Shown here one piece after another: positions 1-64,000 of a DNA stretch of 64,000 bases. The notes beneath the pieces were generated by a model that searched no databases, was not told the origin of the DNA, and saw nothing but the letters and a program-made list of their open reading frames with translations. The DNA is from Candidatus Tayloriibacteriota bacterium (lineage in GTDB: Bacteria > Patescibacteriota > Minisyncoccia > Phycocordibacterales > SIBU01), in assembly GCA_009695005.1 (NCBI GenBank), contig SIBU01000002.1, positions 7,274 to 71,273 of the forward strand, written 5' to 3'. Positions within the stretch are counted from its first letter, which is position 1, and the number at the start of each line of letters is the position of its first letter. Both the position numbers and the translations under genes were made by a program.

Positions 1-798
1 AAAATTCAGTGCACCATAGGAATCCTTACTTTCAATTCAGAACGCACAATCAAGGAAACACTTGAGTCTGTTAAGAATTTTTCTGAAATTATTATTTGTG
101 ATGGCGGTAGTACCGACGAAACACTTAGTCTTGCTAGGGCCTATGGCGCGCGCATCATTGTGCAAGACCCGGAATATAAAAATCGAAATAATCAAATTGT
201 TGATTTTGCTGGAGTGAGAAATCAAATGCTCGCTGTTACAAATTGTCAGTGGTTTTTTTCTCTTGATTCAGATGAATTGATGACTCAAAAGCTTGAGATG
301 GAAATCGAGGTAGTTGTTTCCTCAAAACATCCGGCCACCACTTTTTGGGTGCCGAGAAAATATACTTTAAGTGGTGAAGTTGTGGATTGCGCCGCCACTT
401 ATCCTACAAAGCAGATGCGTTTCTTTCATCTCGGAGCGGTCAATGGTTTTATTAAAACTATTCATGAAAGAATTGAGGTTAAACAAGGATCGCCGGTTTC
501 TAGCTTGGAAAATTTTATGTTGGTTCCGATGAATCCGGACCCTCTTTTTCATAGGATGAAATGGAGTCATTACGTTGATTTGGAGCTGGTACGTAGACAA
601 AGAATTTCATTTTATGAATGGCTGTTGTTATGTTTGGAGAATTCCAAAATTTCTCTGCTTTTCATTTATCGATATGCGCGAAATTTATTTTTTTGCAAAG
701 GCAAGAAAATTCCTTGGAGTTTGGAGCGAGAGAGACATATTTATCATATAGATATGTGTAAGCGATTAGCACCGTTTAAAAAAAATAAAAATGGATAG
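1..798 (+). CDS. Glycosyltransferase family 2 (GT-A fold), 5'-partial (continues upstream of window)
   Basis: Frame 1 is open from base 1 (KIQCTIGILTFNSERTIKETLESV...IICDGGSTDETL...) and runs into ORF 160..798. It has the GT2 N-terminal signature (ILTFN, DGGSTD). Stop TAG at 796-798 overlaps the next ATG (791). Confidence 0.65.
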   Translation, partial: KIQCTIGILTFNSERTIKETLESVKNFSEIIICDGGSTDETLSLARAYGARIIVQDPEYKNRNNQIVDFAGVRNQMLAVTNCQWFFSLDSDELMTQKLEMEIEVVVSSKHPATTFWVPRKYTLSGEVVDCAATYPTKQMRFFHLGAVNGFIKTIHERIEVKQGSPVSSLENFMLVPMNPDPLFHRMKWSHYVDLELVRRQRISFYEWLLLCLENSKISLLFIYRYARNLFFCKGKKIPWSLERERHIYHIDMCKRLAPFKKNKNG

Positions 799-2191
799 AA
801 ACTCGATTACACGTTATTTTGATGAGCAGGTCTCTTCCAGGGAGTACTGGAAAAAACGTAACTGGTATTATCATAAAGTTGTGGAAAATTTGGTAAGTTT
901 TCTTGTGCCACCTTCAGGTTCAGTTTTGGAGATTGGTTCTGGAGTTGGGGATTTACTTTCTGTTTTAAAGGCAAACCATTCGGTTGGAATTGATTTGAGT
1001 TCAAAAATGGTTGAGGTGGCGAAAAAGAAACATCCTGAGTGTGAATTTAGAGTGATGGACGCTGAAGAGATGGAATTTTCGGAAACTTTTGATTATATTG
1101 TTTTGTCAGATTTGTTGGGGCATTTGGCTGATGTAGAAAAAGTTTTTCATAATTTAAAAAAAGTAAGTCATTCTAAGACTCGGGTGATTATTACTTATTA
1201 CAATTACGCATGGGAGCCGATTTTGCGTTTGGCTGAGACTTTGGGTTTGAAAGCGAAGCAACCTCTTCAGCATTGGCTTTCTGAAAAGGATATTGAAAAT
1301 TTGCTTTATTTGGCTGGATTTGAAGTTGTTAAAAGAGATAAAAAAATGCTTCTACCTTTTTATATTCCTTGGGTGACAGCATTTACTAACCGAATTATCG
1401 CCAATTTGCCGTTAATCAATCGCTTGTGTCTTATTCAGTATTTTGTTGCTAGACCGATTGATCAGGGATCAAGAAGCTGTTCTGTTTCTGTAATCATTCC
1501 AGCCAGAAATGAAAAGGGAAACATTGAACAAGCTCTTCGACGTATGCCTTATCTGGGCACTGAATGCGAAATTATTTTTGTTGAAGGACATTCTACCGAC
1601 GCCACTTTTGAGGAGATTAATAGGGTCGCCAAGTTATTTGAAAAGAATTTCAAAATTTCCGTCTTGTCCCAGGAAGGTCGCGGAAAGGGGGACGCAGTAA
1701 GAAAAGGTTTTGCTAAAGCTTCGGGTGACATATTGATGATTCTTGATGCCGATTTGACCGTGCCACCGGAAGAATTGGGAAAATTTTACGAAGCGCTATG
1801 TTCAGGAAAATGTGACTTTGCTAACGGCTCAAGGTTGATTTATCCGATGGAGAAGGAGGCTATGAGATTTTTTAATGTGCTCGGTAATAAATTTTTTAGT
1901 TTAATGTTCAGTTGGCTGCTGGGTCAAAGAATTAAAGACACTCTTTGTGGCACTAAGGTTTTGTTCAGAGAGGATTATGAAAAAATTATTAAAGGCAGGG
2001 CATATTTTGGCGACTTCGATCCTTTTGGTGACTTCGATCTTTTATTCGGTGCGGCTAAATTGAATTTAAAAATAATGGAAATTCCTGTTCATTATAAAGC
2101 CAGAACTTATGGTACGACTCAAATTGAAAGATGGAAACATGGCTGGCTCCTTTTGAAGATGTGCGTTTTTGCTGCACGTAAATTAAAATAG
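791..2191 (+). CDS. Bifunctional class I SAM methyltransferase / GT2 polyprenyl-phosphate glycosyltransferase (DPM1/ArnC/GtrB-like) fusion
   Basis: The N-terminal half has methyltransferase motif I (VLEIGSGVGDL). The C-terminal half has GT2 motifs (SVIIPARNE, ILMILDADLTVPPEE, ANGSRL), typical of dolichyl/undecaprenyl-phosphate sugar synthases. ATG at 791 overlaps the upstream stop by 8 bp. Confidence 0.6.
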   Translation: MDRNSITRYFDEQVSSREYWKKRNWYYHKVVENLVSFLVPPSGSVLEIGSGVGDLLSVLKANHSVGIDLSSKMVEVAKKKHPECEFRVMDAEEMEFSETFDYIVLSDLLGHLADVEKVFHNLKKVSHSKTRVIITYYNYAWEPILRLAETLGLKAKQPLQHWLSEKDIENLLYLAGFEVVKRDKKMLLPFYIPWVTAFTNRIIANLPLINRLCLIQYFVARPIDQGSRSCSVSVIIPARNEKGNIEQALRRMPYLGTECEIIFVEGHSTDATFEEINRVAKLFEKNFKISVLSQEGRGKGDAVRKGFAKASGDILMILDADLTVPPEELGKFYEALCSGKCDFANGSRLIYPMEKEAMRFFNVLGNKFFSLMFSWLLGQRIKDTLCGTKVLFREDYEKIIKGRAYFGDFDPFGDFDLLFGAAKLNLKIMEIPVHYKARTYGTTQIERWKHGWLLLKMCVFAARKLK

Positions 2192-2199
2192 CTATTTAA

Positions 2200-3690
2200 A
2201 TGGAAAATTATTTTGATAAATTATATCTTTTCGGTAAAAGGTTTCCCTTGCGGAGTTTTTTTCTACTGTCTGGTTTTTTGTTTATGATTTTATTTTCTCT
2301 ATTTCATTTGACTACACAGCCGAGACTTTGGCTTGATGAAGCGAAGAATATTGAGATTGCCCAAAGTTTCAACACTTCCGGTAAATTTGATATGGAGCTT
2401 TCTTTGGGACATTTCAGTGAAGTACCCCATCTTTTGCAATCTACAGGTTATCCGGTAACTATTCCTTTGGCGTTGACGTTTAGAATTTTTGGTTTTGGTC
2501 TGGTTCAGGCGCGCTTATTTATGCTTGCCTGGATGATTGTCGCCATGTTGGTTTCCTTTATTCTTTTAAAAAAGATAATCGGTTTTCGGTCGGCAGTTTT
2601 TTCGATACTGTTGATTGTGACTTTTGCGTCATTTTATGACAACGGTCGGCCGATGATGGGGGAGATTCCAGGGTTTCTATTTTTAGTTTCAGGTTTGTAT
2701 TATTGGCTTTGCCGTCAATCCCCGTGGATAGCAGGAGGTTTTTTTAGTTTGGCTGTAGTTTCTAAACCGTCTGTATATCTTTTGATAATTCCAACATTGT
2801 TTTTTGTACTCATATTTAGAGGGCAGAGAATTAAGAATTTGATGGTGTTTTTTGCTTCGATGTTACCCGCAGCTCTAGGTTGGATTTTTTTGGTAATGAG
2901 TCAGCCGTTTTCAAAGTTGGCCTGGTTTCAAATTATAGATATGTATGGAAATCCGTATAACGCAATTCCTATAATGCAAAATATTCTAAATAACATTATT
3001 TCCATTCCGCGTACTTTGACAATTGTTTATTTCGGTATTTTTTTTATTTTACTACTGTTGGTTAGGATAGGATTTAGAAAGGAAAATTATAATTTGTCTT
3101 TGGTATATGATTTTGTATTGATTTATTCTCTGTTTGCTTTTTTATATTACCTCCGAAGTCCCGGATGGCTACGCTATACGATCGTGTCGGAACTTTTGAT
3201 TTTAGCTATTCTGCCGAATGCTTTAGAAATTATCCTTTTGTATTTTTCAAGGAAATTTAAAAACGCACGGATTTTTAAGGGAGAAATTGTTTGGTATGCG
3301 AGCCTTGTTTTTCTGGTTGTCTTTCAAATTTTTCATTTATTCAATGGCGCGAAAATTTATTTCTCGGATAGTGATATCATGACCGCTAAATACATAGAAG
3401 ATAAATATTTTATGGAAACTGTAGGTTATGTGGACGCGCTTAATTTGGCGATTTTTAAGGATCGTAAATTGAGATTTATGACGATCGAAGGATCGGTGGT
3501 GCCAATTTTAAAAAGTAATAATACTTTTAAAAATGTTTCCCTTTATTCTCTCGCTGTTCTTCCAGAAGTTTTGGTCCTCAAAAAAGATATCGTTACTTCT
3601 TTTGCAGACGCCAATGTTCTCAATGACAATTACAAGGTGGACACTGTTATGAACGGTTATGCTATTTACGTTAAGAGTAAGATTGAGTAG
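2200..3690 (+). CDS. Polytopic membrane GT-C glycosyltransferase, ArnT/PMT_2 (GT39/GT83)-like
   Basis: Has 10 or more hydrophobic segments. The N-terminal loop motif (PRLWLDEAKNIEIAQSFNTSGKF) matches the ArnT/PMT family DE motif. It sits next to ArnC-like GT2 synthases. Confidence 0.5.
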   Translation: MENYFDKLYLFGKRFPLRSFFLLSGFLFMILFSLFHLTTQPRLWLDEAKNIEIAQSFNTSGKFDMELSLGHFSEVPHLLQSTGYPVTIPLALTFRIFGFGLVQARLFMLAWMIVAMLVSFILLKKIIGFRSAVFSILLIVTFASFYDNGRPMMGEIPGFLFLVSGLYYWLCRQSPWIAGGFFSLAVVSKPSVYLLIIPTLFFVLIFRGQRIKNLMVFFASMLPAALGWIFLVMSQPFSKLAWFQIIDMYGNPYNAIPIMQNILNNIISIPRTLTIVYFGIFFILLLLVRIGFRKENYNLSLVYDFVLIYSLFAFLYYLRSPGWLRYTIVSELLILAILPNALEIILLYFSRKFKNARIFKGEIVWYASLVFLVVFQIFHLFNGAKIYFSDSDIMTAKYIEDKYFMETVGYVDALNLAIFKDRKLRFMTIEGSVVPILKSNNTFKNVSLYSLAVLPEVLVLKKDIVTSFADANVLNDNYKVDTVMNGYAIYVKSKIE

Positions 3691-5113
3691 GCTTTTCTGT
3701 CGGAGTACCAGAAGTTTGTTTTGGATTTTTTAAATCTTTAACCTCTTTGACTTGAAGCCAAATTGAGATAATTATAAAAAATTCCGAGAAAATATATTTT
3801 GATGAATCAAGGGCTTTGCAGAACGACGAAGGGGAAGCAAAATCTCTCCATCCTAAATACATACAATCTGGTACAAAGGCGAGTAGTAAAGCAACAACCA
3901 ATAAGACCCAGGGAATGGTTCGCATCCGATCTTTTGACCAAGGGTGTTGTCCGACAGCGAGAGTTGACAGTGGAATAATCCATACAGCATTCATTGTCCA
4001 GGTCAAAGGTCCAAAAAGCATTAAAATCATAAGAATTGAATACCAATAAAGAAATTCCTTTTCGCTTGAAAGTCCCAAGTTTTCGATTTGAATTTTTTTG
4101 AGAGCCATATATGCCACGGGCAAAAATAAAGCCAAAAGCATTATAGAGATCAGTGTGGGACTGATTTGCCATTCACTGTTTAGATCGTTTGCTCTCATTG
4201 CGATAAAACGTGCTAAAGAGGCGTTGGGAGCGAATGACAAGTGAATGCCTTTAAACCATTGACCGTCCTTTTCAAGGCCGTAAGTGCTCCCCGGATTGCG
4301 TTCATTGTAATATTTTTCAAAATAACTATCGGGCAGTTTCATTTCCGATGTTCCGGCTTCTCCGTATTTTGCAATTCTTGGAAATTCCTTGACGATATAA
4401 TCAGAAACTGAACTTGGTCCGAGAAGAAGTGCTGTTAGAACGACAATCGTTACTCCTCCAAAAAAATATCCCGCTAGTATTTTCCACTGCTTTCTTAAAA
4501 TAAAAAAGATAGCTACGAAGCCTATGTGTAATTTAACCAACGTTGCGAAGGTCCATATAAAACCGGAAACAATTTCTTTTCGGCTTTTTCCAACCGCTAA
4601 GGCTATGGCCGAGATCGCAAGTAGGAGGGTCAGGTTATCGATCTGTCCGCGTTCCAGAGAAGTTAAAAGCGGAAAAAACCAGGAAGTGTAAATTCCAACT
4701 ATGAGATATTGCCAAAAATTTAATTTAAGTTTGAGAGATCGTATGGTGATAAAAATCGAAACTAACAAGCAAGTTAGAGAAAAGTACATCCAAAAAAACT
4801 TTGCAATTCCGTAAGTCATAAACGACGCTATCAGTTCGAAAGGTATTGCGGCTAGAGGAGGGTATAGATATCTGCTGTGAACGTAACGATCAAGACCGTC
4901 CCATATCGGTGGATTGGCGATTATGCCGTTTTTATATAGTGGAAAATCAAAAAGTAAATTTTGGCCGGTAGTGTAGTAAACCGAAAAATCCACTTGAACA
5001 CTGTCTTTTCCGAAGATGGCTATTTTTTCCTGTAATCTTATGATGGAAAATAATAAAAATATGCAAAGACTAATTTCGCAGATAATTTTTATTAATTTAG
5101 TGTTTGTTTTCAT
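3671..5113 (-). CDS. Polytopic membrane protein, putative GT-C-type (DUF2029/GT87-like) glycosyltransferase
   Basis: 501-aa ORF (3671..5176) with many TM helices. The ORF-track start at 5176 is TTG; the first ATG (MKTNTKLIKI..., 5111-5113) is used here. It converges on the upstream gene with a 20-bp overlap. Confidence 0.4.
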   Translation of the reverse strand: MKTNTKLIKIICEISLCIFLLFSIIRLQEKIAIFGKDSVQVDFSVYYTTGQNLLFDFPLYKNGIIANPPIWDGLDRYVHSRYLYPPLAAIPFELIASFMTYGIAKFFWMYFSLTCLLVSIFITIRSLKLKLNFWQYLIVGIYTSWFFPLLTSLERGQIDNLTLLLAISAIALAVGKSRKEIVSGFIWTFATLVKLHIGFVAIFFILRKQWKILAGYFFGGVTIVVLTALLLGPSSVSDYIVKEFPRIAKYGEAGTSEMKLPDSYFEKYYNERNPGSTYGLEKDGQWFKGIHLSFAPNASLARFIAMRANDLNSEWQISPTLISIMLLALFLPVAYMALKKIQIENLGLSSEKEFLYWYSILMILMLFGPLTWTMNAVWIIPLSTLAVGQHPWSKDRMRTIPWVLLVVALLLAFVPDCMYLGWRDFASPSSFCKALDSSKYIFSEFFIIISIWLQVKEVKDLKNPKQTSGTPTEKPTQSYS

Positions 5114-5327
5114 AAAACTATTTTTGTGACCAAAATCTGTCACCAAGTGCAAAAAGGGTTTTTCTGTATTGTTCAACTTGCTTTCCTTTCATTACTCTGT
5201 CGTTTTACTCGGTCTCACTTATTGCTGGGTTGTAAGAATAATCGAATGGTACTGAAGAAATCCTTGAACCGTACACTCTCTTTTGTTTCTTCTAGGTCGA
5301 TCGATTCCATGGATTATTCATTTAAAT

Positions 5328-6218
5328 TTATTTGTAACGAGATAAAAGATAATTTTCTAAGGATTTTTTCCAGGAAATTGTTTCTAAATTGTCAGAGTGC
5401 GCAAGGACAGTGCAAGTCGGACGTTTAACAGAGTGGGTTTTTTTGAATGAACATTTTTTTATGAGTGAAGTGTCGAGCTTAAGAATTTTTGCGACTTCCT
5501 TTGCAATGTCGTATTTAGTTACACCTTGTTCTTTTTTTGAGGCGCCGATTTGATAGATTTTTGTCGTATTAGGTTTTTTTTCAGATATAAGTTTAAGGGC
5601 TACATTGACTATATCTTTTGTCCAAACAGGAATATTGAATTGGTCATTTATCGCTTCGAGTAATTGATTTTGCTTAAGTGTTTTGACAACCATATCGATA
5701 AAAGTGTCACGACCGTCTCCATACAACCAACCGGCGCGTAAAATATAAAAATTCTCTGAAAAGTTTTTTCCGATTTGCTGAACGATTTGTTCCCCACCAC
5801 ATTTTGACCAACCGTAGACGTTTACAGGTGTAGGTAAATCATTTTCCACATACTTTTTCTTACTTCCACCGAAAATGTCGGAAGTACTGATTTGAATAAG
5901 TTTTGTGTCGGTAAGGTTGGATTCCTTGATTACCTCCGCGATGATCCCAGCTCCAATGGTATTGACGTTCCATGCGGTAAGCGGGTTTTTTTCACAGAAA
6001 TCTACATTTACCACAACCGCACAGTTTACTACGGCGTTGGGGCGATTTTCTGAAATTATTTTAGTGACTACTGTTTTGTCAGTTATGTCAGCGGATTCTT
6101 TGGAGTAAGCAATAATTTCCAAACCATTAGGTTTTCCAGATAAAGAAGCGAATTCTTTTCCAAGTAAACCATTTGAACCAAAGACAACAATTTTATTGTT
6201 AGTTTTTCTTGTAGTCAT
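5328..6218 (-). CDS. RmlD-like NAD(P)H-dependent NDP-4-keto-sugar reductase
   Basis: N-terminal Rossmann motif (KIVVFGSNGLLG). Has STSDIFGG (compare RmlD STDYVFDG) and YGWSK (YxxxK). ATG at 6216-6218. Confidence 0.5.
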   Translation of the reverse strand: MTTRKTNNKIVVFGSNGLLGKEFASLSGKPNGLEIIAYSKESADITDKTVVTKIISENRPNAVVNCAVVVNVDFCEKNPLTAWNVNTIGAGIIAEVIKESNLTDTKLIQISTSDIFGGSKKKYVENDLPTPVNVYGWSKCGGEQIVQQIGKNFSENFYILRAGWLYGDGRDTFIDMVVKTLKQNQLLEAINDQFNIPVWTKDIVNVALKLISEKKPNTTKIYQIGASKKEQGVTKYDIAKEVAKILKLDTSLIKKCSFKKTHSVKRPTCTVLAHSDNLETISWKKSLENYLLSRYK

Positions 6219-7389
6219 GGGAGAAGATGGATATTAGAATTTTTATATCTGAGTTCGACAGGTCGGGGTTATTTCCAAAATAAATTCCTTGTTCGTGGAT
6301 TAAAGAGGAAGTGGAATTTATAATTTGTGAACCTTTCATATATTTTTTAAAAAAAGGCTGTTTAGTCATGTCGCCACCAACTATTGGACGAATTTCCACT
6401 TTTTTATTGCAGGCTTCGATTATGGAGTCGCGGATTTCCTTTGTCTTGCAGATGATAGGGAAGGCGAAATTGGAAATAACATCTAAATGGTTAGATTGAA
6501 TTGGATAATATAAGTCAGTGCGTGTGTAGATTGCCTCAGCAAATTTTTTGAAATTACTTTCGCGTTTCTTGACGATAGTGTTTAAGTGGGAGAGTTGAGC
6601 GTTTCCAAGAAAGCCGGATATCTCGGTGGGCCTTAGGTTGTAACCTAGATCGTAAAATGTGTATTTTGCGTAAAGGGAGTCTGACACGCCAAATTCTTTT
6701 CTTATTTTTTTCTGTCCATCCTCTCCTAGGTTGCGGTCCCAGCCGTGGGCGCGGACAATTTTAAGCATTCGTGCTAACTTTGGATCGTCTGTGCAAACGG
6801 CGCCACCTTCAATTGTTGAGAGGTGGTGGGCAGCAAAAAAAGAAAAAGTGCTGGCAAGACCAAAGTTTCCAAGTTTTTTTCCTTTATAAACTGTACCAAG
6901 TGCCTCACAAGTATCCTCGAGAATCAAAATGTTCTTTTCTTTGCAGTAGGATTGAATTTTTTCCATATCGCCGCAAAAACCTAGAAGGTGAGTAATGAAA
7001 AGAACTCTGATAGGATTTTTTTCTGTTGCACTTTTGAAAGTTCTTGATGAAACGTTGAGGGTTTCGATTTCTACGTCAACAGGTATAGCCTTGAGACCAA
7101 GTTCAATAATCGGCATAACATTTGTCGCCCAAGTTAGTGCAGAAAAAGCTACTGAGTCTCCACGTTTTATAGTGCCAAGATTTAAAAGGGTTTGAAGAAT
7201 TGCTAGATTAGCAGAGCTTCCGCTGTTAAAAAAAACAGCATGCTTTCTGTTTTGCCATAATGCAAAAGAGTTTTCAAATTTTTCGCACTCCTTTCCGAAA
7301 CTTAGGGCGTCTGTTTTTTCTATGAAACGACAAAGTTTCTTTTTTGTGCCCTTTTCCTTGAAGAATACATTTTTGACAAGTGGTATCAT
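6199..7389 (-). CDS. PLP-dependent sugar 3-dehydratase, ColD/E1-like (DegT/DnrJ/EryC1 fold with His replacing catalytic Lys)
   Basis: DegT-family core (SGSSANLAIL ... FSFFAAHHLSTIEGGAV ... RAHGWDRN). The Schiff-base position is His (FFAAHH), as in ColD and E1 dehydratases. RAHGW is a ColD-type motif. ORF start at 7413 is TTG; the first ATG (MIPLVKN..) is at 7387-7389. Confidence 0.55.
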   Translation of the reverse strand: MIPLVKNVFFKEKGTKKKLCRFIEKTDALSFGKECEKFENSFALWQNRKHAVFFNSGSSANLAILQTLLNLGTIKRGDSVAFSALTWATNVMPIIELGLKAIPVDVEIETLNVSSRTFKSATEKNPIRVLFITHLLGFCGDMEKIQSYCKEKNILILEDTCEALGTVYKGKKLGNFGLASTFSFFAAHHLSTIEGGAVCTDDPKLARMLKIVRAHGWDRNLGEDGQKKIRKEFGVSDSLYAKYTFYDLGYNLRPTEISGFLGNAQLSHLNTIVKKRESNFKKFAEAIYTRTDLYYPIQSNHLDVISNFAFPIICKTKEIRDSIIEACNKKVEIRPIVGGDMTKQPFFKKYMKGSQIINSTSSLIHEQGIYFGNNPDLSNSDIKILISIFSHDYKKN

Positions 7390-7462
7390 ATTTTGGCTGA
7401 TTTTAGGGGTCAATTGTTGCCTAATGCTAATGGATGGTGGCCGTGATATTATACCTTACACT

Positions 7463-8188
7463 ATGAAAGAGATATCTTCAAATGGGACGGAGTTGTCTGT
7501 AGTTTTGCCTACTTACAACGAAAGAGAAAATCTTGCGGTGCTAATTCCGGAAGTTGAAAAGGCTTTTGGTCATTTGGTGTTGGAAATTATTGTGGTTGAT
7601 GATGGTTCCATGGACGGGACAAAAGAATTGTTGTCAGAGTTAAATGTGACTTTTGGTAATATTAAGCCGATATACAGAAAATCTTTGGGGGGAATTGGCT
7701 CTGCCTTACGGGATGGTTACAACAATGCTTCTGGAGAATTTATTCTTTCTTCCGACGCCGATATGTCTTTCCCCGTAGGCGACATGGTGAAGCTCTATCA
7801 AAAAATTAAGGAAGGGTATGATTTTGTTACGGGATACCGTCACGGAGGAGAAGGTTATTACGAAAAAAGAACTGCCTCTGTGAAAATTAAATATATTATC
7901 AGTCGATTTGGCAATGTAGTGGTAAGAAAGCTTAGTGGAATTAAAGTTCGTGATTTTTCGGCTAATTTCAGGGTTATTCGTCGCGTAAAATGGCTGGAAC
8001 TTAAAACTAAGGAGAATACAAACAGTTTGCTTTTTGAAATGATAGTCAAAGCCACTCAAAAGGGATTTCTTATTACGGAAATACCCGTTCATTTTCATGA
8101 AAGAAGATTTGGAACATCAAAACTGAATCTTTGGAAGGAAGCTCCTAAATTTTTGATTAAGGCTTTAAAGTATGTGTTTTTTAAGTAA
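7463..8188 (+). CDS. GT2 polyprenyl-phosphate sugar synthase-like glycosyltransferase (DPM1/ArnC family)
   Basis: LSVVLPTYNERENL, VVDDGSMDGT and SSDADMSFP motifs. The longer ORF (7322) overlaps the divergent gene, so the start is placed at the internal ATG 7463 (MKEISS..). Start is uncertain (7424/7430 also possible). Confidence 0.55.
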   Translation: MKEISSNGTELSVVLPTYNERENLAVLIPEVEKAFGHLVLEIIVVDDGSMDGTKELLSELNVTFGNIKPIYRKSLGGIGSALRDGYNNASGEFILSSDADMSFPVGDMVKLYQKIKEGYDFVTGYRHGGEGYYEKRTASVKIKYIISRFGNVVVRKLSGIKVRDFSANFRVIRRVKWLELKTKENTNSLLFEMIVKATQKGFLITEIPVHFHERRFGTSKLNLWKEAPKFLIKALKYVFFK

Positions 8189-8221
8189 AAGGTTTGTAAA
8201 CTGCCAAGACAGTTATGAAAG

Positions 8222-9289
8222 ATGAATTTAGAAAATAAGACAATCTGCTATTTTGGTTTTTATCGACCTACCGCCCCTAGGGACAAGGTGTATTTTGATG
8301 GCCTGAAGGAAAGGGGATATAAAGTAATTGAGTGTGTAGATAATTCACCGGGTCTTTTGAAATTTTTTAGATTGGCAAAAAAACTTCGATCACTTAAAGG
8401 CGAATACGATTTTTTGTGGGCAGGGTATTTAAGTGGAAGAGTTGTATCAGTTGCGTGGTTATTTTCTCAGAAGAAAATTTTTTGGAACGTTTTAAATTCT
8501 CAGTATGAAAGAGTGATATTGGACAGAGGAATGCATTCCAAATTTTCTTTAAGAGCCTGGATTTTTTGGTGGATAGATTTTTTTTCCTTTCATCTGTCGG
8601 ATGTATCTTTGGTGGAAACGGAAAGTCAGAAAGGCTACTTGGTCAAAGAGTTTAAAATTAATCCAAAAAAACTTGTTGTTGTTTTTACGGGCGCTGACCC
8701 TGACGTTTTTTATCCGGATCCAGAAGTGGCAAAACGAGAAAATTTTACCGTCATGTTTCGTGGCATGTTTCTGCCGGAAACTGGTGTGGAGTATATTTTG
8801 GAGGCGGCGAAACTTCTTCAAAAAGAGTCGATTGATTTTGTTGTGATGGGCTGGGGGGCGTCTTTGCTAAAAATCGAAAGTCTTTTGAAAAGTTACAATC
8901 TTCCTCGGGTCACTCTTAAGACAGAGTTTCTTCCGCCGAAAGTTTTACGAGAACTTATTCTTTCTTGTCACGTAATGCTTGGGCAGTTTGGTAATCATCC
9001 TCATCTTGATCACACTATTCAAAATAAAACTTTTGAGGCCCTTGCGCTTGGTATGCCATATATTACGAGAGATTCAAGAAGTAATCGTGAACTTTTGGTG
9101 GACGGAGAGAATTGCGTTTTTGTGCCACCCGCTGACCCTCATTCCATCGCCAATGCTATTCTTGATCTTAAAAACAGAGAAGATTTTCGGAATAAAATTG
9201 GGTTAAGCGCGAGAACGACTTACTGCGAAAAAGCTTCACCTGAAGTTTTGGCAGAGCAAATTGTCGAAATTATTCAAAGTGCAGTATAA
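8222..9289 (+). CDS. GT4 (GT-B fold, Glycos_transf_1) glycosyltransferase
   Basis: C-terminal GT4 signature (FVVMGWGAS..., EALALGMPYITRDSRSNRELLVDGENCVFVPP). ATG at 8222. Confidence 0.6.
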   Translation: MNLENKTICYFGFYRPTAPRDKVYFDGLKERGYKVIECVDNSPGLLKFFRLAKKLRSLKGEYDFLWAGYLSGRVVSVAWLFSQKKIFWNVLNSQYERVILDRGMHSKFSLRAWIFWWIDFFSFHLSDVSLVETESQKGYLVKEFKINPKKLVVVFTGADPDVFYPDPEVAKRENFTVMFRGMFLPETGVEYILEAAKLLQKESIDFVVMGWGASLLKIESLLKSYNLPRVTLKTEFLPPKVLRELILSCHVMLGQFGNHPHLDHTIQNKTFEALALGMPYITRDSRSNRELLVDGENCVFVPPADPHSIANAILDLKNREDFRNKIGLSARTTYCEKASPEVLAEQIVEIIQSAV

Positions 9290-9638
9290 AGCCAGATATT
9301 ACGCGTAATTGATTATCTCGCGGGTCGTACGGATGACTCTTCTAAGGAAAGTTTGAAAACCCTAGGCTTTAAAATCCCATTTGTGGTGAAGCCTTTAGTT
9401 GCATCCATCCGGGCTAACTACTAAACGAGCATTTTTAAGCTGACAAAAGCAAGCTGTGGGTACCAACAATATTTGTTTCAACAAAAAACTCGGTTTTTCT
9501 ATTCAAAAATCTATTGGGATCTCCGCGACGAAATGAATGATGTGTGTAGGGTGAAAGACGAAAAATGTTTTTTAAGGTTTTCTATGTCTCTTTTATATTT
9601 GGTTAAGTAAGATCAAATATAATTTTTTTCTGCACATG

Positions 9639-10613
9639 TTATTCGTAATTTATTGTTTCAACCCTTCCTGATTTAGATGATTTTATAATCGCATCTAGTA
9701 TGATTGCTTGGTCGAGGAAGGCTTTGTTGTATTGAAGGTAAGACTCGGGTTTAATTTTTGCATAATGGTTAAACATTTCTAGAAAAGAATCGGAAGATTC
9801 TACTGGAATATCTTTGGCAATGTTGCGCGATCTGTAAAGGATGTTATTAGTGTAATCTTTCGGCGCCGTAAACGCTCGGTCCAAAGACAAATAAAAACCA
9901 GAACCCCACAGGTCTAAATTATTTCTATATTCCAGGTCAAAACCGATATCACCTTGTAAAGTTTTGCTTTCTCCGAAATCAATTGTAACCGCGGCTAGCA
10001 TCGGGATACCACTCTGTTTATTGATACTTACCGAACAGTACACCTTTTTCGGTCTACTGTTGAAATAATACTGACCAACCGAAACTAAGTAGGGGCCTAA
10101 GTCAAAGAGACAGCCTCCTCCAAGTTTTTTGTCGTTGCGGTAGTTATTTTTTTCTAGTGGAGGAAATCCAAATTGAACACTAATTTTATTCAGTGAAGAA
10201 GTTTGAGATTCTAATATAATTTTCAACTTTTGATGCTGGCTGTGATAAAGGTAGGGGATTGACTCAAAAATCAATAATTGATTATTTGCCAATTGGTAGC
10301 ATTTTTTCGCTTCTTTTTTTGAGAGTACTGCAGGCTTATCCACGATAATATTTAATTTTCTTTTCAAGCAGTAATCAATCAATTTGTAGTGTGATGAATT
10401 TTGCGTGGAAATATAAACGGTGTCACAGCCACTTTTCTCGATCGCTCTCTCATAATTATCAAAAATAGGTAGGTCGGAGTTGATTTTCGAAGCCTTGGTT
10501 TGTGAAGCGATGCCTACTAAGGTCACTTTTTTATGATTTTTTATAGCAGGAATTATTGCCTTTTGGGCAATAGCTGAATATCCAATGAGTAGAATTTTAT
10601 TTTTTTTTATCAT
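9639..10613 (-). CDS. Gfo/Idh/MocA-family oxidoreductase, putative NDP-hexose 3-ketoreductase (KijD10/OleW type)
   Basis: N-terminal Rossmann (KILLIGYSAIAQKAIIPAI). GFO_IDH_MocA layout (..DTVYISTQNSSHYKLIDYCLKRKLNIIVDKP..). Its stop lies 6 bp from the 2,3-dehydratase gene start, which implies a coupled function. Confidence 0.5.
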   Translation of the reverse strand: MIKKNKILLIGYSAIAQKAIIPAIKNHKKVTLVGIASQTKASKINSDLPIFDNYERAIEKSGCDTVYISTQNSSHYKLIDYCLKRKLNIIVDKPAVLSKKEAKKCYQLANNQLLIFESIPYLYHSQHQKLKIILESQTSSLNKISVQFGFPPLEKNNYRNDKKLGGGCLFDLGPYLVSVGQYYFNSRPKKVYCSVSINKQSGIPMLAAVTIDFGESKTLQGDIGFDLEYRNNLDLWGSGFYLSLDRAFTAPKDYTNNILYRSRNIAKDIPVESSDSFLEMFNHYAKIKPESYLQYNKAFLDQAIILDAIIKSSKSGRVETINYE

Positions 10614-10619
10614 TTAGCG

Positions 10620-11348
10620 TCAAAGTGGACTGAGGATTGCCTTTACATATGGATTAACTATATTATCAACTAACATTAAAGCTTTTATTTCCGATAGAGA
10701 TAGCCAAATAAAATTATCATTTTCTTGCAGGGGAAGTTTAACTCCTGGCTTCAACAGATTTAATCTGCTCACGTTGCTTTTTTGCCAGAATCTTCCACCC
10801 TCCTCATTCTGACTGGCGGAATAAATAATTGTTGTATCGGGATGGTCAATATACTCGCTAAGAATAGGTTTGTGGCCCGAGTGATGTTGTCTCAGGTTAC
10901 TCATCGTTGCTTGGATAGAAGGTCCGAATTGAATTCTATTAATATTTCCACCCTCAAACTTGGCCTGCAATAAAAATTTAATCTCCCCTTTAATTTCTTG
11001 ACACAAGATAACCAAGTAGCCCCCTTCTTCCTGGACTATAATTGGCTGATCCCAACCAGAGACCTCGGAACTATTCGCATTTTGCACTCTTATTCCTTGA
11101 ACTGAAAAAAAATGACTGGTGCCTGCTTTGTGTCTGACCATCCCTTCTTTCTCTGAGTAAATCCAATCTTTCAATGAAGAAATTGGGAGTATCTGAATCG
11201 TCGATTGGTTTTTTGCTCTTTTTTTATGTAACCAATCCGTAGCGCGTTTAATATTCACTTTTGCTTTTTTCTTGTTAGAAAAAACTTTTGACCTTAGTTC
11301 ATTTAACCTTTTAGTATAAACTCGGGAGTTATTTTTAACCGTTTCCAT
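10620..11348 (-). CDS. NDP-hexose 2,3-dehydratase-like protein, single domain (half the size of EvaA/TylX3)
   Basis: Motifs HFFSVQGIRV, DQPIIVQEEGGYLVIL, LLQAKFEGGN, SQNEEGGRFW and FIWLSLSEI align (from memory) with the C-terminal Nudix-like repeat of 2,3-dehydratases. Only one repeat is present (242 aa). Confidence 0.5.
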   Translation of the reverse strand: METVKNNSRVYTKRLNELRSKVFSNKKKAKVNIKRATDWLHKKRAKNQSTIQILPISSLKDWIYSEKEGMVRHKAGTSHFFSVQGIRVQNANSSEVSGWDQPIIVQEEGGYLVILCQEIKGEIKFLLQAKFEGGNINRIQFGPSIQATMSNLRQHHSGHKPILSEYIDHPDTTIIYSASQNEEGGRFWQKSNVSRLNLLKPGVKLPLQENDNFIWLSLSEIKALMLVDNIVNPYVKAILSPL

Positions 11349-11358
11349 GGTGGAATAA

Positions 11359-11387
11359 ATTATATATAGACCTATTTATATTTGCAA
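11359..11387 (-). promoter_or_regulatory. Candidate sigma70-like promoter for the 2,3-dehydratase/3-ketoreductase unit (-35 TTGCAA, 17-nt spacer, -10 TATAAT, ~10-nt leader)
   Basis: Minus strand reads TTGCAA-N17-TATAAT-ttattccacc-ATG(11348). Hexamers are at 11382-11387 and 11359-11364. AT-rich background makes chance matches likely. Confidence 0.3.
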
Positions 11388-11623
11388 ACTTGTATAAAAG
11401 ACTACCCATTTTCCCACTTTCTGAATGGCCGTTGATATTATTTTTGTAAAACAGGAAGCGATTTCAAACGTCAGTTTTCACTGAAACAAGTTAAGTTTTC
11501 TTTCAGGCTCAAGAATGAAAATAGCAGGTGCACGAACAGGCCCGCCACCGATATGATTTTGAATTTTTTTAAACCGCTTTACTAAATTGAGTGTGTTGAT
11601 TCCAGAATTACGTTAATCATGTT

Positions 11624-12487
11624 TTACGCTTTTCTATCAAACACACTATTTGATTTCAGTATTTTTGAAATACTCTGGGGGTAATAGTTCAAAGTGGTGT
11701 ATGTTTGAATACAATCCATAGATAAATTTGCTAATCTGATATCTTTTGATAAATCTAATTCTTCGGGGATAATCAGACTTGTGTCAAAATTAAAATGTTC
11801 TGCTATTTTTAAAGCAAAATCATATCTAGATAGACTTTCTGATCCTGCACAGTGAAATATTCCTCGATGCTCCTTTTCGATAATAATTCGAAGCATATTA
11901 CATAAATCTCCAATATAAGTAGGATTGTTTATTAGATTTACATAGGCATGAAAATTTCCCTCCCGTTTTAATTTCGTGTATACCTCATCAACAAAATCGT
12001 TTTTTGTTCCAAAAATTCCGCCTATTCGTACTATGACAAAATCAATCAAATTATTTCTTATCAGGTTCTCAGTTGCCAGTTTATCTTTCCCGTATTGCGT
12101 AGTTGGCACTGCAACTGATAATTCATCATGTTTATGAACGCCGTCAAAAACAGCATCTGTTGAAATATAAATCAATTTTATTTTATTTTCAAAACACTGT
12201 GAAATGATATTTTCTGAAGCTTCAAAATTAATTCTTCTTGAAAAAATCTTATCTGCTTCACATTTAGCCATATCCTTGCTTCCAGCAAGATGGAGAATAA
12301 TGTCTGGGGAAACAGATTTAATATATTGATTTGTTTTTATAAAGTCAGTTAAATCAACGTTACGGACATTTTCATGAATATGGGTATTAGAAAATCCAAT
12401 AGGAATAATTTGGTTTTCCTCGTCAGGAAGCATTCGCAATAATTCGCTACCGATATAACCAGTTGCACCGGTCATCAGAATTTTCAT
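11624..12487 (-). CDS. RmlD-like dTDP-4-keto-6-deoxyhexose reductase
   Basis: MKILMTGATGYIGSEL Rossmann. ISTDAVFDG (RmlD STDYVFDG motif). 287 aa is RmlD size. ATG at 12487. Confidence 0.6.
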   Translation of the reverse strand: MKILMTGATGYIGSELLRMLPDEENQIIPIGFSNTHIHENVRNVDLTDFIKTNQYIKSVSPDIILHLAGSKDMAKCEADKIFSRRINFEASENIISQCFENKIKLIYISTDAVFDGVHKHDELSVAVPTTQYGKDKLATENLIRNNLIDFVIVRIGGIFGTKNDFVDEVYTKLKREGNFHAYVNLINNPTYIGDLCNMLRIIIEKEHRGIFHCAGSESLSRYDFALKIAEHFNFDTSLIIPEELDLSKDIRLANLSMDCIQTYTTLNYYPQSISKILKSNSVFDRKA

Positions 12488-12760
12488 TTTATCATTTAGG
12501 AAAATTTTGATAATAACACTGAGACAATTAACAACTTCTTTCGATATTCTTAATTTGTTGACCTGTAAATATTTTCCGTATCCAGTGAAAATCTGGGGTT
12601 AAACTCATCGGAATTGGGAGTAAAAAATATATCCATCATGTACGTTTCGCTTTTTTGAAAGCAGATGTCATGTTAAAGCCCGTAAATCAGTTGCCGTCTG
12701 GGACAAGAATTTTTTTCATAAGGTTGAATATAATTTAATTACTTACCGTTCGTCTTAAAA

Positions 12761-14122
12761 TTATTTCTTGATTTTCTTGGTTGTTACTGTTTTTTTATAT
12801 TCCTCCGCTCCCACAATTCGAGGAAAGGGAATGGGGATAATAAATTTACCTCCTTTGTCGCTAAAATCTTTGAGGTTGGCAATGATTTCCTTGGAAAAAT
12901 TCCAAGCTAGAAGTAGTGCATAATCCACCCCTTCGTTTATGAGTTCTACGTCGGAGACGACAGGAACGTGTCCACCGCCATGGCCACCCGGTGCGAAGCG
13001 GCCAATTTTCAAGCGCGCTCTTTCCGAAATAAGTTTGATGTGTCGGTTTGAAACTCCGATGTAATTTAAAAGAGTCATGCCTTTGGCAGGAGCCGAAACC
13101 ACCGCCAACTTTTTTCCTTGGTGTAGTAGTTTTTCAATAATCGTCATGAGTTCATCGCGATTTTTTCTAACACGTTTGGCAAAATTAAGCATGGTTTCCT
13201 TTTCGTGGAGTTTTGATTCTTTTTCAGCTTGAAGGAATTTTTGGACACTTGCATCAATCGAACGTGTACCGGTCCTTGCTATAAACACTCTGATGGAACC
13301 GCCATGAATATTGGTTTCTCTAATCATAAATATTTCCAAACCAAATTTGGCGAAGAAAGAAATGAGGGGTTTTATGGAAAGGTAAGACAGGTGTTCATGA
13401 TATACGGTATCGTATTCAAGATTTTCGACGAGGTGCTGAAAATACGGCGACTCAAAGATGAAAACCCCGTTCTTTTTAAGGATATATTTTACCGCGCGCA
13501 TTATTTCGTGCAGATCATCTATATGCGCGAACACGTTTGTGCCGACAATGACGGAAGCTGCGCCGACAAGTTTTTTGACTTTTTTGGCGCTTTCCATGCT
13601 GAAAAAATCGCAGATAGTCTTAATACCGTGTTCTTTGTTGGCTATTGCAACGATATTCGGAGCGGGATCAACCCCGATGGTTTTCATTCCCAGCTCTTTG
13701 AAAGATTTAAGAAGTGTGCCGACATTGCTTCCGATATCGACAATAACGTCATCTTTTTTTAATGAAAGGTCGGCGGTGATGGATTCCGCGAAACTGCCCC
13801 AGTGAGCCTGACCCGTTTTGGTCATCGATTGCTCGTAAGGATAGTCTAGTTGATATAGGACTTTCGGGTTGACTATATGACTTAACTGCGAGAGTCCGCA
13901 ATTTTCGCATAAAAGGACTCGTAGCGGATAAGAAATTTCCGGGATATCTAGTTCGTGCGCCGCTCTGAATTGGTCCGCGGGTGGAGTTAAACCCATGTCA
14001 AGATACAAGAAGAGTTTAGGGCTTTTGCACATTCGACAGACGGATGTTACACGATAGAGGTCTTTTACCGCTTCAGCCTGGATGTCTTTTTGCTTATGAT
14101 TTGTTTTTCGGTTGATAGTCAT
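12761..14122 (-). CDS. NDP-hexose C-methyltransferase, TylC3/NovU/EvaC family (Zn-ribbon + MTase + C-terminal domain)
   Basis: N-terminal CxxC...CxxC ribbon (CRMCKS...CENCGLSQL). Class I MTase motif (VIVDIGSNVGTL). Typical family length. ORF start at 14137 is TTG; the first ATG is at 14120-14122 (MTINRK..). Confidence 0.6.
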   Translation of the reverse strand: MTINRKTNHKQKDIQAEAVKDLYRVTSVCRMCKSPKLFLYLDMGLTPPADQFRAAHELDIPEISYPLRVLLCENCGLSQLSHIVNPKVLYQLDYPYEQSMTKTGQAHWGSFAESITADLSLKKDDVIVDIGSNVGTLLKSFKELGMKTIGVDPAPNIVAIANKEHGIKTICDFFSMESAKKVKKLVGAASVIVGTNVFAHIDDLHEIMRAVKYILKKNGVFIFESPYFQHLVENLEYDTVYHEHLSYLSIKPLISFFAKFGLEIFMIRETNIHGGSIRVFIARTGTRSIDASVQKFLQAEKESKLHEKETMLNFAKRVRKNRDELMTIIEKLLHQGKKLAVVSAPAKGMTLLNYIGVSNRHIKLISERARLKIGRFAPGGHGGGHVPVVSDVELINEGVDYALLLAWNFSKEIIANLKDFSDKGGKFIIPIPFPRIVGAEEYKKTVTTKKIKK

Positions 14123-14401
14123 ATAATAAGATGCCAAATTCTTGCATATTTTTTTCTGATTTGCAACATCTGTAATGTATCACGACCTTCGCAATACATG
14201 AAGTAAAATTATGTATGTTCCAGACACGATAAATTTCCAAATCTTGCTTTACTTTAGACTAGGGATGCAATAAAGACCTTTCCTAAAAGATTCCGACTCC
14301 AAAAATAAATATGAGTAAGGTGAAGGAAGTGGAAGAAAATAGCAGAAAAAATTTCGTGTAAAGAATCAGCTAGGAAAAGCCTGTTTAAAAAATTGTGAAA
14401 A

Positions 14402-15667
14402 TTATCTGGCGGATTTTTTATCAAAACGATCTATGCATGCGTTCAGCTTGTTGCTTAGATTGCTAAAGGACCATCTTTCCAAAACTTTTTTACCGTTTAG
14501 TACGAGTTGTTTCTGAAGATTTTCGTCTTTAGAAAAGGAATGAATTTTTTCGGCAATATCCTCCGGGTTACTTGGATCGAACAGGAGAGCTGCATCAAAA
14601 ACTTCATCCAATATTCCGGGAACATTTGATTGAAGAACTGGCTTGTCCATGAACCACGCTTCGATTGTTGGGGTTTGAATCCTACCCATAAAGCTTGGAA
14701 TAATCATTGCGGAACAAAGGGCAAATAACGCACTCATTTCATCATTGTCGGCATAGCCAATCAGGTGGATTTGGTTTTCAATTTTTAAATCCTTGATTTT
14801 CTGGAGTACCTTCTCGTATTCTCCCCACAGTTCTTGTTTGCTTCCGGGTAGAACAAGGTGGAAAATTTCCCCTTTGTCTCGAAGAATTTTAACAGCCTCT
14901 ATCAAATTTCGATGGTTTTTATGGGGCCAAAATTGGGCTGGATAAAATAAAAAACCTGGGGGGAGACTGTGTTTTAGGGCAACTTCCTTCTTTTTCTCTT
15001 CCGAAACGTTTTTTGTCAGATAGATAGGTGGAGCGCACCGTATGACTTCCACAGTATTTTCATCTCTGCCATAAATTTCACAGAACTCTCTCTTGTTTTG
15101 GTCGATTTCAACTATTACAATGGTTGCCTTTTTGGCCACATTTTTATATAGGTATTCCCTTTTTTCCCACTGTCCTAAAGACCAAACTTCTGGAAATTGC
15201 CTGTTGAATCTGTGCTGAAGTTCGTGGACCACTACCAGCGAAGGAATGTTTGACAGATAAGACATTTCCGAAGGCCCGTGATAGACCATAAGGTCTATCC
15301 CGTGACCTTCAAAGTTAAGTGCTCTTTTTTTAGAGTTCAGCCTCGCCAAGAAAATTTCAACCCTGTACAGTCGGAGTGCGCGGAGAAGATTTATTATCAA
15401 CAAATTTATTTTTCTGCGGAATGTTGGTGCAACAGATTTTTCTTCGTTGACACTTTTGCCTTCCTCGGAATTTTTTATCCTTTTAAATCCAATAGGAACT
15501 ATTTTCCAGTTCGAATCCTTGAAATCTTCAAAAGGAAAATCAGGGGAAAGGGTGAATATGATGTAGTCATGTTTTTTATTTTCCTTAAATGCGGCAAGCA
15601 TATTGACGGCGTATTGGTATACGCCACCGGATTTCATATTGCATTCGAAATAGAAGCCTATTTTCAT
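14402..15667 (-). CDS. GT4 (GT-B) glycosyltransferase
   Basis: C-terminal Glycos_transf_1-like region (HLVLPGS...IHLIGYADNDEMSALFALCSAMIIPSF...EAWFMDKPVLQSNVPGILDEV). ATG at 15691 or 15667 (MKIGFYF..); the latter is chosen by analogy with GT4 N-termini. Confidence 0.5.
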   Translation of the reverse strand: MKIGFYFECNMKSGGVYQYAVNMLAAFKENKKHDYIIFTLSPDFPFEDFKDSNWKIVPIGFKRIKNSEEGKSVNEEKSVAPTFRRKINLLIINLLRALRLYRVEIFLARLNSKKRALNFEGHGIDLMVYHGPSEMSYLSNIPSLVVVHELQHRFNRQFPEVWSLGQWEKREYLYKNVAKKATIVIVEIDQNKREFCEIYGRDENTVEVIRCAPPIYLTKNVSEEKKKEVALKHSLPPGFLFYPAQFWPHKNHRNLIEAVKILRDKGEIFHLVLPGSKQELWGEYEKVLQKIKDLKIENQIHLIGYADNDEMSALFALCSAMIIPSFMGRIQTPTIEAWFMDKPVLQSNVPGILDEVFDAALLFDPSNPEDIAEKIHSFSKDENLQKQLVLNGKKVLERWSFSNLSNKLNACIDRFDKKSAR

Positions 15668-15862
15668 ATTATGTTTCGATAATGGTAGCATGTATATATA
15701 GGGTTTTCCACATATACTGTAACAATCGAAAATTGCTGTAGTTACAAGACGATATGATGTGTGAAGCGGATTTCTCAGCGATTTAGCCCTACTTACTAAA
15801 TTAAATAGTTAATTATTTCATCAAGTAGGATATGAAAGAGTGCTGTGCTAGTATTGTTGACT

Positions 15863-16654
15863 ATGAATGCACAAATTGTATCGACCTTGGGTCCATCTAG
15901 CGGAAGCGAGAAAGTTTTGGTAGCAATGATTAAGGGAGGTATAAATATAGCTCGATTAAATTTTTCATGGGGTACTCATGAGGAGCATGGCTTACGTGTA
16001 GATAACCTTCGTAAGGCTGCCAAAAAACTTAAAAAGAGGATCCTAATCCTTCTGGATTTGTCTGGGCCAAGAGTGGCTGCTAAAGGTGGACATCATTTTG
16101 ACGGTGTAAGTAAAAAAATATTGACTAAAAAGGATATAAACGATCTTAATTTTGCTAAGAAATATGGTGTTGATTACGTTGCCCTTTCTTATGTCGGATG
16201 TGCGGCAGATGTGGTAGATCTTAAAGAGGAGTTGAAGAAAAAAGGCGTTACCGCAAAAGTAGTTGATAAAATTGAAAGAAAGAAGGCTTTCGATAATTTG
16301 GATGAAATTTTGAAAGAAGCTGACGCCATTATGATTGCCCGCGGAGATTTGGGGAATGAAATTCCTTTGGAAAAAATTCCTTACGTTCAAAGTATTATTA
16401 TTGCCAGAGCCAAGGAGGCGGGGAAGCCGGTGATTACTGCAACAGAAATGATGATATCAATGGTTGAAAAATCAAGACCTTCACGTGCGGATGTTTCGGA
16501 TGTTACAGTTGCAATTTTAACCGGAACAGATGCTGTTATGCTTTCCGAGGAGACAGCTATCGGTAAGTATCCTGTTGAAGTTGTGCAGATGATGAAAAGA
16601 ATAGCCGTAGAAGCTTCTCGTCAGCCGTTCGCTAAACCTCTCAATTCTTTTTAG
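15863..16654 (+). CDS. Pyruvate kinase-like protein, A-domain (TIM barrel) only; lacks B (lid) and C (allosteric) domains
   Basis: PK signatures: IVSTLGPSS, INIARLNFSWGTHEEH, LLDLSGP, MIARGDLGNEIPLEKIPYVQSIII, PVITATEMMISMV, PSRADVSDVTVAILTGTDAVMLSEETAIGKYPVEVV. Only ~17 aa lie between DLSGP and the second barrel half. The protein ends at ~264 aa. ORF start at 15845 is GTG; ATG at 15863 gives the canonical MNAQIVSTLGP. Confidence 0.6.
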   Translation: MNAQIVSTLGPSSGSEKVLVAMIKGGINIARLNFSWGTHEEHGLRVDNLRKAAKKLKKRILILLDLSGPRVAAKGGHHFDGVSKKILTKKDINDLNFAKKYGVDYVALSYVGCAADVVDLKEELKKKGVTAKVVDKIERKKAFDNLDEILKEADAIMIARGDLGNEIPLEKIPYVQSIIIARAKEAGKPVITATEMMISMVEKSRPSRADVSDVTVAILTGTDAVMLSEETAIGKYPVEVVQMMKRIAVEASRQPFAKPLNSF

Positions 16655-16799
16655 TTTTAGTATCATTTTAGACCTGAAGTTAGAAGTTTTAGGGTGTGTT
16701 TGTTGTATTAAATTTATTTGACATATTATCATGTTCATGATAGTGCGAAATTCGGTTACTTAGTCAGAACATATAAAAATTCAATCAGGAAAGGTCAAT

Positions 16800-17351
16800 A
16801 TGACCGAATGGACATTTGATGAAATTGAAGAAGGTAAAAGAACCCTAGCACGAATCAAGGAAAGAGGATTTCCCGTTCCACTCGATATTATTTTTGGCTT
16901 AACTGAGTCATTTTTCACTATCGTCGTTGAGTGCGCCGTGGTTAAGCGGTTTGACCACGGACCTACTGGGGTCGAGTGGCAGACACTCTGGATTCGCCGA
17001 CCCTCGGATGATCGTTATTACCCCAATAGGTGGCATATGCCTGGGAAAATGCAATTACCAGGGATCAGCATTCCGAAAATGATTGAGAGGACATTAGCTC
17101 GTGAAGTAGGCGTTGCTGTCGACGGAAGTCTGGTTCCCAAAATTGGTTTTTTTGAGGATATTGGCGGTCGTCGAGGGCACGAACATCAGCACCAGTACTT
17201 TGTCACTGTGCCGCAAGACTCCGAAGTAAAAACGGAAAAGGGCGAGTCTCATGTTTGGTGCAATGTGTTTGGGGCTCCGCCTCAGCCAACCCTTCAACCC
17301 CATCTGAAACTTCTTGAAAACCTTCGAGATTTCCTGAGAAAGAAGATTTAA
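16800..17351 (+). CDS. Hypothetical protein with degenerate Nudix-like segment; GC-rich relative to flanks
   Basis: ATG at 16800 preceded by SD AGGAAAGG (16785-16792). Followed by a hairpin terminator. The segment RWHMPGKMQLPGISIPKMIERTLAREVGV resembles a Nudix box, but the catalytic Glu residues are not conserved. Local GC is visibly higher than neighbours. Confidence 0.5.
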   Translation: MTEWTFDEIEEGKRTLARIKERGFPVPLDIIFGLTESFFTIVVECAVVKRFDHGPTGVEWQTLWIRRPSDDRYYPNRWHMPGKMQLPGISIPKMIERTLAREVGVAVDGSLVPKIGFFEDIGGRRGHEHQHQYFVTVPQDSEVKTEKGESHVWCNVFGAPPQPTLQPHLKLLENLRDFLRKKI

Positions 17352-17370
17352 GATTCGGGCGATACCTAAT

Positions 17371-17405
17371 ACCCAACTACACTTGTGTGGTCGGGTATTT
17401 TTTTA
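17371..17405 (+). terminator. Rho-independent terminator (12-bp imperfect stem, 2-nt loop, T9)
   Basis: acccaactacac-tt-gtgtggtcgggt followed by atttttttt. Lies immediately after the 16800..17351 stop and abuts the convergent gene's stop (17407). Confidence 0.5.
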
Positions 17406-17406
17406 G

Positions 17407-18639
17407 CTAATATTTTTTAAGAAAATCAGTAAATATTTTTTTCATATAATCAAGCATTTCCGGAGTTAATCCTTGATGAGCACCTACTGCGAAGGTATCC
17501 TTCATTATTTTGTCGGCATTTTTGAGTTCCCCAACAACTCTTCGTGGTAAGTTTTTGTAAGCTGGATGTCTTAAGATGTTTCCCGCAAAGAAGAGTCTTG
17601 TTTGGATGTTTTGGCTTTCCAGGTATTTTACTATTGTAAAGCGGTCAAAGGGCGCCCCGTCTCTAATGGTAAGAGGGAATGCCAGCCAGCTTGATTTAGC
17701 ATTACTGTGTTCCTCCGGTAAAATAAAATATTTCTCATATTCCTTAAAAAACCTTTTTAAGGAATCAAAGTTATGTTTACGAATTTTAATTACATTCGGC
17801 AATCTTTTTAGTTGTTCTAGTCCGAAGGCGAACATCATTTCGACAGGCTTTAGATTAAAACCCATATGAGTATAAGTAAATTTCCTGTCATAATGAATAC
17901 CTGTAATTTTTGTGGTAAAACGCTTTTCTAGGCTTTCATCATCGTTAAGAGCTGCTCTACCCCATTCACGATAAGAATAAGCCGATTCGTATAATTTTTT
18001 GTCTGAAACCGCAACGATACCTCCGCCTCCTCCTGCCGTGATGTGATGTGAGGCGTAGAAACTTGACGTGGTTACATCACTGTAGGTTCCTGCCGGCTTT
18101 CCGTTGAATGTTCCAGCCATAGTGTCGCAACTATCATCTATGAGATAAAGTTTGTGCTTGTTGCAAAAAGCACGAAGTTTTACCATGTCATTTAAATTAC
18201 CAAAAGCGTGCGGAATTAATATCGCTTTAGTTTTTGGAGAAATCATTTTAGGAAGATTGTTGAGATCTAGGTTGTAAGTGCCAAGTTCAGAATCACCAAC
18301 TACAGGTACTAAATTATTGATATATATCGTGCTGTAAGTGGTAGAGAAAGTGCACGCAGGAGTGATTACCTCACTACCTGGAGGGAGATTTAATATTTTG
18401 AGGGCGAGTAGGTTTGCCGATGATCCTGAATTGACTACTATGCCGTATTTTTTTCCAAAAAGCTTGGAGGTTTTTTTTTCGAATTCCTCCACAATTGGTC
18501 CCATTCCAAGCCAGCCACGTTTGAGACAGGCTACTACTGCCTCTATTTCCTCTTCACCGTACACTGTTTGAGCATAGTAAACTTTATCTTTTCCTGGGGT
18601 AAACTTTCCTGACTTATTGTGTATTCCGTAATATTTCAT
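17407..18639 (-). CDS. PLP-dependent NDP-4-keto-6-deoxyhexose 3-dehydratase, E1/SpnQ-like (His in place of Lys)
   Basis: DegT fold (VVNSGSSANLLAL ... SFYASHHITAGGGGG ... YREWGR). The HH motif is at the Lys position. The E1-type FRDWGR-like motif is present. ATG at 18637-18639. Confidence 0.55.
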   Translation of the reverse strand: MKYYGIHNKSGKFTPGKDKVYYAQTVYGEEEIEAVVACLKRGWLGMGPIVEEFEKKTSKLFGKKYGIVVNSGSSANLLALKILNLPPGSEVITPACTFSTTYSTIYINNLVPVVGDSELGTYNLDLNNLPKMISPKTKAILIPHAFGNLNDMVKLRAFCNKHKLYLIDDSCDTMAGTFNGKPAGTYSDVTTSSFYASHHITAGGGGGIVAVSDKKLYESAYSYREWGRAALNDDESLEKRFTTKITGIHYDRKFTYTHMGFNLKPVEMMFAFGLEQLKRLPNVIKIRKHNFDSLKRFFKEYEKYFILPEEHSNAKSSWLAFPLTIRDGAPFDRFTIVKYLESQNIQTRLFFAGNILRHPAYKNLPRRVVGELKNADKIMKDTFAVGAHQGLTPEMLDYMKKIFTDFLKKY

Positions 18640-19564
18640 AGCGTTTGTAGTGGTTGATAATTTTTTTCAGGCCCTCAGTATAATCTATTTGCGCGTGCCA
18701 ACCAAGTTTATTTATTTTTGAGGTATTGGCTACAAAGTTGGTGATTCCCACTGCATTATGAAAGGCAGGTGGCGGTATCGGAGTTATTTTTGATTTATTG
18801 CCGGTATGTTCCAGTATGTAATTAATCATATCCTTAAATTGCACTGGTTTCCCATAGCCAATTAGATAAGTTTCGTTGACCGCTTTATTTTCTAAGAAGT
18901 GGAGAGCATCAATTACATCATCAATATAGATGTAATCTCGCTTAAAATTTCCACCATGATAGACGTTTAAATTTTCACCTCGGATAGCTCTCATTACTGC
19001 AAAATTGAGCCATGCTTTTTTCGGATCATCAAAAGTTTCACTAGCGCCGTACACGTTTGTAAATCGGGCAATGAGGTAGGGAATTTGATATAGGCGAGAG
19101 TAGAGTTTTAGAATTTCTTCGGTTGCTAATTTGGTAATTCCATATAATCCCAAAGGATCAATTTTACTCTCCTCGGTTATCGGTTTTTTTGTATTATCGT
19201 ATTCGTTGCCGTAAACTTGAATTGTTGCCGGATAAATTATTTTCGGTTTTTTTGTTAAATCTTTGCATAATTCTAAAATTCTCAACGTTCCCTTTATATT
19301 TGTATCAACGTCGACAGAAGTGTCGGTCAGGACGTGATAATTGTGTGTTGTGCTCGCACAGTGGTAAATGCAGTCAACTCCTTCGATGTCATTTTTTGTT
19401 ATGGCCGATATATCCTTTATTAAAATTTTGACATTTTTGTTTTTAATACGATTTTTATCTTTTGAAGATCTTGAAATTACGGTGATGGAACCCTTAAGTG
19501 AGTTTGCTATGGCTGATCCAATAAAACCTAAACCGCCAGTTACTAGGTATTTCTTTTTTTTCAT
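18614..19564 (-). CDS. NAD-dependent epimerase/dehydratase (extended SDR)
   Basis: YLVTGGLGFIGSAI Rossmann. YGITK (YxxxK). 26-bp overlap with the downstream E1-like gene. Confidence 0.6.
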   Translation of the reverse strand: MKKKKYLVTGGLGFIGSAIANSLKGSITVISRSSKDKNRIKNKNVKILIKDISAITKNDIEGVDCIYHCASTTHNYHVLTDTSVDVDTNIKGTLRILELCKDLTKKPKIIYPATIQVYGNEYDNTKKPITEESKIDPLGLYGITKLATEEILKLYSRLYQIPYLIARFTNVYGASETFDDPKKAWLNFAVMRAIRGENLNVYHGGNFKRDYIYIDDVIDALHFLENKAVNETYLIGYGKPVQFKDMINYILEHTGNKSKITPIPPPAFHNAVGITNFVANTSKINKLGWHAQIDYTEGLKKIINHYKRYEILRNTQ

Positions 19565-19566
19565 GA

Positions 19567-20556
19567 CTATTTATTTTTATAAAAAGACAGTGTAATCAAT
19601 AAACCTTCGTCAAAAGAAACTGCTGGTTTCCAGCCGAGCTCTACTTTTATTTTTGTACAGTCCAGTGAGTAACGAAAATCATGACCTGGGCGATCTGGTA
19701 CGTACATAATATAGGAGTTGTCGAGTTTGTGGAAAGCAAGTAATTTTTTTGTAAGTTCGAGATTGCTTAGTTCTGTGTTACCTGCAATGTTATAAACTTC
19801 ACCACTTTTCCCACTCTGAAATACCAAATCAATTGCTCTAATATTGTCCTCAACGAACAACCAGTCACGTATCTGGGCGCCCTCTCCATACAACGGAACT
19901 TTTTTGCCTCTTGAAAGATTGGTGGTAAAAAGAGGTATAAGTTTGCTTTTGTCTTGATGTGGACCGTAATTGTTGGAAGATCTGGTAATAATAATATCTA
20001 GACCAAAAGTATGGTGGTATGAATGTACAAGACGATCTGCTGCTGCTTTTGACGCACTGTAAGGATTGCGTGGCATAAGAGGGGAGTCTTCGGTAAAGAC
20101 CCCTTTTTTTGTTGCAAGTGCCCCGTATACTTCGTCGGTTGAGATAAAAAGAAATCTTTTTGTTTTGAATTCTCTCGCTAAAATAAGTAAATTGTGAGTT
20201 CCCATGACGTTTGTTTCTATAAACAGACTAGGGTTTTTTATACTTAAATCTACATGACTTTCCGCTGCGAAATGAATTATGTCAGTTGGCTGATATTTTT
20301 TAAAAATTTTACGTAAATTTGAAATGTTTCGTATGTCCGCTTTTTCAAAAATGTAATTTATTTCCTTATCAATTTTAATGTTATCGATGTTTGCCGCGTA
20401 GGTTAGGCTATCAATATTGATAAACAGTGTGTCGGGATAAGCGACTACAAATTTATTCAAATAGTGACTTCCGATGAAGCCGGCACCGCCAGTTACTACA
20501 ATTCTTTTTTTGTAGGAAGGGGGTGATTTTTTTGAATTACTTCTTTTTGTTGTCAT
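19567..20556 (-). CDS. rmlB: dTDP-glucose 4,6-dehydratase
   Basis: IVVTGGAGFIGSHY, HFAAESHVDLSI, TNVMGTHNLL, STDEVYG and YSASKAAAD are all RmlB hallmarks. ORF-track start is TTG (20601); the first ATG at 20556 gives MTTKRS... Confidence 0.7.
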   Translation of the reverse strand: MTTKRSNSKKSPPSYKKRIVVTGGAGFIGSHYLNKFVVAYPDTLFINIDSLTYAANIDNIKIDKEINYIFEKADIRNISNLRKIFKKYQPTDIIHFAAESHVDLSIKNPSLFIETNVMGTHNLLILAREFKTKRFLFISTDEVYGALATKKGVFTEDSPLMPRNPYSASKAAADRLVHSYHHTFGLDIIITRSSNNYGPHQDKSKLIPLFTTNLSRGKKVPLYGEGAQIRDWLFVEDNIRAIDLVFQSGKSGEVYNIAGNTELSNLELTKKLLAFHKLDNSYIMYVPDRPGHDFRYSLDCTKIKVELGWKPAVSFDEGLLITLSFYKNK

Positions 20557-21283
20557 TATTTTTATTGCGAATAAAATTTGCAGTTTCAAGCAAACTGTCA
20601 AACGTGCCTATATCGAACCATTCTTTTTTTAAAAAGATACCATGAAGTTTGCCATCCTTGATATATTGCTTGTTTATGTCGGTAATTTCGTACTCACCTC
20701 TCTCTGATGCTTTGAGACTTAAACATTTCTTAAAAACTGTACTGTCATACATATAAACACCGGTCACAGCGTAATTGGTCTTTGGTTTGGTTGGTTTTTC
20801 ATCAATATCTAGAATCTTGCTGTTTTGTCCAAGTGTAGCAATGCCGAATCTTTCAGGGTCCGCTACTTCTTTTAGAAACACCGTCGCTCCACTTTTGAAT
20901 TTTTTTATGTGTGGTGTTAGGTCGTCTTCAAAAATATTGTCGCCAAGATACAGCACACAGTTATCATTACCGATGTAATCTTTGGCGATCCATAAGCCGT
21001 AAGCAATGCCATTGGGCTGGTTTTGGATACCGTAGACAATTTGTATTTGCTTGCCGGTGCGTTTTGACATGAAATCAGCCCCTGAACCGAGAAGTTTAAC
21101 CATAGATTCGATTGCTTCAGGTGAAGTGACAATCATGATTCGGTCGATTCCAGCGTCTACAAGTTTTTTGACCGCGTAATAGATTACAGGCTTATCATAT
21201 AGAGCAAGTAGATGTTTGTTGGTAGAAACGGTTAAAGGACGAAGTCTGGTTCCACCACCTCCGGCGAGTATAATCCCTTTCAT
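20537..21283 (-). CDS. rmlA: Glucose-1-phosphate thymidylyltransferase-like sugar nucleotidyltransferase
   Basis: MKGIILAGGGGTRLRPLTVSTNKHLLALYDKPVIYY matches the RmlA N-terminus (MKGIILAGGSGTRLYP...IYDKPMIYY). ORF-track start is TTG (21337); the canonical ATG (MKGII) at 21283 is used. Confidence 0.6.
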   Translation of the reverse strand: MKGIILAGGGGTRLRPLTVSTNKHLLALYDKPVIYYAVKKLVDAGIDRIMIVTSPEAIESMVKLLGSGADFMSKRTGKQIQIVYGIQNQPNGIAYGLWIAKDYIGNDNCVLYLGDNIFEDDLTPHIKKFKSGATVFLKEVADPERFGIATLGQNSKILDIDEKPTKPKTNYAVTGVYMYDSTVFKKCLSLKASERGEYEITDINKQYIKDGKLHGIFLKKEWFDIGTFDSLLETANFIRNKNNDNKKK

Positions 21284-21468
21284 TTGCTTGTTATTTGACA
21301 TGAGGGTAATCATAACGACATTTGAAAACTGTGTCAAAGAAAAGGTCCTTGATTTGGGCGGTAATTATTCTCTTGTTTTAGCGGTTTAATTAAGGGCTGA
21401 AACCCTTGGTCCATTTCACCTAAACCACTCTATTTACACTCCTAAGCGGTACCGCTATAATTCGAATT

Positions 21469-22635
21469 ATGCAATTACGACAAAAAATAAAGAATATTCC
21501 AATACTCGGCGATCTGATCATGATTTTTGTTCGACTCCCGAGTTTTGTAAAGGGGTCTTTTCTTACTTGGAAATACTATTCTAAACGTCATGCTTCTGCG
21601 GATTTTTTTGGTACTTACATTATTACAGATGTTGCCCCGATTGCGACTCAATATGAGAAAATTGTTAGCCAACTTGGTGGCGACATACTAAAAAATAATC
21701 CAGAAGGTGATCATGTTGAAATAACACCGGTGAGTTTCAAAAACAGGGGACTTTTTTCAATTATGAATGAGGTGTTGGATGAAATTTCCATGAATAATGA
21801 GAAGTCATTCCAGATACTTTTACAAAATACGATGTATAACAATTCTCCGGATGAGAATATGTGGAACTATTATTTTGAACCAATAGATAATAGTGCTGAT
21901 AAACGATTCCCATATAATCTTTTCTTCAACACGAGACCATTTTTCAATAGTCTCTTTCCGCACCGACCAAAGCTTGTCTCACTGTTTAATAAAGTTTTTA
22001 AAAGTCGGATCAAAATAAAATCCGAGATACTCGAGAAAGCAGAGCTGTTTGTTCGTACCAATTTTGCAAATAAAAAAATTGTTGGCGTGTACTATCGAGG
22101 TACTAATATTATGATATCGATTGATTCGGTTTCCCAAATGTACAGAAAGGCACTCCATGAGGAATATTTTATAGAGATAGATTCATTATTGGCGAACGGA
22201 TATGACGCTGTTTTTCTTTCAACCGACGATGAGAAAATTTTTCCAAAATTTAAAGAACGCTACGGTTCAAGGTTGCTATATTACGCTGAAAATAAAAACG
22301 GTTTGAACACAATAATATTTGTGGACTATACACAAAAACCCCCAAAAATTCCGAAATGCTTTACCCCAAGAGAGTTTGGAGAGGGTGCTTTAATCAATAG
22401 CATCCTTTTAGCTAAATGTGATTTTTTCGTTTCCGGCCTTTCAAATGTTTCTGCGGTTATTAAATATTTTAATCCTAAGATTCCATTTAAAAATCTTGAT
22501 ATTAAATATACTAATAAATACATGCAAGATATTGTTAGTATCGGAATGTTTCGAGGACTGGGCAATTTCGGGGAGGGAATTCGAACTTTAAAGTTTTTGA
22601 GAGAAGAAAGTAAAAAGATAAAAAATGAAAGATAA
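21469..22635 (+). CDS. Hypothetical protein, possibly fucosyltransferase-superfamily GT-B (GT11/GT23/GT65-like motifs)
   Basis: VGVYYRGTN resembles the GT11 HIRRGD block. FFVSGLSNVSAV resembles the GT11 NSTMSWW block. No confident family match. ATG at 21469. Confidence 0.3.
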   Translation: MQLRQKIKNIPILGDLIMIFVRLPSFVKGSFLTWKYYSKRHASADFFGTYIITDVAPIATQYEKIVSQLGGDILKNNPEGDHVEITPVSFKNRGLFSIMNEVLDEISMNNEKSFQILLQNTMYNNSPDENMWNYYFEPIDNSADKRFPYNLFFNTRPFFNSLFPHRPKLVSLFNKVFKSRIKIKSEILEKAELFVRTNFANKKIVGVYYRGTNIMISIDSVSQMYRKALHEEYFIEIDSLLANGYDAVFLSTDDEKIFPKFKERYGSRLLYYAENKNGLNTIIFVDYTQKPPKIPKCFTPREFGEGALINSILLAKCDFFVSGLSNVSAVIKYFNPKIPFKNLDIKYTNKYMQDIVSIGMFRGLGNFGEGIRTLKFLREESKKIKNER

Positions 22636-23779
22636 GCTTTTTCTTGTTTTCCATGGACGTTTCCCGAGCGAGAAAGCCGCTGCATTATTTGTAGCGAAAA
22701 GTGCTGAGGCGTTTGCAGAGAAAACTTGCGAGGTTATTCTGCTTGTTCCTAGACGGTTCGGGAGGGCGTCAAAGCCTGCCCGTGAATTTTACGGATTAAA
22801 AAATAATTTTAAGATTGTTTTTTTGCCGACCATTGATTTTTTTCCGTTTCCAGTTTTGAGAAAGCTTGCTTTTTATATAAGTTATATTTCATTTTCAATC
22901 ATTACATTTATCTATTTAATTTTACGTGCCAAACGTCATGACACCATTTACTCCAACGAAGCCTTACCCGTTCTTTTGGCCTCATTTATCCTTCCGAAAA
23001 CTGTATACGAAATTCACGATTTTCCTAAAGAGAATTTTTTTTACCGAAAGATTTTTTCCAAGGTGAGTAAGTTTGTTGTTACTAATGTTTGGAAATCTGA
23101 AAAACTACAGAAGATATTTTCAGTATCACGGGACAGAATAATAGCTGAACAAAATGCGGTCTCTTTGCTTGATTTTAAAACCACATTAAGTACTCTTGAG
23201 GCAAGATCTACGCTTAAACTTTCTATTGATGCAACAATCATCACTTACGTCGGTAGTTTACGCACTATGGGTATGGAAAAGGGAATCGAGGTGGCATTAG
23301 AGGCGTTACTGTTACTCCCGGAAAAAGTTAAACTGCTCCTTGTTGGGGGAAGCCCAGAGGACGTCCTTTTTTATTCAAAGAAGGCAAAACAGCTTGAAAT
23401 TATTAATCGAGTTATTTTTACAGGTTTTGTGCCACACGAAAAGGTTCCACTTTATCTTTCCGCTTCTGATGTTTTGATTGCACCTTTTCCAAAAAACGAC
23501 CACTATGAGTTTTATATGTCTCCTATGAAAATATTTGAGTATATGGCCAGTGGCAGACCAATTGTAGCTTCGAATTTACAGTCTATTCGAGAAATTTTAT
23601 TAGGTGATTCAGCAGTCTTTGTTTTGCCCGGTAATGTTAAATCTTTGGCAGAAGGTGTCGTTGGTTTGTTGGATAATGGAGATGAAGCTTCCATTAAAAT
23701 AGCAAACGCCATGAAAGTTGTTCAGAATCATAGTTGGGAGGGGAGGGCGAAACGTATCCTTGATTTTATTTTGCACTAG
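22625..23779 (+). CDS. GT4 (GT-B) glycosyltransferase
   Basis: LLLVGGSPEDVLFY...VIFTGFVPHEKVPLYLSASDVLIAPF...KIFEYMASGRPIVASNL is the classic GT4 C-terminal domain. 11-bp overlap with the upstream gene. Confidence 0.6.
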   Translation: MKDKLFLVFHGRFPSEKAAALFVAKSAEAFAEKTCEVILLVPRRFGRASKPAREFYGLKNNFKIVFLPTIDFFPFPVLRKLAFYISYISFSIITFIYLILRAKRHDTIYSNEALPVLLASFILPKTVYEIHDFPKENFFYRKIFSKVSKFVVTNVWKSEKLQKIFSVSRDRIIAEQNAVSLLDFKTTLSTLEARSTLKLSIDATIITYVGSLRTMGMEKGIEVALEALLLLPEKVKLLLVGGSPEDVLFYSKKAKQLEIINRVIFTGFVPHEKVPLYLSASDVLIAPFPKNDHYEFYMSPMKIFEYMASGRPIVASNLQSIREILLGDSAVFVLPGNVKSLAEGVVGLLDNGDEASIKIANAMKVVQNHSWEGRAKRILDFILH

Positions 23780-24800
23780 ATAAAAAATAAAATTTAAATA
23801 TCCGTCCTATGGTTTTTAGGTCTATTTTAATCCAGCTTCGAATTATAGAATTCCAGAAAATTTTTTTTACTTTTTTACCGAGTTTCAACGAAAGTCTGCA
23901 ATAGGTGAGCCACTCTTGACTTAGAACTTTTTGCAAGGCTTTTTGGTTGTATACTTTACTGGTTTCATTGGCATTATCTATTTTCAAAAACCACTCAGAG
24001 ATTTTTAATAAATCCTCAGGACTTGAAAGTTTTCGGTACTGGCGGACGTTTTCATACAAAGCTTTTTCATCGGTAGATAGAGGTATACCAAGTTTTCCAA
24101 AAGCATCAGCACAGATACTGTCGCGTACCACTGCTTGTTTCTCAGGTGTTTTGTAACTTGCCTGGTCTTCATGAGTTCTGTAATAGAGTAGAACTTTCGG
24201 TATGTTGGCAATTTTCACCACCTTTGAAGCTCTGTACCAAAACTCGTAGTCTTCAGTGCGTTCAAGTGTTGGGTCATAACGTAGATTAAGTTCATTAAGT
24301 ATTTGTTTTCGCATCATCACCGTTGGATGGATCAGGGATGAATGAAAAAGTAGGCTTGCCCGGATTTCCTCATGGTTAAGAGGGTGGCGCATCGTTATAC
24401 CGGGATTTCTCCCGATAGTTTTGGCATAAGAACCCGCAATGGTAATTTCTTGATGTTCCTCCATAAACTTGATTTGGGTTTCAAATCTGTGAGGTAGTGA
24501 GATATCATCACTATCCATCCTGGCTATATATTCACCTTTTGAGAGGTCAATTCCATGGTTTAGGGCAGCGGGAAGATATGTCAAATTCGCATCACGTCTG
24601 ATGTGGTAGATACGAGAGTCTTTGAAATTACTGATAATTTCAAGACTTTCTGTGCTGGTGTTAGCCGAGCTTAAAATTATTAATTCAAAATTTGTATAAG
24701 TTTGTTTAAGGATGCTGTCTATTGCGTCTGTAAGAAAAGCCTCGCCGTTGTGGACTGGCATAATCACACTTATCAAGGGTAAACGTTTTGAATTAATCAT
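23766..24800 (-). CDS. GT2 glycosyltransferase
   Basis: ISVIMPVHNGEAFLTDAIDSILKQTYTNFELIIL and ARMDSDDISLPHRFE (DxD) motifs. ATG at 24800. 14-bp convergent overlap with the previous gene. Confidence 0.65.
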   Translation of the reverse strand: MINSKRLPLISVIMPVHNGEAFLTDAIDSILKQTYTNFELIILSSANTSTESLEIISNFKDSRIYHIRRDANLTYLPAALNHGIDLSKGEYIARMDSDDISLPHRFETQIKFMEEHQEITIAGSYAKTIGRNPGITMRHPLNHEEIRASLLFHSSLIHPTVMMRKQILNELNLRYDPTLERTEDYEFWYRASKVVKIANIPKVLLYYRTHEDQASYKTPEKQAVVRDSICADAFGKLGIPLSTDEKALYENVRQYRKLSSPEDLLKISEWFLKIDNANETSKVYNQKALQKVLSQEWLTYCRLSLKLGKKVKKIFWNSIIRSWIKIDLKTIGRIFKFYFLSSAK

Positions 24801-25777
24801 AAACTTGAGAAAATTATCTCAGAACCTTCGTGTGTGAAGGAAAAAGGGACCTCCCGTAATTTTGAAAGCGCCTTTCTTAATTTGGTTTGATTGGACCTTT
24901 CACAATAGAACAATAGAAAACCCCCTCCGCCAGCGCCCAGAAGTTTTCCGCCCGAAGCACCATTTTTTAAAGCTAGTTCGTAATAATTATTAATTTCGAC
25001 ATTTGAAACATTGTCAGCAATTGATTGTTTGAGCATCCAGCTGTCATGTAAAAGTTTACCGAAATTTTCTAAGTCATCAGATTCAAGTACGGTTTTCATG
25101 TGATGTGCCATTTCTACCATGTGCTCTAAGGTTGCAACAACTTCATTTGATTTTATGATATTTTCTTTTTGTTTTTCCAAAATATTGTTGGCGGATCTTG
25201 TAACTCCTGTATAAAAAAGCAATAGATTATTTTGAAGTTTCTCTAAGGTTTTTGGTTTTATTTTTACTTCTTCAACTGTGACTTTTCCGGAAGGCATAAA
25301 TTGGATGAAATTAATTCCACCAAAAGAGGCGGCGTATTGGTCTTGTTTTCCAATAGGTGATTTGAGATGCAAAATTTCTGTTCTGCAGGCTCGTTTGGCT
25401 AGTTCCTCTGGTGATATGGTTTTCTTTTGGTAAGCGGATACAAGATGATGTAACCCTACTGCAAATGAACTTGAAGACCCAAGACCAGTTTGGGCCGGTA
25501 TGTCTGCGATAACTTCTATTTCTACACCATTCACTTTGTACTCACTTAGGATACTACGGGCGATGTTGTTTTCGAGATCTTTAGGATGATCTACATCTTC
25601 GGTTTTTTTGTATTTTAGTAGGATTTTTTCCTTGTTGAAATTTGGATGTATGGCCAGATAAATGTATTTATTTATAGTTACACTTAAGACAGCCCCCTGG
25701 TGCTTGCTATAAAATTCCTGTTGATCTGAGCCGCCACCGGCGAAACTTACTCTAAATGGGGTACGGGTAATAATCAT
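24797..25777 (-). CDS. GHMP sugar kinase of the HddA/fucokinase type (COG2605)
   Basis: N-terminal IITRTPFRVSFAGGGSD (compare HddA PLRISFAGGGTD). PAQTGLGSSSSFAVGL is the GHMP ATP motif. 4-bp ATGA overlap with the downstream gene. Confidence 0.55.
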   Translation of the reverse strand: MIITRTPFRVSFAGGGSDQQEFYSKHQGAVLSVTINKYIYLAIHPNFNKEKILLKYKKTEDVDHPKDLENNIARSILSEYKVNGVEIEVIADIPAQTGLGSSSSFAVGLHHLVSAYQKKTISPEELAKRACRTEILHLKSPIGKQDQYAASFGGINFIQFMPSGKVTVEEVKIKPKTLEKLQNNLLLFYTGVTRSANNILEKQKENIIKSNEVVATLEHMVEMAHHMKTVLESDDLENFGKLLHDSWMLKQSIADNVSNVEINNYYELALKNGASGGKLLGAGGGGFLLFYCERSNQTKLRKALSKLREVPFSFTHEGSEIIFSSL

Positions 25778-25845
25778 GAGTGTAATTCTATAACTATATA
25801 AGTGAATGTCTAGTTACATACATAAAGAATATTAAGTTGTGACTT

Positions 25846-25878
25846 TAAAATAAAAAAAGACTCCTGAATGAGGAGTCT
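25846..25878 (-). terminator. Rho-independent terminator for GalT-like gene (8-bp stem agactcct/aggagtct, 5-nt loop, U-run on minus strand)
   Basis: Forward sequence is aaaataaaaaaagactcctgaatgaggagtct. On the minus strand the hairpin is followed by TTTTTTTATTTT, just downstream of the stop at 25886. Confidence 0.5.
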
Positions 25879-25885
25879 CTATGTA

Positions 25886-26764
25886 TCAACCTGGATCAAC
25901 TTGGAGTAGGTGGGCATGTGGGTGTGGCATGTTTTGACCACCAAAGGTGCCGGCGTGTATTCCAAATTGAACTGGAAGGTTGGGATATTTTCGTTCCCCG
26001 CACAAAACAAGAATCAATTCTAGAATTTCAGACAGCATCGGAAGAGGAAGGAGCTGTGTCTTTGTCTCGAGAGGGTTACTTTCCAGCCACCTTTTGTTCG
26101 GCACAATCATTTTGTGCCATGGGTGGGGGGTGCCTTGGTTATCGAAAACAATCAAATTATCTACATTAATCGGATTTAGCACTTCGCCTGAACAAAAACT
26201 GCAGGCCTGACTCGACAGATGAGTCAGATTACCCTCTCCCCAAGCACGCCTCATTTTTGTCCGTATCAGTTCCACACCGCACCTTGTGCCACCGCTCGTA
26301 ACTTGTTTTTCAAGATGAAGTTTGTGGTAGTCTGCCGTTTCTTTCACAAAGAATACTTGCCCGGCGCGAATACCACCGACGAGAGCTTTCCACCCTCCCT
26401 GTTTGTCCAGCAATAAATCACCGTCGGGTTCATCGGTGTCTGTGAGATAACGCCATGTGTCGATGTGAGGCCACGGCAAGGTGAACTTACCCATTCCGTA
26501 AGCCAGTTTGTCGAACTCGGTGAATCCCCAATGGTTTAGGATGGGTAAATAATAGGCCATCAATTTTCCGTCGGAGTTAATCGTTACCGATAGGAGAAAA
26601 GAAGGGCCGATTCCGGTGTTTGGATTCGCGAATTTTTTCTGACAAAGGTCAATCGTGTTCCATATCAGGACCACTAGATCATTAAGCATTTTCATTATCC
26701 GGGCTCCTTTTGTTGAATTTTCAGGCTGAAGACAGTTGGTTAATTTCTGCTTCAAATAATACAT
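25886..26764 (-). CDS. GalT-like HIT-superfamily sugar-1-phosphate nucleotidylyltransferase/phosphorylase (putative)
   Basis: CSFCSGE (CxxC Zn motif) and MPHPHAHLLQ (compare GalT HPHGQ). Size ~290 aa. GC-richer than flanks. Own terminator. Confidence 0.4.
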   Translation of the reverse strand: MYYLKQKLTNCLQPENSTKGARIMKMLNDLVVLIWNTIDLCQKKFANPNTGIGPSFLLSVTINSDGKLMAYYLPILNHWGFTEFDKLAYGMGKFTLPWPHIDTWRYLTDTDEPDGDLLLDKQGGWKALVGGIRAGQVFFVKETADYHKLHLEKQVTSGGTRCGVELIRTKMRRAWGEGNLTHLSSQACSFCSGEVLNPINVDNLIVFDNQGTPHPWHKMIVPNKRWLESNPLETKTQLLPLPMLSEILELILVLCGERKYPNLPVQFGIHAGTFGGQNMPHPHAHLLQVDPG

Positions 26765-26821
26765 ATTATTTTAAAAAAGTCAATACAAGTGACCAAGGAC
26801 GCTATATGTTAGTATGTGTTT

Positions 26822-27745
26822 ATGAAAATTATTGTGGTTACCGGTGGGGCTGGATTTATCGGTTCAAATACAGTTGAACTTCTTTGCGATTTGGGTTTCC
26901 ATGTGCGCGTGATTGACGATCTTTCTTTCGGTTATCGTGATTTTGTCGATCCTCGAGCGGAATTTACACAGGCGTCAATTGGAGACCGTGAAAAAGTTCT
27001 AAAAATTTTAAATGGCGCCGACGCCGTTATTCATTTTGCCGCTTCAAGCATTATCAAATTTTCAATTGAAAATCCAGCATTTTATATTCAAAATAATATT
27101 TTGAACGGCACGGTTTTACTTGAGGCCATGAGAGAAACGGGTGTGAAAAAAATTATCTTTTCTTCGTCTGCTTCGGTGTACGGGGAACCTGATCGTGTAC
27201 CAATTCAAGAGGGTGACTCTAAGCGCCCCTTGCAACCTTACGGAGCGACCAAACTTGCCTTTGAGGCCATTTTGTCTGCCTACTATAACTCCTATGGCAT
27301 CGAAAGCGTTTCATTGCGTTATTTCAACGCTTATGGCCCGCGCGACGAACAAAAACCTGCCACTCGCGCAGTTCCGATGTGGATTAAGGAAATACTTTCT
27401 GGAGAGACGGTGAAAACTTATTGGAAGGGGTCTCAAAGAAGGGATTACGTCTTTGTCAAAGATATTGCGAAGGCACATGTTGATGTACTGGATTTGAAGG
27501 GTTGTCATGTTTTTAACATCGGTTCGGGTGAAGGTGTTTTGATGAAGGATATTCTTTCAGAAATAATCTCTCTCACTGGTAAGAGTCCAACAGTAGAAGA
27601 TCAAGGTGAGCGGATGGGCGACCCTAAAATTCTTGTTGCTGATATTTCTTCAATTAAAAAGGCAGTTGGCTGGCAACCGAAGTTTAATTTACATGACGGC
27701 TTGTTAGAAACTGTCAGTTATTATAAAAAACGTTTGAATTTATGA
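26822..27745 (+). CDS. NAD-dependent sugar epimerase (GalE-like extended SDR)
   Basis: MKIIVVTGGAGFIGSN, SSSASVYGEP and YGATKLAFE (YxxxK). ORF-track GTG at 26816; ATG at 26822. Confidence 0.6.
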   Translation: MKIIVVTGGAGFIGSNTVELLCDLGFHVRVIDDLSFGYRDFVDPRAEFTQASIGDREKVLKILNGADAVIHFAASSIIKFSIENPAFYIQNNILNGTVLLEAMRETGVKKIIFSSSASVYGEPDRVPIQEGDSKRPLQPYGATKLAFEAILSAYYNSYGIESVSLRYFNAYGPRDEQKPATRAVPMWIKEILSGETVKTYWKGSQRRDYVFVKDIAKAHVDVLDLKGCHVFNIGSGEGVLMKDILSEIISLTGKSPTVEDQGERMGDPKILVADISSIKKAVGWQPKFNLHDGLLETVSYYKKRLNL

Positions 27746-28461
27746 AAGCCGTTATTTTGTGCGCCGGTTTAGGAACTCGTCTTTTGCCACTAACAAAAGA
27801 TATTCCAAAAGTTATGGTGGAGATTGGCGGTAAGCCACTTTTGCAACACCATATAGAATGGCTTGCAAAAGAGGGAATCCGGGAAATTGGTATCAATCTT
27901 TTTTATCTACCAGAGGTAGTGCCGAGTTATTTTGGTAACGGTTCAAAATTTGGAGTAAATATTCACTATTCTCATCAATCCACGCTTTCAGAAACCGCTA
28001 GTGGTTTTAAACGCTTTGAAAAATTTGCCGACGGCGAAAGATGCGTGGTTATTTATGGAGATAATATTTTTCAGCTTGATTTGAAAGATTTAGAATTGTT
28101 TCATGAAAAAAAGGGCGGTATCGCAACCATTACCTTGCGAGAATGGGAAAATCCTACAGCTAAAGGAATTGTTGAGATGGACAATAATTACCGAATTTTG
28201 AAATTTAAAGAAAAACCAAAAGCTGAAGAGGTAACCACTAATTTGGGCAACGCCGGCGTATATATATTTGAATCGAAACTGTTCGATTATATTCCGACAG
28301 ACAAGGACTATGATTTTGGTAAGGATATATTTCCAAAACTTCTTGAGGAGAATCAGAATCTTTATGGTTATCGTCTACATGGTTATCATCTAGATATCGG
28401 TACTCTCGAGATGCTGGAAAAGGCCCGTAAAGATTTCAATCAATATGAAGACCTCGTCTGA
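27742..28461 (+). CDS. Sugar-1-phosphate nucleotidylyltransferase, HddC/ManC-like (putative GDP-heptose or GDP-hexose pyrophosphorylase)
   Basis: MKAVILCAGLGTRLLPLTKDIPKVMVEIGGKPLL is the nucleotidyltransferase N-terminal motif. 239 aa. ATGA overlap with the epimerase gene. GmhB lies immediately downstream. Confidence 0.5.
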   Translation: MKAVILCAGLGTRLLPLTKDIPKVMVEIGGKPLLQHHIEWLAKEGIREIGINLFYLPEVVPSYFGNGSKFGVNIHYSHQSTLSETASGFKRFEKFADGERCVVIYGDNIFQLDLKDLELFHEKKGGIATITLREWENPTAKGIVEMDNNYRILKFKEKPKAEEVTTNLGNAGVYIFESKLFDYIPTDKDYDFGKDIFPKLLEENQNLYGYRLHGYHLDIGTLEMLEKARKDFNQYEDLV

Positions 28462-28960
28462 AAAAAAGTCAAAAAAAGCTGTGTTCTTCGACCGCGATGG
28501 TGTGTTGAATAAGAAAGCATCTGAGCATGATTATGTTAAAAAACATGAAGAATTTTTTTGGATAAATGGCGTTAAGGAATTGATTAAGAAAATTAACGAC
28601 CTTGGTTTTTTGGTTGTTGTAATTAGTAATCAGCGAGGAATTGCTAGAGGATTAGTGACTTCCGGATTTGTAGATGAACTTCACGCCAGAATGAACAGGG
28701 ATCTGGAGGAAATAGATGCTCATATTGATGGTTTCTATTATTGTCCTCATGATCACGAAGATAAATGTTTGTGTCGCAAGCCTAAGTCTGGAATGTTCTT
28801 GACCGCAGCTAAAGAACTAGATATTAATCTTTCGGAAAGCTTTGCTGTTGGAGATAGTGTTACGGACACTGAGGCAGCTCTTCTTGTGGATTGTACTCCG
28901 ATATTCGTGTTGACTGACAAACTTGATACAAAACTCGTGATGGGCAGTATTTTAAAATAA
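28445..28960 (+). CDS. gmhB: D,D-heptose 1,7-bisphosphate phosphatase-like HAD IIIA phosphatase
   Basis: AVFFDRDGVLN (HAD motif I), VVVISNQRG, and CPHDHEDKCLCRKPKSGMF (GmhB Zn-loop plus CxCRKP motif). Confidence 0.65.
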   Translation: MKTSSEKKSKKAVFFDRDGVLNKKASEHDYVKKHEEFFWINGVKELIKKINDLGFLVVVISNQRGIARGLVTSGFVDELHARMNRDLEEIDAHIDGFYYCPHDHEDKCLCRKPKSGMFLTAAKELDINLSESFAVGDSVTDTEAALLVDCTPIFVLTDKLDTKLVMGSILK

Positions 28961-28963
28961 TCC

Positions 28964-29815
28964 TTATAATTTAATCCATTCTGGTAGGGAAGGATTATCG
29001 TTTTTGGCGTCTTTTTTCCATACTTGAGGGGTGCAGACAATTTTTCCCGGATTTTTATTGAGCCACGCACCCCACCAGCTCATGGTCGAATTGGCGATGA
29101 TGTTGTGTTTGCAAAGACTCATGAGAGTCAGTTCTTCGGTGTCCGAAATTTCAGGCGAAGAGATGAAAGTTAAAGGATAATTTTTCGAAAAATTATCCTT
29201 TACCCAGAGGATATCGTCTGATGATATGAAGAAGTGAGCGTTCACAGCATAGTCTAGAATTTTTACTATCGCTTTTTCATAGTAGGTAAGAGGGAGAACG
29301 CCGTGAGTGTCGGCAATTTTTTTTATTGAAACATAGTCGCCGCGTCGGATGTGGAGACTGGTGGCGTTTGGTTCGGTTTTTATCCTCTCCGCCATTTCTA
29401 GCGCTTTTACTCCGAGTGGCCGTTTGAGTTCAAAATCCTTTCGAATGGTATTTTCGTTATTTTTGAAATAATTTTCATTCTGCCAATGACCATCAAAGTA
29501 ACCGTCATTTATTTTAAGTATTTGCGCATCAAATGTCTCTGATTTTTCAAAAATATATTTTTTCTGTGTTTCAGGAAAAATTTTTCCTAAAATTTTGATT
29601 AAAGGTCTGCTGTACGATGCAATTTCAGATGCCTCCGACTCCTCTGTGGATATATTAAAATTGTCCAACTGAAAAATACGTCCGCTTTGGTTTGGTCCCC
29701 TAAGATATGAGGAATCAATTTTAAACGGTACTTTATGCAGTAAGGAGAGGTTTCTTCCTAGGGCATACTGAAACATTTGATTGCCAAGCCCGCCGTATAT
29801 TTTCACAATTATCAT
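28964..29815 (-). CDS. GT11 alpha-1,2-fucosyltransferase (FutC/WbsJ-like)
   Basis: MIIVKIYGGLGNQMFQYALG, SLHIRRGDYV and NSTMSWWGAWL are GT11 motifs I-III. ORF ATG at 29851; the internal ATG at 29815 gives the canonical GT11 N-terminus. Confidence 0.7.
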   Translation of the reverse strand: MIIVKIYGGLGNQMFQYALGRNLSLLHKVPFKIDSSYLRGPNQSGRIFQLDNFNISTEESEASEIASYSRPLIKILGKIFPETQKKYIFEKSETFDAQILKINDGYFDGHWQNENYFKNNENTIRKDFELKRPLGVKALEMAERIKTEPNATSLHIRRGDYVSIKKIADTHGVLPLTYYEKAIVKILDYAVNAHFFISSDDILWVKDNFSKNYPLTFISSPEISDTEELTLMSLCKHNIIANSTMSWWGAWLNKNPGKIVCTPQVWKKDAKNDNPSLPEWIKL

Positions 29816-30012
29816 GCTTTGTAGTATATAGCTTTCGGCAAATGTTTCCAATTAGTATTCGCCAATATTCAACTATTAATTTTATGAAAATGTTGCTATT
29901 GAGCAGTAGGTTGTTAACTTTTTGCAATAAATCTTTTCACGGTTTTGAGTTGTTTGTTGACAGCGTTGAAGGAGAAGTCGTCTTTAAATATTTAAAGTGA
30001 CAATCTTTTTAT

Positions 30013-31113
30013 TTATTTGAACTTAAACTTATTGATTATTTCAATCACACTTTCAATTTCCTTGTCAGTCAGCTCTGGAAATATCGGTAAGGAGATGATT
30101 TTCTCGGAATCGTTTTCAGTGTTGAGTAAGGATCCATTTTTGTAACCAAGAAATTCGTAGGCTTTTTGAAGATGGACAGGGAAGGGGTAATGAATGCCAA
30201 AACCTATACTGTTCTTTTTTAGATGATCAATGAAGGATTCTCGTTTTGAGATCTTTACAACGAATAGATGGAAAACGTGAAGATTTCCGTTTCGGATTTT
30301 AGGTAATTCAATCTCAGGATTGTCTATTTTCGAGAGATATTGGTGTGCAATGAAGGCGCGTCTTTCGTTGTTCGAATCAAGTGTTGGTAGTTTTGTTCTG
30401 AGAATAGCGGCTTGAATTTCGTCAAGTCTACTATTGAAGCCCTCTATATTTGCAAAATAGGTTTCTTGCATACCATACACTCTAAGTTGTCTGCAGGTAG
30501 TGGCGTATTCTTTCGAATTAGTAAGAATCATCCCTCCATCGCCGTAAGCGCCAAGGTTTTTTGTGGGATAGAAACTGAAACAAGAAAGATCACCAAAACT
30601 TCCAGCTTTTTTGTCTCCCGCTTTCGATCCAGTGGCTTGAGCACAGTCTTCAACCACTTTAAGGCTGTGTTTGTTGGCGATTTTCATTATCTCGACCATA
30701 TCAGCTGTTTGTCCGTAAAGGTGAACGGGTAACAAAACTTTTGCTTTTCTTGTGATTGCGGCTTCAATTTTTCTTACGTCCATTAAAAAATATTCATCCG
30801 TATCGACAAATACAGGTGTTGCTCCTAGCTCACGAATAGCACTGATTGTTGGGGTCGCTGTGTTTGAGACTGTGATTACTTCGTCTCCGGTTCCTACCCC
30901 CAGGGTCTTTAAGGCTATTTTTATAGCATCAGTTCCGGAGTTAACTCCTATTCCATGTGTGGTGCCGATATACGAGGAGAATTCCTTTTCAAACTTATTT
31001 ACTTCTTCATCAAGCACAAATTTACCAGAGTTTAAGACTCTTTTTATGGCAGCATTCGTTTCTGCTTCGGTTTTTTTTACCAATCGTGTTGCGTCAAAAA
31101 AAGGGATTATCAT
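30013..31113 (-). CDS. DegT/DnrJ/EryC1-family PLP sugar aminotransferase (FdtB/QdtB-like)
   Basis: [15 protein letters not shown] (Lys retained) and [12 protein letters not shown]. Adjacent to an FdtA-like isomerase. Confidence 0.7.
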
Positions 31114-31526
31114 TTTTGTATTAGCTTTTTAAACTCCTCGTAATCACGAATATAGTCTTTTTCGTCATAGACTGTGTCGGCGAGGACGAGCAATATCGTA
31201 TTTTTTTTGAAATTTTTCATCTTGTGCCACAAATATGGTTCAAGAAGCAATCCTTCACTGAGTTTAGAAAGTGTAATTGTTAATTTCTCCTTTCCACTAT
31301 CTAATTCTACGTCGCATTCTCCTGTGATTACGATAAGAACTTGTCTCATTTTGTGGTGGGTATGGTCACCTCGCACATCACTTTCCTTCATGCCTTGAGT
31401 AATAAGAGTTTTTTTTACAACAAATGGAATTTCATTATCTTTCGGTCCGAATTGAATAGGTGTAAGTGTGCCGGTACTATTACTAAATGATGAAAAATTT
31501 ATTATTTTGTATAAAGTGTTTATCAC
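31110..31526 (-). CDS. NDP-4-keto-6-deoxyhexose 3,4-ketoisomerase, FdtA/QdtA-like cupin
   Basis: [11 protein letters not shown]...FVVKKT...VRGDHTHHK...[17 protein letters not shown] matches the FdtA pattern (tlTPIeF..RG.HAHK..Qvl...G). GTG start at 31526 is needed to keep the N-terminus. Confidence 0.5.
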
Positions 31527-31533
31527 GGTAGGG

Positions 31534-32475
31534 TTATTTATTTTTATAATTAAGAAGTTTTAAATATTCTGGCAAGTATTTTTCCAGAGAGGTTTTTGGT
31601 TTCCAACCGAGTTTTCTAGATTTGGATGAGTCGACTGAGTATCGAATATCTTGTCCAAGTCGGTTCTCGACGAATTCGTAAAGGTTTTCTGGTTTACCCA
31701 TGGCTTTCAGTACCATTTTCACAATTTCCAGGTTGGTAAACATTTCTCCAGAAGAAATATTATAAATTTCACCATTCAAACCCTTCTCCATCATAAGAAA
31801 AATTCCCTCACAGTTGTCCCCTGCGTATGTCCATTCACGTAGGTACGATCCGTCTCCGTGTACCGTCATTTTCTCGTTTTTTGTGGCCAGATTTACTGTT
31901 TTGGAGATAAGTTTTTCTGGGTATTGCCCATGGCCATAATTATTGCTTGATCGACAAATTTTAGCCTTTAATCCATAAGTTTTTACCCAGCCGGAAATGA
32001 GCATTTCTGCCGCAGCCTTGGCTGCTGAGTAAGGATTTTCAGGGTGAAGTTGGTCGTTTTCTTTGGCCGAAAATCCTTCTTGTATTTCGCCGTATACCTC
32101 GTCTGTGGAGATGTGAATGAGTGTCGGCCGGTCATTTGGATCCTTGGATCGTATTAGCTCTAGCAAATTGTAGACTCCTCGAATATTACTTTCAAAAAAT
32201 AGACCGTTTGATGTAATTGCATTGTCTACATGTGATTCGGCAGCGAAATTTACAAGATAATCAGCATTTTGAGGTAAATATCGTAAGGTGGCTATATCTT
32301 CACGAATAAGTTCGTATTCTGGATGAGCATCAAAATTGAGATCGTGCCTGGCAGCATAAGTCATTTTGTCGATATTGATGACGTGGTAGCCGTTCTTCAA
32401 AAGCAAATCAACAAAGTAGCTTCCAATGAAGCCCAATCCTCCTGTCACTATTACTCTTCTTTTGATTTCTGCCAT
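31534..32475 (-). CDS. rmlB: dTDP-glucose 4,6-dehydratase (second copy)
   Basis: VIVTGGLGFIGSYF, NFAAESHVDNAI, STDEVYG and YSAAKAAAE. Confidence 0.7.
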   Translation of the reverse strand: MAEIKRRVIVTGGLGFIGSYFVDLLLKNGYHVINIDKMTYAARHDLNFDAHPEYELIREDIATLRYLPQNADYLVNFAAESHVDNAITSNGLFFESNIRGVYNLLELIRSKDPNDRPTLIHISTDEVYGEIQEGFSAKENDQLHPENPYSAAKAAAEMLISGWVKTYGLKAKICRSSNNYGHGQYPEKLISKTVNLATKNEKMTVHGDGSYLREWTYAGDNCEGIFLMMEKGLNGEIYNISSGEMFTNLEIVKMVLKAMGKPENLYEFVENRLGQDIRYSVDSSKSRKLGWKPKTSLEKYLPEYLKLLNYKNK

Positions 32476-32479
32476 ATTT

Positions 32480-33499
32480 TTATGATTGTATCATTTTAAT
32501 AATCGGTGACAAAAGCTTCTTGGTTGCGCGTCGTGATGGATAGTGGAATGTATTGTGCCAGAATTCCCTGAGACTTTTTTTGAGGGGTGGCCGGGGAGTG
32601 AGGCCGTGCGACCATTGTGGGTCTACGTGTCGGATTTGGTCTAAAATCCGGTAGAGTGTCTTTGCGTAGGGTCTATAGATGAGGTCTTTGGCAGGGGACG
32701 TTTTGGTGTATTTGTGAAAGATGTCGGGACCATAGGGCAAAAGTGGAGTGGGAGGATAGAGCACGAATCCCGAGTAGTGAAAAAATATGAGCGGTGTGTC
32801 CCCGATGTAGACAACACCATTTTTCTTTGTAACCTCTTTGCCTTCCATGTTCCATGTTGCAACATTTGCGCCTTCATTTTGAAGTGGGTGAACACCCATG
32901 AACTTTTCTTCAAAAAAATCCAGATATTTTTGGTCGCCATAACGATTTGGTTCAATCCTGTCGAAGCACCATTCAAGACATCGGTCTTGCCACCAATGTA
33001 AACATGCGAGGCCGTTCTCGTCTTTTCTGAAAATTGGCAAACTGACGTTATATTTCCCAACCTCCTTTTCTTTGTCTTTTCTGGTCCAGAATAATCGGTG
33101 TGGAATTATAAGAATTGAATGATTTTCAAATTCTTTGTAAATGGTTTCTGGTGACGAGAAAAAATAAGTGTCAGCGTCGAGGTACGCTATCGATTCTATA
33201 TCGTTGCGTTCCATGACATACAGAGTAAGTACTGAAGATAATGTCCAGCAATACTCACGGTTGTTTCGGGTTTTTTTTGCATTTAACACAGCCTCGGTTT
33301 CGATATCTTGAAGTGAAAGAAGTAGAACATTTTCTAGATTTAATTTTTCAAGTGTGGTGCGAGTTTCTGTATCCATACATAAAATCCAAAGTGTAAAGTT
33401 TTCAGCATGTTTAACAAGCGATTCGTGAAGAGCCACGCCTTTTAGTAAGAAACCTTTGTCAAAAAGAGTGCAGAAGTGGTAAGGGCTTTTCTGGGTCAT
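32480..33499 (-). CDS. Putative GT-A-like glycosyltransferase (DxD: YLDADTYF)
   Basis: Soluble 339-aa protein with a DAD motif. Sits within a glycan operon. No confident family. Confidence 0.3.
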   Translation of the reverse strand: MTQKSPYHFCTLFDKGFLLKGVALHESLVKHAENFTLWILCMDTETRTTLEKLNLENVLLLSLQDIETEAVLNAKKTRNNREYCWTLSSVLTLYVMERNDIESIAYLDADTYFFSSPETIYKEFENHSILIIPHRLFWTRKDKEKEVGKYNVSLPIFRKDENGLACLHWWQDRCLEWCFDRIEPNRYGDQKYLDFFEEKFMGVHPLQNEGANVATWNMEGKEVTKKNGVVYIGDTPLIFFHYSGFVLYPPTPLLPYGPDIFHKYTKTSPAKDLIYRPYAKTLYRILDQIRHVDPQWSHGLTPRPPLKKSLREFWHNTFHYPSRRATKKLLSPIIKMIQS

Positions 33500-34452
33500 A
33501 AAATTTTTTTTACTGTATTTTTTAGCATTCTGATTATTTTTGCTCCTTTGTTTGTTCTTCGGTTGTATAATTCTATTTTGGTAGTAATTATTTTTGTCTC
33601 ATCTATAAGGTCCTTAAAAATAGGATCGTTAAATTTTTTGTCACCATTTGAAGCGATTTCAAAAGCAAATCCATATTGTTTTTTGATAGTGGCAAATACC
33701 CAAAGTAATAAATACTCTCTAGTACCGAAAGATTCCATGTTTCCTTTGTTTATGTAAGATATCTCTGTCCATCCTGGTGATTCGATAGTTGATGATCGAA
33801 GACTATTTCCCAGTTTAGTGTTGAATTTTTCGTAACCTAGGGGCATTTTTCTTGCACCAATAACTCTCATTGTGCTCATCCAGAAATCCATTTTTTCCAT
33901 AAATTGCATCACCTCCCAGGCCTTATCCTCATTTTCGTAAGCTTCAATAATTCCAGGTTCAAAGTCCGCGACAAGAGTTCCCTCCATTATGTCTTTTCCC
34001 AGACTTTTAAAAATTTTAAGGTCGGTTCCTTGAGAATCAGTTTTGAACCAATCGATTCTTGAAATGTTTTTTGAAATAATAACTCTTTTTAAATTTTCTG
34101 TTTTGAGTTTTACTTCATTTTCGACTTTAAATAATGGAGCAATTGTCCATCTAGAATCAATTTTTGGTTTAAGTGTGCTTGAACAAAACGGGGAAGCGGT
34201 TAGGTAAAAATTACTGACATCATTTTCCGATTCAGTAACTATAGAATTGTTAATGTAAAGTTCGCGGTAAGGCGAGGTTCCTTCCTTTAGGTGCTTCATT
34301 TCTCGTATGTCAGGGTCAAAGGCGATACAGATTGCGTATTTGGCGATCTCTTTCCAATGAGAATAAAGATCGCCCGAAGCGCCAATGTCTACAAGTACTG
34401 GTGGACGGTCCACTAAAGTGGTGTGGTTGAAAATTTTTTCAAAAATTTTCAT
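33496..34452 (-). CDS. FkbM-family SAM methyltransferase
   Basis: VLVDIGASGDLYS and FKTDSQGTDLKIFKSLG (compare FkbM iKiDvEGaE..vL.G). Confidence 0.45.
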   Translation of the reverse strand: MKIFEKIFNHTTLVDRPPVLVDIGASGDLYSHWKEIAKYAICIAFDPDIREMKHLKEGTSPYRELYINNSIVTESENDVSNFYLTASPFCSSTLKPKIDSRWTIAPLFKVENEVKLKTENLKRVIISKNISRIDWFKTDSQGTDLKIFKSLGKDIMEGTLVADFEPGIIEAYENEDKAWEVMQFMEKMDFWMSTMRVIGARKMPLGYEKFNTKLGNSLRSSTIESPGWTEISYINKGNMESFGTREYLLLWVFATIKKQYGFAFEIASNGDKKFNDPIFKDLIDETKIITTKIELYNRRTNKGAKIIRMLKNTVKKIL

Positions 34453-35273
34453 TTTCTTTTAAAAATAAAGCCTCTATCGTTCGCAACAGTATCGTTTAGT
34501 TGGATGGTTCCAGCTAGGGCGTCCCATTCCGCAATATATTCATATTTGTCGGCTAGGAATTTAATAAATTTTTCCTTGTTGAAAAACCAAGCCGGATAGC
34601 TTGAGTCGTATATTTTTGGAGCTACTTTTTGGATAGTTATTCTATCTGGGCCATTTGGAATAAACGAAATTCTATCAAAAATAATATATTTAAAATTTAA
34701 AGCGATAGTCTTCTCTAAAATTTCGTATGGTTTTTCAATGTACTGAAGTACGCTAGAGAAGAGAGCTGTATTTGGTGAGGTTTCTTTGAAACATCCCTCT
34801 GTAGATTCAAAGAATTTGAGAGTGTTATCCTCAAATTCTTTCTTACCGGTTCTTACGAAATTCTGTTGTTCTACTATACTCCATTGGATTTTCGATAGAT
34901 GGGCAAGCATTTTTTTATTTTGAAAATAAGAACTTCCCAATGATCCGCCGAAATCCATTAGGTTCAGTTGGTTTCCCTCTTGCGAGCTAATCCAAAGAAG
35001 GCTGGCCAGCAATGGCCACGAATATTCGGGAGTTGCAAAAGTTACAGAGTCACGTTCGAAGGCCACTTCTCCTAGTTTGGCCTTTGTGGCACCAATTCTC
35101 ACCTTTTCTAGAACCGTGCTTGTGTCATAGCCAGTGGAATTTTTCTGAGCCTCTTTCCATGTAGGAAAATTCCCAAAAAAACCGAAAGATGATTGACCAT
35201 TAAGTTTTTTAATAGTCCGAGTAATTGCTGGCGGTAGCCAATTCTTTGCTATCTTTCGTATTTTATTTTTCAT
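34449..35273 (-). CDS. Putative class I SAM methyltransferase
   Basis: LMDFGGSLGSSYF (DxGGxxG motif I-like) and an N-terminal WLPP segment. Confidence 0.35.
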   Translation of the reverse strand: MKNKIRKIAKNWLPPAITRTIKKLNGQSSFGFFGNFPTWKEAQKNSTGYDTSTVLEKVRIGATKAKLGEVAFERDSVTFATPEYSWPLLASLLWISSQEGNQLNLMDFGGSLGSSYFQNKKMLAHLSKIQWSIVEQQNFVRTGKKEFEDNTLKFFESTEGCFKETSPNTALFSSVLQYIEKPYEILEKTIALNFKYIIFDRISFIPNGPDRITIQKVAPKIYDSSYPAWFFNKEKFIKFLADKYEYIAEWDALAGTIQLNDTVANDRGFIFKRK

Positions 35274-36102
35274 TATTTTTTGTGATACCTAAGATGTCAT
35301 CTAAGTTTTTTCTAGGAAAGAGATCTAGAAGTCCTCCATCCGTGGCGTTCGTTATGGAAATGTGCTCTTTTTTTGCAAAACTTCTGATTGAACGGTATTT
35401 GTCCCATAAACTGGCGTAGGATGCGCATTCCGTTCCAAAATCGCTTTCAGACCACTCGTTGTATCCTTTTTGACTCAAGACACTTTCTTTCTCTTCGAAA
35501 AAATGTCTGCTTTCTCCAACGTGCAGAATCCAATCATGGTCAACACCTAAAAGATTAATTTCTTTAACTCCAAGATATATCGCTAAATAGATGGCGACAT
35601 GAGGGACGGTTTGTATTTCCGGAAGATCCTTTGTGAAATCAATTTTCTTGTCAATTGGTTTGATCCCAAGGTAATAATAATAAACATTTTGTTTCTTAAA
35701 GACTTGATATCTCTCGACAATATGTTTGTCAGACAATGAGATCATAACATTCTGATTTTCAGGAAAGTGTTTCTCTGCGTCTTTAAACATTTCCCCAAAT
35801 TGGTCCTCTGTAATTGGTGGATGAGAGGGGGTGAAAACATGGAAGAATGGTTTGATGATTTTAAAGTCAGGATGAACAAAGAAATTACTGACGCTTATTG
35901 AAATCTCACCAGAAAGTTTTGAAAGATCTTGTCTTTTGATCGACGGACCTGTTGCCAGCACAAAACAGCGCCTGTTCGAAAAAACATTTTTAAGTCCAAT
36001 ATTTTTTTGAAGGAGTTTTCCGTCTCTCATTCTTAAATATATACTGTATATGTTAACCAATTTCCTACCTAAAATTGGTATTTTTTTAATTCTTTCCTTC
36101 AT
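35263..36102 (-). CDS. DUF115/MptE-like protein (motility-accessory-factor-like; putative nonulosonic-acid transferase)
   Basis: CFVLATGPSIKRQDLSKL (the G.GPSL motif of DUF115). Directly downstream of the NeuB-like gene. ORF ATG at 36198 overlaps the NeuB gene by 95 bp; the internal ATG at 36102 (MKERIKK) leaves a 1-bp gap. Either is possible. Confidence 0.4.
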   Translation of the reverse strand: MKERIKKIPILGRKLVNIYSIYLRMRDGKLLQKNIGLKNVFSNRRCFVLATGPSIKRQDLSKLSGEISISVSNFFVHPDFKIIKPFFHVFTPSHPPITEDQFGEMFKDAEKHFPENQNVMISLSDKHIVERYQVFKKQNVYYYYLGIKPIDKKIDFTKDLPEIQTVPHVAIYLAIYLGVKEINLLGVDHDWILHVGESRHFFEEKESVLSQKGYNEWSESDFGTECASYASLWDKYRSIRSFAKKEHISITNATDGGLLDLFPRKNLDDILGITKNNEK

Positions 36103-36103
36103 T

Positions 36104-38011
36104 TTAAAAATTGTGTTTTTGTAAACGTTTAAGTGCAGTGATGAATCCTTCGCCGTGATCACGATGACCCATCCAGATTTCCGGTGAAATGGTGACATCG
36201 ACTTTTAAAATTTCGGGCATGAGGATGTTCCATGGAACATCACCTTCACCCACCTGAAGACCTTCTCCGTCGGTACCGGCTCCATCTGATAGATGAATAT
36301 GTTTTATCAAAGGCTTCAATGTTTCAAAATATTTAATTGGATCTTTTTTCGCAAGTGTACAGTAAAGCTGGGCATGGCTACTGTCGTAACAGAGATTAAA
36401 ATTATGTTTCTTAGCGAACTCATATATTTCATCAGCATCGGTGAAAGTGTTTGAAAACCATGAACCTCCTTTGTACCACGGTAGAGGGGCTTGATTTTCC
36501 AGCAATAATTCAATGTCCGTTCGATCTATTTTTTCTAGGGCTTTGCCGAGACGAGTATACATTTTCGCACGTTCGTCTTTGGAAACAAAATCATCATAAC
36601 TCATGCCACCTGGATGAAGAACCACCTTGGCCTTTGTGGGGGTTTTTCCAAAATATTTTCTTATGGATCGAACAGTGTTTAGTAGGTCGTTGATGTTCTT
36701 GATGGAAGCATTCACAACAGAAGAGTCTGTGGAAGAAAAATCTAGAAGTTGGTCACCCCAAAGTTCAGGCGCGTGCACGATGAGTTCAAGTTCTGGATGG
36801 TTTTTGAAAGCCATCTGATTTTTTAGGTCGTGAGAACTGAAATGAAATTCAACAAATGAAGGTTTGAGTCCCGCAATCATTTCCTCGAAATCATGAGGTC
36901 GGACAATGAGCCCCCATTTTCTGCTAGATGAGAAATTGCGATTCAGCCTTTTTTTACCGAGGTCTTCTTCTGTAAAATAGTCATCCATTGGTATGTCGCG
37001 TTCGGCCTTTAAGCCAATCAATTTGTAAAGTTTCTGAGGAGAAAGGCCTTTGGCGGGACTTTTAGAAATAATCATTTCGCGTGTCAAAATTTCTCCTTTT
37101 TTTATTGGAACTTTAGCCACCAAACTTTTTCCTAGAATTTTTCTGTTGATAAGTTCTCCTGCTGTGATAAATTTTTTGTCACTTCTAAGCGCTTCTTCTA
37201 TTGCTCGTATATCTCTGACAAGTTTTTTTATACCAGTTGGTTCAAGTGAAATAGCATGGTCAGGTCCAGTCATGGTTCTGTCCAAAGTGATATGTCTTTC
37301 GATAACTTTGGCACCGAGCGGAATGGCCGCAGAACTTATGGCTATGCCATGTTCGTGGCCAGAGTAGCCAACCGGAACATTGAATTTTTCTTGAAGTGTT
37401 TTTATGAATCGTAAGTTTACGTCCTTCGGGGCAGTAGGGTAGGTGCTGTTGCAGTGAAGAAGAATGTATTCTGCATTAAGCTTGTTTAGAAAATCCACAG
37501 TGTCGCCGATTTCTTCCAAAGAGGACATTCCGGTGGAAACTATCATGGGCTTTTTCTTTGAAGCTATGTATTCAAGAAGTTCAAAATTTACCATGTCAGC
37601 AGAGGCGACTTTGTAGGCGGGCACATTTAGTTTTTCCAATGCGTTAACACTTGGAATATCCCAAGGTGTACACAAAAACATGATACCTTGATCTTTTGCG
37701 TACTTTGCAAGTTCTTTGAAATTTTCATGTGACAGTTCCGATTCTCGGATGAGAGACAAGATGTATTGAGTTGCGATATCTTCATTTTTTGTATTGTTCC
37801 ATGCCTTGTCGGTATAGAGGGTTTTGAAATCTCGCATTTGAAATTTCACGGCGTCGGCCTTGGCCTCAACAGCAACGTCGACAAGTTTTTTTGCCAGTTC
37901 TATTCTGCCGTTGTGGTTGATTCCGGCTTCGGCAATTATGAAAGTTGGCTGGTCTTCTCCGACCAATCTTTCGCCAATTTTAACTGTCTTTTTGTTGTTT
38001 GGTTTTTTCAT
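36104..38011 (-). CDS. Nonulosonic/sialic-acid synthase (NeuB/PseI/LegI family) + SAF domain fused to C-terminal xylose-isomerase-like TIM barrel
   Basis: N-terminus IIAEAGINHNGRIELAKKLVDVAVEAKADAVKFQ (NeuB). SAF region (KVPIKKGEILTREMI). The C-terminal ~270 aa carry HAPE...VLHPGG...LENQ...HLSDG, reminiscent of AP-endonuclease-2/xylose-isomerase-like barrels. Total 635 aa. Confidence 0.6.
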   Translation of the reverse strand: MKKPNNKKTVKIGERLVGEDQPTFIIAEAGINHNGRIELAKKLVDVAVEAKADAVKFQMRDFKTLYTDKAWNNTKNEDIATQYILSLIRESELSHENFKELAKYAKDQGIMFLCTPWDIPSVNALEKLNVPAYKVASADMVNFELLEYIASKKKPMIVSTGMSSLEEIGDTVDFLNKLNAEYILLHCNSTYPTAPKDVNLRFIKTLQEKFNVPVGYSGHEHGIAISSAAIPLGAKVIERHITLDRTMTGPDHAISLEPTGIKKLVRDIRAIEEALRSDKKFITAGELINRKILGKSLVAKVPIKKGEILTREMIISKSPAKGLSPQKLYKLIGLKAERDIPMDDYFTEEDLGKKRLNRNFSSSRKWGLIVRPHDFEEMIAGLKPSFVEFHFSSHDLKNQMAFKNHPELELIVHAPELWGDQLLDFSSTDSSVVNASIKNINDLLNTVRSIRKYFGKTPTKAKVVLHPGGMSYDDFVSKDERAKMYTRLGKALEKIDRTDIELLLENQAPLPWYKGGSWFSNTFTDADEIYEFAKKHNFNLCYDSSHAQLYCTLAKKDPIKYFETLKPLIKHIHLSDGAGTDGEGLQVGEGDVPWNILMPEILKVDVTISPEIWMGHRDHGEGFITALKRLQKHNF

Positions 38012-39015
38012 TTTTGTTTTAGTTTTCTGTATATACCTCTAGTTACTCTATATAACGGTCCTGTTAAGCGAAATGTTTCAAATGCGACGTGCCGAAAAGA
38101 AAATTTCTTTAGGGCGTAATACCACCGTAAACGCTTGGTTTTTTTAAGATAATCCAGTATTTTTTTTGAGTTTTCGGTTTCGGTGCTGTTTGTCCCAGAT
38201 TTGCTTTTGTAGATGGCCGTAATTATTTCATTGCCATAGATTAACTCGAAGCCGGATTTGGCCAGAAGGGAATTGAGGGTTTTTAAGGTGAAATACCACA
38301 CATGAGCATTTTGAAGGTAACCCATAAGATCTCCTCGGTAGGTGTCGTGAATGCTGTAAATTCCAGGGAGGGCAATGTAGAGTACTCCATTTGGTGACAG
38401 CAGTGTTTTAATTCTTTCAAGTTCTTCTTGAGGTTTAAGCATGTGCTCCAGTGTATGGTTTAGGATAACGATATCCGCTGTGCCGAATTGCTTGAGTGTT
38501 TCCGCACTGCCTTCCACTAAATTCAAATTTCGCGTATTACCAAATTCTATATATGAGCGACCATAATCACATCCGAATACCTCGTTACCGTTTTCTTTGA
38601 AAGCTTCCAGGATACCACCAGCACCACAACCTATCTCAAAAATTCTTTTTCCAGTAAGCTTTCCATTAAAAATTTTTTCAGAAAGAAGGTTTTTTATAAT
38701 TCTTCCGAAAGTTTTTTGGCTCATAAAGAATTCAGACGTTGCTTTGTCAGTACCGGTGTAAAGTGGACGGTATTCCTTGCTGTAGAATTGACCAAGGGTA
38801 TTTTCATCGTAGTACGGATCGGATCGAACTAGACCACAAGATTCACAAAGAACCGTCTTGATTGGAATGTCGTAGCGATCATTTTCGGCAAGAATGATGC
38901 CATTTATCTTTCCACAAATACATGGATTCTCTGTAGTTCGATATTCACCATTTTTCATTTTTCGAACAATGTCGTTGCGTGCAACTATCATTGCCTTGGT
39001 GATTGGTACAGCCAT
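38008..39015 (-). CDS. Class I SAM methyltransferase with N-terminal CxxC..CxxC zinc ribbon
   Basis: CICGK...CESCGLV and IFEIGCGAGGILEAF. Confidence 0.55.
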   Translation of the reverse strand: MAVPITKAMIVARNDIVRKMKNGEYRTTENPCICGKINGIILAENDRYDIPIKTVLCESCGLVRSDPYYDENTLGQFYSKEYRPLYTGTDKATSEFFMSQKTFGRIIKNLLSEKIFNGKLTGKRIFEIGCGAGGILEAFKENGNEVFGCDYGRSYIEFGNTRNLNLVEGSAETLKQFGTADIVILNHTLEHMLKPQEELERIKTLLSPNGVLYIALPGIYSIHDTYRGDLMGYLQNAHVWYFTLKTLNSLLAKSGFELIYGNEIITAIYKSKSGTNSTETENSKKILDYLKKTKRLRWYYALKKFSFRHVAFETFRLTGPLYRVTRGIYRKLKQK

Positions 39016-39016
39016 A

Positions 39017-40096
39017 TTATTTTATATTTTTCAAATTAAGCACTTCGACAATGCGATTACAAAAATATTCCGTTGAGAATTTTTTGCAACGCTCAGTTTG
39101 AAGATACTTTTCTCCAGCAGCAATCATTTCATTGTACTGACTTTCAGTAACTCCTTTTAAATATTTGGCCAGTTGTTCATCGTTTTTAAATTTCCGTCTA
39201 TCAATAAAGGCGTCTTCGTCGACATAATCTAGGATGTTGGAAGCGCCCCAGTATATTGGGACTGCCTTAGCCTGAAGAGCGTCAAATATTTTTTCCGTTA
39301 CGTATCCTTTTGCGCCGGACATATTTTCGTAGGCAAGCGCAAATTTATATTTAGACATGGTGCTTATTTTGTTTTCCGCTGGTCCACGGTAGCAGGCAAA
39401 TTTTGGCACTAACCAGGGGAAGTACTTTTGAAGTCGTGTTCTTGGTGTATGCCAAAGCGCGCCATAAAGGTCAAAATCTTTTGGGTAGTGAGAGCTGAAG
39501 TAGGCGCTGGTTCGGGCTCTGGCTGAATATAATTCGTTAGGTCGTGGGTAGTATCGATTGGCCGACATGTTTATTAAAAGCTTTTTTTCATGAAAGGTTG
39601 GGAGTGTTGTTGGTGTTTGACGAAGCGGAATAGGCAGGAAGAATTTGAAAAATTTAATATTATCAACGAGGTCATCATTCCAGGTGAAAAAGTATTTGAA
39701 CTTTTCGAAAACTTGATCCGTGTAGTTTTCTGGGTTGTTGACCTGTCCTTCCCACAGAAACATCGCCATTTTATCCTTCAAACCTTTTTCAATCGCTTCT
39801 CTATATAGTGCTCTGGTTGGCCAGTTCGAATTGCGGTTTCGAATACGCAAGATTTTTTTGATTAAAGACTTGATTGTGTTTTTAGGGAGAAGTCCATCAA
39901 CACTAGGTGAATCGATAAAAAGAATCCACTCGCAATCCTCAAGCTTATGATTGTCTGCAGTAACCAATTCATAGCCGAGTTCTTCGAGACGGGCTTTAAG
40001 TTTTTGCCAAGGCTCGTTCATGTTGTTTACGTCTATGCCGAAAATAGCGTTATTCGCATAAACTGAATTTGGCACTTGGAGAAGGATTTTTTTCAT
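39017..40096 (-). CDS. GT10 alpha-1,3/4-fucosyltransferase-like glycosyltransferase
   Basis: C-terminal KYKFALAYENMSGAKGYVTEKIFDAL matches the GT10 FxLxFENSxxxxYxTEK motif. Confidence 0.6.
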   Translation of the reverse strand: MKKILLQVPNSVYANNAIFGIDVNNMNEPWQKLKARLEELGYELVTADNHKLEDCEWILFIDSPSVDGLLPKNTIKSLIKKILRIRNRNSNWPTRALYREAIEKGLKDKMAMFLWEGQVNNPENYTDQVFEKFKYFFTWNDDLVDNIKFFKFFLPIPLRQTPTTLPTFHEKKLLINMSANRYYPRPNELYSARARTSAYFSSHYPKDFDLYGALWHTPRTRLQKYFPWLVPKFACYRGPAENKISTMSKYKFALAYENMSGAKGYVTEKIFDALQAKAVPIYWGASNILDYVDEDAFIDRRKFKNDEQLAKYLKGVTESQYNEMIAAGEKYLQTERCKKFSTEYFCNRIVEVLNLKNIK

Positions 40097-40112
40097 TAAA
40101 TTGTGACTACGT

Positions 40113-41057
40113 TTAAAGAGGTTTCCAGATTACAATCGAATAACCTTCAATAAATTGACTGCCAATATAAGTTCTTTTGGTTTCGATTATTTTTATTTTA
40201 CCCATTAGTTCAAGCTCCTTCAGGTAATCGAGAAAGCCGTTTAGATAATTTCTCTTTCTGAAATATTTGATAGACAAGTTATCAATCAGTCTGTTTTCAT
40301 CAAGCATTTCGGCAATCGGTTCGATGTGTATGCAAAGTTCCGGTTTATTTTTTATAAGGTAGGAGACAAAATTTTTATGATTTTTGCCAACCTGTTCAAG
40401 TGCGGCTACTGTGTAGATAGCGGAATTTTCTGCAATTTTAACTTGTTTGTTCGGTTTAAAAAAGTCAAAATTGTATCCCGTGATATTTTGCACTAGGCCA
40501 GAGTCAACCATTTTTTTAAGTATCTTTTGTGAAGATTTCGCCCAATCGAGGCCGAATAGATTTACTGTAGGATTAACTTCTCGTAATTTAAGTAGATTGT
40601 GGCCAGTTCCGCAACCAAACTCATAGATGTTTTCAAACTTTCGGAAATGTTTGTCAAAAACATAGTCCAAAATTACATAAAGCATGTTTCTTTCATAATT
40701 AGGAGAAATGCCTTTGACAAAACTTTGATTCAGTCGATTTATTGCGTATTTGCCGTGGTAGTGGGGGAATACTGCGTCAACGGTATTTTGCTCATCGAGT
40801 TCGGTGAGATTTTGCCCCCAGCCCTTTTCCCACTGTTTCAGTCGGTGAGGACCGGAATATACTAAAAAGGGGTCGAGTAAAGTGTTGATGATTTTAATCA
40901 GAATCTGCTCTTCCTCTTGCTTTTCGAGCGGTGAATAGACCAATTTGTAACCATCAATTTTATTTTTGACGTACTCACTTAGCTTTTCGTTCCAAAGTTT
41001 TTCAAAATCTATGTAGTTTAAAGTGATTTTTTTCATGTTTATCAACGTATTGTACAT
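40113..41057 (-). CDS. Class I SAM methyltransferase
   Basis: IYEFGCGTGHNLLKL (motif I) and LFGLDWAKSS. Confidence 0.5.
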   Translation of the reverse strand: MYNTLINMKKITLNYIDFEKLWNEKLSEYVKNKIDGYKLVYSPLEKQEEEQILIKIINTLLDPFLVYSGPHRLKQWEKGWGQNLTELDEQNTVDAVFPHYHGKYAINRLNQSFVKGISPNYERNMLYVILDYVFDKHFRKFENIYEFGCGTGHNLLKLREVNPTVNLFGLDWAKSSQKILKKMVDSGLVQNITGYNFDFFKPNKQVKIAENSAIYTVAALEQVGKNHKNFVSYLIKNKPELCIHIEPIAEMLDENRLIDNLSIKYFRKRNYLNGFLDYLKELELMGKIKIIETKRTYIGSQFIEGYSIVIWKPL

Positions 41058-41170
41058 GAGGCTATATTGTTTGACAAATTCTTTTTATATGGTAAACTGA
41101 TACCAGAAGAATAGTAATTCCATGATTTGGAAATTAGGGATTACTGTTTGAAATTATCGGGGGTTAATAA

Positions 41171-41854
41171 ATGGAAACTAATACTAATGCTAGGGAAATT
41201 TTTGTTCGTAACAGAGCAAAGTTTGCCGGTCTTTTTGAGAGAATTAAGGCAATCCATCACGAAATTGTTGTCGCTGGTCGCGATGTCAACGGGCACGGAT
41301 TTGACCATGACGTCATGGTTGCACAGTATGCTGCCATGATTTCGGAAAATGAACGTGTTGCTGAGATGGCGTGGGTTGCAGGACTCATGCATAGCCTCGA
41401 CCGACACTTTCCCGATAGCTTTAATGCTAAAATAGAGGAATGTATTGTTTTGGTCGGGCACCTGTTTTCAGTGGCTGAAATCGAAGAGATTCGAGTGGCG
41501 GATAGGGTTCACTCACGTCTGAACGATCCCTTGGACGGACCCGTGACAATCGCGCTCAAGGATGCTGATCGGTTGGCCAATGTCGGTGCGCTCAACATTA
41601 TTCGTGGTGGTCAGCATCGACCTAACATTCCTGCCTGTGTGATGGAGTCACTTGGTGGTCTTAATCCAGCATCAACTTTTAAAAGACCCGCCAGTTGCTA
41701 TGATGCAACTTTTTACAACCTAGAGTGGTGGGATATGTTGCGATCGGAGAAAGCCCGTGATCTTGGGAGAGCCGATTTTGAATATACCAGGGCCTGGCAG
41801 CGGAGCGTCGAAGCAAAGTTTGCTCAAGTTGGCCTTTTCCCTTGGAAAACATAA
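41171..41854 (+). CDS. HD-domain-like phosphohydrolase (putative); GC-rich island
   Basis: HHEIVV...GHGFDHDVMVAQYAAMI...LMHSLDRH is an H..HD..H..D pattern. Preceded by a GGGGG SD-like run. On the opposite strand to its flanking operons. Confidence 0.4.
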   Translation: METNTNAREIFVRNRAKFAGLFERIKAIHHEIVVAGRDVNGHGFDHDVMVAQYAAMISENERVAEMAWVAGLMHSLDRHFPDSFNAKIEECIVLVGHLFSVAEIEEIRVADRVHSRLNDPLDGPVTIALKDADRLANVGALNIIRGGQHRPNIPACVMESLGGLNPASTFKRPASCYDATFYNLEWWDMLRSEKARDLGRADFEYTRAWQRSVEAKFAQVGLFPWKT

Positions 41855-41986
41855 AATTCGAACCACTCTCTTTAAAGCGCAATCTAAGGTTGCGTTTTTT
41901 TATTTGCAAGTTAACCAGACATTGACTTTGTGTATTATTTAGGGTATCTTTCTAAAAGAATTTTGTAGAATATAGAGAAATAATAA

Positions 41987-42958
41987 ATGAAAACAAAAAT
42001 ATTAGGTCGTACGGGTTTGAACGTTCCAATTGTGGGGCTGGGAACAGCCTTTATCGGAATTCCAACTCCTGAGCAGGCGGCAAGGGAATATAAAGGTGCA
42101 AGTCAGATGATTCATGAGCTTGGTGTTAAAACTGTTGTTGCCGCATTAAATGCCGGTTGTACGTTAATTGACACTGCTGTTATATATGGCAGGACACAGA
42201 GTGAAAAAATGATAGGGGAAGCTTTGCAGCTTTGTCCCAAACTTGCCAAGCAATGTATTGTGACAACCAAAGTTGGTAAATGCTTGGATCTTAGCACTTT
42301 CAATTATAATGCTGATTTTATCACTCGGAGTGTTGAGGAAAGTTTAGCGCGTCTCAAGCTTAAACGAATTGAAATCGTATATGTTCACGATGCCATGGGC
42401 GCTTCGATGCAAGATTTGTTTGGCAAGGGGAAAATTGTCGATTCTCTTAGAATTCTTCAGAAACGTGGTCTGGTTCGATTTATCGGTACTGCTTCAAATG
42501 ATCCTGAAGTTAATGCTGACCTTATCGAAACAGGTGAGTTTGATGTTGCTGTTGTTTGTGAAGCGTGGAGCCTACTTAATCAACTTGCGTATAAGCGGAT
42601 ACTACCAGCGGCTGAAAGGCATAATGTAGGTCTTGTTATTGCCGCGCCGCTTGAACGAGGGCTGTTGGCAACGGGTCCCGTGCACAATATGATCTACGAT
42701 GACCGAAATTTTAGCCAAACTTGTCTTGAACATGTGGTGAAGATTAAAAAATTGTGTGAGAAGCACGGAATTTCTATGGCAGCGGCTGCGCTTCAGTGGT
42801 GTACACGACATCCTCAAGTTGCATCAACAATTCCTGGTGCCAGGCTTCCGGAGGAAGCAGTCTCCAATATTAAAGCCGGCGAGATGGAAATTCCAGAGAG
42901 TTTTTGGGATGATTTAAAACCACTTATTCGTAATTTTGAAAAAGGTAATGGGCGATAG
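41987..42958 (+). CDS. Aldo/keto reductase family oxidoreductase
   Basis: KILGRTGLNVPIVGLGTAFIG is an AKR N-terminus. ~320 aa. Confidence 0.65.
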   Translation: MKTKILGRTGLNVPIVGLGTAFIGIPTPEQAAREYKGASQMIHELGVKTVVAALNAGCTLIDTAVIYGRTQSEKMIGEALQLCPKLAKQCIVTTKVGKCLDLSTFNYNADFITRSVEESLARLKLKRIEIVYVHDAMGASMQDLFGKGKIVDSLRILQKRGLVRFIGTASNDPEVNADLIETGEFDVAVVCEAWSLLNQLAYKRILPAAERHNVGLVIAAPLERGLLATGPVHNMIYDDRNFSQTCLEHVVKIKKLCEKHGISMAAAALQWCTRHPQVASTIPGARLPEEAVSNIKAGEMEIPESFWDDLKPLIRNFEKGNGR

Positions 42959-42974
42959 TGGCTAGTATAAGTAA

Positions 42975-43009
42975 AAGATGTGGTATTGAATCCACGTCTT
43001 TTTTATTTT
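42975..43009 (+). terminator. Candidate rho-independent terminator after AKR gene
   Basis: aagatgtgg-tattgaat-ccacgtctt followed by ttttattttc (one mismatch in the stem). Confidence 0.35.
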
Positions 43010-43932
43010 CTTATATTAGGATAATTTTCAATAAACCACCGAACGGTTTTTTTGACACCTTTTTCTATAGACGTAAATTTGAAATCAGGTTTGTATTTCA
43101 AAAATTTTGTGGTGTCGGATGGTTTACGGAATTGACCATCTGGTTTTGAGGAGTCAAGAGTAATTTTACCTTTAAAATTCATTTCCTTGGCAATCATTTT
43201 GACCAAATTTTCGATGCTGACTTCAGCTCCAGAGGATAAAATAATAGGGGAGGGTTCATTGTAATTTTTTAGAGCCCAAATTGCCAGTTTTCCAATATCA
43301 TCTGACAGGACAAATTCGCGGAGTGGTTTGCCACTGCCCCATACATAAAGATCCGTATTGTTCTTTTTGGCTAAGTAGCATTTCTGGATGAGAGATGGAA
43401 CCACATGTCCTTCAGTAGGGCTGAAATTATCATTAGGACCATAGATGTTTGTGGGTATGGCGACGATAAAATTGCAACCCCATTCGTTTCTGTAGGCGTT
43501 ACTTTGTACCTCAAGCATTCTTTTCGCGTAGGCATAGCCAAAATTTGAAGGATGGGGCGGACCATTGTGAAGATTTTTTTCGTTTAAGGGGTATTCGCAT
43601 TTGTCCGGAAAGATGCAAGTGGACATAAAGGAAATTAATTTTTTGACATCGGTAAGTCTGGCTGCTTCCAAAACATTTATATTAATCATAATGTTGTTAC
43701 GGAAGTATTCTCCGGTGTGCATGCTGTTGCCCCCGATACCTCCAACTTGGGCAGCCAGATGAATAACGTGAGTGGGCTTGTGTTTTTTGAAAATTTTAAG
43801 TGTTTGATTGAAATCAGTTAAATCACCGTCTTTGCGCGATAAAAAAATCGCATTAGGAACTTTCAGTCTTTTAAGAGCTGAACCGATTAGTCCACTTCCG
43901 CCCGTTACCAATATTTTTTCTGGATTTTTCAT
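43003..43932 (-). CDS. GDP-4-keto-6-deoxymannose epimerase/reductase paralog (Fcl/ColC-like)
   Basis: KILVTGGSGLIGSAL, HLAAQVGGI, FMSTCIFPDKCEYPLNE, YAYAKRM and IPTNIYGPNDNF all follow the Fcl pattern. It is more divergent than the fcl copy next to gmd. Confidence 0.55.
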   Translation of the reverse strand: MKNPEKILVTGGSGLIGSALKRLKVPNAIFLSRKDGDLTDFNQTLKIFKKHKPTHVIHLAAQVGGIGGNSMHTGEYFRNNIMININVLEAARLTDVKKLISFMSTCIFPDKCEYPLNEKNLHNGPPHPSNFGYAYAKRMLEVQSNAYRNEWGCNFIVAIPTNIYGPNDNFSPTEGHVVPSLIQKCYLAKKNNTDLYVWGSGKPLREFVLSDDIGKLAIWALKNYNEPSPIILSSGAEVSIENLVKMIAKEMNFKGKITLDSSKPDGQFRKPSDTTKFLKYKPDFKFTSIEKGVKKTVRWFIENYPNIRK

Positions 43933-44053
43933 AAAGTTTTATAATTTTATTATCAATGCCTGGGTATCATGGAAAATAAGGAAGAGTGAATTTTTTTGAA
44001 ATTAATTATTATTCTTTCTATCATGTCCACTATGTTTTTAATTGGTTTTATCA

Positions 44054-45073
44054 TTATGTTTTGTAGAGGATTTGTTGCCACCTTATCGTTCTTTCTAAGC
44101 CGTCATTTAAGGGGATATAGTCGGTTTTTTTAAATTCCTTGACGGCTTTTGTCATATCAAGTTGAACATCGGTTGGGGCTTCCTGTAAATGATTTGTCGT
44201 ATTTTTGGGGAAAATTACAGGTGTGTCAAGAGATGTTCCAATCATTTTTGCTAGTTGTGCAATTGTGGTATTTGAAATTCCTCCAACATTATAAACAGAT
44301 TCTTTCCCAAAAAAAAGTATTTGCCATAAAACTTCTACAGCATCACTAACATAACAGTATGTTCTTTTAGAGATACCCTGATCAAGTAATTCAAGTTTTC
44401 CTCCTAGAGCTTTTTCTATGAAAGCATTCAGGACTCGTTTGTCACCTTTTTTTGTGCCTGGACCGTATGCAAGAGAAAGACGGGCAGATTTTGCCTCAAC
44501 TCCTTTTCCTCGATAGGCATTTACAATTGCTTCCCCGCATCTTTTACCCTCTATGTAACAGGCGCGTGGGTGGTTGGTGTTGGTGGTTCCTATTTGCTCT
44601 TCTTTGAATGGTGGAGTTTCTAGACCGCTATAAACTTCGCTGGTGCTAATAAAGAGAAACTTTCCATTCGTTTTAAGTTTTTTTATTAAGTTGATTGTGC
44701 ATGTTGTGTTTAGTTCTATGGTTTTGGTCGGGTCTTCTAGAAATTTTCCAGGTTGGCCATATCCTGCGGCGTGAATGATATAGTCGACTTTTAGAATCGA
44801 GTCCAGCAATTTTTGATTGGTAAGGTCACCTTTGATAAATTTCACATTTTCTCCGAAATGGGATAAATATTTTGGGAAGCCCCCTTGGGTCAGGGCAATT
44901 ACTTGTATTTTGAAACCCTCGTCAGCCAATTCTCTCATTGTTGCTAATAGGTATGTGCCAATAAGTCCAGAGGCACCGGTAATAAGAATGGTTTTTCCAT
45001 TAAGCTCTTTGAAATCAATCTTAGGTAAGATTTCCAAAATATCTTTTTGAATTATAGCTTCAAGTTTATTCAT
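44054..45073 (-). CDS. NAD-dependent epimerase/dehydratase (UXS/ArnA-like YxEGKR motif)
   Basis: ILITGASGLIGTYL, FISTSEVYS and CYIEGKRCGE (compare UXS YDEGKR). Confidence 0.5.
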   Translation of the reverse strand: MNKLEAIIQKDILEILPKIDFKELNGKTILITGASGLIGTYLLATMRELADEGFKIQVIALTQGGFPKYLSHFGENVKFIKGDLTNQKLLDSILKVDYIIHAAGYGQPGKFLEDPTKTIELNTTCTINLIKKLKTNGKFLFISTSEVYSGLETPPFKEEQIGTTNTNHPRACYIEGKRCGEAIVNAYRGKGVEAKSARLSLAYGPGTKKGDKRVLNAFIEKALGGKLELLDQGISKRTYCYVSDAVEVLWQILFFGKESVYNVGGISNTTIAQLAKMIGTSLDTPVIFPKNTTNHLQEAPTDVQLDMTKAVKEFKKTDYIPLNDGLERTIRWQQILYKT

Positions 45074-45954
45074 TAGATTAACTTATGTAGGCGGTTCCGG
45101 ATTGATGAAGCTGTAAGTCCTATTTGCTCGTCATGTTCATCCGATTTGCCGTAATTGGTTAGAAATTTTCTCGGTACACCCACGGTATCGATTGATGCCG
45201 CTTGTGGTTTTAATGAATTGATTATTTCATTTGTTAAACCACCTTCGTAGTATGGTTCACATAGTAGAACTTTTCCTGATGGGCAATTGTTTCTAAGAGT
45301 TTCATGATCAAACGGTTCAAGTGTTGTGTAATAAAGAATAGTTACATCCTCGTTTAAGCAAGCCTCCAAAACAGATTTTAGTATTGGCCCTACTGCGACT
45401 ACTGTGGCTGATTTACCTTTTCTAATTAAGTGCGCTTTTCCAAATTTTACCGGCAGACTTTCGGTATTTTCCTTTTCGGATAATCTGAAATATGTAGGGT
45501 GGCCATTGGCGTACGATTCCTTAAAAAGAATATCAAATTCACCCGCTGTTCCTGGTACAACGATTTCCATACCAGGAATTTGTTTCAAAATACCGATGTC
45601 TCCAGGACAATGATGTGTACAACCAAGTGCCGCGTAATCGTATGAAGCCCCGATGCTGACAAAGTTTCCACCTAACTTTTGATAGCCGAAATCATCTTTA
45701 AGTTGTTCGAGTGAACGCTCGATTAAAAAAGGTGCGATGGTGTGGATTACGGGAATTTTACCGGTTAATGCTAAACCTGCGGCCAGACTGACTGTGGATT
45801 GCTCAAGGATGCCTACGTTGTAAATTCTTTTTGGAAAATTTTCAAAAGCTTTTCTGAAGCCAAAAATTCCAATGTCACAGAGAAGGGTAACCAAGCGCTC
45901 GTCTTTTTCGAGGAGCGATTCGACTGTGACGATTAGTTGTTGGCGCATATTCAT
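45073..45954 (-). CDS. Transketolase, C-terminal (pyrimidine-binding) subunit
   Basis: Matches the Transket_pyr/C-terminal subunit (..GILEQSTVSLAAGLALTGKIPVIHTIAPFL..). ORF ATG at 46011; the internal ATG at 45954 gives an ATGA overlap with the N-terminal subunit gene. Start is uncertain. Confidence 0.65.
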   Translation of the reverse strand: MNMRQQLIVTVESLLEKDERLVTLLCDIGIFGFRKAFENFPKRIYNVGILEQSTVSLAAGLALTGKIPVIHTIAPFLIERSLEQLKDDFGYQKLGGNFVSIGASYDYAALGCTHHCPGDIGILKQIPGMEIVVPGTAGEFDILFKESYANGHPTYFRLSEKENTESLPVKFGKAHLIRKGKSATVVAVGPILKSVLEACLNEDVTILYYTTLEPFDHETLRNNCPSGKVLLCEPYYEGGLTNEIINSLKPQAASIDTVGVPRKFLTNYGKSDEHDEQIGLTASSIRNRLHKLI

Positions 45955-46754
45955 TTGAGTTCTTTTAGGATTATCTCGAGTTCTTCCTTGTTCGGTGATT
46001 TGTGGTGCCATGCAGGATTGTGTTCCATGGTTTTTGAACCGAAGCCTTTAATCGTTTCTGCGATGATCGCGATTGGTTTTTTGTCTGATTGCGATGATAA
46101 GGCCTTTAGAATTTTTTTGTGATTATGTCCATTGATTTTCAAACACTTCCATCCGAAAGCTTCAAATTTTAGACTTAGATCACCAACAGAGAGAGCTCTG
46201 TCGGTGGAATGATTGTAGTCAACTATGCAGATCAGGTTTGTTAGTTTGTGGTGGGTAGCAAGCAAGGCCGATTCCCAGACGGTACCTTCGTTTGCTTCGC
46301 CGTCTCCTATAAGAGTGAAAACTTTTGCTTTAGAGTTTGAAATTTTCAATCCTAGGGCCACACCTATCGCCATCGGAAGTCCGTGTCCCAAAGATCCTGT
46401 TGAGGCTTCTACTCCAGGGATTTTGTTTCTGTCTGGGTGTCCCCCCAAAATACTGTCGAATTTTGCGAATCGCTCTAGTTCGCTTTTTTCAAAAAAACCT
46501 TTTTCCGCAAGAACAGCATAAAGGGCAAGAGAAGCGTGCCCCTTACTTAATATAAATATATCTCTTTGCGGGTCTTTAGGATTAAGAGGGTTAAATCTTA
46601 AAACTAGGTCGTAAAGTACCCACAAAATATCAAGAATTGAAAAGGCACTTGCAACATGCCCTTCGCCGGCATTGTGTGCTGCTAAAACGATTGAACTTTT
46701 TAAGGAGTTAATTTTTTTAATGGGGTAGTTCATTTGTTTGGATTTGCCATTCAT
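45951..46754 (-). CDS. Transketolase, N-terminal (TPP-binding) subunit
   Basis: GHVASAFSILDILWVLY and GSLGHGLPMAIGVAL are TPP-binding motifs. ~267 aa split-subunit size. Confidence 0.65.
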   Translation of the reverse strand: MNGKSKQMNYPIKKINSLKSSIVLAAHNAGEGHVASAFSILDILWVLYDLVLRFNPLNPKDPQRDIFILSKGHASLALYAVLAEKGFFEKSELERFAKFDSILGGHPDRNKIPGVEASTGSLGHGLPMAIGVALGLKISNSKAKVFTLIGDGEANEGTVWESALLATHHKLTNLICIVDYNHSTDRALSVGDLSLKFEAFGWKCLKINGHNHKKILKALSSQSDKKPIAIIAETIKGFGSKTMEHNPAWHHKSPNKEELEIILKELK

Positions 46755-47985
46755 TTTTTATCAAAATTTTTGCACCTGTATTTTCAGTTGGATGCGCCTG
46801 GTTGAAATGTGCCGAAGGGCCGACTGTGATGGATTTTTCTATTTGATGTTTTGCTAGATAGTTGATTATTCCAAAACGTCCAGCGTTGAGGGCAATAAAG
46901 TAATTTCCTGGAGTAAGAAGCTTTTCTGGAAAAGGTAATGTAATTTTGTAGTTACCTTTTTTTATGTTTTCAAGTTCCGGTTTCCAGTCGGCGATAAAAC
47001 TTCTGATCATGATGTCGCCCATGGAATTTTTTACATATATGCCGATACGGAATAGTGTGAGGTCGGAGAGTGTTTCAAAATCAATCTCAACCTCGAATGG
47101 CGAATCGCAGTCAAGGTGTGTGGTCTTGGAATTTCGTTGTTTTGTGTGGAATCTTTTTATGATGATATCTTTTTCTTTCAATGGAAAAAGTTTTTCACCC
47201 TCGATATTTTTCTCATATTCATTTTGAAGGTAATGTTCTATGACTTTTTTGGTGTCGTCAAACATTACTAGCTGGCCTTTGCTTAAAAGTACGCTTTTAG
47301 GACAAAGTTTTTCGACGGCCGACATGTTGTGGCTAACGAAAAGAATAGTTCTACCGGCTGTGCCCGTAACTTCTTCCATCTTCCCCAAACATTTTTTTTG
47401 GAATTCTGCATCTCCGACTGCTAACACTTCGTCAACCAAAAGGATATCTGGCTCGATGTGGGCAGCAATTGAAAAAGCAAGACGAACATACATTCCAGTT
47501 GAGTAGCGCTTGACCGGTGTGTCAATGAAATTTCCGATGCCCGAGAATTCAACTATCGCATCAAACTTTTTCTCTATTTCTTGTTTAGTCATGCCTAGAA
47601 TGGCTCCGTTCAGGTAAATGTTTTCCCTACCAGATAATTCAGGGTGAAAGCCTGTGCCGACCTCGAGAAGAGAGGCGATTCTTCCATGTATTGTAATTTC
47701 ACCTTCAGTTGGGGGAGTAATTCTGGATAAGATTTTTAGGAGGGTCGATTTTCCAGCTCCATTTGCTCCGATTATTCCTATGGCTTCTCCTTTAAATACT
47801 TCAAGGTTAAAATTTCTGAGTGCCCAAAAAGTTTCAGAACCATTTTTATTAAATATTGATTTGATAAATTTAAAGGGGTGAAGAAAATTTTCGGTAATCA
47901 CGTCACGTAAGGCAACATAACCGCCTTTTTTGCCGATGATGCTGTATCTCTTACCAACATTTTTTATTTCGATGATAGGTTTCAT
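46717..47985 (-). CDS. wzt: O-antigen/polysaccharide ABC exporter ATP-binding protein with C-terminal carbohydrate-binding extension
   Basis: Walker A GIIGANGAGKST, LSGG-like SRYSTGMYVRLAF, and Walker B ILLVDEVLAVGD. ~170 extra C-terminal residues. Confidence 0.7.
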   Translation of the reverse strand: MKPIIEIKNVGKRYSIIGKKGGYVALRDVITENFLHPFKFIKSIFNKNGSETFWALRNFNLEVFKGEAIGIIGANGAGKSTLLKILSRITPPTEGEITIHGRIASLLEVGTGFHPELSGRENIYLNGAILGMTKQEIEKKFDAIVEFSGIGNFIDTPVKRYSTGMYVRLAFSIAAHIEPDILLVDEVLAVGDAEFQKKCLGKMEEVTGTAGRTILFVSHNMSAVEKLCPKSVLLSKGQLVMFDDTKKVIEHYLQNEYEKNIEGEKLFPLKEKDIIIKRFHTKQRNSKTTHLDCDSPFEVEIDFETLSDLTLFRIGIYVKNSMGDIMIRSFIADWKPELENIKKGNYKITLPFPEKLLTPGNYFIALNAGRFGIINYLAKHQIEKSITVGPSAHFNQAHPTENTGAKILIKNEWQIQTNELPH

Positions 47986-47989
47986 AGTT

Positions 47990-48808
47990 TTATACTATAT
48001 CTGCGAAATAACGTTCAGTTTTTTTGAAAAAATAAATACCAAGTGATAGTAGAACTATTGATCCCACAAAGGAAATTGAAAGTGAATGCCAACCAATAGA
48101 GCCAGTGCCCAGAAGACCTGATCTGGCGGCTTTGATTACCCCAGTCATGGGATTAAGTGAAAGAAGCCATGCGTATTTTCCGGCAATACTTGAAGGATAA
48201 ATAACTGGTGTAAGGAATAAAAGTAGTTGCATGAAGAACGGTAGTACGTATCGAACATCCCGATATTTAACGTTTATAGAAGCTAATATTAACCCGCAGC
48301 CGACCGCGGTAGCTGAAGTGATGAAAAGTAGCAATGGGACAATAGTTAACCCCACAATTCCTGGAGCATAGTTGTAATGGAACATTAAAAAGATTAACGC
48401 TAAACTCGCGAAGAAAAAATCGACGTATTTATTTGCCGTGTCTGCGAGAGGAAGAATGATTCTAGGGAAGTAAACTTTTGTTATGATGGCCGAGTTCGAA
48501 ATAAGAGAATTAGAAGTATCGGATAATGCACTTGAAAAAAGTTGCCAAAACAAAAGCCCGCTGTAGACAAAAATAGGGTAGGGTATGCCGTCGGATGGAA
48601 CCTTGATTAGTTTTCCGAAAAAAACACTGAAAACAACCATGGTCATGAATGGTTGAAAAATGGCCCAACCGATGCCGACAATAGTTTGTTTGTACCGAAC
48701 TTTTAAGTCTCGCCAGACAAAAAAATAAAGTAAACCTTTGTAACGCCAAACTTCCTTGAAGTCTTCAAGGCTAAAAGTTTTTTTTGGTTTTATAATTGTC
48801 GTCACCAT
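47990..48808 (-). CDS. wzm: ABC-2 type polysaccharide exporter permease
   Basis: 272 aa with 6 predicted TM segments. Immediately upstream of wzt. Confidence 0.65.
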   Translation of the reverse strand: MVTTIIKPKKTFSLEDFKEVWRYKGLLYFFVWRDLKVRYKQTIVGIGWAIFQPFMTMVVFSVFFGKLIKVPSDGIPYPIFVYSGLLFWQLFSSALSDTSNSLISNSAIITKVYFPRIILPLADTANKYVDFFFASLALIFLMFHYNYAPGIVGLTIVPLLLFITSATAVGCGLILASINVKYRDVRYVLPFFMQLLLFLTPVIYPSSIAGKYAWLLSLNPMTGVIKAARSGLLGTGSIGWHSLSISFVGSIVLLSLGIYFFKKTERYFADIV

Positions 48809-48818
48809 AGTGTATTGC

Positions 48819-49766
48819 TTAATTTTTTACCTTTATCTCCTTTTGTGATTTTTGAAACCAATCGAAGGTTTCTCTTATACCTTCTTCTAATGTCTTTTTG
48901 TGGTGCCAGCCTAAGGCATGAATTTTGGAAACGTCTAATAGTTTCCTAGGTGAGCCGTCGGGTTTTGTCTTGTCCCATAAAATTTTACCTTTAAATCCAG
49001 TAATTTTTTTAACAAGTTCGGCCAGAGCTTTGATAGAAATATCTTCATTTGTCCCGACATTGATGATTTCGCTGTCGTTATAGTGCTTCATAAGAAAAAT
49101 TGCAGCATCGGCGAATTCATCGACGTGAAGAAATTCACGCTTTGCTTTGCCACTGCCCCATAAGGTTATTTCATTTTGATTATGCTTTTTTGCTTCATAA
49201 AATTTTCTGATGAGAGATGGTAGTACGTGGGAATGTTCAAGATCGAAATTATCATTTTGGCCGTAAAGACTGGTCGGCATTGCAGATATGAAATTGGTTC
49301 CGAATTCCTTGTTGTATGATTGACATGTGATAACTCCAGCAATTTTGGCGATGGCGTAGGCTTGATTTGTCGGTTCGAGTGGTCCTGAGAGTAGGTACTT
49401 TTCTTTTATGGGTTGTGGTGCTAGGCGTGGGTAGATACATGAACTACCAAGGAATAGTAATTTTTTAACACCATTTTTACGTGACTGTTCTAGGACATTA
49501 GCCTGGACCATCAGATTTTCATATATAAATTCGGCTGGAAAATCCTTGTTAGCCATGATCCCACCAACTTTAGCAGCAGCCAAAAAAACATAGTCAGGTT
49601 TTTCCTGAGCAAAAAAGTCTGTAACGGATTTTTGGTCAAGAAGGTCAAGTTCAGTTCTTGTTTTAAGAACAAGATTTCTGTAACCTTCATTTTGGAGTTT
49701 TCGAACGATGGCTGATCCTACCAACCCTCGATGACCAGCTATATAGATTTTATATTTTTTTTCCAT
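48819..49766 (-). CDS. fcl: GDP-L-fucose synthase (GDP-4-keto-6-deoxymannose 3,5-epimerase/4-reductase)
   Basis: KIYIAGHRGLVGSAI, LFLGSSCIYP, YAIAKIAG and MPTSLYGQNDNF. Confidence 0.75.
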   Translation of the reverse strand: MEKKYKIYIAGHRGLVGSAIVRKLQNEGYRNLVLKTRTELDLLDQKSVTDFFAQEKPDYVFLAAAKVGGIMANKDFPAEFIYENLMVQANVLEQSRKNGVKKLLFLGSSCIYPRLAPQPIKEKYLLSGPLEPTNQAYAIAKIAGVITCQSYNKEFGTNFISAMPTSLYGQNDNFDLEHSHVLPSLIRKFYEAKKHNQNEITLWGSGKAKREFLHVDEFADAAIFLMKHYNDSEIINVGTNEDISIKALAELVKKITGFKGKILWDKTKPDGSPRKLLDVSKIHALGWHHKKTLEEGIRETFDWFQKSQKEIKVKN

Positions 49767-49786
49767 TATTTTACTTGATAAGGGAA

Positions 49787-50890
49787 TTAAATATTTGATT
49801 CTGCTTTTTTAATTTTAGTCAGTATCAAATCATGAGCTACCATTTCCTTTATCAGTGTTTCAAAACTTATTTTTGGTTTCCAATCCAAAATATCTTCTGC
49901 CTTGCTTGCATCTCCAAGTAACGAATCCACTTCAACCGGCCTGAAGTATCGAGCGTCGATTTGTACGACTACTTTTCCCGTCTTTTTGTCCACACCTTGC
50001 TCTTTGATGCCTTTGCCTCTCCACTCAATTTTGATTCCTATTTCATTAAAGGCTAGTTCAACGCATTCTCTTACTGTGTGTTGCTTGCCAGTTGCGATCA
50101 CGTAATCGTTTGGTTCCGACTGCTGCAACATAAGATACATGGCTAGCACATAATCTTTGGCATGACCCCAATCGCGTTTGGCTTCCAGATTTCCTAAATA
50201 AAGTTTTTCTTGCAGGCCCAACTTGACGCGTGCAACCGCTTCGGTAATTTTTCTGGTGACGAATGTTTCTCCTCGTCGAGGTGATTCATGATTAAATAAA
50301 ATACCGTTGACCGCAAACATTCCGTAGGATTCTCTGTAATTCACTACTGAGTGGTAGGCAAAAACTTTAGCGGTGCCGTATGGGCTGGCTGGAGCAAAAA
50401 CAGTTTTCTCGTTTTGTGGTGGGGGAGTGGTGCCGAACATCTCCGATGAAGAGGCTTGATAAAATTTAATTTTTTTACCCGCATGCTCTTCGGTGTTTTT
50501 TACCGCTTCAAGTAGTCTAAGTACCCCTAACCCTGTTACGTCGGCTGTATATTCAGGCATATCGAAAGAAACTCTGACATGAGATTGAGCACCAAGATTG
50601 TAAACTTCATCCGGGTTTACTTTATAGAGAATTTTCTGGAGGTTGCTACCGTCAATTAAATCACCGTAATGAAGGAATAATCGTGTGTTTGGCAAGTGGG
50701 GATCTTGGTATAAATGTTCTATTCTGCCGGTATTGAAACTCGATGATCTTCGGATGATGCCGTGCACTTCGTAACCTTTTTCTAGTAACAGTTCTGCAAG
50801 GTAAGAACCGTCTTGGCCGGAGATACCCGTGATTAAAGCTTTTTTTCGTAAACCAGCGACTGTTGAGGTTTTTTTGGTTTCTTTTTTCAT
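49787..50890 (-). CDS. gmd: GDP-mannose 4,6-dehydratase
   Basis: [34 protein letters not shown]...NLGAQSHV...YGTAKV...NHESPRRG. Confidence 0.85.
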
Positions 50891-50947
50891 ATATGGTTTA
50901 TATAGTCAAATAGTATAACATTTTCTCTTTGGACAATGTTTTATATA

Positions 50948-51196
50948 TTACCATTTGTTGATTTTTCCGATTACTTTGCGTTTAATCTTTAGGTAAGATT
51001 TTTCCGCTTCCTTTTCCAGTTCCGGTGATAGTGCGCGAAGCAATTCCTTGCCAAGAATCCTGTATTGACCGCCAATTTTGTTTGCACGTATAAGCCCGCG
51101 TTTCAGAAGGCGCTTAACTGTGCTTTCGCTTATCCTTAATATTTTTTGGGTTTCTGCGGTTGTATACACAGCCCCTGGCTTGATTTCTTCATTCAT
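50948..51196 (-). CDS. Small helix-turn-helix DNA-binding protein (excisionase/MerR-like HTH)
   Basis: 82 aa. YTTAETQKILRISESTVKRLLKRGLIRANKIGGQYRI is a typical excisionase-family HTH. Confidence 0.5.
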   Translation of the reverse strand: MNEEIKPGAVYTTAETQKILRISESTVKRLLKRGLIRANKIGGQYRILGKELLRALSPELEKEAEKSYLKIKRKVIGKINKW

Positions 51197-51270
51197 TTAC
51201 GTATAATGTAGCAAAAGTGTCAAAAGGTGTCAAGTTGTATCAAATGCGTATTGTATGTTATTCTATATAA

Positions 51271-51954
51271 ATGATAAATAATCTCAAAATAGTTGGACTG
51301 GTCCCTCTTAGAGGTGGGTCAAAGTCTATACCGTATAAGAACATAAAAACCTTGGCGGGTAAGCCTTTGTGCTACTGGGTTCTTAAGGCGGCTACTGATT
51401 CCAAGTACATAGATGAGGTTTGGGTTTCAACTGAGGATAAAAAAATTAAAGACACAGTTTTGTCGTTTGGTTTGGGTGTGAAAGTTATAGATAGACCAGC
51501 TGAATTAGCCCAAGATAACTCTTCAACTGAATCAGTTATGATGCATTTTGCTAAAGAAGTGTCTTTTGATATTTTGATTACAATTCAGGCCACTTCACCT
51601 TTGACTGAAAATCAAGATTTAGATTTGGCAATTGAACAGTTTGTCGAGGGAAAGATGGACAGTATGGTGTCGGGAGTGCAATTAAAACGTTTCTTCTGGA
51701 CTCATGAGGGTGTGCCACTGAATTATAATCCTTTGAAACGTCCCTTGAGGCAGGAGTGGAACGGTACCATTATGGAGAATGGAGCTTTTTATATTACAAA
51801 GAGAGAAATTCTAGACACTCTTAAAAATCGCCTTGGAGGTAAAATAGGGGTGTTTAAAATGCCTGAACATACCGCTGTGGAAATCGACGAGCCGGAAGAT
51901 TGGTTGTTTATTGAGAATCGACTTTCCGGTCATTTTAAAAAATCAAAGGCTTAA
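51271..51954 (+). CDS. CMP-nonulosonic acid (acylneuraminate) cytidylyltransferase-like (NeuA/PseF/LegF/KdsB family)
   Basis: KIVGLVPLRGGSKSIPYKNIKTLAGKPL and VWVSTEDKKI. 227 aa. Confidence 0.6.
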   Translation: MINNLKIVGLVPLRGGSKSIPYKNIKTLAGKPLCYWVLKAATDSKYIDEVWVSTEDKKIKDTVLSFGLGVKVIDRPAELAQDNSSTESVMMHFAKEVSFDILITIQATSPLTENQDLDLAIEQFVEGKMDSMVSGVQLKRFFWTHEGVPLNYNPLKRPLRQEWNGTIMENGAFYITKREILDTLKNRLGGKIGVFKMPEHTAVEIDEPEDWLFIENRLSGHFKKSKA

Positions 51955-52081
51955 TTTTTTTGGATTACATTTTGGTCGAAACTCTTAAATTAAGATTACG
52001 GAGTATTGTTTGGCTGTAGATTTTTTAGGTATACACTAATTTGTGTAGCTCTCATTTTATCTCTGTGCTATAGTTTTTGTC

Positions 52082-54406
52082 ATGGCTAATCAAAAAAATT
52101 CACGGAAGCAAAAAAAAGATGGTACTTCGGAAGAAGTGTCTCAGGTTTCTGTTACTCGTCAATCCAATGACATTGTTGACGTGGTGTTAAGGTCAATTAT
52201 TTTGTGTGGAATTTTTATTCTGCCGTTTCTTTGTCTTTTTGTTTCAAGTCATTTGTTTTTTCCTTTTATTACCGGAAAGAATTTTTCCTTTAGAATAATT
52301 GTAGAGATTATTGCTTGTCTGTGGATAATTTTGGCCCTCAGGGATCGTTCCGCTCTTCCGAAGTTTTCCAGAATTTTCCAGGCTTTTGGGGTTTTTGTGG
52401 CACTTATATTTATTTCCGATCTTTTAAGTCCAAATGTGAGTAAAAGTTTTTGGTCAAATTACGAGAGAATGGAAGGTTGGGTGACACTTGCTCATCTTTT
52501 TGTGCTGTTTGTGGTTTTGAGTTCTGTCATGACTAAAAAGGTTTGGGAGTGGTTGTTTAGAGTTTCTCTTTTTGTAAGTTTTATTATTTTTATTTACAGT
52601 TGTCGACAGCTTTTAGGTCAACTTGCTATACATCAAGGGGCTACACGCATTGACGCTACTATCGGTAATTCTGCATATCTTGGTGGATATATGCTATTCC
52701 ATGTTTTCTTCGCTTTGTATTTGCTTTCGGGGTATGCCAGAAGAAGTTACGAGACCTTTGAGTTTGAGGATTATTTTTGGATTATTTCTTACAGTGTTTT
52801 TGCGTTAGCGGATACTTTTATTCTTTATAAAACTGCAACCCGAGGCGCAACCATTGGTTTGGTAGCTGGAATAGTATGTGTGACAATAGGATTGGCGGTC
52901 TTCGAGAAGAAAAATAAAATATTACGCAGTGTCAGTATTGCAATTTTGGCTGTTATTGTTTTGGTGGGAGGTCTGTTTATTTTTCAAAGAAATTCAGATT
53001 TCGTTAAGAATCATGAGCCTCTTTTCCGTTTAGCCGCCTTTACCGATGATTTGTTAACTTTCGATACAAAGGCTATTTGTGAAGGTGAAATGAAATCACG
53101 TTGTTTGTTGTGGCCAGTGGCACTTAAGGGAGTGGGAGAAAGACCTCTTTTGGGTTGGGGACAAGAGAGTTTCAATTACGTCTTTAATAAATATTACGAC
53201 CCCTTGATGTTCCATCAAGAACAATGGTTTGATCGCACACACAATATTATTTTTGATTGGCTTATTGCAGGTGGAATTTTGGGACTTTTGGCCTATCTTT
53301 CAATTTTTGGTTTTACTTTTTATTACCTTTGGCGAAAGGGTAGCCCATTTTCTTTCTCAGAAAAAAGTTTGTTAACCGGATTGTTTGTTGGGTATTTTTT
53401 CCACAACCTTACTGTGTTCGACAACATAACCAGTTACATTCCTTTCATCATGGTTTTGGCCTATATTGATTCTTTTGTCGGTGTACCATCGCCTAAGGTT
53501 GAGGAGAAGGTTGGTGCTTTGGATAGTGGTTTGAAAAATCGTATGATTATTCCGCTTGTTTGTTTGGTTACGGTTTTCATACTTTATAAAGTTAACGCTC
53601 CTCCTATTTTGGCGGCCACTGAACTTATTCAAGCACTTTCGAATTTACAAGGTGGACCTGCTGTTAACTTGGCTCGTTTTGAAAAAGCCTTATCACACAG
53701 ATCATTTGGTGATCCCGAAATTCGTGAACAATTACTTCAAACGGCCACTCAAGCTTCCAACGCACCTAATCTTGATCAGAAAATTAAGGGCGAGTTCTTT
53801 AGTTTGGCGAGAAATGAAATGTTGCTTCAGCTCGAGCAGGCACCTAATGACGCAAGATATCAGTTGTTCAACGGCACATTCTTGATGGCTATAGGTGATT
53901 TGGATAATGCTATTTTGTATTTGAAAAAAGCGCAGGAACTTTCACCGAAAAAGCAGGCAATTCTTTTCTCTGTTGGTTCCGCTTATCTTTCTAAGAAGGA
54001 TTATCCGAATGCTGTGGCGACAATGAAAATTGCTTTTGACGGTGATCCAACCCTCAATGAGTCTCGTACTCTTTATGGATTGTCACTTATTTACGCCAAA
54101 CAACCGGAGCTTGCAGCCGAGGTGTTAAAACCCATTCCTCTTGATTCTGTTTTGGGCGATGAGCGATTTATAGTGGCATTTTACACAAGCGGATATTTTG
54201 AAAATGCTTTGCAGAGCGCGAATGCCTTGATCAAGAAGAATCCATCTAATGCGAATTATTATTTTATGCGTGCAGCTGTTCTTAATGGAACGGGTCGCAA
54301 AGCTGAAGCGATTGCTGATTTAAACAGAGGAGCGGAACTTAATCCTTCTGCCAAGGCTCAGGCTGATGATTACGTAAAACAAATTAAAGCAGGGAAGATG
54401 TTTTAG
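52082..54406 (+). CDS. O-antigen ligase/polymerase-like (Wzy_C) polytopic membrane protein fused to C-terminal TPR repeats
   Basis: About 12 TM segments in the first ~470 aa, with a Wzy_C-like loop. The C-terminal ~280 aa form TPR-like repeats (..AILYLKKAQELSPKK.., ..ANYYFMRAAVLNGTGRKAEAIADLNRGAELNP..). Confidence 0.55.
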   Translation: MANQKNSRKQKKDGTSEEVSQVSVTRQSNDIVDVVLRSIILCGIFILPFLCLFVSSHLFFPFITGKNFSFRIIVEIIACLWIILALRDRSALPKFSRIFQAFGVFVALIFISDLLSPNVSKSFWSNYERMEGWVTLAHLFVLFVVLSSVMTKKVWEWLFRVSLFVSFIIFIYSCRQLLGQLAIHQGATRIDATIGNSAYLGGYMLFHVFFALYLLSGYARRSYETFEFEDYFWIISYSVFALADTFILYKTATRGATIGLVAGIVCVTIGLAVFEKKNKILRSVSIAILAVIVLVGGLFIFQRNSDFVKNHEPLFRLAAFTDDLLTFDTKAICEGEMKSRCLLWPVALKGVGERPLLGWGQESFNYVFNKYYDPLMFHQEQWFDRTHNIIFDWLIAGGILGLLAYLSIFGFTFYYLWRKGSPFSFSEKSLLTGLFVGYFFHNLTVFDNITSYIPFIMVLAYIDSFVGVPSPKVEEKVGALDSGLKNRMIIPLVCLVTVFILYKVNAPPILAATELIQALSNLQGGPAVNLARFEKALSHRSFGDPEIREQLLQTATQASNAPNLDQKIKGEFFSLARNEMLLQLEQAPNDARYQLFNGTFLMAIGDLDNAILYLKKAQELSPKKQAILFSVGSAYLSKKDYPNAVATMKIAFDGDPTLNESRTLYGLSLIYAKQPELAAEVLKPIPLDSVLGDERFIVAFYTSGYFENALQSANALIKKNPSNANYYFMRAAVLNGTGRKAEAIADLNRGAELNPSAKAQADDYVKQIKAGKMF

Positions 54407-54430
54407 GTTGAAAAATTGAATTATTCTAAG

Positions 54431-54481
54431 AATCAAAAAAATCGAGCGCATGCTTGACTTTTTTGATTTCTATGCTACATT
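54431..54481 (+). promoter_or_regulatory. Intergenic long AT/GC hairpin (possible terminator of ligase gene) overlapping candidate promoter (-35 TTGACT 54454-54459; -10 TACATT 54476-54481)
   Basis: aatcaaaaaaatcgagc-gcat-gcttgacttttttgatt is an imperfect inverted repeat ending in a T-run. TTGACT-N16-TACATT lies upstream of the strong SD AAGGAGGAG (54543-54551) for the TTG start at 54554. Confidence 0.3.
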
Positions 54482-54553
54482 TTGGATAGTTCACCGTGGT
54501 CTTTGCCATGGGCGAAATAAAATCTAAAACAAATCTACGTAAAAGGAGGAGAC

Positions 54554-55615
54554 TTGTCTAAAAACATAATAGTAGTAACAAAAGACATTGCGGAATTTCT
54601 AATCTACTTTCTTCTCGTGTCTGCTTTGCGTGAAAGAGGTCACAATGTGACTGTGATCGCTGAGGGAATTTCACTCGATAAGTGGTTGGAAAAAGATGAG
54701 GCTGTTGCTCGTCATTTCTCCGGTTCCACGGAGTGTGAGTTCGAAATTTTTCTCGCTGGGCTAAAGCCGGATCTTGTTCTTACAGGTCTCGCTGATCCGA
54801 TTAATTGGGGGGAAAAGTTCGGACTAGCCGCTAACAAGTTGGGGATAAAGCTCGGTTACGTCATTGATGTTTGGGGCGCTGAGTCTCGGTCAACCGCAGT
54901 GCCGAATTTCATTTGCACTCTTGACAATTTTGCTAGAGAAAGAATCTTGAACTACCATCCCTTTGGAGCATCGATGCCCAAAGTTTACATTACGGGTTCA
55001 CCGGCAATGGATTCTTTGGCTAAGGTCAAGATTCCGACTGGGTTTCTTGGTAATCTTGCAAATTGCAACGAGCGTACTATTCTGTTTTGCGGGCAAAATA
55101 TCTTCTCTGCCTCAGCTCTCGAGGGTTTGATTCAGGCACTGAATGATTGTCAAAAAGAGATACCTTGCATTCTTATTCCGAGATTTCATCCGAAATTCAT
55201 GCAACGAGCTGATCATTGTGCACTTTGGAATGCCATTTTGGCAAAGGCCAAAGGGTATGTGCTTCACGTGCCAACATCAACCACATCGCAACAGTTGATG
55301 ATGTTGGCCGGACTTACGGTTAGTGTGTTTTCGAATGCATTAATCGAGGCGGCCGCCTTGGGGTCACTTCCTGTTAGTTGGAATTCAGAGAACGGTCGGA
55401 AAAATATGAGCTCTGTCTTTGGCGGTCTGACACGTTTCCCATTGGTGGATTGTGGGTGTGCTGTCGAAGTGGAAACTCCGGCAGATTTTATTAGTGTCCT
55501 CAGGATGGCCCCCGTGGATTTTCAGAATAGGATCCGTCGGTGTAAGGCAATGTATCGAGGTGATGGTAATAATACCCAGCGTGTAACAGAGGCCGTCACG
55601 GCTGAGCTTGCTTAG
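54554..55615 (+). CDS. Hypothetical protein, possibly GT-B-like/capsule-biosynthesis-type transferase; GC-rich island
   Basis: TTG start with a strong SD (AAGGAGGAG). Motif YITGSPAMDSL. No confident family. GC is visibly higher than flanks. Confidence 0.3.
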   Translation: MSKNIIVVTKDIAEFLIYFLLVSALRERGHNVTVIAEGISLDKWLEKDEAVARHFSGSTECEFEIFLAGLKPDLVLTGLADPINWGEKFGLAANKLGIKLGYVIDVWGAESRSTAVPNFICTLDNFARERILNYHPFGASMPKVYITGSPAMDSLAKVKIPTGFLGNLANCNERTILFCGQNIFSASALEGLIQALNDCQKEIPCILIPRFHPKFMQRADHCALWNAILAKAKGYVLHVPTSTTSQQLMMLAGLTVSVFSNALIEAAALGSLPVSWNSENGRKNMSSVFGGLTRFPLVDCGCAVEVETPADFISVLRMAPVDFQNRIRRCKAMYRGDGNNTQRVTEAVTAELA

Positions 55616-55866
55616 TTGTTTTGCTGGTTTAAGTATCACCTGTTCCAATTTCGGTTGGGGCAGGTTTTTTTATGTCGAGGAATTGCCTCGACAGAGAGTT
55701 CGTGTGGTGTAATTTCAAACCCGTCGTTTTAAAATTGCTCTGGAGTAGGGTAAATCTTTGGAGTATGATTAAGTTGTGTATTATTGTGAGTGATGGATGT
55801 CGTTGATTGCGATTATGCGATGTTGGTTTAGACTCGAGTTTTATAGGTTCTCTGTTTTGTAATTTT

Positions 55867-56904
55867 ATGGAAGAAAACGTACCACTATCGAAATATACAA
55901 CTTTTAAGATTGGCGGATCAGCCCGCTATTTTTTTCGTATAAGAAAAGTTGAAGATATAATTAGTACTATCGATTTTGCTAGGAAAGAAAATTTACCAAT
56001 TTTTGTTTTGGGCGGTGGTTCAAATTTGTTGGTAAATGACGATGGTTTCAGAGGGGTAATCGCAAAAAATGAGATTTTAGGATTGTCGTATGTGGATGTT
56101 TTGGGTGGAGTTGAGGTTGCATCTGGTTCGGGTGAATTGTGGGATGAATTCGTGGACGCTATGGTCAATCGGAATCTTTACGGTTTGGAAAATCTTTCAG
56201 GCATACCCGGTACTGTAGGGGCATCACCGGTTCAAAATATCGGAGCGTATGGTGTTGAGGTTAAGGATTTTGTTATTGCAGTCGAGACAATCGATATGAG
56301 AAGTGGGGCGGCTAGAATTTTTAGCAATTCAGAATGCCATTTTGGATACAGGGACAGTTTTTTTAAGACCCCTGAAGGAAAAAATTTTTTCATAATCAAG
56401 GTCACTTTTCTTTTGAAGAATAGTTCACCACTTAATCTCGAGTATAAGGATTTGAAAAATTATTTTTCCTTAGAGTCTCGAAAAAATATTGTTCCCACGC
56501 TTCAGCTTGTAAGGAGTGTCGTTTTGGAAATTCGTAAGGGAAAATTCCCTGATTTAAAAAACGTTGGTACTGCAGGGTCGTTTTTCAAAAATCCAATAAT
56601 TTCTAAAGAGAAATTTGAAGATTTAAGAAGGAAATTCCCAAACTTGCCGGGTTTCAAGATACCAAGCACTTCAGGTCAAGATTTGATGATTAAGATTCCC
56701 TTGGCTTGGATTCTTGATAATGTGTGTCATCTTAAGGGTTACGTGAAAGAAGGCGTTGGACTTTTTGAATTGCAACCGATTGTTTTGGTGAGTGCTGACG
56801 GAACCAGTTCATCTCAGGTTCGGTCTCTTGCTGTTGAAGTTTCCCGATGTGTCAAAGAAAAAGTAGGTATTGAGATCGAGTGGGAAGTGAATTATTTGTC
56901 GTGA
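55867..56904 (+). CDS. murB: UDP-N-acetylenolpyruvoylglucosamine reductase
   Basis: LSKYTTFKIGGSARYFF...PIFVLGGGSNLLVNDDGFRGVI is the FAD-binding MurB N-terminus. Start taken at ATG 55867 rather than the upstream ORF start at 55807. Confidence 0.8.
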   Translation: MEENVPLSKYTTFKIGGSARYFFRIRKVEDIISTIDFARKENLPIFVLGGGSNLLVNDDGFRGVIAKNEILGLSYVDVLGGVEVASGSGELWDEFVDAMVNRNLYGLENLSGIPGTVGASPVQNIGAYGVEVKDFVIAVETIDMRSGAARIFSNSECHFGYRDSFFKTPEGKNFFIIKVTFLLKNSSPLNLEYKDLKNYFSLESRKNIVPTLQLVRSVVLEIRKGKFPDLKNVGTAGSFFKNPIISKEKFEDLRRKFPNLPGFKIPSTSGQDLMIKIPLAWILDNVCHLKGYVKEGVGLFELQPIVLVSADGTSSSQVRSLAVEVSRCVKEKVGIEIEWEVNYLS

Positions 56905-56974
56905 TTTTCATCTTGATTTTCCACAATAAAGTTTTTATGTTAATCTGACTTATAAGTTAAAATAAATAAAATAT

Positions 56975-57805
56975 ATGATATTTGTCTCAAATCTAAAAAA
57001 TAGTTTTTACAACCCTGTGTTTTATAGATCTTTGAAGGATAAGTCTCTGGGCTTTTCAATGAAATATTTTTTTTCATTTATAGTAATTTTGGCATTTATA
57101 GTCGCTTTTATTTTAGGAAGCGAGTTGGCTCCTCTATTTTCCGCGGAGAGTCTCAAAAAATTTGTAAGTTTTTATCCTAAGGAATTGTCACTTACCATCA
57201 AGAATGGGGTGGTTTCGAGCAATGTTTCGGAGCCGTATGTCCTCAAGGCGACATCTGTCAAAAAGGGCGAGCATAGTAATTATTTGGTAGTTGATACTAG
57301 TAGTGATTCATCTTTGGATACTTTTCGAAAATATGATACGGATGTTTTGATAGGACGAAATTTTATTGTTAGTGAAAAAGGGAAAAGTCAGATTCAAGTG
57401 ACTGATATCAGTCGTTTGCCTGATTTTACTTTTAATCAGGAATTATTGTTTCATTGGGCCGATGTCATAGGTAGTCATCATTTGGCGCTTTCGTTCGGCT
57501 TTTTCTTTATTCTATGGACTGCGTTTGTATTTTATTTTACTTTTAATTTGGTATGGTTGGCCGTTATGGCACTTATAGTTTTGTTGATTGGTAAGGTAAA
57601 GGCTGTTTCTTTGTCATATAGCCAGTCTTTAAAAATCACACTATTTGCTTCTACTTTGCCACTAATATTAAAATCAATTTTTGTTGTTGCTGCTATCTCT
57701 GCGCCATTTCCGCTATTTTTCAGTGTGCTGATTGTTGTTGTGGTTATTGCCAACATTAAAGCAGATGAGATTGAAATTTCTCATAATCCTTCTGAAGTTG
57801 CGTAA
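56975..57805 (+). CDS. Membrane protein of unknown function
   Basis: An N-terminal TM segment, then a soluble segment, then 3-4 C-terminal TM helices. No motif recognised. Confidence 0.4.
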   Translation: MIFVSNLKNSFYNPVFYRSLKDKSLGFSMKYFFSFIVILAFIVAFILGSELAPLFSAESLKKFVSFYPKELSLTIKNGVVSSNVSEPYVLKATSVKKGEHSNYLVVDTSSDSSLDTFRKYDTDVLIGRNFIVSEKGKSQIQVTDISRLPDFTFNQELLFHWADVIGSHHLALSFGFFFILWTAFVFYFTFNLVWLAVMALIVLLIGKVKAVSLSYSQSLKITLFASTLPLILKSIFVVAAISAPFPLFFSVLIVVVVIANIKADEIEISHNPSEVA

Positions 57806-57814
57806 AGCGTTTGG

Positions 57815-57846
57815 AAGAAAATTGAAAACGGCGCGCCTTGGCGCGC
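57815..57846. terminator. Strong GC-rich palindromic rho-independent terminator (bidirectional)
   Basis: aaaacggcgcgcc-ttg-ggcgcgccgtttt is a perfect 13-bp stem flanked by an A-run and a T-run. Lies between the membrane-protein gene and secA. Confidence 0.7.
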
Positions 57847-57890
57847 CGTTTTCGTCGAATACCTGTCAATTTGATGTTTTATGTTAATAT

Positions 57891-60395
57891 ATGACGATGC
57901 TTTTTACATTAAAAAAATTATTCGGAGATGGAAATGAGGCTAAAATAAAGGTTTTTTTACCGATAGTAGCAAAAATTAGCGCATTAGAAGCCTCAATTAA
58001 AGCTCTTTCTGACGATGCTTTAGCGGGCCGAACAAAATTTTTTAGAGAAGAATTGGCAGAAGGCAAGACTTTCGAGGATATTTTACCTGAGGCATTTGCT
58101 GTGGTTCGCGAGGCTTCAAGACGCACTTTGGGCCAGCGTCACTTTGATGTTCAACTTCTGGGTGGAATTATTTTACATAAAGGAAATATTGCAGAAATGA
58201 GAACTGGAGAAGGTAAAACTTTGGTGGCTACTTTGCCTGCCTATTTGAACGCTTTGGGTGGTAAGGGCGTTCATGTTGTAACCGTCAACGATTATCTTTC
58301 TCGCCGAGATGCTGCTTGGATGGGGCAGATTTATTCTTTTCTGGGATTGTCAGTTGGAATTGTTAATCATGAAAGTTCATTTATTTATGATCCAAAACAT
58401 ACAGAGGTAGATCAGGATCGGGATGAAGTAGGTTCATTTAAAGTGCACCACGAATTTTTGCGGCCGGTTAGCCGACGGGAGGCGTATCACGCGGATATTA
58501 CCTATGGTACCAACAATGAATTTGGATTTGATTATTTACGAGACAATATTTCGTATGAAGAAAGAGAACTGCGCCAGCGCGATTTTAATTTTGCCATCGT
58601 CGACGAGGTAGACTCGATTCTTATCGATGAGGCAAGAACACCTCTTATTATTTCTGCTGCCACAGTTGATTCTGAGGATCTTTATGCTACTTTTGCAAAA
58701 ATCGCCACCACTCTTAAACGAGATGTGGATTTTAAGGTAGATGAAAAGATGCACGCTATAACATTGACAGACAGTGGTATTGAAAAGGCTGAGCAAGAAC
58801 TTGGGGTGGACAATATATACACCGAAAAAGGAATGAAATATGTTCATCATTTAGAAACTGCAGTTAAGGCAAAAGCTCTCTATGAAAGAGATCGGTCTTA
58901 TGTGGTAAAGGAAGATCAGGTGATTATTGTGGATGAATTTACCGGCAGGCTTCAGCCTGGACGAAGATGGAGTGAGGGCTTGCATCAAGCTGTTGAGGCC
59001 AAGGAGGGGGTTGCGGTACAAAAGGAGTCCCGCACTATGGCTTCCATTACTTTCCAGAACTATTTCAGGCTTTACAAGAAGCTGTCTGGCATGACGGGTA
59101 CCGCTAAAACCTCATCTGAGGAATTTTACAAAGTTTACGGTACGGACACTTTGGTGGTACCGACAAACAAACCCATTAACCGTCGTGATGGTAATGATCA
59201 GATTTTTCAAACAGAAATAGGGAAATTTAAGGCTATAGCTCGAAAGGTAAAAGATTTGCACGCCAAAGGACAGCCGGTTTTAATAGGTACGGTTTCGATT
59301 GAAAAAAATGAATTACTGAGCGAATATCTAAAGAGTGAAGGCGTGCCACATGAAATTCTTAACGCTAAAAATCATGAACGTGAAGGTGAAATTATTGCTC
59401 AGGCCGGACGAAAAGGAGCTGTAACTATTGCCACTAACATGGCGGGTAGAGGTGTAGATATTAAGTTGGGCGGTAATCCATCAACCGACGTTATTTCGGA
59501 GGAAGTGAAAATTTGCGGTGGACTTTTTGTGCTTGGTACTGAAAGGCATGAGGCCAGGAGAATTGATAACCAACTTCGCGGTCGTTCCGGAAGACAAGGT
59601 GATCCTGGTTCAACACAGTTTTTTGTTTCGTTGGAGGATACTTTGATGCGTGTTTTTGCTTCGGACATGATTAAGAATATGATGGGTCGTTTCGGCATTC
59701 CGGAAGATCAGCCAATTGAGAATCGTCTTATTACTCGTTCTCTAGAAACAGCACAGACAAAAATTGAAGGTTTTAATTTTGACGCTCGCAAACATGTTTT
59801 GGAATACGATGATGTATTGAATCATCAACGCACGGTTATTTACGCCAGACGCCGAAAGATTTTACTTGGAACAGTTGAAGAAATTGAAGAAATTCTTTCT
59901 GACATGTCGGAAGGGGACGAAGAGGTGATTAAAATAATCGAGAGTAAAAGAAAAGAAGTGGGAGAGGATGAATTTTTCCGCAATCTTCGTCGTTTAATGC
60001 TTCAGGCCGTAGATACTTTTTGGATTGAACATCTAGAAATTATGGATTACATGAGAGGTTCAGTTAACCTTCGTGCTTACGGTCAGCGTGATCCGTTGGT
60101 GGAATATAAAAAAGAAGGATTGCGTCTCTTTAAGGAAATGGAAGCTGCCGCCTCAAGTCAGATTATTCGTCTTATTCCTGCAATTGCTTCAAATGTAGCT
60201 ATTTTTAAGGAAGAAAAACGTCGATTAGCAGAGGTGCATGAGCAAGCTCAAAGTATAGGTAGTGGTGATGTTGAATCGAACAAACAGCACAATGCTCATG
60301 ATGTGCCAGCAATTTCTTCAGCATCTAAGGTGGGTAGAAATGATATTTGTCCTTGTGGGTCAGGGAAGAAGTACAAGAAGTGTCATGGAGCATAA
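57891..60395 (+). CDS. secA: Preprotein translocase ATPase SecA
   Basis: N-terminus [21 protein letters not shown] motor motifs ([49 protein letters not shown]). C-terminal Zn finger [14 protein letters not shown]. 834 aa. Confidence 0.9.
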
Positions 60396-60560
60396 CAAGC
60401 TATGAGAATTTATGTAACCTCATCTTTTGGAGAAAGTAAGTAGTCGAGTATGCTGTAATAGAAGATATTTCTAATGGACTCAAAAAGCTTTGATTAGGAT
60501 ATGTTGTGAGTAAGTACTTTTTAGGTAGTAAAGAGTAAATTTCTCTCAAATAAAAATATT

Positions 60561-61022
60561 ATGCCGCACATACATGAAAAAATTGATTTTACTGTAGAAG
60601 TTTTTATTGTTCACAAGGACCGAGTACTTCTTCGGATGCATGACAAGTATAAGAAGTGGCTTTCGGTCGGCGGACATATTGAACTGTACGAGGATCCGAT
60701 AGAAGCTGCAGTCAGGGAGGTGAAGGAGGAAGTTGGGCTTGATATTGAGCTAGTCGGTAGTCAAAAAATCTTTGAGGGAGTTGACCACACAATAGAGCTT
60801 CTACCACCGATTGCCTTAAATAGAAATCGTGTATCTCCGACACACGAACATGTCACTTTTGTATATTTTGCCCGTACCGATAAAACGGAAATAAAGGCAC
60901 AATATGAAGATGATAAAAGTGAGGAATGCAGATGGTGTACTGAAAAAGATTTGTCGGAGATGGATCTTTGGCCAAACGTCAAGGCTTACGCATTGGAAGC
61001 GCTTCATCGCTTAGGAAAATAA
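60561..61022 (+). CDS. Nudix hydrolase
   Basis: GGHIELYEDPIEAAVREVKEEVGL is the canonical Nudix box GX5EX7REUXEEXGU. Confidence 0.7.
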   Translation: MPHIHEKIDFTVEVFIVHKDRVLLRMHDKYKKWLSVGGHIELYEDPIEAAVREVKEEVGLDIELVGSQKIFEGVDHTIELLPPIALNRNRVSPTHEHVTFVYFARTDKTEIKAQYEDDKSEECRWCTEKDLSEMDLWPNVKAYALEALHRLGK

Positions 61023-61028
61023 TCTTTT

Positions 61029-61661
61029 ATGCCAAAATCTGTTTGGGATACAATTTACAAAGATTATGAAAAAGACGGAAAGGCTTGGGCGAGTTTGAAA
61101 GACGGCATCCACCCGTTATTTATTAGTTTTCTTAAACAAAGTAAGTTCGGCAGGAAGTCGGTATTTGATTTGGGTTGTGGTAATGGGAAGTATTTAGAAT
61201 TTTTACAAAAAGTGGGTTTTGAGGTTTCGGGTATTGATTCTAGTCCAACTGCAATTAGAATGGCACAAAAGAGTTTGGGGAAAAATGTAAAACTTAAAAT
61301 TGCCGATATGTATCTATGTGAAATTCCTGAAGGTATTGATTTGATAATTTCCATTGCAGCAATCCAACATCACACTAAGCCAGCAATAGCAAAGCTTGTT
61401 TCAAGGGTATATAAATCTTTATCGTTAGAGGGAAATTTTTTTATCACTTTTCCACGTCTGAGTATGGCTAGCCGTTGGAATACTTTTAAAGATGCAAAAC
61501 AAATTGCTCCAGGCACGTTTGTCCCCATTCATGGTCCTGAAAAGGGATTGGTGCACAGTTTTTACGAAAAAGAAGAATTGGCAAAACTTTTCTCTAATTT
61601 CGAAAACGTCAAAATTATTAAAGACGACATGGGTAGGTGGGTAGTACAAGGGAAAAAATGA
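61029..61661 (+). CDS. Class I SAM-dependent methyltransferase
   Basis: VFDLGCGNGKYLEFL (motif I), VSGIDSS, and LIISIAAIQH. Confidence 0.6.
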   Translation: MPKSVWDTIYKDYEKDGKAWASLKDGIHPLFISFLKQSKFGRKSVFDLGCGNGKYLEFLQKVGFEVSGIDSSPTAIRMAQKSLGKNVKLKIADMYLCEIPEGIDLIISIAAIQHHTKPAIAKLVSRVYKSLSLEGNFFITFPRLSMASRWNTFKDAKQIAPGTFVPIHGPEKGLVHSFYEKEELAKLFSNFENVKIIKDDMGRWVVQGKK

Positions 61662-62239
61662 TTCATTCCAAAATTCTCAAGAATGTTGGAATAGACGTAA
61701 ATTATATGAATAATAAAAGTTACCAGATTGGTTCAGAAGTCACAGTGAAGGAGTCTCTGGTACAGGGAAAAGGAGTTTTTGCTTTGCGTGATTTTAAAAA
61801 GGATGAGCTGGTTTATGTTGTCCCAAGAGGAAGATTTGTTAAAAAAAGTGAGGTGAAAGGCCTATCAGAATATGAAAAAGAGCATTTGGACCGTGTGGAT
61901 GTAGACACTTATGAATTAATGCAGGAGCCCGCTTGCTTTATAAATCATTCCTGCGAGCCGAATATTATAGAAAAGTTAATGCCAAAGGGGATTGAGGGTT
62001 ATGCGTTTCGAAATATTAAAAATGGAGAGGAGGTCGGTGTTGATTATCGGGTACGAGGTTTTGATGATTGGAAAATGAATTGCAAGTGTGGATCAAAATT
62101 TTGCACGGGTATTGTAATTGGTAATTTTTTCACACTTTCTTTAAAACTTCAGAAAAAATATTTGCCGTTTGCTCCAAAGTTCATCCAAGAAGAATTTGAG
62201 AAAAAGAAAAAAGCGAGGTGTAAAACACCCCGCTTTTAA
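61658..62239 (+). CDS. SET-domain protein (putative protein-lysine methyltransferase) with post-SET Cys cluster
   Basis: GKGVFALRDFKKDELV is the SET N-terminus. FINHSCEPN is the NHSCxPN motif. GYAFRNIKNGEEVGVDY (compare ELTxDY). Post-SET region CKCGSKFC. ORF-track GTG at 61637; the ATG at 61658 gives an ATGA overlap with the MTase stop. Confidence 0.6.
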   Translation: MIHSKILKNVGIDVNYMNNKSYQIGSEVTVKESLVQGKGVFALRDFKKDELVYVVPRGRFVKKSEVKGLSEYEKEHLDRVDVDTYELMQEPACFINHSCEPNIIEKLMPKGIEGYAFRNIKNGEEVGVDYRVRGFDDWKMNCKCGSKFCTGIVIGNFFTLSLKLQKKYLPFAPKFIQEEFEKKKKARCKTPRF

Positions 62240-62241
62240 GG

Positions 62242-63948
62242 TCATTCGATTTCTAGGTCTTGATCATCTGCCATTCTCCTGAATGTTGGCGATATGTCAT
62301 GAAGTTCGCGAAACGAATTTGCTATCGCTTCGATTTTTCCTCCAGAAAGAACAACAATCTTGTTAGCTCTCCTAACCGTCGATAGTCGGTGAGCGATGAC
62401 AAGTGTTCCAACTCCCTTGAGCAGTTCATCCAGACCAACCAATACCGCTTTTTCGGTAGTGGAGTCAAGCGAACTTGTGGCTTCGTCAATAATCATGAAT
62501 CGCGGTTTTTTTAGTACCGCCGCTCCGATCATCAAACGCTGTGCTTGTCCGCCGGAGAGTTTCACCCCGTCGCGTCCGACCACGATGTCGAGCGGATTTT
62601 CCCCAATCGGTCGTTTGCCGAAATCAATACAAAGTTTATTGAGTAGTGTTTTCAGATCCGATTCCGTGTTTCTGGTCGTTAACTCTTCCTTCGTGAGTCC
62701 ATATAAAAGATTGTCTTTTACAGTACCGTCAAGGATTTGTGAGTGTTGAGGAATGTATCCTACAGCTTTCATCCAGGAACTAGTTTTGATATCCCGAAGG
62801 TTTTGACCATTGATCGTAATGTTTCCTTCATCTGGATCCATGAAGCGCATAGCCAGGGCTTCGAGGGTGGATTTACCCGATCCCGAAGGTCCGACCAGTG
62901 CTACAATTTCTCCGAAGCCTACCTCAAAACTTACTTCTCGAAGAACAGGTTCTCCTTTTGGATAGGAATGAGATATTTTATTGAAGGCTAGTTTTACTCC
63001 GCCGTTTAGTATAAGTGCTTTTGCATTTTTACTCTCGATTACATTTGTCGGTTTTTCGAGAATATTCATGATTGCCTTAAGTTTCGGCATGTGCCTTCGC
63101 ATTTCTCGCTCAAGCCAGCCTAAACGTTCCAAGTTACCTCGAACAACTGAACTCCAAATCCAAATTGGAAATAAAATTCCGAATTCTTTACCTGAAGTTT
63201 TTGAAGTAAGGATTGAATAAGTGATTAACGCGAATACTGCAATTGTCCAAAGTGATGTAAGACTTTCTCTTAATGTTGAAGAAGCATTTTCCCACAACCA
63301 AAAGTCTCGATCTCGTTCACAAAGCAGTTTCTGCTGAGCTTTGATAGTTTCAATTTCCTCATCTTTTTTTGCTGAGGTTGAAACCCTTTCGACATTTTGC
63401 CAACGTGCGGCAATATATCGGTCTAGCGCTCGAAAATCATCATCTAGCGCCGCGCATTCCACTTCAAGTCGCCAATTGTTATAGGCACTCCAAAGAATGT
63501 GAATGATGACAATGGTAATCATGGCTAGCCCCGCCTTAGGATAGAGCAAGGTTAAATACACAAGAGCCATTGTCAGAAGACAAATCACTTCGAAAGTATC
63601 CGTAGACTTGTTTGTAAGAAGATCTTGGGCGCTTTCTCTGGATCGCCCTAAGCTTTCGTGATTTAAGTCCTTTTCTTCACGGTGCTGGTTTTGAGATTTC
63701 CCAAAAAATCTTTCTGTTATACCGACAACTATAGATACTTTGTTCATCCCCCAAATCCACTCATGTGCTCTGGTTGACTGCCATCTCATTACTCGGCCAA
63801 ATAGCTCAAGACTGATTAGTATTAGAAAAAGATAAATAATTCTTTCTCTTTTACCTCCAGTTACATCTGCTATCAGAACGCCTACGATTCCTGGTTCAGC
63901 AAGACTGGCCGCCATCATAAGAAGGATTGTAACGTATCTCCATGCCAT
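62242..63948 (-). CDS. ABC exporter, fused transmembrane/ATP-binding (MsbA-like type I exporter)
   Basis: An N-terminal 6-TM domain. NBD with Walker A GPSGSGKST, signature LSGGQAQR, and Walker B MIIDEATSSLD. Confidence 0.7.
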   Translation of the reverse strand: MAWRYVTILLMMAASLAEPGIVGVLIADVTGGKRERIIYLFLILISLELFGRVMRWQSTRAHEWIWGMNKVSIVVGITERFFGKSQNQHREEKDLNHESLGRSRESAQDLLTNKSTDTFEVICLLTMALVYLTLLYPKAGLAMITIVIIHILWSAYNNWRLEVECAALDDDFRALDRYIAARWQNVERVSTSAKKDEEIETIKAQQKLLCERDRDFWLWENASSTLRESLTSLWTIAVFALITYSILTSKTSGKEFGILFPIWIWSSVVRGNLERLGWLEREMRRHMPKLKAIMNILEKPTNVIESKNAKALILNGGVKLAFNKISHSYPKGEPVLREVSFEVGFGEIVALVGPSGSGKSTLEALAMRFMDPDEGNITINGQNLRDIKTSSWMKAVGYIPQHSQILDGTVKDNLLYGLTKEELTTRNTESDLKTLLNKLCIDFGKRPIGENPLDIVVGRDGVKLSGGQAQRLMIGAAVLKKPRFMIIDEATSSLDSTTEKAVLVGLDELLKGVGTLVIAHRLSTVRRANKIVVLSGGKIEAIANSFRELHDISPTFRRMADDQDLEIE

Positions 63949-64000
63949 CCAACGTCTCCATTTTTCGTGATTGGCTATCGATATAAGCCAGTTCCAAATT

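Follow-up and report, generated by a model that had tools for sequence, protein, structure and literature searches.

Canonical sugar 2,3-dehydratases such as EvaA and TylX3 are proteins of about 470 aa built from two tandem repeats, and, to our knowledge, all sugar 2,3-dehydratases studied by biochemistry or structure have two repeats and come from antibiotic pathways of actinomycetes. Our literature search for a characterised single-repeat enzyme likewise returned actinomycete two-repeat enzymes only, or nothing. A metagenome-assembled genome of Candidatus Taylorbacteria (Patescibacteria/CPR) carries an apparent homologue of half this size, for which the original prediction offered two explanations: a novel single-domain form that works as a homodimer, or the remnant of a gene whose other half decayed into the long spacer upstream. 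We asked which of these the gene is and what its product would do, using the 64-kb stretch of DNA in which it lies (hereafter the window), its homologues elsewhere, and a predicted structure. The features discussed are collected in Table 1.

Table 1. Features of the window discussed in the text (positions count from the first nucleotide of the window)
Feature	Position	Strand	Basis
Gfo/Idh/MocA oxidoreductase, predicted KijD10-like NDP-sugar 3-ketoreductase	9639..10613	minus	PF01408, PF22725; 3rbv E 2e-21
Single-repeat (half-size) NDP-hexose 2,3-dehydratase homologue	10620..11348	minus	242 aa, PF03559, EvaA match
AT-rich intergenic spacer, 275 bp, no dehydratase-repeat remnant	11349..11623	.	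six-frame profile search, tblastn
Promoter-like TTGCAA-17-TATAAT	11359..11387	minus	consensus match only; ends 11 nt before ATG
RmlD-like NDP-4-ketohexose reductase	11624..12487	minus	PF04321 E 4.6e-47; TIGR01214 149.8 bits, below cut-off 224
NDP-hexose 3-C-methyltransferase (MtmC/TcaB9/KijD1 type)	12761..14137	minus	PF08421, PF13489, PF08484
dTDP-glucose 4,6-dehydratase (RmlB)	19567..20601	minus	TIGR01181 388 bits, above cut-off 365.1
RmlA-like glucose-1-phosphate thymidylyltransferase	20537..21337	minus	TIGR01207 best, 244.8 bits, below equivalog cut-off 360

The ORF opens with an ATG and is not extendable 5', since an in-frame stop lies nine codons before this start. Its product is identical to GenBank MSU54996.1, which is named "hypothetical protein EXS46_00470". 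A Pfam scan returned PF03559 (NDP-hexose 2,3-dehydratase) alone, as one match (E 2e-50, 171.5 bits against a gathering cut-off of 25) that spans residues 36-241 and about positions 4-202 of the 203 in the profile, i.e., the whole repeat; an NCBIfam scan returned no model for the protein. By sequence, the sole solved relative is EvaA (PDB 4J7G/4J7H, 471 aa; E 1e-45), in which two stretches are matched. In a scan of 1.84 billion cluster representatives, about 145 of the best 150 were two-repeat proteins, mostly of 415-510 aa. The half-size ORF with a single repeat, its membership of PF03559, and the larger two-repeat form with which it had been compared were thus all upheld, and the two-repeat architecture is absent from the 242-aa protein. 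Three of the sequence motifs originally listed are present, namely HFFSVQG (79-85), DQPIIVQEEGG (100-110), and QAKFEGG (128-134), while the fourth, given as SEEGGRFW, does not occur and actually reads NEEGGRFW (181-188).

These motifs had been taken as those of the C-terminal repeat only, an assignment that the alignment to EvaA overturned. The protein scores 103.0 bits against the N-repeat of EvaA (residues 41-244; 35% identity) and 54.5 bits against its C-repeat (263-451; 23% identity). Similarly, of 179 two-repeat proteins, 177 match a profile HMM of the single-repeat family better with their N- than with their C-repeat, with a mean margin of 61 bits, and the two exceptions are N-terminally truncated fragments; among the two-repeat matches in the scan of cluster representatives, the best stretch lay in the N-terminal half for almost all. 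The earlier assignment, though wrong overall, had a real basis in the EEGGRF motif, which is typical of C-repeats: NEEGGRF joins the catalytic Glu of the N-repeat with the second Glu and the Gly-Arg typical of the C-repeat, and this accounts for the C-terminal look of the motifs. According to a review (PMC8987622), pocket A of EvaA is the active site, with E139 and E190 essential, and pocket B is described as an inactive leftover of gene duplication. Both glutamates are located in the N-repeat, and their counterparts in the ORF are E132 and E182; across 33 aligned single-repeat homologues, E182 never varies, and position 132 is Glu in at least 90% and otherwise Asp. The same review names E352 and D353 as pocket-B mutants (PMC8987622), and the EvaA chain sequence in the PDB has Val at position 352, at odds with E352, and Asp at 353.

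The resemblance to the N-repeat bears on the second of the original explanations, in which one half of a two-repeat gene decayed into the upstream spacer and the other remained as an inert ORF, a reading drawn solely from the size of the protein (242 vs. ~470 aa) and from the long spacer. As what is retained is the counterpart of the N-repeat, the missing partner should be sought downstream, where just 6 bp separate the ORF stop from the next gene, and the upstream spacer can in any case fit at most 91 codons, under half of the ~200 needed for a repeat. We searched this spacer and three neighbouring gaps in six frames with profile HMMs, built either from the single-repeat family or from all repeats and run with filters off, and obtained at most 2.6 bits, so that the residue of an N-terminal repeat proposed to lie there did not appear in any frame. 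A tblastn search of the ORF against the window found no second copy and nothing in the spacer, a default-filter profile scan of the whole window recovered the ORF itself and no second repeat, and a full-length two-repeat gene could not be reconstructed by one frameshift. The closest relative (P0002), also 242 aa long and 78% identical, shares the downstream gene and has at least 250 bp of non-coding DNA 5' of its own gene. Between the two genes dN/dS is 0.094 (dS ~1.3), which indicates strong purifying selection on the ORF and contradicts an inert remnant, and length and C-terminal end are alike across dozens of lineages. Judged from its sequence, the gene is intact and the decay reading, to which we give next to no credence, is refuted.

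The spacer itself was correctly described as a 275-bp non-coding gap, as its longest ORF does not exceed 25 aa. It is long compared with the median gap of the window (6.5 bp), and in this sense "unusually long" was apt, but it is not unique, given that the next two same-strand gaps upstream measure 273 and 264 bp; these three consecutive gaps of 264-275 bp are the longest same-strand gaps in the window, and we found no shared repeat or alignable element in them. The spacer has no Rfam match, no terminator-like site, and no excess folding energy (z between -0.9 and +0.75); an RNA gene was rejected on these grounds, and a small protein gene on the length of its ORFs. A promoter-like site lies just before the gene (Table 1) and would imply a very short leader. 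Such sites are no more numerous in the region than expected from shuffled sequence, and a 29-nt stretch overlapping this one is 86% identical to the region upstream of the gene of the closest relative (locus L063). The spacer is ordinary intergenic DNA that probably holds the gene's own promoter, and the simplest, if weakly supported, reading of the three long gaps is that each gene behind them has its own promoter region. The spacer has no connection to the half size of the gene.

A word-indexed search across 5.8 billion proteins ranked about 55 complete homologues, each 225-258 aa long, above the first two-repeat group, and the 33 aligned homologues have 38 invariant columns and, in every member, a common C-terminal end motif. 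The original prediction had suggested checking orthologous loci for full-length versions. A pattern scan that took one genome from each GTDB species detected 51 genome loci, all of which carry one repeat; its patterns were specific to the single-repeat family, and the scan hence enumerates this family rather than PF03559 genes at large. Cultured carriers include Bradyrhizobium BWA-3-5 (complete genome), B. lablabi CCBAU 23086, sp. 190, and SRL28, and carriers among metagenome-assembled genomes are assigned to Caulobacter, Brevundimonas, Rhodospirillales, Pelagibacteraceae, Haliangiales, Acidobacteria, and Candidatus Gottesmanbacteria. Some members are auto-named "NDP-hexose 2,3-dehydratase family protein" or "oxidase EvaA" in databases. 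The single-repeat form is thus an uncharacterised variant that is widespread and already present in public databases under automatic names.

We then turned to the structure that a single repeat may adopt. An AlphaFold2 model of the 242-aa protein, built from the 33-sequence alignment, reached a mean pLDDT of 87.8 and a pTM of 0.86, and its best PDB matches by Foldseek were the four EvaA chains (E ~1e-15, TMq 0.75-0.76, 29-30% identity; 4j7h_A: E 1.3e-15, TMq 0.76). The predicted structure is in this respect an EvaA-like, Nudix-like fold. After a large gap followed Nudix NDP-sugar hydrolases (ADP-ribose pyrophosphatases, E. coli YffH, and human NUDT5) with E ~1e-4, TM 0.4-0.5, and 9-12% identity. 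These hydrolases resemble the 242-aa protein in having one Nudix-type domain of similar size, and they differ from it in catalysing hydrolysis and not dehydration and in possessing the Nudix box; on direct reading, the 242-aa sequence contains no such box (GX5EX7REUXEEXGU), and the Pfam scan gave no PF00293 match. ADP-ribose pyrophosphatases, YffH (a GDP-mannose hydrolase), and NUDT5 act as homodimers, and so provide a precedent for a single-domain protein with this fold that handles NDP-sugars as a homodimer.

A comparison of conserved residues points the same way. In an alignment of 58 single-repeat sequences, 170 N-repeats, and 170 C-repeats, the single-repeat family keeps all seven columns conserved in both repeat types, 17 of the 22 conserved (at 90% or more) in N-repeats only (including K130, Q146, T148, N151, H156, K190, and N194), and all three conserved in C-repeats only (R94, E183, and G185). 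The protein of the window has Ser at 94 and Gln at 180, where the family has R94 and His180; these states occur in other members of its CPR subclade or in N-repeats. Each protomer of the family thus carries the union of N- and C-repeat residues, as would be expected if both halves of a symmetric dimer do both jobs. It is plausible, on the basis of these residues and by analogy with the Nudix hydrolases, that the 242-aa protein acts as a symmetric homo-oligomer (a homodimer or a dimer of dimers) with both pockets active. A two-repeat enzyme is a pseudo-dimeric chain in which pocket A is live and pocket B vestigial; the single-repeat dimer would have two active pockets.

The protein could instead be one half of a split enzyme and pair, as a heterodimer, with a C-repeat-like subunit whose gene lies elsewhere in the genome. 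This option gains some ground from the extent of the search, which covered 64 kb of the genome from an 86-kb contig, and from two alphaproteobacterial loci (L026 and L041) that each carry two single-repeat paralogues 2-3 kb apart. Yet all four of these paralogues keep the NEEG-RF motif and the C-terminal motif of the family, none is a degenerate C-type repeat, and the strict QAK-E-GN pattern is matched in one copy of each pair. There is no second repeat gene within the window, no second copy within ~6 kb on either side in 45 of 47 genome loci, and no family of stand-alone C-type repeats among the matches, and the single-repeat family itself retains the conserved residues specific to C-repeats. 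We consider a split enzyme improbable and a symmetric homo-oligomer more likely.

The origin of the single-repeat family was addressed with trees. In neighbour-joining trees with bootstraps, computed on 136 and 280 repeat sequences, the single-repeat sequences form a clade with 99% bootstrap apart from all characterised enzymes. The split of C-repeats from N-repeats plus single repeats received 50-68%, and monophyly of the N-repeats 18-28%. In 40-50% of replicates the single-repeat clade was sister to just one N-repeat, that of the two-repeat protein P0111, and in 17-25% it was sister to the N-repeats as a whole. Mean identities are 34.7% between single and N-repeats, 25.4% between single and C-repeats, and 27.4% between N- and C-repeats, values that fit a near-star topology with a longer C branch. 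A nesting of the single-repeat family inside the N-repeats is weakly suggested by these sequences, and the family may have arisen either before the duplication or through an early loss of the C-repeat. It is possible, though we hold this only tentatively, that the family is a surviving pre-duplication lineage of EvaA-type enzymes, or split off about then, and that it would form a symmetric homodimer with two live sites, each protomer keeping the residues that were later partitioned between the two repeats.

Further evidence on function comes from the gene neighbourhood. The dehydratase gene lies in a same-strand block with those for the 3-C-methyltransferase, the RmlD-like reductase, and the Gfo/Idh/MocA oxidoreductase, the last of which begins 6 bp past its stop, and further along the cluster are two RfbH/E1-like proteins, a second RmlD-like reductase, and many glycosyltransferases. 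The best PDB match of the oxidoreductase, nearly full length, is the sugar 3-ketoreductase 3rbv (E 2e-21), which we take to be KijD10. The best matches of the methyltransferase are the D-mycarose 3-C-methyltransferase 4rv9 (E 1.6e-90), TcaB9 (E 7e-67), and the sugar 3-C-methyltransferase 5T64, presumably KijD1. The context expected for a 2,3-dehydratase is thus present in the window, with the 4,6-dehydratase RmlB in the cluster and a KijD10-like 3-ketoreductase immediately downstream. Of the 47 genome loci in which the gene is intact, 42 have a Gfo-type gene within 2.5 kb of it, 45 a DegT aminotransferase gene (mostly adjacent), and 31 an RmlB-like gene, and metagenomic contigs show like neighbours. 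A 2,3-dehydratase yields an unstable product that passes directly to a 3-ketoreductase (Gra-Orf26, TylC1, KijD10) or to a 3-aminotransferase (EvaB), and for this reason the conserved Gfo and DegT neighbours fit 2,3-dehydratase chemistry. With the 99% clade, the low dN/dS, and the catalytic residues, this conserved deoxysugar neighbourhood supports the first of the original explanations as regards a genuine single-domain form.

We consider it probable, from sequence comparison and modelling, that the 242-aa protein is a working single-repeat NDP-4-keto-6-deoxyhexose 2,3-dehydratase of the EvaA/TylX3 family, the homo-oligomeric state being the least secure part of this proposal. Going by homology and gene context, the RmlA-like enzyme and RmlB of the cluster would supply dTDP-4-keto-6-deoxyglucose, from which the 242-aa protein would remove the C-2 hydroxyl as water by means of its predicted catalytic residues E132 and E182. 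The predicted product, an unstable dTDP-3,4-diketo-2,6-dideoxyhexose, would be taken up at once by the adjacently encoded KijD10-like 3-ketoreductase, and the MtmC-type 3-C-methyltransferase and the RmlD-like 4-ketoreductase may then complete a mycarose-like 2,6-dideoxy-3-C-methylhexose destined for a surface glycan. Because the RmlA-, RmlD-, and RfbH-type neighbours score under their NCBIfam equivalog cut-offs, the nucleotide carrier and the final sugar are predictions only. For the proteobacterial loci, an amino-trideoxy sugar would be the more likely product, and, given the adjacent DegT gene in most of these loci, the family may mostly serve amino-deoxysugar pathways instead of a mycarose-like one.

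The same neighbours can also be read differently. A Gfo and DegT pair makes 3-amino sugars without 2-deoxygenation as well, these two are the most constant neighbours of the gene, the function of the family is a prediction, and its clade stands apart from all characterised enzymes; the protein might accordingly use the same fold for another step on an NDP-sugar (hydrolysis, isomerisation, or a GnnA/GnnB-type 3-amino-sugar step) and not be a 2,3-dehydratase at all. We judge this unlikely, as both catalytic glutamates of EvaA and most N-repeat-specific residues are kept, the canonical box of Nudix hydrolases is missing from the sequence, the closest structure to the Gfo neighbour is a 3-ketoreductase that acts after a 2,3-dehydratase, and RmlB-type 4,6-dehydratases occur both near the gene in 31 of the 47 loci and in the window. 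A single-repeat 2,3-dehydratase fits these observations better.

Compared with known systems, the 242-aa protein is closest to the group of EvaA (Amycolatopsis orientalis), TylX3, OleV, Gra-Orf27, and SpnO, with which it has in common PF03559, the Nudix-like fold (as predicted, TMq 0.76), both glutamates, and the logic of the pathway, in which the substrate is the RmlB product and a 3-ketoreductase or an aminotransferase comes next. It differs from this group in having one repeat instead of two (~470 aa), in lacking the vestigial pocket-B domain, and in being only 35% identical to the N-repeat of EvaA. In contrast to the EvaA group, moreover, the single-repeat family mixes residues specific to N- and C-repeats, and its genes occur in surface-glycan clusters in Patescibacteria and in Alphaproteobacteria, whereas the EvaA group belongs to actinomycete antibiotic clusters. 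As for the pathways to dTDP-mycarose (MtmC for D-mycarose; TylX3-TylC1-TylC3-TylK-TylC2 for L-mycarose) and kijanose (KijD10, KijD1), the window holds homologues of the 2,3-dehydratase, 3-ketoreductase, 3-C-methyltransferase, and 4-ketoreductase in one same-strand block; it differs in that no 3,5- or 5-epimerase was identified beside the window genes and in the predicted role in a cell-surface glycan of uncultured Taylorbacteria.

For annotation, our data caution that a half-length PF03559 match is not a fragment. A one-repeat form with intact catalytic residues offers a minimal enzyme for structural and mechanistic work, and a natural test of the account of duplication and subfunctionalisation given for the two-repeat enzymes. 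The gene may also serve as a marker suggesting that Bradyrhizobium, Caulobacter-type bacteria, and ultra-small Patescibacteria, for which 2-deoxy or 3-amino-2,3,6-trideoxy sugars are not usually considered, have them in their surface glycans. Were the pre-duplication origin true, the hypothesis that pocket B is a fossil of gene duplication would become directly testable, and the known range of 2-deoxysugar synthesis would come to include surface glycans in Patescibacteria and in many Alphaproteobacteria.

The gene for the single-repeat 2,3-dehydratase lies beside the first of three consecutive intergenic gaps, which are the longest between same-strand genes in the window, where the median gap is 6.5 bp. 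Searches of these three gaps found neither a common sequence among them nor an Rfam match, RNA-structure signal, or ORF. A possible explanation for the long gaps is that the cluster is a mosaic in which each gene has its own promoter. The start codons of two neighboring genes are ambiguous: the longest ORF of the 3-C-methyltransferase gene (12761-14137, minus strand) encodes 458 aa with a TTG start versus 453 aa in the public gene call, and that of the RmlD-like reductase gene (11624-12487, minus strand) encodes 287 aa versus 283 aa. Start-codon ambiguity also explains the 65-bp overlap between the listed RmlA-like and RmlB ORFs.

Features discussed in this part (coordinates of the L026 and L041 copies are those of their loci)
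Feature	Coordinates	Strand	Details
RfbH/E1-like DegT-family protein	17407-18639	-	NF011936, 411.9 bits (cut-off 423)
RfbH/E1-like DegT-family protein	6199-7413	-	NF011936, 223 bits (cut-off 423)
Pyruvate kinase-like ORF	15845-16654	+	269 aa; TIGR01064, 311.9 bits
Intergenic gap	11349-11623		275 bp, between same-strand genes
Intergenic gap	12488-12760		273 bp, between same-strand genes
Intergenic gap	14138-14401		264 bp, between same-strand genes
Single-repeat paralogues, L026	3048-3749 and 5731-6615
Single-repeat paralogues, L041	4087-4776 and 6934-7638

In other genomes, two alphaproteobacterial MAG loci (L026 and L041) each carry two single-repeat paralogues, which are 2-3 kb apart, share ~48-53% identity within pairs, and keep the NEEG-RF motif in all four copies; the paired copies may serve separate sugars or form a heterodimer. 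The single-repeat gene is split into several ORF pieces in six further loci (L054 and L057-L061), mostly from long-read MAGs, and these could be either true pseudogenes or assembly frameshift errors. For the two-repeat enzyme EvaA, a review (PMC8987622) gives the mutated pocket-B residues as E352 and D353, whereas the PDB 4J7G chain sequence has Val at position 352 and Asp at 353; in the C-repeat, D353 corresponds to E139.

Elsewhere in the glycan cluster, the pyruvate kinase-like ORF gives strong matches to pyruvate kinase models, though these are confined to two stretches. The larger stretch covers positions 166-337 of 476 in TIGR01064, and the ORF looks like a truncated pyruvate kinase. The two RfbH/E1-like proteins are possible SpnQ/E1-type sugar 3-dehydrases; if so, together with the 2,3-dehydratase, 2,3,6-trideoxy or 3,6-dideoxy sugars would be possible products.

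Follow-up and report, generated by a model that had tools for sequence, protein, structure and literature searches.

A probable minimal glycolytic pyruvate kinase, made of the A-domain barrel only, in Patescibacteria

In textbook pyruvate kinase (PK) catalysis, a lid, the B domain inserted after barrel strand 3, closes over the active site, and to our knowledge nearly all PKs studied so far are allosteric tetramers assembled through the C domain, which also carries the effector site. An engineered E. coli PykF without its lid (PK TIM+Reg), attributed to Sugrue et al. 2020 (Eur Biophys J 49:761; listed as reference 51 in PMC10176505), reportedly kept measurable catalysis, which would make the lid important but dispensable; this construct is said to have retained the C domain and the tetramer and to have been a poor catalyst. 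Natural loss of a whole domain is seen in PKs of about 350 aa that consist of the A and B domains (NCBIfam NF005234/PRK06739). Rabbit PK moves three lid residues, R119, K206, and D177, inward to contact the nucleotide, and its adenine pocket is bordered by His77 (PMC8835810). PKs that do not depend on K+ carry a signature of Leu113, Gln114, Lys117, and an aliphatic residue at 120, in rabbit numbering (PMC8835810). In CPR bacteria PK was reported to be patchy, occurring in about one-third of genomes, and a short form was not mentioned (Jaffe et al. 2020; PMC7304191). Our full-text literature searches found no description of a natural PK composed of the A domain only.

The gene described here is the single PK match within the window, by which we mean the whole 64-kb stretch of DNA that was analysed:

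15863..16654, + strand: mini pyruvate kinase (mini-PK) gene, 263 aa plus stop codon, A-domain barrel only

The open reading frame (15845..16654, + strand) opens with GTG. Homologs in the family alignment start at the position that matches the ATG at 15863 (MxSKAQIV...), and this start gives a protein of 263 aa. The same protein is deposited at NCBI as EXS46_00490, a "hypothetical protein" from a Candidatus Taylorbacteria bacterium MAG. Taylorbacteria fall within the Parcubacteria/Patescibacteria group.

Pfam matched the protein to the PK barrel, PF00224 (E = 1.9e-77; 261 bits against a cutoff of 30), in two separate stretches, and did not match it to the PK C domain, PF02887. The general PK model TIGR01064 was passed marginally (312 bits against a cutoff of 306.4); apart from this, the protein scored below the cutoff of every PK subfamily model. 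When aligned with the S. aureus PK chain 3t05, residues 3 to 73 corresponded to chain residues 25 to 95, and residues ~84 to 258 to chain residues ~186 to 363. By this alignment, a stretch of some 10 residues takes the place of about 90 lid residues, and the chain stops about 5 residues past the last barrel helix (helix 8). An earlier, sequence-only reading of this DNA had proposed a PK A domain that lacks the B and C domains, with some 17 residues where the B domain should be. The PF00224 match, the 3t05 alignment, and the failure to find domain remnants (see below) bear out the architecture, and the residue count was a fair one, since it ranges from 9 to 17 with the choice of boundaries. The other barrels that handle PEP or pyruvate (HpcH/HpaI, PF03328; PEP mutase/isocitrate lyase) gave no Pfam match to the protein at E ≤ 0.1. 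DUF2325 was the sole non-PK match at this threshold (E = 0.012) and fell short of its own cutoff. PF03328 is annotated on only a few homologs, together with PF00224.

A sequencing error that conceals a continuation into a normal C-terminal domain, the refutation named in that earlier reading, was looked for and not found. An independent Logan assembly (L001; 10,429 bp) matched window positions 11143-21571 with 0 mismatches. Remnants of the missing domains were sought by tblastn in all frames of the window and of 12 related loci, with 21 B-domain and 21 C-domain queries. None were found in any of these sequences (best E = 0.046), whereas the same search of two full-length pyk loci from Moraniibacteriota, which served as the positive control, returned matches down to 1e-14. 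A frameshift or pseudogene was rejected on the strength of the identical second assembly and the lack of B- or C-domain remnants in any frame. A lid or C domain supplied in trans was also considered and rejected, as no such ORF is present in the window or in the 12 related loci.

The AlphaFold2 model, built from a 41-member alignment, contains eight beta/alpha units (pLDDT 91.7; pTM 0.89). A Foldseek search of the PDB returned PKs as all of its top 50 matches, with E of ~1e-28, TM scores (query) of 0.86 to 0.93, and rmsd values of 1.2 to 2.6 Å over ~255 columns. The model thus overlays the A domains of solved PKs, which was one of the checks suggested before this analysis. In place of the lid it has the following element:

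16070..16111, + strand: short beta-hairpin replacing the lid, residues 70-83 (strands 70-73 and 76-79; pLDDT ~56)

The hairpin holds the near-invariant G76 and the invariant H77. As modelled, the window protein is a complete PK A-domain (beta/alpha)8 barrel with a hairpin of about 10 residues as the lid substitute.

The active site was compared with that of human PKM2, used as a reference after checking against the PDB and mapped onto the 41-member family alignment. The motifs concerned are these:

15953..15970, + strand: R31-L-N33-F-S35-W36, corresponding to PKM2 R73, N75, S77, and H78 (PEP-phosphate Arg and monovalent-cation-site residues)
16055..16072, + strand: D65-L66-S-G-P-R70, corresponding to rabbit D112, L113, and the basic residue at 117
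16268..16276, + strand: K136-I-E138, corresponding to PKM2 K270 and E272 (phosphoryl-transfer Lys and Mg2+ ligand; invariant)
16346..16348, + strand: D162, corresponding to PKM2 D296 (Mg2+ ligand; invariant)
16442..16444, + strand: T194, corresponding to PKM2 T328 (proton-donor side of the enolpyruvate; invariant)
16544..16552, + strand: S228-E-E230, corresponding to PKM2 S362 and E364 (invariant)

Residues R73, N75, D113, K270, E272, D296, T328, S362, and E364 of PKM2 are represented by R31, N33, D65, K136, E138, D162, T194, S228, and E230, and all nine of these PEP, metal, and proton-relay residues are invariant in the 41 family members. The set includes the catalytic Lys, Glu, and Thr (K136, E138, and T194) whose conservation had been singled out for checking. 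The cation-site residue S77 of PKM2 corresponds to S35, which is kept in 93% of the 41-member family. Residues D65, L66, G68, P69, and R70 are likewise invariant in the 41 members, and S67 is found in 88% of them.

The nucleotide side of the site is different. Rabbit D177 and K206 are gone along with the lid. The site of rabbit R119 is kept in the chain and is occupied by Ala72 in the window protein and by Gln in 85% of the family. Rabbit His77 (PKM2 H78) is replaced by Trp36; Trp is present here in 94% of mini-PKs and in 0% of 114 full-length relatives. The claim that essentially every A-domain signature is conserved therefore holds for the PEP, metal, and proton-relay residues but not for the nucleotide site, with its changes of His78 to Trp and of Arg120 to Ala or Gln (PKM2 numbering). 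Four residues are specific to the clade: W36, H77 of the hairpin, Arg at position 70 (as opposed to Lys), and G112, which takes the place of an Arg in full-length PKs (PKM2 R246). To judge from the alignment, the substitutions W36, H77, and G112 may compensate for the lost lid. Arg70 and Arg139 were rejected as mini-PK-specific compensation, because the nearest full-length K+-independent PKs commonly have Lys or Arg at both sites; for the same reason, the two residues are best viewed as inherited from the K+-independent branch. Since the nucleotide contacts of the lid are missing, efficient phosphoryl transfer to ADP is not guaranteed.

Several residues, and the type of the nearest full-length relatives, point to an origin of the mini-PK clade in the K+-independent branch of PKs. 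Like the K+-independent enzymes from M. tuberculosis (5WRP) and the rabbit E117K mutant (7R6Y), mini-PKs have Leu at position 113 and a basic residue at 117, and both of these structures are among the top matches to the mini-PK model. The two residues, L66 and R70 in the window protein, are invariant. At the matching sites, the nearest full-length PKs read DLQKR, DLCKR, DLSKR, or DLQRR. The mini-PKs differ from this branch in that Arg is invariant at 117, as opposed to Lys in 81% of the full-length relatives, and in that position 114 is Ser, Pro, or Ala instead of Gln. Position 120 falls in the deleted or rebuilt hinge, and the remainder of the A-B hinge is deleted.

Compared with canonical PKs (EC 2.7.1.40; 2E28 from Geobacillus stearothermophilus, 3T05 from S. 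aureus, and PykF of E. coli, 1PKY), the A domain is 35-45% identical. Unlike these enzymes (PF00224 plus PF02887), mini-PKs have neither the B lid nor the allosteric, tetramer-forming C domain, and they lack the residues corresponding to rabbit R119, D177, and K206 and carry Trp for His77. They share the absence of a B domain with the engineered lid-less PykF but are natural and widely conserved, lack the C domain as well, and carry clade-specific substitutions. With the A+B enzymes of NF005234/PRK06739 they share the natural loss of a whole domain; the lid, however, is gone in mini-PKs, and the score to that model was 185 bits against a cutoff of 564 bits. The window protein matches PKs in sequence, fold, and PEP, metal, and proton-relay residues, and it departs from canonical PKs in its B- and C-domain architecture.

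Well over 100 sequence clusters share the short architecture. The best 120 homologs, clustered at 90%, were all 242-305 aa long and 50-64% identical to the window protein, and the named members among them came from MAGs of Paceibacterota, Kaiserbacteria, Yanofskybacteria, and similar groups. Many family members are already labelled "pyruvate kinase" in databases, and some are labelled "hypothetical." Among the best 150 representatives from a library clustered at 50% identity, 17 were B-less; the others were ordinary PKs of 450-600 aa and 12 clusters of A+B PKs without a C domain. A neighbour-joining tree calculated from the barrel columns only, without bootstrap, grouped 23 of 24 B-less sequences in one clade, with one sequence (P0240) placed elsewhere. 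Members of the clade are 258-284 aa long and come from Patescibacteria/CPR genomes. A contig scan of GTDB species-representative genomes yielded at least 8 mini-PK loci. In these genomes the short form occurs in Paceibacteria, Paceibacterota, Yanofskybacteria, the "Patescibacteria group," CPR3, and Saccharibacteria (the last by an automated label), and Moraniibacteriota carry a full-length PK. Among the sampled sequences, the clade of ~260-aa PKs appears confined to Patescibacteria (Parcubacteria-type lineages and CPR3). Relaxed selection on the window copy was considered and rejected: of 90 highly conserved columns, it differs from the family in 6, the changes are all conservative, and the range within the family is 0 to 8.

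We then compared the gene neighbourhoods of 24 distinct mini-PK loci besides the window, drawn from homolog-encoding contigs, GTDB genomes, and JGI metagenomes. At 20 of these loci, genes for enolase, 2-hydroxyacid dehydrogenase (2-Hacid_dh), glycerate 2-kinase (DUF4147/MOFRL), and/or a phosphoglycerate mutase (PGM)-like protein (His_Phos_1) were directly adjacent to the PK gene and on the same strand. The dehydrogenases are of the D-LDH or glycerate-dehydrogenase type. Common gene orders are HDH-GLYK-ENO-PK, ENO-PK-HDH, and HDH-PGM-PK-ENO. Fusions were also found, in the arrangements PGM-like+PK, PK+PGM-like, glycerate kinase+PK, PK+enolase, and glycerate kinase+enolase+PK, and two of the fusions were verified in the DNA as uninterrupted ORFs under table 11. 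At one locus (L090), a PGM gene and a PK-enolase fusion directly follow the rpoA/L17/L13/S9 operon. Three of the 24 loci had E1alpha/E1beta and/or GT4 neighbours, and one, from CPR3 (L025), had none of the neighbours listed here.

The three loci with E1 or GT4 genes encode the closest relatives of the window copy (P0002, P0003, and P0004; 56-64% identity). Here the gene lies in a conserved block E1alpha-E1beta-PK-GT4-GT4 with gaps of 5-100 bp, in which E1alpha and E1beta are a 2-oxoacid dehydrogenase pair. In this sub-lineage, therefore, the gene has left the enolase cluster. Since the E1 neighbour consumes pyruvate, this arrangement still fits an enzyme that produces it.

Given the glycolytic neighbours at 20 of 24 loci and the fusions, the best reading of the family is a minimal, unregulated glycolytic PK. 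A pathway that runs from enolase to an enzyme that reduces or decarboxylates pyruvate needs the conversion of PEP to pyruvate, and with its PEP-side residues intact the PK barrel is the obvious catalyst. We consider it likely that the mini-PK is a natural minimal glycolytic PK, probably independent of K+ and unregulated, the latter two properties being deduced from its residues and architecture. The catalytic residues, the predicted fold, the conservation of the short form, and the glycolytic clusters and fusions all favour a bona fide minimal PK, the first of the two alternatives offered by the sequence-only reading. From the residues, the glycolytic context, and the fusions, we infer that the window protein converts PEP and ADP to pyruvate and ATP. 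ADP is the presumed acceptor because the phosphoryl-transfer Lys is invariant, because fermentative cells need ATP, and because of the precedent of the engineered lid-less E. coli PK.

If the protein is a minimal glycolytic PK, PEP would be bound as in ordinary PKs, through R31, K136, Mg2+ held by E138 and D162, T194, and S228. The phosphoryl group would go to a nucleoside diphosphate bound in a site left open by the absence of the lid, where Trp36, in place of the adenine-pocket His, might add stacking, and the enolpyruvate would then be protonated to pyruvate. R70, at position 117, would supply the charge that K+ gives in other PKs. The enzyme would be constitutive, free of control by FBP, AMP, or sugar phosphates. 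It would catalyse the final step of a compact pathway that converts hydroxypyruvate/glycerate or 3-PGA, by way of 2-PG and PEP, into pyruvate, from which lactate would be made. In the source genome, the PK gene would have moved from a glycolytic cluster into a glycan locus of ~55 kb, where it would form its own transcription unit.

The first and main alternative is an altered chemistry in lower glycolysis, in which the protein would be a PEP phosphatase, would use another acceptor, or would have a side activity such as oxaloacetate decarboxylation. The nucleotide side of the active site is what speaks for it: all nucleotide contacts of the lid are lost, the Arg119 site is Ala or Gln, and His77 has become Trp. 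The gene context, too, demands only that PEP be turned into pyruvate, not that ATP be formed. However, the phosphoryl-transfer residue K136 and the PEP-phosphate residue R31 are invariant, and PKs bind the nucleotide mainly by way of its phosphates and the metals, together with a loose adenine pocket that belongs to the A domain, which also counts against a change in chemistry. Discarding the phosphoryl bond of PEP would presumably be costly to fermentative CPR bacteria, which should have few other ATP-yielding steps, and where a glycerate kinase precedes PK, it spends an ATP that PK would regain. We regard an altered chemistry as improbable.

The second alternative arises from the surroundings of the gene in the window, where the relevant features are as follows:

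14402-15691, - strand: GT1 gene, left flank of the PK gene, divergently transcribed
15692..15862, no strand: intergenic region of 171 bp between the GT1 and PK genes, presumed PK promoter
16800..17351, + strand: ORF183, 183 aa, Nudix-like (NUDIX E = 0.0011; 19.5 bits against a cutoff of 21.1)
17407-18639, - strand: DegT aminotransferase gene, right flanking glycan gene
36104-38011, - strand: NeuB-like synthase, a fusion, 19.5 kb from the PK gene and on the other strand

A glycan locus spans ~0.8 to 55 kb of the window. It encodes NDP-sugar dehydratases, epimerases, aminotransferases, a C-methyltransferase, many glycosyltransferases, Wzm/Wzt, and the NeuB fusion, together with CMP-sugar cytidylyltransferase-like and transketolase-like genes. 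No enolase, 2-hydroxyacid dehydrogenase/LDH, glycerate kinase, or second PK gene is present in the 64-kb window. The PK gene is on the strand opposite both flanking glycan genes. A scan of the region for promoter and terminator consensus sequences found nothing over the expectation from shuffled sequence. An insertion signature around PK and ORF183 was sought and rejected, as only short AT-rich repeats attributable to chance, and no tRNA, were seen. ORF183 was rejected as a conserved partner of PK, being absent at all other mini-PK loci, and is probably not functionally tied to it.

According to this alternative, the gene of this lineage is dedicated to glycan synthesis, in which it would provide pyruvate for a ThDP enzyme or for pyruvylation, or would tune the PEP pool of NeuB. 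Its location inside the ~55-kb locus with the NeuB, cytidylyltransferase-like, and transketolase-like genes invites this view, as does the E1alpha-E1beta-PK-GT4-GT4 block of the three closest relatives. Yet the neighbours are glycolytic rather than glycan-related at 20 of the 24 other loci, and within the window both genes that flank PK run in the opposite direction. The NeuB-like synthase, correctly recognized in the sequence-only reading as part of the locus, is likewise encoded on the other strand, at a distance of 19.5 kb. Searches with the window proteins found no NeuB-type or other window glycan gene beside PK at other loci, and the GT4 genes of the closest relatives have no ortholog near the window PK. 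As glycosyltransferases are very abundant in such genomes, their adjacency to PK in these relatives could plausibly be due to chance. Catalytic positions show no lineage-specific change, and the protein has no similarity to NeuB (PF03102) or to pyruvyl- or enolpyruvyl-transferases, its Pfam match being to PK only. The proposal that a PEP-handling enzyme has been recruited to glycan chemistry is thus unsupported across the family, given the 20 of 24 loci without glycan neighbours, the strand, and the distance to NeuB, and we give little credence to a glycan-dedicated role in this lineage. The weakest alternative, a pseudogene, gene fragment, or assembly artefact of a three-domain pyk, could appeal to the half-normal length and to the "hypothetical protein" label of the older NCBI record, but its probability is close to negligible in view of the identical second assembly, the lack of B or C remnants in a search whose positive control worked, the same architecture with invariant catalytic residues in well over 100 clusters, and the complete barrel in a confident AlphaFold2 model.

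A bolder version of the minimal glycolytic PK can also be stated, namely, that the mini-PK is the sole PK of the Patescibacteria that carry it and transfers the phosphoryl group efficiently even though it has no lid. We consider this version unlikely, although three routes to it are conceivable. The nucleotide site might be rebuilt from Trp36, Arg70, His77, and Arg139; a partner (enolase, the PGM-like protein, or glycerate kinase, sometimes fused to PK) might act as a lid or channel; or the phosphoryl acceptor might be other than ADP. Lid-free transfer by a sole PK would, if true, redefine the minimal catalytic unit of a well-studied enzyme and alter the scoring of PK in metabolic reconstructions of CPR bacteria. 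The near-cutoff TIGR01064 score and the "hypothetical" labels could contribute to the patchiness of PK reported in CPR (PMC7304191).

These results are relevant to PK enzymology and to the reconstruction of CPR metabolism, and they leave the glycan reading unsupported: the tempting link between an enzyme and the glycan locus that surrounds it in the window loses its support. A natural, widely conserved, barrel-only PK in the glycolytic operons of a major bacterial radiation would make the B and C domains dispensable in vivo, and it would offer a minimal scaffold for studies of mechanism and for engineering.

The three contigs carrying the closest relatives of the window pyruvate kinase (PK) share a gene block around the mini-PK, the barrel-only form of about 260 amino acids.

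L087:2-2996, L091:308-2733 and L092:160-3474: E1alpha-E1beta-mini-PK-GT4-GT4 block

In all three, genes for 2-oxoacid dehydrogenase E1alpha, E1beta, mini-PK and two GT4 proteins followed one another in this order, separated by very short intergenic gaps. These contigs are short, and any E2/E3 or additional glycan genes would fall beyond their ends. On two other contigs, the mini-PK was part of a longer, uninterrupted ORF.

L089:2279-5557: glycerate kinase-enolase-miniPK fusion, 1,092 aa
L090:3001-5040: miniPK-enolase fusion, 679 aa

Further fusions found among the cluster representatives were His_Phos_1-PK, PK-His_Phos_1 and glycerate kinase-PK.

The window PK is followed directly, on the same strand, by a small ORF.

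16800-17351, plus strand: Nudix-like ORF, 183 aa

Its NUDIX match was below threshold (E value of 0.0011; 19.5 bits versus a cutoff of 21.1), and its Nudix box is degenerate. No such ORF was seen next to the mini-PK in the other mini-PK loci compared.

Lack of the lid (B) domain was also found off the mini-PK clade. The PK-like protein P0240 (257 aa, B-less) was placed outside this clade in the neighbor-joining tree, and in the alignment it lacks the DLSGPR motif. P0240 may represent a separate loss of the lid or a fragment.

Genes of a different kind were found 4 kb from the mini-PK of L005, a 325-kb Paceibacteria-type contig.

L005:10471-12721: genes of the Zot-like and REP_ORF2-G2P (rolling-circle Rep) types and small intervening ORFs

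This region could be an integrated inovirus-like single-stranded DNA element in a CPR genome.

Several other genes of the window, within the glycan locus surrounding the PK gene and outside it, were annotated as follows.

36104-38011, minus strand: NeuB (E value of 1e-88), SAF and AP_endonuc_2/xylose-isomerase-like TIM barrel, 634 aa
45073-46754, minus strand: split transketolase-like gene pair
52082-54406, plus strand: Wzy_C/O-antigen-ligase domain protein with TPR repeats fused C-terminally, 774 aa
61637-62239, plus strand: SET-domain protein (PF00856, E value of 6e-15)

The SET-domain gene, here in a Patescibacteria genome, is adjoined by a methyltransferase gene and a Nudix gene. The Wzy_C-TPR gene lies at the edge of the glycan locus. 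The NeuB-fusion ORF shares 95 nt with the ORF upstream of it (35263-36198). The third and C-terminal domain of the fusion protein, the TIM barrel, is unusual as an extra domain in a nonulosonic-acid synthase. The transketolase-like pair lies within the glycan locus and immediately adjoins the Wzt/Wzm exporter genes, with Transketolase_N in one half (266 aa) and Transket_pyr and Transketolase_C in the other (311 aa). This pair could encode a sugar-branching ThDP enzyme rather than a pentose-phosphate transketolase.

Follow-up and report, generated by a model that had tools for sequence, protein, structure and literature searches.

The gene at the centre of this analysis occupies positions 16800–17351 on the forward strand of the window, by which we mean the whole 64,000-nucleotide stretch of DNA analysed, part of a contig of Candidatus Taylorbacteria, a member of the Candidate Phyla Radiation (CPR). 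In the list of open reading frames it is a coding sequence of 183 amino acids with an ATG start, and its product is identical to the NCBI entry 'hypothetical protein EXS46_00495, Candidatus Taylorbacteria'. It is monocistronic and convergent with an operon containing RmlA, RmlB, SDR and 3-dehydrase genes. The last of these (17407–18639, reverse strand) is predicted to encode an RfbH/E1/ColD/SpnQ-type, PMP-dependent NDP-hexose 3-dehydrase, and is the likely functional partner of the gene studied here. Its product scored 412 bits against the NCBIfam RfbH model (cut-off 423) and belongs to the DegT family in Pfam. In the alignment its catalytic lysine is replaced by histidine (SFYASH), a substitution that is a hallmark of 3-dehydratases (PMC8987622).

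The 55-nt gap between the two convergent genes holds an intrinsic terminator on the forward strand (17368–17404, inverted repeat I3), consisting of a hairpin (17368–17399) with a 13-pair stem, one internal mismatch and a 4-nt loop, followed by a run of seven T. The 66-nt stretch containing this hairpin has a folding energy of −18.6 kcal/mol, with a z-score of −3.2 relative to shuffled sequences. The first-pass annotation had described a self-terminated single-gene insert; that the gene is a single, self-contained unit with a terminator of its own is supported. It had also reported a perfect −35 box and a canonical Shine-Dalgarno (SD) sequence of a kind that native genes lack. The hexamer TTGACA is indeed present at 16718–16723 on the forward strand, but it is probably not a meaningful signal: the window has 39 copies where chance alone would give 47, no acceptable −10 box is found at a spacing of 16–18 nt, and the site is missing from the output of the promoter scan. 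The sole −10-like element 5' of the gene, read from the sequence, is a TATAAA at 16773–16778 (forward strand), which has no −35 partner; it would yield a 5' untranslated region of about 15 nt holding an SD-like purine run. This run, AGGAAAGG (16787–16794, forward strand, 5 nt before the ATG), is a weak SD-like match and no canonical SD, as its predicted anti-SD duplex of −5.3 kcal/mol is within the background, 18% of random 19-mers from the window reaching −4.5 kcal/mol or better. What does hold is that the genome is SD-poor, with anti-SD pairing at −6 kcal/mol or better in 3 of 59 genes. The 145-nt region upstream of the gene contained no Rfam motif and no unusual structure. The gene for the closest homologue (locus L001) is similarly equipped with a promoter-like site of its own, a GAGG and a hairpin terminator.

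The AF2 model of the protein (pLDDT 95.8, pTM 0.88) consists of a Nudix fold with two additional N-terminal helices and one long C-terminal helix, and has no further domain. It conforms to the alpha/beta/alpha architecture of about 130 residues by which membership of the Nudix superfamily is recognised at the level of fold. A Foldseek search of the PDB retrieved Nudix hydrolases, NrtR, Gmm and AraR at E-values of 4e-10 to 1e-7; there were 514 matches at E ≤ 1e-3, and the best 50 of these all had the Nudix fold with a probability of 1.0. A profile search of PDB sequences matched 2fml (6.7e-10), NrtR (6.6e-7), AraR (1e-5) and Gmm (1.4e-3). From the predicted structure, we conclude that the product of 16800–17351 has a Nudix fold. 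The Pfam NUDIX model (PF00293) gave 19.5 bits (E 1.1e-3), which is below its gathering cut-off of 21.1 bits, and 20 of 24 relatives matched the same model at E ≤ 0.01.

The canonical GX5EX7REUXEEXGU box with its metal-binding glutamates is absent from the protein, which has a degenerate version, RTLAREVGV in place of REUXEEXGU. Residues R14, U16, E19, G21 and U22 of the box are kept, and E6, E15 and E18 are replaced by isoleucine, threonine and arginine, respectively. Across the 24 family members only Arg14 and Glu19 (24/24) are retained; Glu15 (0/24) and Glu18 (2/24) are lost. Glu6, lost here, is kept in 13 of 24 relatives. Outside the box, R67, H79, G82 and E102 are invariant across the family, and W78, R125 and H168 are nearly so.

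Among characterised Nudix proteins, Gmm (also NudD or WcaH; PDB 1RYA) resembles the family in several respects. It, too, is a small Nudix protein that stands alone and is encoded in polysaccharide clusters; the segment that precedes its first strand is similar, and it has lost the same two glutamates, Glu15 and Glu18, while keeping Arg14, Glu19 and Gly21. Gmm was matched by Foldseek at E 2e-8, and hhalign aligned the family with Escherichia coli Gmm, whose sequence was verified against 1RYA, at 94% probability (E 1e-7), placing RTLAREVGV opposite RLTMAELGL. Gmm hydrolyses its substrate at the sugar C1 to give NDP and free sugar, with His124 as the catalytic base and Tyr103 as a further functional residue. 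The likeness may not extend to this base: the family appears not to conserve His124, which falls in an alignment gap, with glycine in a nearby column in 10 of 24 members, and among the 24 only the focal protein (H151) and its closest homologue, P0002, have a histidine near this position, two residues away. Tyr103 aligns with Y133, which is tyrosine in 13, phenylalanine in six and histidine in four of the 24. Further differences are that identity is about 12–15%, that the family has other invariant or nearly invariant residues (H79, R125 and H168), that its loci belong to dTDP/NDP-deoxy- and amino-sugar rather than GDP-mannose pathways, and that by sequence it is closer to the NrtR/COG1051 branch. 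The focal protein matched no Nudix or Gmm model of NCBIfam at E ≤ 1.

The NrtR, AraR and 2FML-type regulators are the best sequence matches of solved structure (E 7e-10 to 1e-5). They too have a degenerate Nudix box, share an 'RG' after the Nudix helix (R125–G126 versus 'DPRG'), and bind sugar or ADP-ribose ligands. The 183-aa focal protein differs from NrtR and AraR in having no C-terminal winged-helix DNA-binding domain, the alignments to 2fml and 3gz5 ending where the Nudix domains of these proteins end, and in being encoded within biosynthetic loci instead of upstream of regulons. Because these closest solved relatives are ligand-sensing and non-catalytic, a purely binding role is a serious alternative to an enzymatic one: the protein would be a non-catalytic, ligand-binding Nudix domain, a stand-alone sensor of the NrtR/AraR type, that binds a sugar or an NDP-sugar and acts through protein contact on a partner enzyme, for instance an SDR or the RfbH-type 3-dehydrase. 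The degenerate boxes of 2fml, NrtR (3gz5, 3gz8) and AraR (5bs6), the absence of two or three of the metal-binding glutamates, and the translational coupling of a family gene to the 3-dehydrase gene in one locus (L003) all fit such a role. However, Nudix domains without catalytic activity usually occur within multidomain proteins (PMC5389931) whereas this protein stands alone, the invariant H79, E102 and R67 together with the nearly invariant R125 and H168 look more like a catalytic constellation, and the neighbouring gene varies from locus to locus, so that no single protein partner is conserved. On balance we regard the non-catalytic reading as rather unlikely, though deserving of attention.

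The family is very thinly spread. A search of 5.8e9 clustered proteins returned two matches, among them one close homologue (P0002, 56% identity), and an exhaustive HMMER search of 1.84e9 representatives returned 75 matches at E ≤ 1e-3 and nine at E ≤ 1e-10. Metagenome scans found nothing with a two-sequence alignment and only three loci with an eight-sequence alignment. Other named Taylorbacteria records yielded no homologue with the identity expected of an ortholog, whereas they did yield one for the fourth GC-rich island discussed below; the argument is an indirect one, as a sister metagenome-assembled genome (MAG) may be incomplete. Judged from these searches, the distribution of the gene is extremely patchy, which fits the acquisition proposed in the first-pass annotation, and the family is small and uncharacterised. 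Its hosts are uncultured bacteria, largely of the CPR.

In 10 of the 11 loci with readable flanks, the family gene lies within an NDP-sugar or glycan locus. Frequent neighbours are SDR epimerases, DegT-family or RfbH-type 3-dehydrase genes and a split transketolase; a DegT-family gene is at most two genes away in four of these 10 loci, and in three of the four it encodes an RfbH/ColD-type 3-dehydrase, as in the window. In L003 the gene for an ortholog of the 3-dehydrase (48% identity) is followed directly by the Nudix-family gene, whose start overlaps the stop of the 3-dehydrase gene. In L033 the family gene is divergent from two DegT genes, one of which encodes a His-type 3-dehydrase, and in L026 it is convergent with DegT-FdtA-SDR. 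It lies between an RmlC-RmlD fusion with RmlA and an SDR in L005, after GtrA, YfhO and PMT_2 in L004, beside an SDR and a split transketolase in L009, and beside an SDR and a sugar C-methyltransferase in L028; the context was also read at L027 and L030. These observations show that uncultured bacteria encode the family repeatedly in loci for glycans and NDP-sugar modification, and they contradict the view of the gene as foreign to the glycan locus.

The recurrent context also bears on the reading that the product is an ordinary housekeeping Nudix pyrophosphatase, involved in MutT-type, ADP-ribose or NTP clean-up and located beside glycan genes by chance. The weak Pfam NUDIX match, the generic MutT-like structures at the top of the Foldseek results and the automatic naming of one relative as 'ADP-ribose pyrophosphatase YjhB' by JGI speak for it. 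Against it are the repeated association with NDP-sugar loci, the family-wide absence of the canonical REUXEE glutamates, and the presence in the genome of a second, canonical NUDIX gene at 60561–61022 (Pfam E 3e-16). We therefore consider it very unlikely. The locus also contains a gene (10620–11348) for a single-domain NDP-hexose 2,3-dehydratase of 242 aa, which raised the idea of a split enzyme whose other Nudix-like half is supplied by the Nudix-fold protein. The 2,3-dehydratases of the EvaA and SpnO type (PF03559) do belong to the Nudix superfamily, act on dTDP-4-keto-6-deoxyhexose substrates and are encoded in deoxysugar loci, and EvaA has two PF03559 domains (PMC8987622) where the focal protein has one domain in 183 aa. 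Yet there is no detectable sequence relationship between these enzymes and the focal protein: hhalign assigned 0.1% probability to the alignment of the family with the 2,3-dehydratase of the locus, the focal protein gave no PF03559 match at E ≤ 1, and in the other ten family loci the Nudix gene has no Hexose_dehydrat gene next to it. The split-enzyme reading is effectively refuted at the sequence level.

Our best guess, based on sequence and context, is that the protein is a non-canonical NDP-sugar hydrolase or binder. It would bind an NDP-(deoxy)hexose produced by the locus and might hydrolyse it in a non-canonical, Gmm-like manner, releasing NDP and sugar with the help of the invariant histidine and arginine residues and of the one glutamate that remains, together with a metal; alternatively, the bound NDP-hexose may be sequestered instead of hydrolysed. 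Either way, the pool of reactive NDP-4-keto-deoxysugar intermediates would be trimmed or proofread, comparable to the action of gmm/wcaH on GDP-mannose in enterobacterial clusters. The loss of Nudix-motif residues is known to mark the mechanistic divergence of GDP-sugar glycosyl hydrolases (PMC5389931). A bolder version of this proposal, which we put forward as a long shot, is that the family represents a second, independently evolved Nudix lineage that cleaves NDP-sugars non-canonically, either Gmm-like at the glycosidic carbon or by other chemistry involving His79, His168, Arg125 and Glu102. Such a lineage would have specialised in dTDP/NDP-4-keto-deoxysugar intermediates and, moving laterally, would provide CPR bacteria with an editing or pool-control module for their deoxy- and amino-sugar pathways, notably where a PMP-dependent 3-dehydrase is encoded nearby.

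The first-pass annotation also described the gene as compositionally distinct from its neighbours. Its GC content is 0.471 compared to a mean of 0.387 (sd 0.032) for 59 ORFs (z 2.65), and its GC3 is 0.44 compared to 0.355 (z 2.1). Given the encoded protein, however, a GC content of 0.441 is expected, so that about 5.3 points (approximately 60%) of the excess of 8.6 points come from amino-acid composition and only the other 3.3 points or so are synonymous. For a gene of 182 codons this synonymous shift is modest (z3 = 2.4, rank 4 of 59), and the 1-kb segment 16501–17500 (GC 0.419) is unexceptional, at least eight other stretches reaching 0.42 or above. The ORF is thus compositionally distinct as claimed, but its raised GC mainly reflects a GARP-rich protein with a modest synonymous excess. 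The strongest synonymous outlier is a different gene, encoding a C-methyltransferase (12761–14137, z 3.9), which was not among the islands of the first-pass annotation, and the RmlD-like gene of the locus deviates in the opposite direction (z −4.2). The locus around the focal gene is thus itself mosaic in composition.

Four GC-rich patches had been interpreted together as cassettes acquired from donors of higher GC. The genes at 16800, 25886, 41171 and 54554 do form the upper GC tail (0.46–0.48, all others being at or below 0.432), but they do not stand as a set of four acquisitions. The AKR gene at 41987–42958 has no synonymous GC shift (z −1.07), and its GC content is explained by amino-acid composition alone. 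For the gene of the fourth island (54554), an ortholog was found in synteny in a second Taylorbacteria genome, within a block of Wzy/TPR, this gene, MurB, DUF1189 and SecA, and with the SD and terminator conserved; of the sister contig, behind L032 (JACPHR010000018.1, GCA_016188455.1), the right-hand part was read. The GC3 of the fourth-island gene, 0.44, equals that of the focal gene. Since a gene with the same GC3 is demonstrably syntenic in a sister genome, GC-richness in this genome does not prove acquisition. With one island clearly shown to be ancestral and the GC excess largely driven by the proteins, a GC patch should not by itself be taken for an acquired cassette. The first-pass annotation had named synteny of the same genes in all relatives as evidence against its own proposal, and by that test the proposal of four acquisitions fails for the fourth island. 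The islands on the forward strand also have an A-to-G shift at third positions in common; a shared donor was ruled out as its cause, as the strand-wide G excess of the window explains the shift. For scans of this kind, the lesson is that a gene-level GC excess in this genome is largely driven by protein sequence.

Signs of a mobile cassette were likewise not found. There are no flanking direct repeats or target duplications at the gene, no tRNA or known RNA elements in the window, and no integrase, transposase or other mobility genes; the protein has no relatives on phages, plasmids or viral contigs, and PHROG and PADLOC gave no matches. No close sister was found: the PK-like flanking gene, used as an anchor in GTDB species representatives, matched at no more than 55% identity and revealed no synteny. 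The closest homologue initially seemed to be strong evidence for a GC-rich donor, its gene in L001 having a GC3 of 0.64 against 0.45–0.47 for its neighbours. This was downgraded, because the contig holds only two neighbours, both encoding low-complexity secreted proteins, and 0.64 is a normal value for Taylorbacteria of 50% GC, the typical GC3 of the sister genome with this GC content being 0.63. The focal gene and this homologue could be vertical orthologs at 56% identity.

An alternative that we judge to be less probable, but quite tenable, is that nothing was acquired: the gene would be a native one, passed down vertically in Taylorbacteria, with a high GC that results from a GARP-rich protein combined with sampling noise or slower AT drift, and the islands would simply be genes whose amino-acid content is atypical and which carry expression signals of their own. 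The largely protein-driven GC excess, the small synonymous shift, the synteny of the fourth island and the lack of mobility signatures agree with this, and the identity of 56% to P0002 lies within the 48–74% span of syntenic orthologs of two Taylorbacteria. It is less easily reconciled with the retrieval of one close homologue despite the presence of other Taylorbacteria MAGs in the searched protein database, with the mosaic composition of the locus, or with the GC3 of the family genes relative to their neighbours. The latter is raised in the window (about +2.1 sd), L004 (+2.0), L009 (+2.7), L026 (+2.8) and L030 (+3.4), lowered in L033 (−2.2) and L006 (−1.7), and within about 1.2 sd in L003, L005, L027 and L028, so that departures of about 2 sd or more occur in six of the 11 family loci and in both directions. 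These two-way departures hint at lateral exchange. We infer that this is an accessory gene which has probably moved laterally, as a single gene, among the glycan loci of genomes differing in GC content; it would belong to the sugar pathway as an accessory, possibly one passed from genome to genome, and not be a random foreign insert. The combined reading, in which a stand-alone Nudix-fold protein acts as NDP-sugar hydrolase or binder and is encoded by a laterally exchanged accessory gene, is the one that we favour, with restrained confidence.

Surface glycans are probably central to the attachment of ultra-small CPR bacteria to their hosts, and the underlying sugar pathways are almost unstudied. 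If the favoured reading is confirmed, an unannotated but conserved Nudix-like accessory protein, carried along with NDP-deoxysugar genes, would add a step of pool control or proofreading to these pathways. It would then also be the second case, after Gmm, of a Nudix protein that serves polysaccharide synthesis without the canonical metal ligands.

The protein encoded by the ORF at 16800-17351 (+, 183 aa) is 100% identical to 'hypothetical protein EXS46_00495 [Candidatus Taylorbacteria bacterium]', encoded on a MAG contig of 86 kb, and the window (38.5% GC) is thus a genome fragment of CPR bacteria (Parcubacteria/Paceibacteria). A large glycan locus occupies most of the window. Around the focal ORF it encodes a GFO/IDH-type ketoreductase (9639-10613), a single-domain NDP-hexose 2,3-dehydratase of 242 aa (10620-11348, -), an RmlD-like reductase (11624-12487, -), a sugar C-methyltransferase (Methyltransf_13/14; 12761-14137, -), a DegT-family protein (17407-18639), an SDR (18614-19564), RmlB (19567-20556) and RmlA (20537-21283). 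The DegT-family protein reaches 412 bits against the RfbH model of NCBIfam, and its PLP lysine is replaced by His (SFYASH), a hallmark of NDP-hexose 3-dehydrases (PMC8987622), which identifies it as an E1/ColD/SpnQ-type 3-dehydrase. Taken together, these sugar genes look like a pathway for a dTDP-di/trideoxy, C-branched hexose, and the gene set at 9639-21283 resembles antibiotic-type dTDP-deoxysugar synthesis, here in a CPR genome. Whereas EvaA has two 2,3-dehydratase domains (PMC8987622), the copy in the window has one. The focal protein was considered as the missing second domain and rejected, as hhalign gave 0.1% probability and no 2,3-dehydratase gene accompanies the family elsewhere.

The association with sugar loci is not confined to this genome. 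We compared the gene surroundings of ten other members of the family, with 20-30% identity to the focal protein, and counted the window as the eleventh; the locus of the closest homologue, P0002, was left out because its contig is too short to judge. In locus L003, the start of the Nudix-like gene and the stop of an RfbH-type 3-dehydrase gene (48% identity to that of the window) overlap, with RmlA-like, SDR, GT2 and split transketolase genes around it. In L033 it is divergent from two DegT genes, one encoding a His-type dehydrase (41% identity), followed by RmlC, SDR and GT2/GtrA, and in L026 it follows GT1, GT2 and PMT_2 and is convergent with DegT-FdtA-SDR, a geometry as in the window. Adjacency or translational coupling to His-type 3-dehydrases was found in three loci. 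In L005 the gene is flanked by an SDR and, on its opposite side, by an RmlC-RmlD fusion with RmlA and UDP-glucose dehydrogenase; in L028 it lies near an SDR and a sugar C-methyltransferase of the window's type, and in L004 it follows GtrA, YfhO, PMT_2 and GT2. The family members of L009/L029, L027/L031 and L030 adjoin an SDR and a split transketolase, together with RmlA/RmlB-like genes, methyltransferases and glycosyltransferases; L006 is an exosortase neighbourhood with sugar genes absent nearby. Ten of the eleven are thus loci for NDP-sugars or glycans, to which the focal gene belongs as a recurrent accessory component and not as an alien passenger. A generic housekeeping role for its product is very improbable. 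In four glycan loci independent of one another (L003, 4703-7378; L009, 316-3167; L027, 2697-5129; L030, 5157-7883), the Nudix-like gene adjoins a module of an SDR and a split transketolase whose N and C halves are encoded separately; this module may add a two-carbon branch to an NDP-sugar.

The first-pass annotation had described the focal ORF as compositionally distinct and as the first of four GC-rich patches. With a GC content of 0.471 it lies above the gene mean, 0.387 (sd 0.032; z 2.65); its GC3 is likewise raised, at 0.44 compared with 0.355 (z 2.1), and its synonymous GC excess (z 2.4) ranks fourth of 59. The description therefore stands in part, but the amino-acid sequence alone, combined with the codon usage of the window, already predicts a GC content of 0.441 (z 2.3 among genes); the protein is rich in GARP residues, with a GARP/FYMINK ratio of 1.09 versus 0.62 (z 2.7). 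The four patches do share a distinct upper GC tail, made up of the focal gene and the genes starting at 25886, 41171 and 54554, but the synonymous shift is absent from the AKR gene at 41987-42958 (z -1.07), and the gene that departs most at synonymous sites is that of the C-methyltransferase (GC3 0.435, z +3.9), which had not been listed. The adjoining RmlD-like gene shows a strong AT shift (GC3 0.23, z -4.2). As these two genes have opposite synonymous compositions and are both larger outliers than the focal gene, the glycan locus is a compositional mosaic in which the focal gene stands out moderately. The gene at 25886-26764 (-) has the highest GC3 in the window (0.478, z 3.75) and a faint HIT/GalT-like match (E 0.08), and adjoins a GHMP sugar kinase gene (24797-25777, -) of native composition. 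The gene at 41171-41854 (+) has the top GC content of all window genes (0.478), the most GARP-rich protein (z 3.35) and a faint HD-domain match (E 0.13). Nearly all of positions 1-62000 have a positive GC skew, and the cumulative skew climbs almost monotonically; the + strand is thus G-rich across the window, which explains the enrichment of G3 in + strand islands and of C3 in those on the - strand.

The ORF, the TTGACA motif and the hairpin all lie where they had first been placed, and the hairpin is a convincing terminator, in which a T7 run comes after a stem of 13 pairs; the enclosing 66 nt fold at -18.6 kcal/mol (z -3.2). Every other island gene likewise ends in a strong hairpin and T-run (25880-25856, 41874-41898, 42973-43002 and 55638-55665), and the description of the focal gene as a self-terminated single-gene unit is correct. 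The canonical SD said to be lacking from native genes fared less well. The genome is indeed SD-poor, with a duplex of -6 kcal/mol or better at only 3 of 59 starts, below the random-sequence level, but the focal AGGAAAGG gives a duplex of only -5.3 kcal/mol, within background, and the two strong SDs of the window belong to the islands at 41171 (G-rich, -9.8 kcal/mol) and 54554 (-11.5 kcal/mol). The reading of TTGACA as a -35 box was abandoned: 39 copies occur in the window where 47 are expected, and the copy at 16718 lacks an acceptable -10 box. TATAAT-like boxes end 7-11 nt before the start codon in several operon-first genes, which suggests leaderless mRNAs in this genome; example starts are those of 10620-11348 (-), 21469, 24797-25777 (-), 52082, 43003-43932 (-) and 56975.

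Acquisition of these genes as cassettes from higher-GC donors had been proposed, and the fourth island (54554-55615, +) contradicts this for itself. It encodes a hypothetical protein with the strongest SD in the window, no Pfam match and 21 of 21 homologues found unannotated. One homologue belongs to another Taylorbacteria with a 50%-GC genome (GCA_016188455.1; locus L032, 10001-11083), where it is syntenic (CTP_transf_3 - Wzy/TPR - X - MurB - DUF1189 - SecA), shares 50% identity, inside the 48-74% range of the neighbouring genes, has native GC3, and retains a strong SD (GGGAGG) and a terminator. The fourth island is therefore ancestral, and yet its GC3 in the window (0.44) is the same raised value as that of the focal gene, so raised GC in this window does not by itself show acquisition.

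For the focal gene the proposal is neither sustained nor dismissed. In six of the 11 family loci, GC3 is offset from that of the neighbours by roughly 2 sd or more, in both directions (approximate values: window +2.1, L004 +2.0, L009 +2.7, L026 +2.8, L030 +3.4 and L033 -2.2 sd); the offset is -1.7 sd in L006 and does not exceed about 1.2 sd in L003, L005, L027 and L028. Together with the extremely patchy distribution of the family and the stand-alone architecture of promoter, SD-like motif and terminator shared with the closest homologue, these offsets favour lateral exchange. Against this, searches for mobility hallmarks found no repeats, tRNA or integrase; relatives in phages, plasmids or viruses and matches to defence systems were likewise absent. 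P0002, with 56% identity and a GC3 of 0.64, looks as an ortholog inherited vertically by a 50%-GC relative would. Given this and the ancestral yet GC3-raised fourth island, lateral acquisition of the focal gene has about an even chance. The flanking pyruvate kinase-like gene (15863-16654, +), used as an anchor for a comparison with sister genomes, gave relatives at ≤55% identity only, without synteny. Its product is a 263-aa 'mini' pyruvate kinase consisting of the A-domain barrel, without the B lid and C-terminal domain, and matches the Pfam profile over two stretches; similar pyruvate kinases of ~250 aa are also encoded by MAGs of other Paceibacterota and of Kaiserbacteria, and by a single MAG labelled Saccharibacteria, with flanks lacking synteny.

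The focal protein has only a sub-threshold NUDIX match in Pfam, and an NCBIfam search returned nothing relevant. A word-indexed search of 5.8e9 proteins recovered one homologue, P0002. HMMER, run exhaustively over 1.84e9 cluster representatives, gave 75 proteins at E ≤ 1e-3, nine of them at E ≤ 1e-10; nearly all have 170-200 aa. In a 24-member alignment, R67, H79, G82 and E102 are invariant and E44, D71, W78, R125 and H168 nearly so. The highly confident AlphaFold2 model built on it (pLDDT 95.8) has two N-terminal helices, a Nudix beta-grasp with helix 91-103 and a long C-terminal helix. Foldseek confirmed the Nudix fold through matches that include MutT-like proteins, NrtR, Gmm and AraR (E 4e-10 to 1e-7). 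Degeneration of the Nudix box extends over the whole family: in box numbering, Glu15 is retained in 0/24, Glu18 in 2/24, Glu19 in 24/24 and Arg14 in 16/24 members. The window also carries a canonical NUDIX gene (60561-61022, +; Pfam E 3e-16) downstream of SecA and near a bacterial SET-domain protein gene (61637-62239, +); L032 has a NUDIX gene at the matching position, with a BLAST match of 30 residues only.

The same glutamate-loss pattern is found in the E. coli GDP-mannose mannosyl hydrolase (Gmm), on whose RLTMAELGL the focal RTLAREVGV aligns (94% probability, E 1e-7; Gmm sequence checked against 1RYA). In the literature this loss counts as the signature of a non-canonical, glycosidic-bond-cleaving mechanism, and losses of this kind are noted to have occurred on more than one occasion (PMC5389931). 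By analogy with gmm/wcaH, we tentatively propose that the focal protein binds the NDP-(deoxy)hexose of the locus pathway and would hydrolyse it non-canonically, thereby controlling the pool or removing reactive 4-keto intermediates. Gmm His124 is not conserved in the family, however, and by sequence the closest relatives of known structure are non-catalytic sensor domains, those of NrtR/AraR-type regulators and of 2fml; both points argue against simple Gmm-family membership. These relatives would also suit a protein that only binds the NDP-(deoxy)hexose as a sensor or chaperone, which we regard as doubtful and less probable than binding with hydrolysis. The focal gene product is an uncharacterised new variant within the Nudix superfamily, and its connection with the deoxysugar biosynthesis of CPR bacteria is clear and can be put to the test.

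Follow-up and report, generated by a model that had tools for sequence, protein, structure and literature searches.

What kind of deoxysugar could be made by an operon whose central enzyme is closest to the 3-dehydratase E1, yet has neither the iron-sulfur site of E1 nor an E3-type reductase at its side? The question is raised by four consecutive, head-to-tail open reading frames (ORFs) on the minus strand of the window (the whole 64-kb stretch of Candidatus Taylorbacteria DNA analyzed here), whose coordinates in the window's ORF listing, 17407-21337, are identical to those of a first-pass annotation that had described an E1/SpnQ-like 3-dehydratase gene in an operon with SDR, RmlB and RmlA-like genes. 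The family matches agree with that gene content. Our answer, to which we give about an even chance, is that the four genes are transcribed together and lead from glucose-1-phosphate to a rare sugar, an NDP (most likely dTDP) 3,6-dideoxyhexose, by means of an Fe-S-free, ColD-like C3-dehydratase and an SDR. From head to tail, the operon comprises:

21309-21337, minus strand: promoter-like site TTGACA-17 nt-TATGAT at the operon head, recognized purely by its match to the consensus (11 of 12 positions)
20537-21337, minus strand: rmlA-like ORF, short RmlA-type glucose-1-phosphate thymidylyltransferase-like protein, 266 aa
19567-20601, minus strand: rmlB, dTDP-glucose 4,6-dehydratase, 344 aa
18614-19564, minus strand: extended SDR, candidate NADPH-dependent C4-ketoreductase for a 3-deoxy-4-keto product, 316 aa
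17407-18639, minus strand: predicted NDP-hexose 3-dehydratase, E1-like and PMP-dependent but lacking the iron-sulfur site, 410 aa

The promoter-like site lies within a 132-nt divergent gap, beyond which a plus-strand ORF begins at 21469; such sites are not significantly enriched across the region (17 observed versus 13.3 ± 3.3 in shuffles). Because the site spans 21337-21309, translation of rmlA probably starts inside its ORF, at ATG 21283 (MKGIILAGG...) or ATG 21301. That of rmlB probably also starts internally, at ATG 20556, and the SDR and E1-like genes overlap by 26 nt. The nucleotidyltransferase matches the NTP_transferase profile at 194 bits and the RmlA model TIGR01207 at 244.8 bits, below the equivalog cut-off of 360.65, so that the nucleotide (dTDP) is not certain; the CDP-type cytidylyltransferase model TIGR02623 gives just 33 bits, and its 21 best PDB matches are all RmlA, led by the short Bacillus form 3hl3 (218 bits). 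RmlB exceeds its equivalog cut-off (TIGR01181, 388 versus 365.1 bits), scores just 107.8 bits with the CDP-glucose dehydratase model TIGR02622, and carries the TDEVYG and YSASK (YxxxK) motifs with an Asp after beta-2 (NAD+).

The third gene product matches the Epimerase family only, and none of the equivalog models searched matched it. Having YGITK (YxxxK) and, where dehydratases have TDE, TIQVYG, it is by its motifs a non-dehydratase. SDRs with Arg/Ser and no acidic residue after beta-2 are of the NADP(H) type, and the VISRSSK that follows beta-2 here, with Arg and Ser and no acidic residue, indicates the same for this protein. The pairing with the dehydratase gene recurs: in one related locus (L001), a 62%-identical SDR orthologue lies directly upstream of a 69%-identical E1-like gene, and SDR orthologues adjoin the E1-like gene in three others too (L005, L034 and L040).

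The 410-aa protein, which contains SFYASHHITAGGGGG and YREWGR, matches DegT_DnrJ_EryC1 at 271.6 bits and the RfbH model NF011936 at 411.9 bits, slightly below the equivalog cut-off of 423. It had been singled out as a DegT protein with His in place of the catalytic Lys, a claim that a Lys on proper alignment or a clustering with transaminases would overturn, and neither was found. Residue-level alignment to E1 (3bcx) places His198 on E1 His220, the PLP-lysine position; this His does not vary among 70 aligned close homologues, and each of the 120 closest ones has it. By sequence, the protein scores 311.7 bits with E1 (3bcx), 184.6 with ColD (2gms) and at most 135 with transaminases. Its predicted model (pLDDT 93.9) has E1 3bcx as best solved fold relative in Foldseek (40% identity, TM 0.91, rmsd 2.8, E 6e-45), followed by ColD (TM 0.86, 29-30% identity), and a neighbour-joining tree, built without bootstrap support, groups it with the 3-dehydratases E1 and ColD and not with transaminases. 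Membership in the DegT/DnrJ/EryC1/StrS sugar aminotransferases was considered and rejected: their SF(Y/H)xxK motif carries the Schiff-base Lys five residues after the Ser, and the corresponding S193-F-Y-A-S-H198 has His198 there. The residue preceding the catalytic His is Ser197; Ser occupies this position in 112 of the 120 close homologues, 47 of 70 Cys-less representatives and 10 of 10 ColD-like proteins, whereas 55 of 65 Fe-S types have Ala there. Overall, the sequence is much nearer to E1 than to ColD, a counterpoint to the ColD-like turnover proposed below.

E1 reportedly binds its [2Fe-2S] cluster through the ligand motif C193-X57-C251-X1-C253-X7-C261, ascribed to Agnihotri et al. 2004. 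No clear Cys motif had been noticed at first, and alignment to 3bcx bears this out: in place of C251, C253 and C261, the protein has a 3-residue deletion, Ala, Asp and Leu, and the sole ligand equivalent kept is C171 (= C193). The same triad is absent from 120 of 120 closest homologues (52-71% identity), and across the clade just two Cys are conserved, C96 and C171; a search across the clade for an alternative conserved four-Cys set found none. In the wider family, sampled by clustering at 50% identity and taking the 150 best representatives, at least three motif Cys occur in 64 and none or one in about 71, while 9 are ColD-like. In the neighbour-joining tree (again without bootstrap support), the Cys-less sequences make up a large group of their own, apart from both ColD and the Fe-S type, with members mostly from Patescibacteria and DPANN archaea. 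Since all 120 closest homologues and about 71 of the 150 representatives are without the cysteines, their loss is a trait of the clade beyond a single-gene quirk, and this Cys-less E1-like enzyme type is widespread. The reductase is missing as well. The initial impression that no obvious E3 partner is present holds for the window, in which no ORF of at least 50 aa matched an E3-like reductase or contained a ferredoxin motif. Among classic-E1 loci at least 8 kb long, taken as controls, phmmer found an ORF like E3 (AscD-type, Fer2 + FNR) near 22 of 51, as against 0 of 76 Cys-less loci, a contrast that could be partly taxonomic, since the control loci were drawn from other phyla.

How, then, might the enzyme turn over? 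The RmlA-like enzyme would supply dTDP-glucose, and RmlB would convert it into dTDP-4-keto-6-deoxyglucose. The E1-like protein with PMP would form a Schiff base at C4, and His198 would take the PMP C4′ proton as the 3-OH is expelled. Because both the [2Fe-2S] site and an E3-type reductase are absent, the resulting delta-3,4-glucoseen-PMP adduct could not, unlike that of E1, be reduced by single electrons. It would probably be hydrolyzed in the manner of ColD, the released enamine/imine giving a 3-deoxy-4-ketosugar and ammonia, with L-glutamate regenerating PMP from PLP; the co-translated NADPH-type SDR would then reduce C4. Considering that the protein belongs to a large and separate Cys-less clade, its mechanism is probably closer to that of ColD. 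The sequences show the gene identities, the His-for-Lys exchange, the missing Cys ligands and E3, and the persistence of these traits throughout the clade; glutamate-driven turnover, the dTDP specificity of the pathway, the role of the SDR at C4 and the configuration of the final sugar are features that we infer. ColD and the Campylobacter jejuni HS:5 and HS:11 C3-dehydratases have been shown to turn over with PLP and glutamate (PMC8987622, PMC10440746), and according to a 2022 review glutamate is not used by E1 (PMC8987622).

Gene fusions and neighbors further inform the choice of substrate. Among the Cys-less members, one is fused to an RmlB-like 4,6-dehydratase (P0126), one to RmlC and RmlD (P0182), and two to SDR domains (P0122 and P0127); the 4,6-dehydratase and RmlC/RmlD fusions lead us to favor a 3,6-dideoxy product. 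Four further features of the window are relevant here:

16800-17351, plus strand: divergent Nudix protein, its gene convergent with the E1-like gene (Pfam NUDIX, E = 0.0011)
10620-11348, minus strand: single-domain NDP-hexose 2,3-dehydratase
9639-10613, minus strand: GFO/IDH/MocA oxidoreductase, candidate 3-ketoreductase
6199-7413: second His-for-Lys DegT protein, ColD-type

Of 77 related loci, 24 have a member of this Nudix family, and in 10 it lies no more than 300 nt from the E1-like gene, compared with 1 of 80 control loci. The Nudix box of the protein encoded here is similar to that of GDP-mannose mannosyl hydrolase, which makes it a probable NDP-sugar hydrolase of that type; its gene is accessory and lies outside the operon transcript. 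Such a neighbor parallels gmm in colitose clusters, a likeness to ColD systems. The other three confirm what had been noticed at the outset, namely a further His-for-Lys DegT protein and, away from the operon, a 2,3-dehydratase with a 3-ketoreductase, the latter as a candidate.

Situated 6-8 kb from the operon and not inside it, this pair raises the prospect that a 2,6-dideoxy sugar is what the enzyme really acts on. An Fe-S-free enzyme acting like SpnQ would remove the 3-OH of dTDP-4-keto-2,6-dideoxyglucose, supplied by the 2,3-dehydratase and the GFO 3-ketoreductase as a possible feeder route, and reduction at C4 by the SDR would yield a 2,3,6-trideoxyhexose of the amicetose or rhodinose type. 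We consider this less likely than the main reading but a genuine contender, as two Woesearchaeota MAG loci (L065 and L074) keep the trideoxy idea alive by uniting, in a tight operon, a Cys-less E1-like gene, RmlA, a 2,3-dehydratase of 251 or 253 aa, a GFO oxidoreductase and RmlB; in L065 a divergent SDR adjoins the operon as well. The same six gene types occur in the window within 12 kb and on one strand, and the upstream enzymes are of the dTDP type, as with SpnQ. However, a 2,3-dehydratase homologue is found in just 2 of 77 Cys-less loci and absent from the other 75, and the fusions described above suggest direct use of a 4-keto-6-deoxy sugar. Moreover, six genes lie between the operon and the pair, including those for an RmlD-like reductase, a C-methyltransferase and a glycosyltransferase and, on the plus strand, a pyruvate-kinase-barrel ORF and the Nudix ORF. 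Outside this stretch, the ColD-type protein at 6199-7413 is another 3-dehydratase, on which that branch could draw instead.

Could the enzyme instead retain the redox chemistry of E1 and SpnQ, with non-canonical cluster ligands or with electrons delivered directly, and in either case with an unlinked, general ferredoxin or flavodoxin reductase whose gene lies in another part of the genome? Its closest relative is E1, C171 is invariant, C96, H144 and H388 are conserved, SpnQ is reportedly served by general cellular reductases with no dedicated E3 (PMC8987622), and the visible sequence covers only 64 kb of the genome. Set against this are the loss of three of the four ligands together with the ligand-loop deletion in 120 of 120 closest homologues, the occurrence of C171 in Fe-S-free ColD also, and the absence of E3 and ferredoxin from the window and from 76 related loci, which together make this reading highly improbable. 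The least probable in our view is a PMP/PLP sugar C4-aminotransferase, or a 3,4-ketoisomerase- or epimerase-like enzyme, giving a 4-amino-4,6-dideoxy or 6-deoxy sugar. NCBI names the 410-aa protein an aminotransferase, and SpnQ supplied with PLP and glutamate but no reductase does transaminate (PMC8987622). Yet the clade strictly keeps His where DegT transaminases retain Lys; the window also encodes an ordinary DegT with Lys, at 30013-31113; and a tightly coupled or fused ketoreductase would be superfluous for a 4-amino product.

The preferred reading, an Fe-S-free dehydratase paired with an SDR, is best placed among known systems by what it shares with each. E1 (AscC/DdhC/RfbH; the CDP-6-deoxy-L-threo-D-glycero-4-hexulose 3-dehydrase of Yersinia and Salmonella, 3bcx) likewise has His for the PLP lysine, and its D194, Y217 and C193 have equivalents in the window protein, whose gene, as in E1 systems, shares its operon with those for a nucleotidyltransferase, a 4,6-dehydratase and a 4-reductase, the last a candidate here. 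In contrast, E1 F345 is replaced by Leu and the Ala before the catalytic His by Ser, C251, C253 and C261 are missing from a loop that has a 3-residue deletion, no E3 gene is nearby, and the context is RmlA/RmlB (dTDP) rather than RfbF/RfbG (CDP). SpnQ, the dTDP-4-keto-2,6-dideoxyglucose 3-dehydratase of spinosyn/forosamine, resembles the window system in its dTDP-type upstream enzymes and its lack of a dedicated E3; the 2,3-dehydratase and candidate 3-ketoreductase, outside the operon here and in-operon in two archaeal relatives, may be a further likeness. SpnQ differs in belonging to a natural-product cluster, not a surface-glycan cluster, and in its reported [2Fe-2S] motif, absent here, and requirement for a ferredoxin or flavodoxin reductase (PMC8987622). 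The original "E1/SpnQ-like" label holds for the closeness to E1 but does not extend to the Fe-S ligands and reductase partner of the two enzymes, nor to the CDP context of E1. ColD (WbdK; GDP-4-keto-6-deoxy-D-mannose 3-dehydratase) is more distant at 29-30% identity, falls in a separate tree clade, has RAHGW where the window protein has YREWGR, and is represented in the window by a separate, genuine ColD-type gene (6199-7413); ColD-type enzymes, including the C. jejuni HS:5/HS:11 GDP-heptose C3-dehydratases, further act in a GDP-mannose or GDP-heptose context as opposed to dTDP-glucose. Nevertheless, they likewise work without an iron-sulfur cluster or reductase, and they share with the window protein the Ser-His active-site pair and a paired SDR that finishes the sugar.

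The candidate NDP-hexose 3-dehydratase belongs to a run of four consecutive open reading frames, all on the minus strand, that fill positions 17407-21337 of the window:

17407-18639, minus strand: E1-like DegT-fold protein; DegT 271.6 bits, best family RfbH/E1 at 411.9 bits (cut-off 423)
18614-19564, minus strand: extended SDR; YxxxK, with TIQVYG in place of the dehydratase TDE
19567-20601, minus strand: RmlB; TIGR01181 at 388 bits, passing the curated cut-off of 365.1
20537-21337, minus strand: RmlA-like protein; 244.8 bits, under the cut-off of 360.65

The E1-like gene shares 26 nt with the SDR gene, and 2 nt separate the RmlB and SDR genes; the top promoter-like match of the region (TTGACA-17-TATGAT, 21337-21309, minus strand) heads the run, in the divergent gap before the plus-strand ORF at 21469, and an imperfect hairpin lies 3′ of the E1-like stop codon. 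With abutting or overlapping genes, a promoter-like site at the head and a hairpin at the end, the unit reads as one operon, and, given where the promoter-like site lies, rmlA would in fact start at an internal ATG (21283 or 21301). The best 21 PDB matches of the RmlA-like protein are all glucose-1-phosphate thymidylyltransferases (top, the short Bacillus form 3hl3, 218 bits), and the cytidylyltransferase model gives it only 33 bits; the CDP-glucose dehydratase model likewise scores only 107.8 bits on RmlB. The SDR hit no equivalog among the family models. After beta-2 it reads VISRSSK, without an acidic residue, which in SDRs generally suggests a reductase that uses NADPH, not an epimerase or dehydratase that retains NAD+; homology gave neither its exact function nor the stereochemistry of the sugar. 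The 388-aa ORF divergent from the operon (21469-22635, plus strand) matches no Pfam family and lacks a homologue in all 160 loci compared.

Among solved structures, the E1-like protein is closest to Yersinia E1 (PDB 3bcx, 311.7 bits) and then to ColD (184.6 bits), true transaminases reaching 135 bits at most; PDB 9wvy, a “putative NDP-4-keto-6-deoxyglucose-3-dehydratase,” matches at 131 bits. Its AlphaFold model, built with 70 homologues (pLDDT 93.9), superposes first on E1 (TM 0.91, 40% identity) and next on ColD (TM ~0.86, 29-30% identity). The first-pass annotation had proposed a His in place of the PLP Lys and had seen no clear Fe-S Cys motif, and residue-level alignment with E1 confirms both. 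S193-F-Y-A-S-H198 lies opposite E1 S215-F-Y-P-A-H220, which places His198 at the PLP-lysine position, and where the E1 loop WGRDCYCAPGCDNTCKKRF carries C251, C253, and C261, the protein reads WGR---AALNDDESLEKRF, a three-residue deletion with none of the three cysteines left. C171 (E1 C193) is the sole E1 ligand cysteine retained, and a cysteine is found at this position in the Fe-S-free ColD as well. Neither a catalytic Lys on proper alignment nor clustering with transaminases, the two outcomes set against the assignment at the outset, was found: His is aligned and the protein clusters with dehydratases, on which grounds the transaminase reading was rejected. A protein of a Candidatus Taylorbacteria MAG (Patescibacteria/CPR) matches it at 100% identity and bears the NCBI label “aminotransferase class I/II-fold PLP-dependent enzyme.” The protein is very probably a sugar C3-dehydratase, and it is highly likely that it would carry no Fe-S cluster.

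A large uncharacterised clade, mainly from Patescibacteria and DPANN archaea, retains the E1 scaffold, and in it the lack of both cluster and reductase is a conserved trait. The His is present and the cysteine triad absent in every one of the 120 closest homologues (52-71% identity); most are from Patescibacteria, among them Buchananbacteria, Harrisonbacteria, Yanofskybacteria, Moranbacteria, and Doudnabacteria, and the only cysteines conserved in the 70-sequence alignment are C96 and C171. When 1.84 billion cluster representatives were searched exhaustively with HMMER, 1103 proteins reached E <= 1e-30, the best 150 of which comprise 64 with His and at least three Cys (motif WGRDCwcxPGxxNTCGKRF), 71 with His and 0-1 Cys, and nine ColD-like sequences. 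A neighbour-joining tree (no bootstrap) has the ColD-like sequences diverging first and places the Fe-S type in one large group and the Cys-less sequences, the window protein among them, in another. Eighty loci emerged from a scan that took a single genome for each GTDB species; Patescibacteria predominate, and the rest include DPANN archaea (Woesearchaeota), a haloarchaeon in culture (Halorhabdus salina), and a Legionella MAG.

As a positive control for the reductase search we took 80 metagenomic loci that encode proteins closely related to Yersinia E1, and an E3-like ORF from one of them (Fer2 motif plus FNR motifs) served as phmmer query against all ORFs. Such an ORF was found in 22 of the 51 classic-E1 loci of at least 8 kb versus none of the 76 Cys-less loci of at least 8 kb, a comparison in which the controls come from other phyla and each locus is the gene's neighbourhood, not a whole genome. 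The query found nothing in the 64-kb window, and its 226 ORFs of at least 50 aa hold no plant-type or 4Fe-4S ferredoxin motif, so that the earlier observation of no E3-type partner stands within the window. A classic E1 with its E3 was accordingly rejected, motif regular expressions, phmmer, and ferredoxin motifs (window ORFs of at least 50 aa) all giving nothing. A reductase hidden among fusion partners was rejected too, as all fused domains are SDR, RmlD, RmlC, or 4,6-dehydratase, with no flavin or Fe-S reductase among the fusions found, Cys-less or Fe-S type.

The convergent ORF next to the E1-like gene was likewise considered as a new redox partner and dismissed, being a divergent Nudix protein resembling GDP-mannose mannosyl hydrolase (16800-17351, plus strand, 183 aa; stop codons 55 nt apart). 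Its profile matches PDB 1rya and 2i8t at E ~2e-5, and its degenerate Nudix box, R-V-x-x-x-E-L-G, resembles that of GDP-mannose mannosyl hydrolase; it is more likely an NDP-sugar hydrolase. The family occurs in 24 of 77 Cys-less loci (10 of them with no more than 300 nt between it and the E1-like gene) versus 1 of 80 classic-E1 loci, with two to five copies in several (L003, L004, L015). Nearby in the glycan cluster, a 269-aa ORF (15845-16654, plus strand) consists of a pyruvate-kinase barrel domain alone (261 bits), with homologues in ORFs of ~330-930 aa near E1-like genes at L005, L063, L065, and L067.

What partners, then, does this clade have? Natural fusions link it to 4,6-dehydratase, RmlC/RmlD, and SDR partners, evidence that its members would act on NDP-6-deoxyhexoses together with an SDR. 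Among Cys-less proteins, P0126 carries a fused 4,6-dehydratase of RmlB-like type (236 bits against the RmlB of the window), P0182 carries RmlC and RmlD, and P0122 and P0127 carry SDRs; Fe-S members are likewise fused to RmlD-like or SDR domains. Fusions among the homologues of 640-870 aa are P0122, P0126, P0127, P0164, and P0182 (Cys-less) and P0131, P0137, P0141, and P0165 (Fe-S); P0158 (643 aa) carries ~270 C-terminal residues without a Pfam match. At locus L001, an orthologue of the window SDR (62% identical) lies directly upstream of a 69%-identical E1-like gene, and such orthologues also adjoin the E1-like gene at L005, L034, and L040. In 23 of 77 loci the E1-like gene has an SDR-family ORF directly beside it, and in 58 there is one no more than 5 kb away, which ties the clade to an SDR partner with moderate strength, such clusters being SDR-rich.

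Lacking both cluster and E3, the protein would have no access to E1's stepwise one-electron reduction of the PMP-glucoseen adduct. In the ColD route, the adduct is hydrolysed to PLP and an enamine, which tautomerises and loses ammonia to give the 3-deoxy-4-ketosugar, and L-glutamate then re-forms PMP (PMC8987622); the Campylobacter jejuni HS:5 and HS:11 C3-dehydratases were shown to follow it too (PMC10440746). Ser precedes the catalytic His in 112 of 120 close homologues, 47 of 70 Cys-less representatives, and 10 of 10 ColD-like proteins, and Ala precedes it in 55 of 65 Fe-S types; a double mutant of the ColD pair S187/H188 is deposited as 3gr9. This Ser-His signature of ColD in the predicted active site supports a ColD-like route. 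With no cluster or E3, a documented alternative, and the Ser-His correlate, we favour ColD-like turnover on an E1-like scaffold, after which the SDR would reduce C4; glutamate as the driver of turnover has about an even chance. It is very improbable that the clade is a third class of C3-deoxygenase, in which the coupled or fused SDR would reduce the PMP-glucoseen by NAD(P)H hydride transfer instead of one-electron chemistry or hydrolysis. Such a class would regenerate PMP without glutamate or iron-sulfur proteins and would fit CPR bacteria and DPANN archaea, whose metabolism is minimal and redox-poor.

The product had been left between a 3,6-dideoxy and a 2,3,6-trideoxy sugar, and both readings survive with different weight: direct use of dTDP-4-keto-6-deoxyglucose is reasonably likely, and an SpnQ-like role leading to a 2,3,6-trideoxyhexose is a serious rival. 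The latter draws on a single-domain NDP-hexose 2,3-dehydratase in the window (10620-11348, 242 aa) with an adjoining GFO-family oxidoreductase (9639-10613) and on two Woesearchaeota loci, L065 and L074, where one operon unites the Cys-less E1-like gene with RmlA, a 251/253-aa 2,3-dehydratase, a GFO oxidoreductase, and RmlB, following SpnO/SpnN/SpnQ logic. However, this arrangement occurs in only 2 of 77 loci, and a second 3-dehydratase candidate of the window, of ColD type, could serve the other branch. A C-methylated product is also possible, as homologues of the window's TylC3-type C-methyltransferase (12761-14137, minus strand; Methyltransf_13, _23, and _14 domains) lie near Cys-less genes at L004, L015, L022, L060, L071, and L073, the first two being close relatives; this hints at a C-methylated deoxysugar.

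Characterised 2,3-dehydratases such as EvaA have two Hexose_dehydrat domains in ~470 aa. The window protein (minus strand) has one, and the genes around it supply no second half; this short form (242-253 aa) recurs at L065:12072-12827 and L074:2463-3224. The ColD-type protein (6199-7413, minus strand; ColD 2gms 184.6 bits versus E1 161.7 bits) is His-for-Lys, with motifs SFFAAHH and RAHGWDRNL and without the Fe-S cysteines, so that the window holds two different Fe-S-free 3-dehydratase candidates. Its gene overlaps that of an RmlD-like reductase (5328-6218, minus strand), one of two such reductases in the window. It could instead be fed by a GDP-6-deoxyhexose (GDP-mannose) branch at 48819-50890 (minus strand), made up of a GDP-mannose 4,6-dehydratase (GMD, 49787-50890; GDP_Man_Dehyd 501 bits) and a GDP-L-fucose-synthase-like SDR (483.7 bits, just under the cut-off of 500). 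Elsewhere, a 635-aa ORF (36104-38011, minus strand) fuses NeuB (sialic/nonulosonic acid synthase) and SAF to an AP_endonuc_2/xylose-isomerase-like TIM barrel, and its flanking genes are of methyltransferase and GT10/GT11 fucosyltransferase-like type. Directly downstream of Wzm/Wzt-type ABC transporter genes (46717-48808) lies a minus-strand stretch (44054-46754) with an SDR (44054-45073) and a transketolase in two pieces, the N-terminal at 45951-46754 and the Pyr/C-terminal at 45073-46011; it may encode a module for a two-carbon branched-chain sugar or no more than the organism's own transketolase.

The E1 scaffold is regarded in the field as an Fe-S- and E3-dependent radical enzyme. A single clade member would show whether it can run ColD chemistry, inform the evolutionary relation of the two known mechanisms, and show which deoxysugars coat these uncultured, host-dependent cells. 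The E1/E3 pair is hard to reconstitute in vitro, with failure reported (PMC7851689), and for making 3,6-dideoxyhexoses, an enzyme that needs no Fe-S cluster and takes glucose-configured NDP-sugars would be useful. The case clearly lends itself to testing, is informative on mechanism, and has some value for biocatalysis.

E1, ColD, and SpnQ are the only characterised sugar 3-dehydratases according to a 2022 review (PMC8987622). The literature searched, with incomplete coverage of key papers, yielded no work on any E1-clade protein that is Fe-S-free and nothing relevant on CPR deoxysugars or on PDB entry 9wvy. The E1-like protein is predicted to work like a sugar 3-dehydratase, and the first-pass interpretation was essentially right. 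Yet it departs from E1/RfbH in cut-off score, Fe-S ligands, E3 partner, and CDP context, from ColD in sequence clade, and from SpnQ in Fe-S ligands. Its chemistry is probably already known and ColD-like; what is undescribed is the combination of scaffold and context, together with how large the clade is and how widely it ranges phylogenetically, and the case is most likely a recombination of known chemistries.
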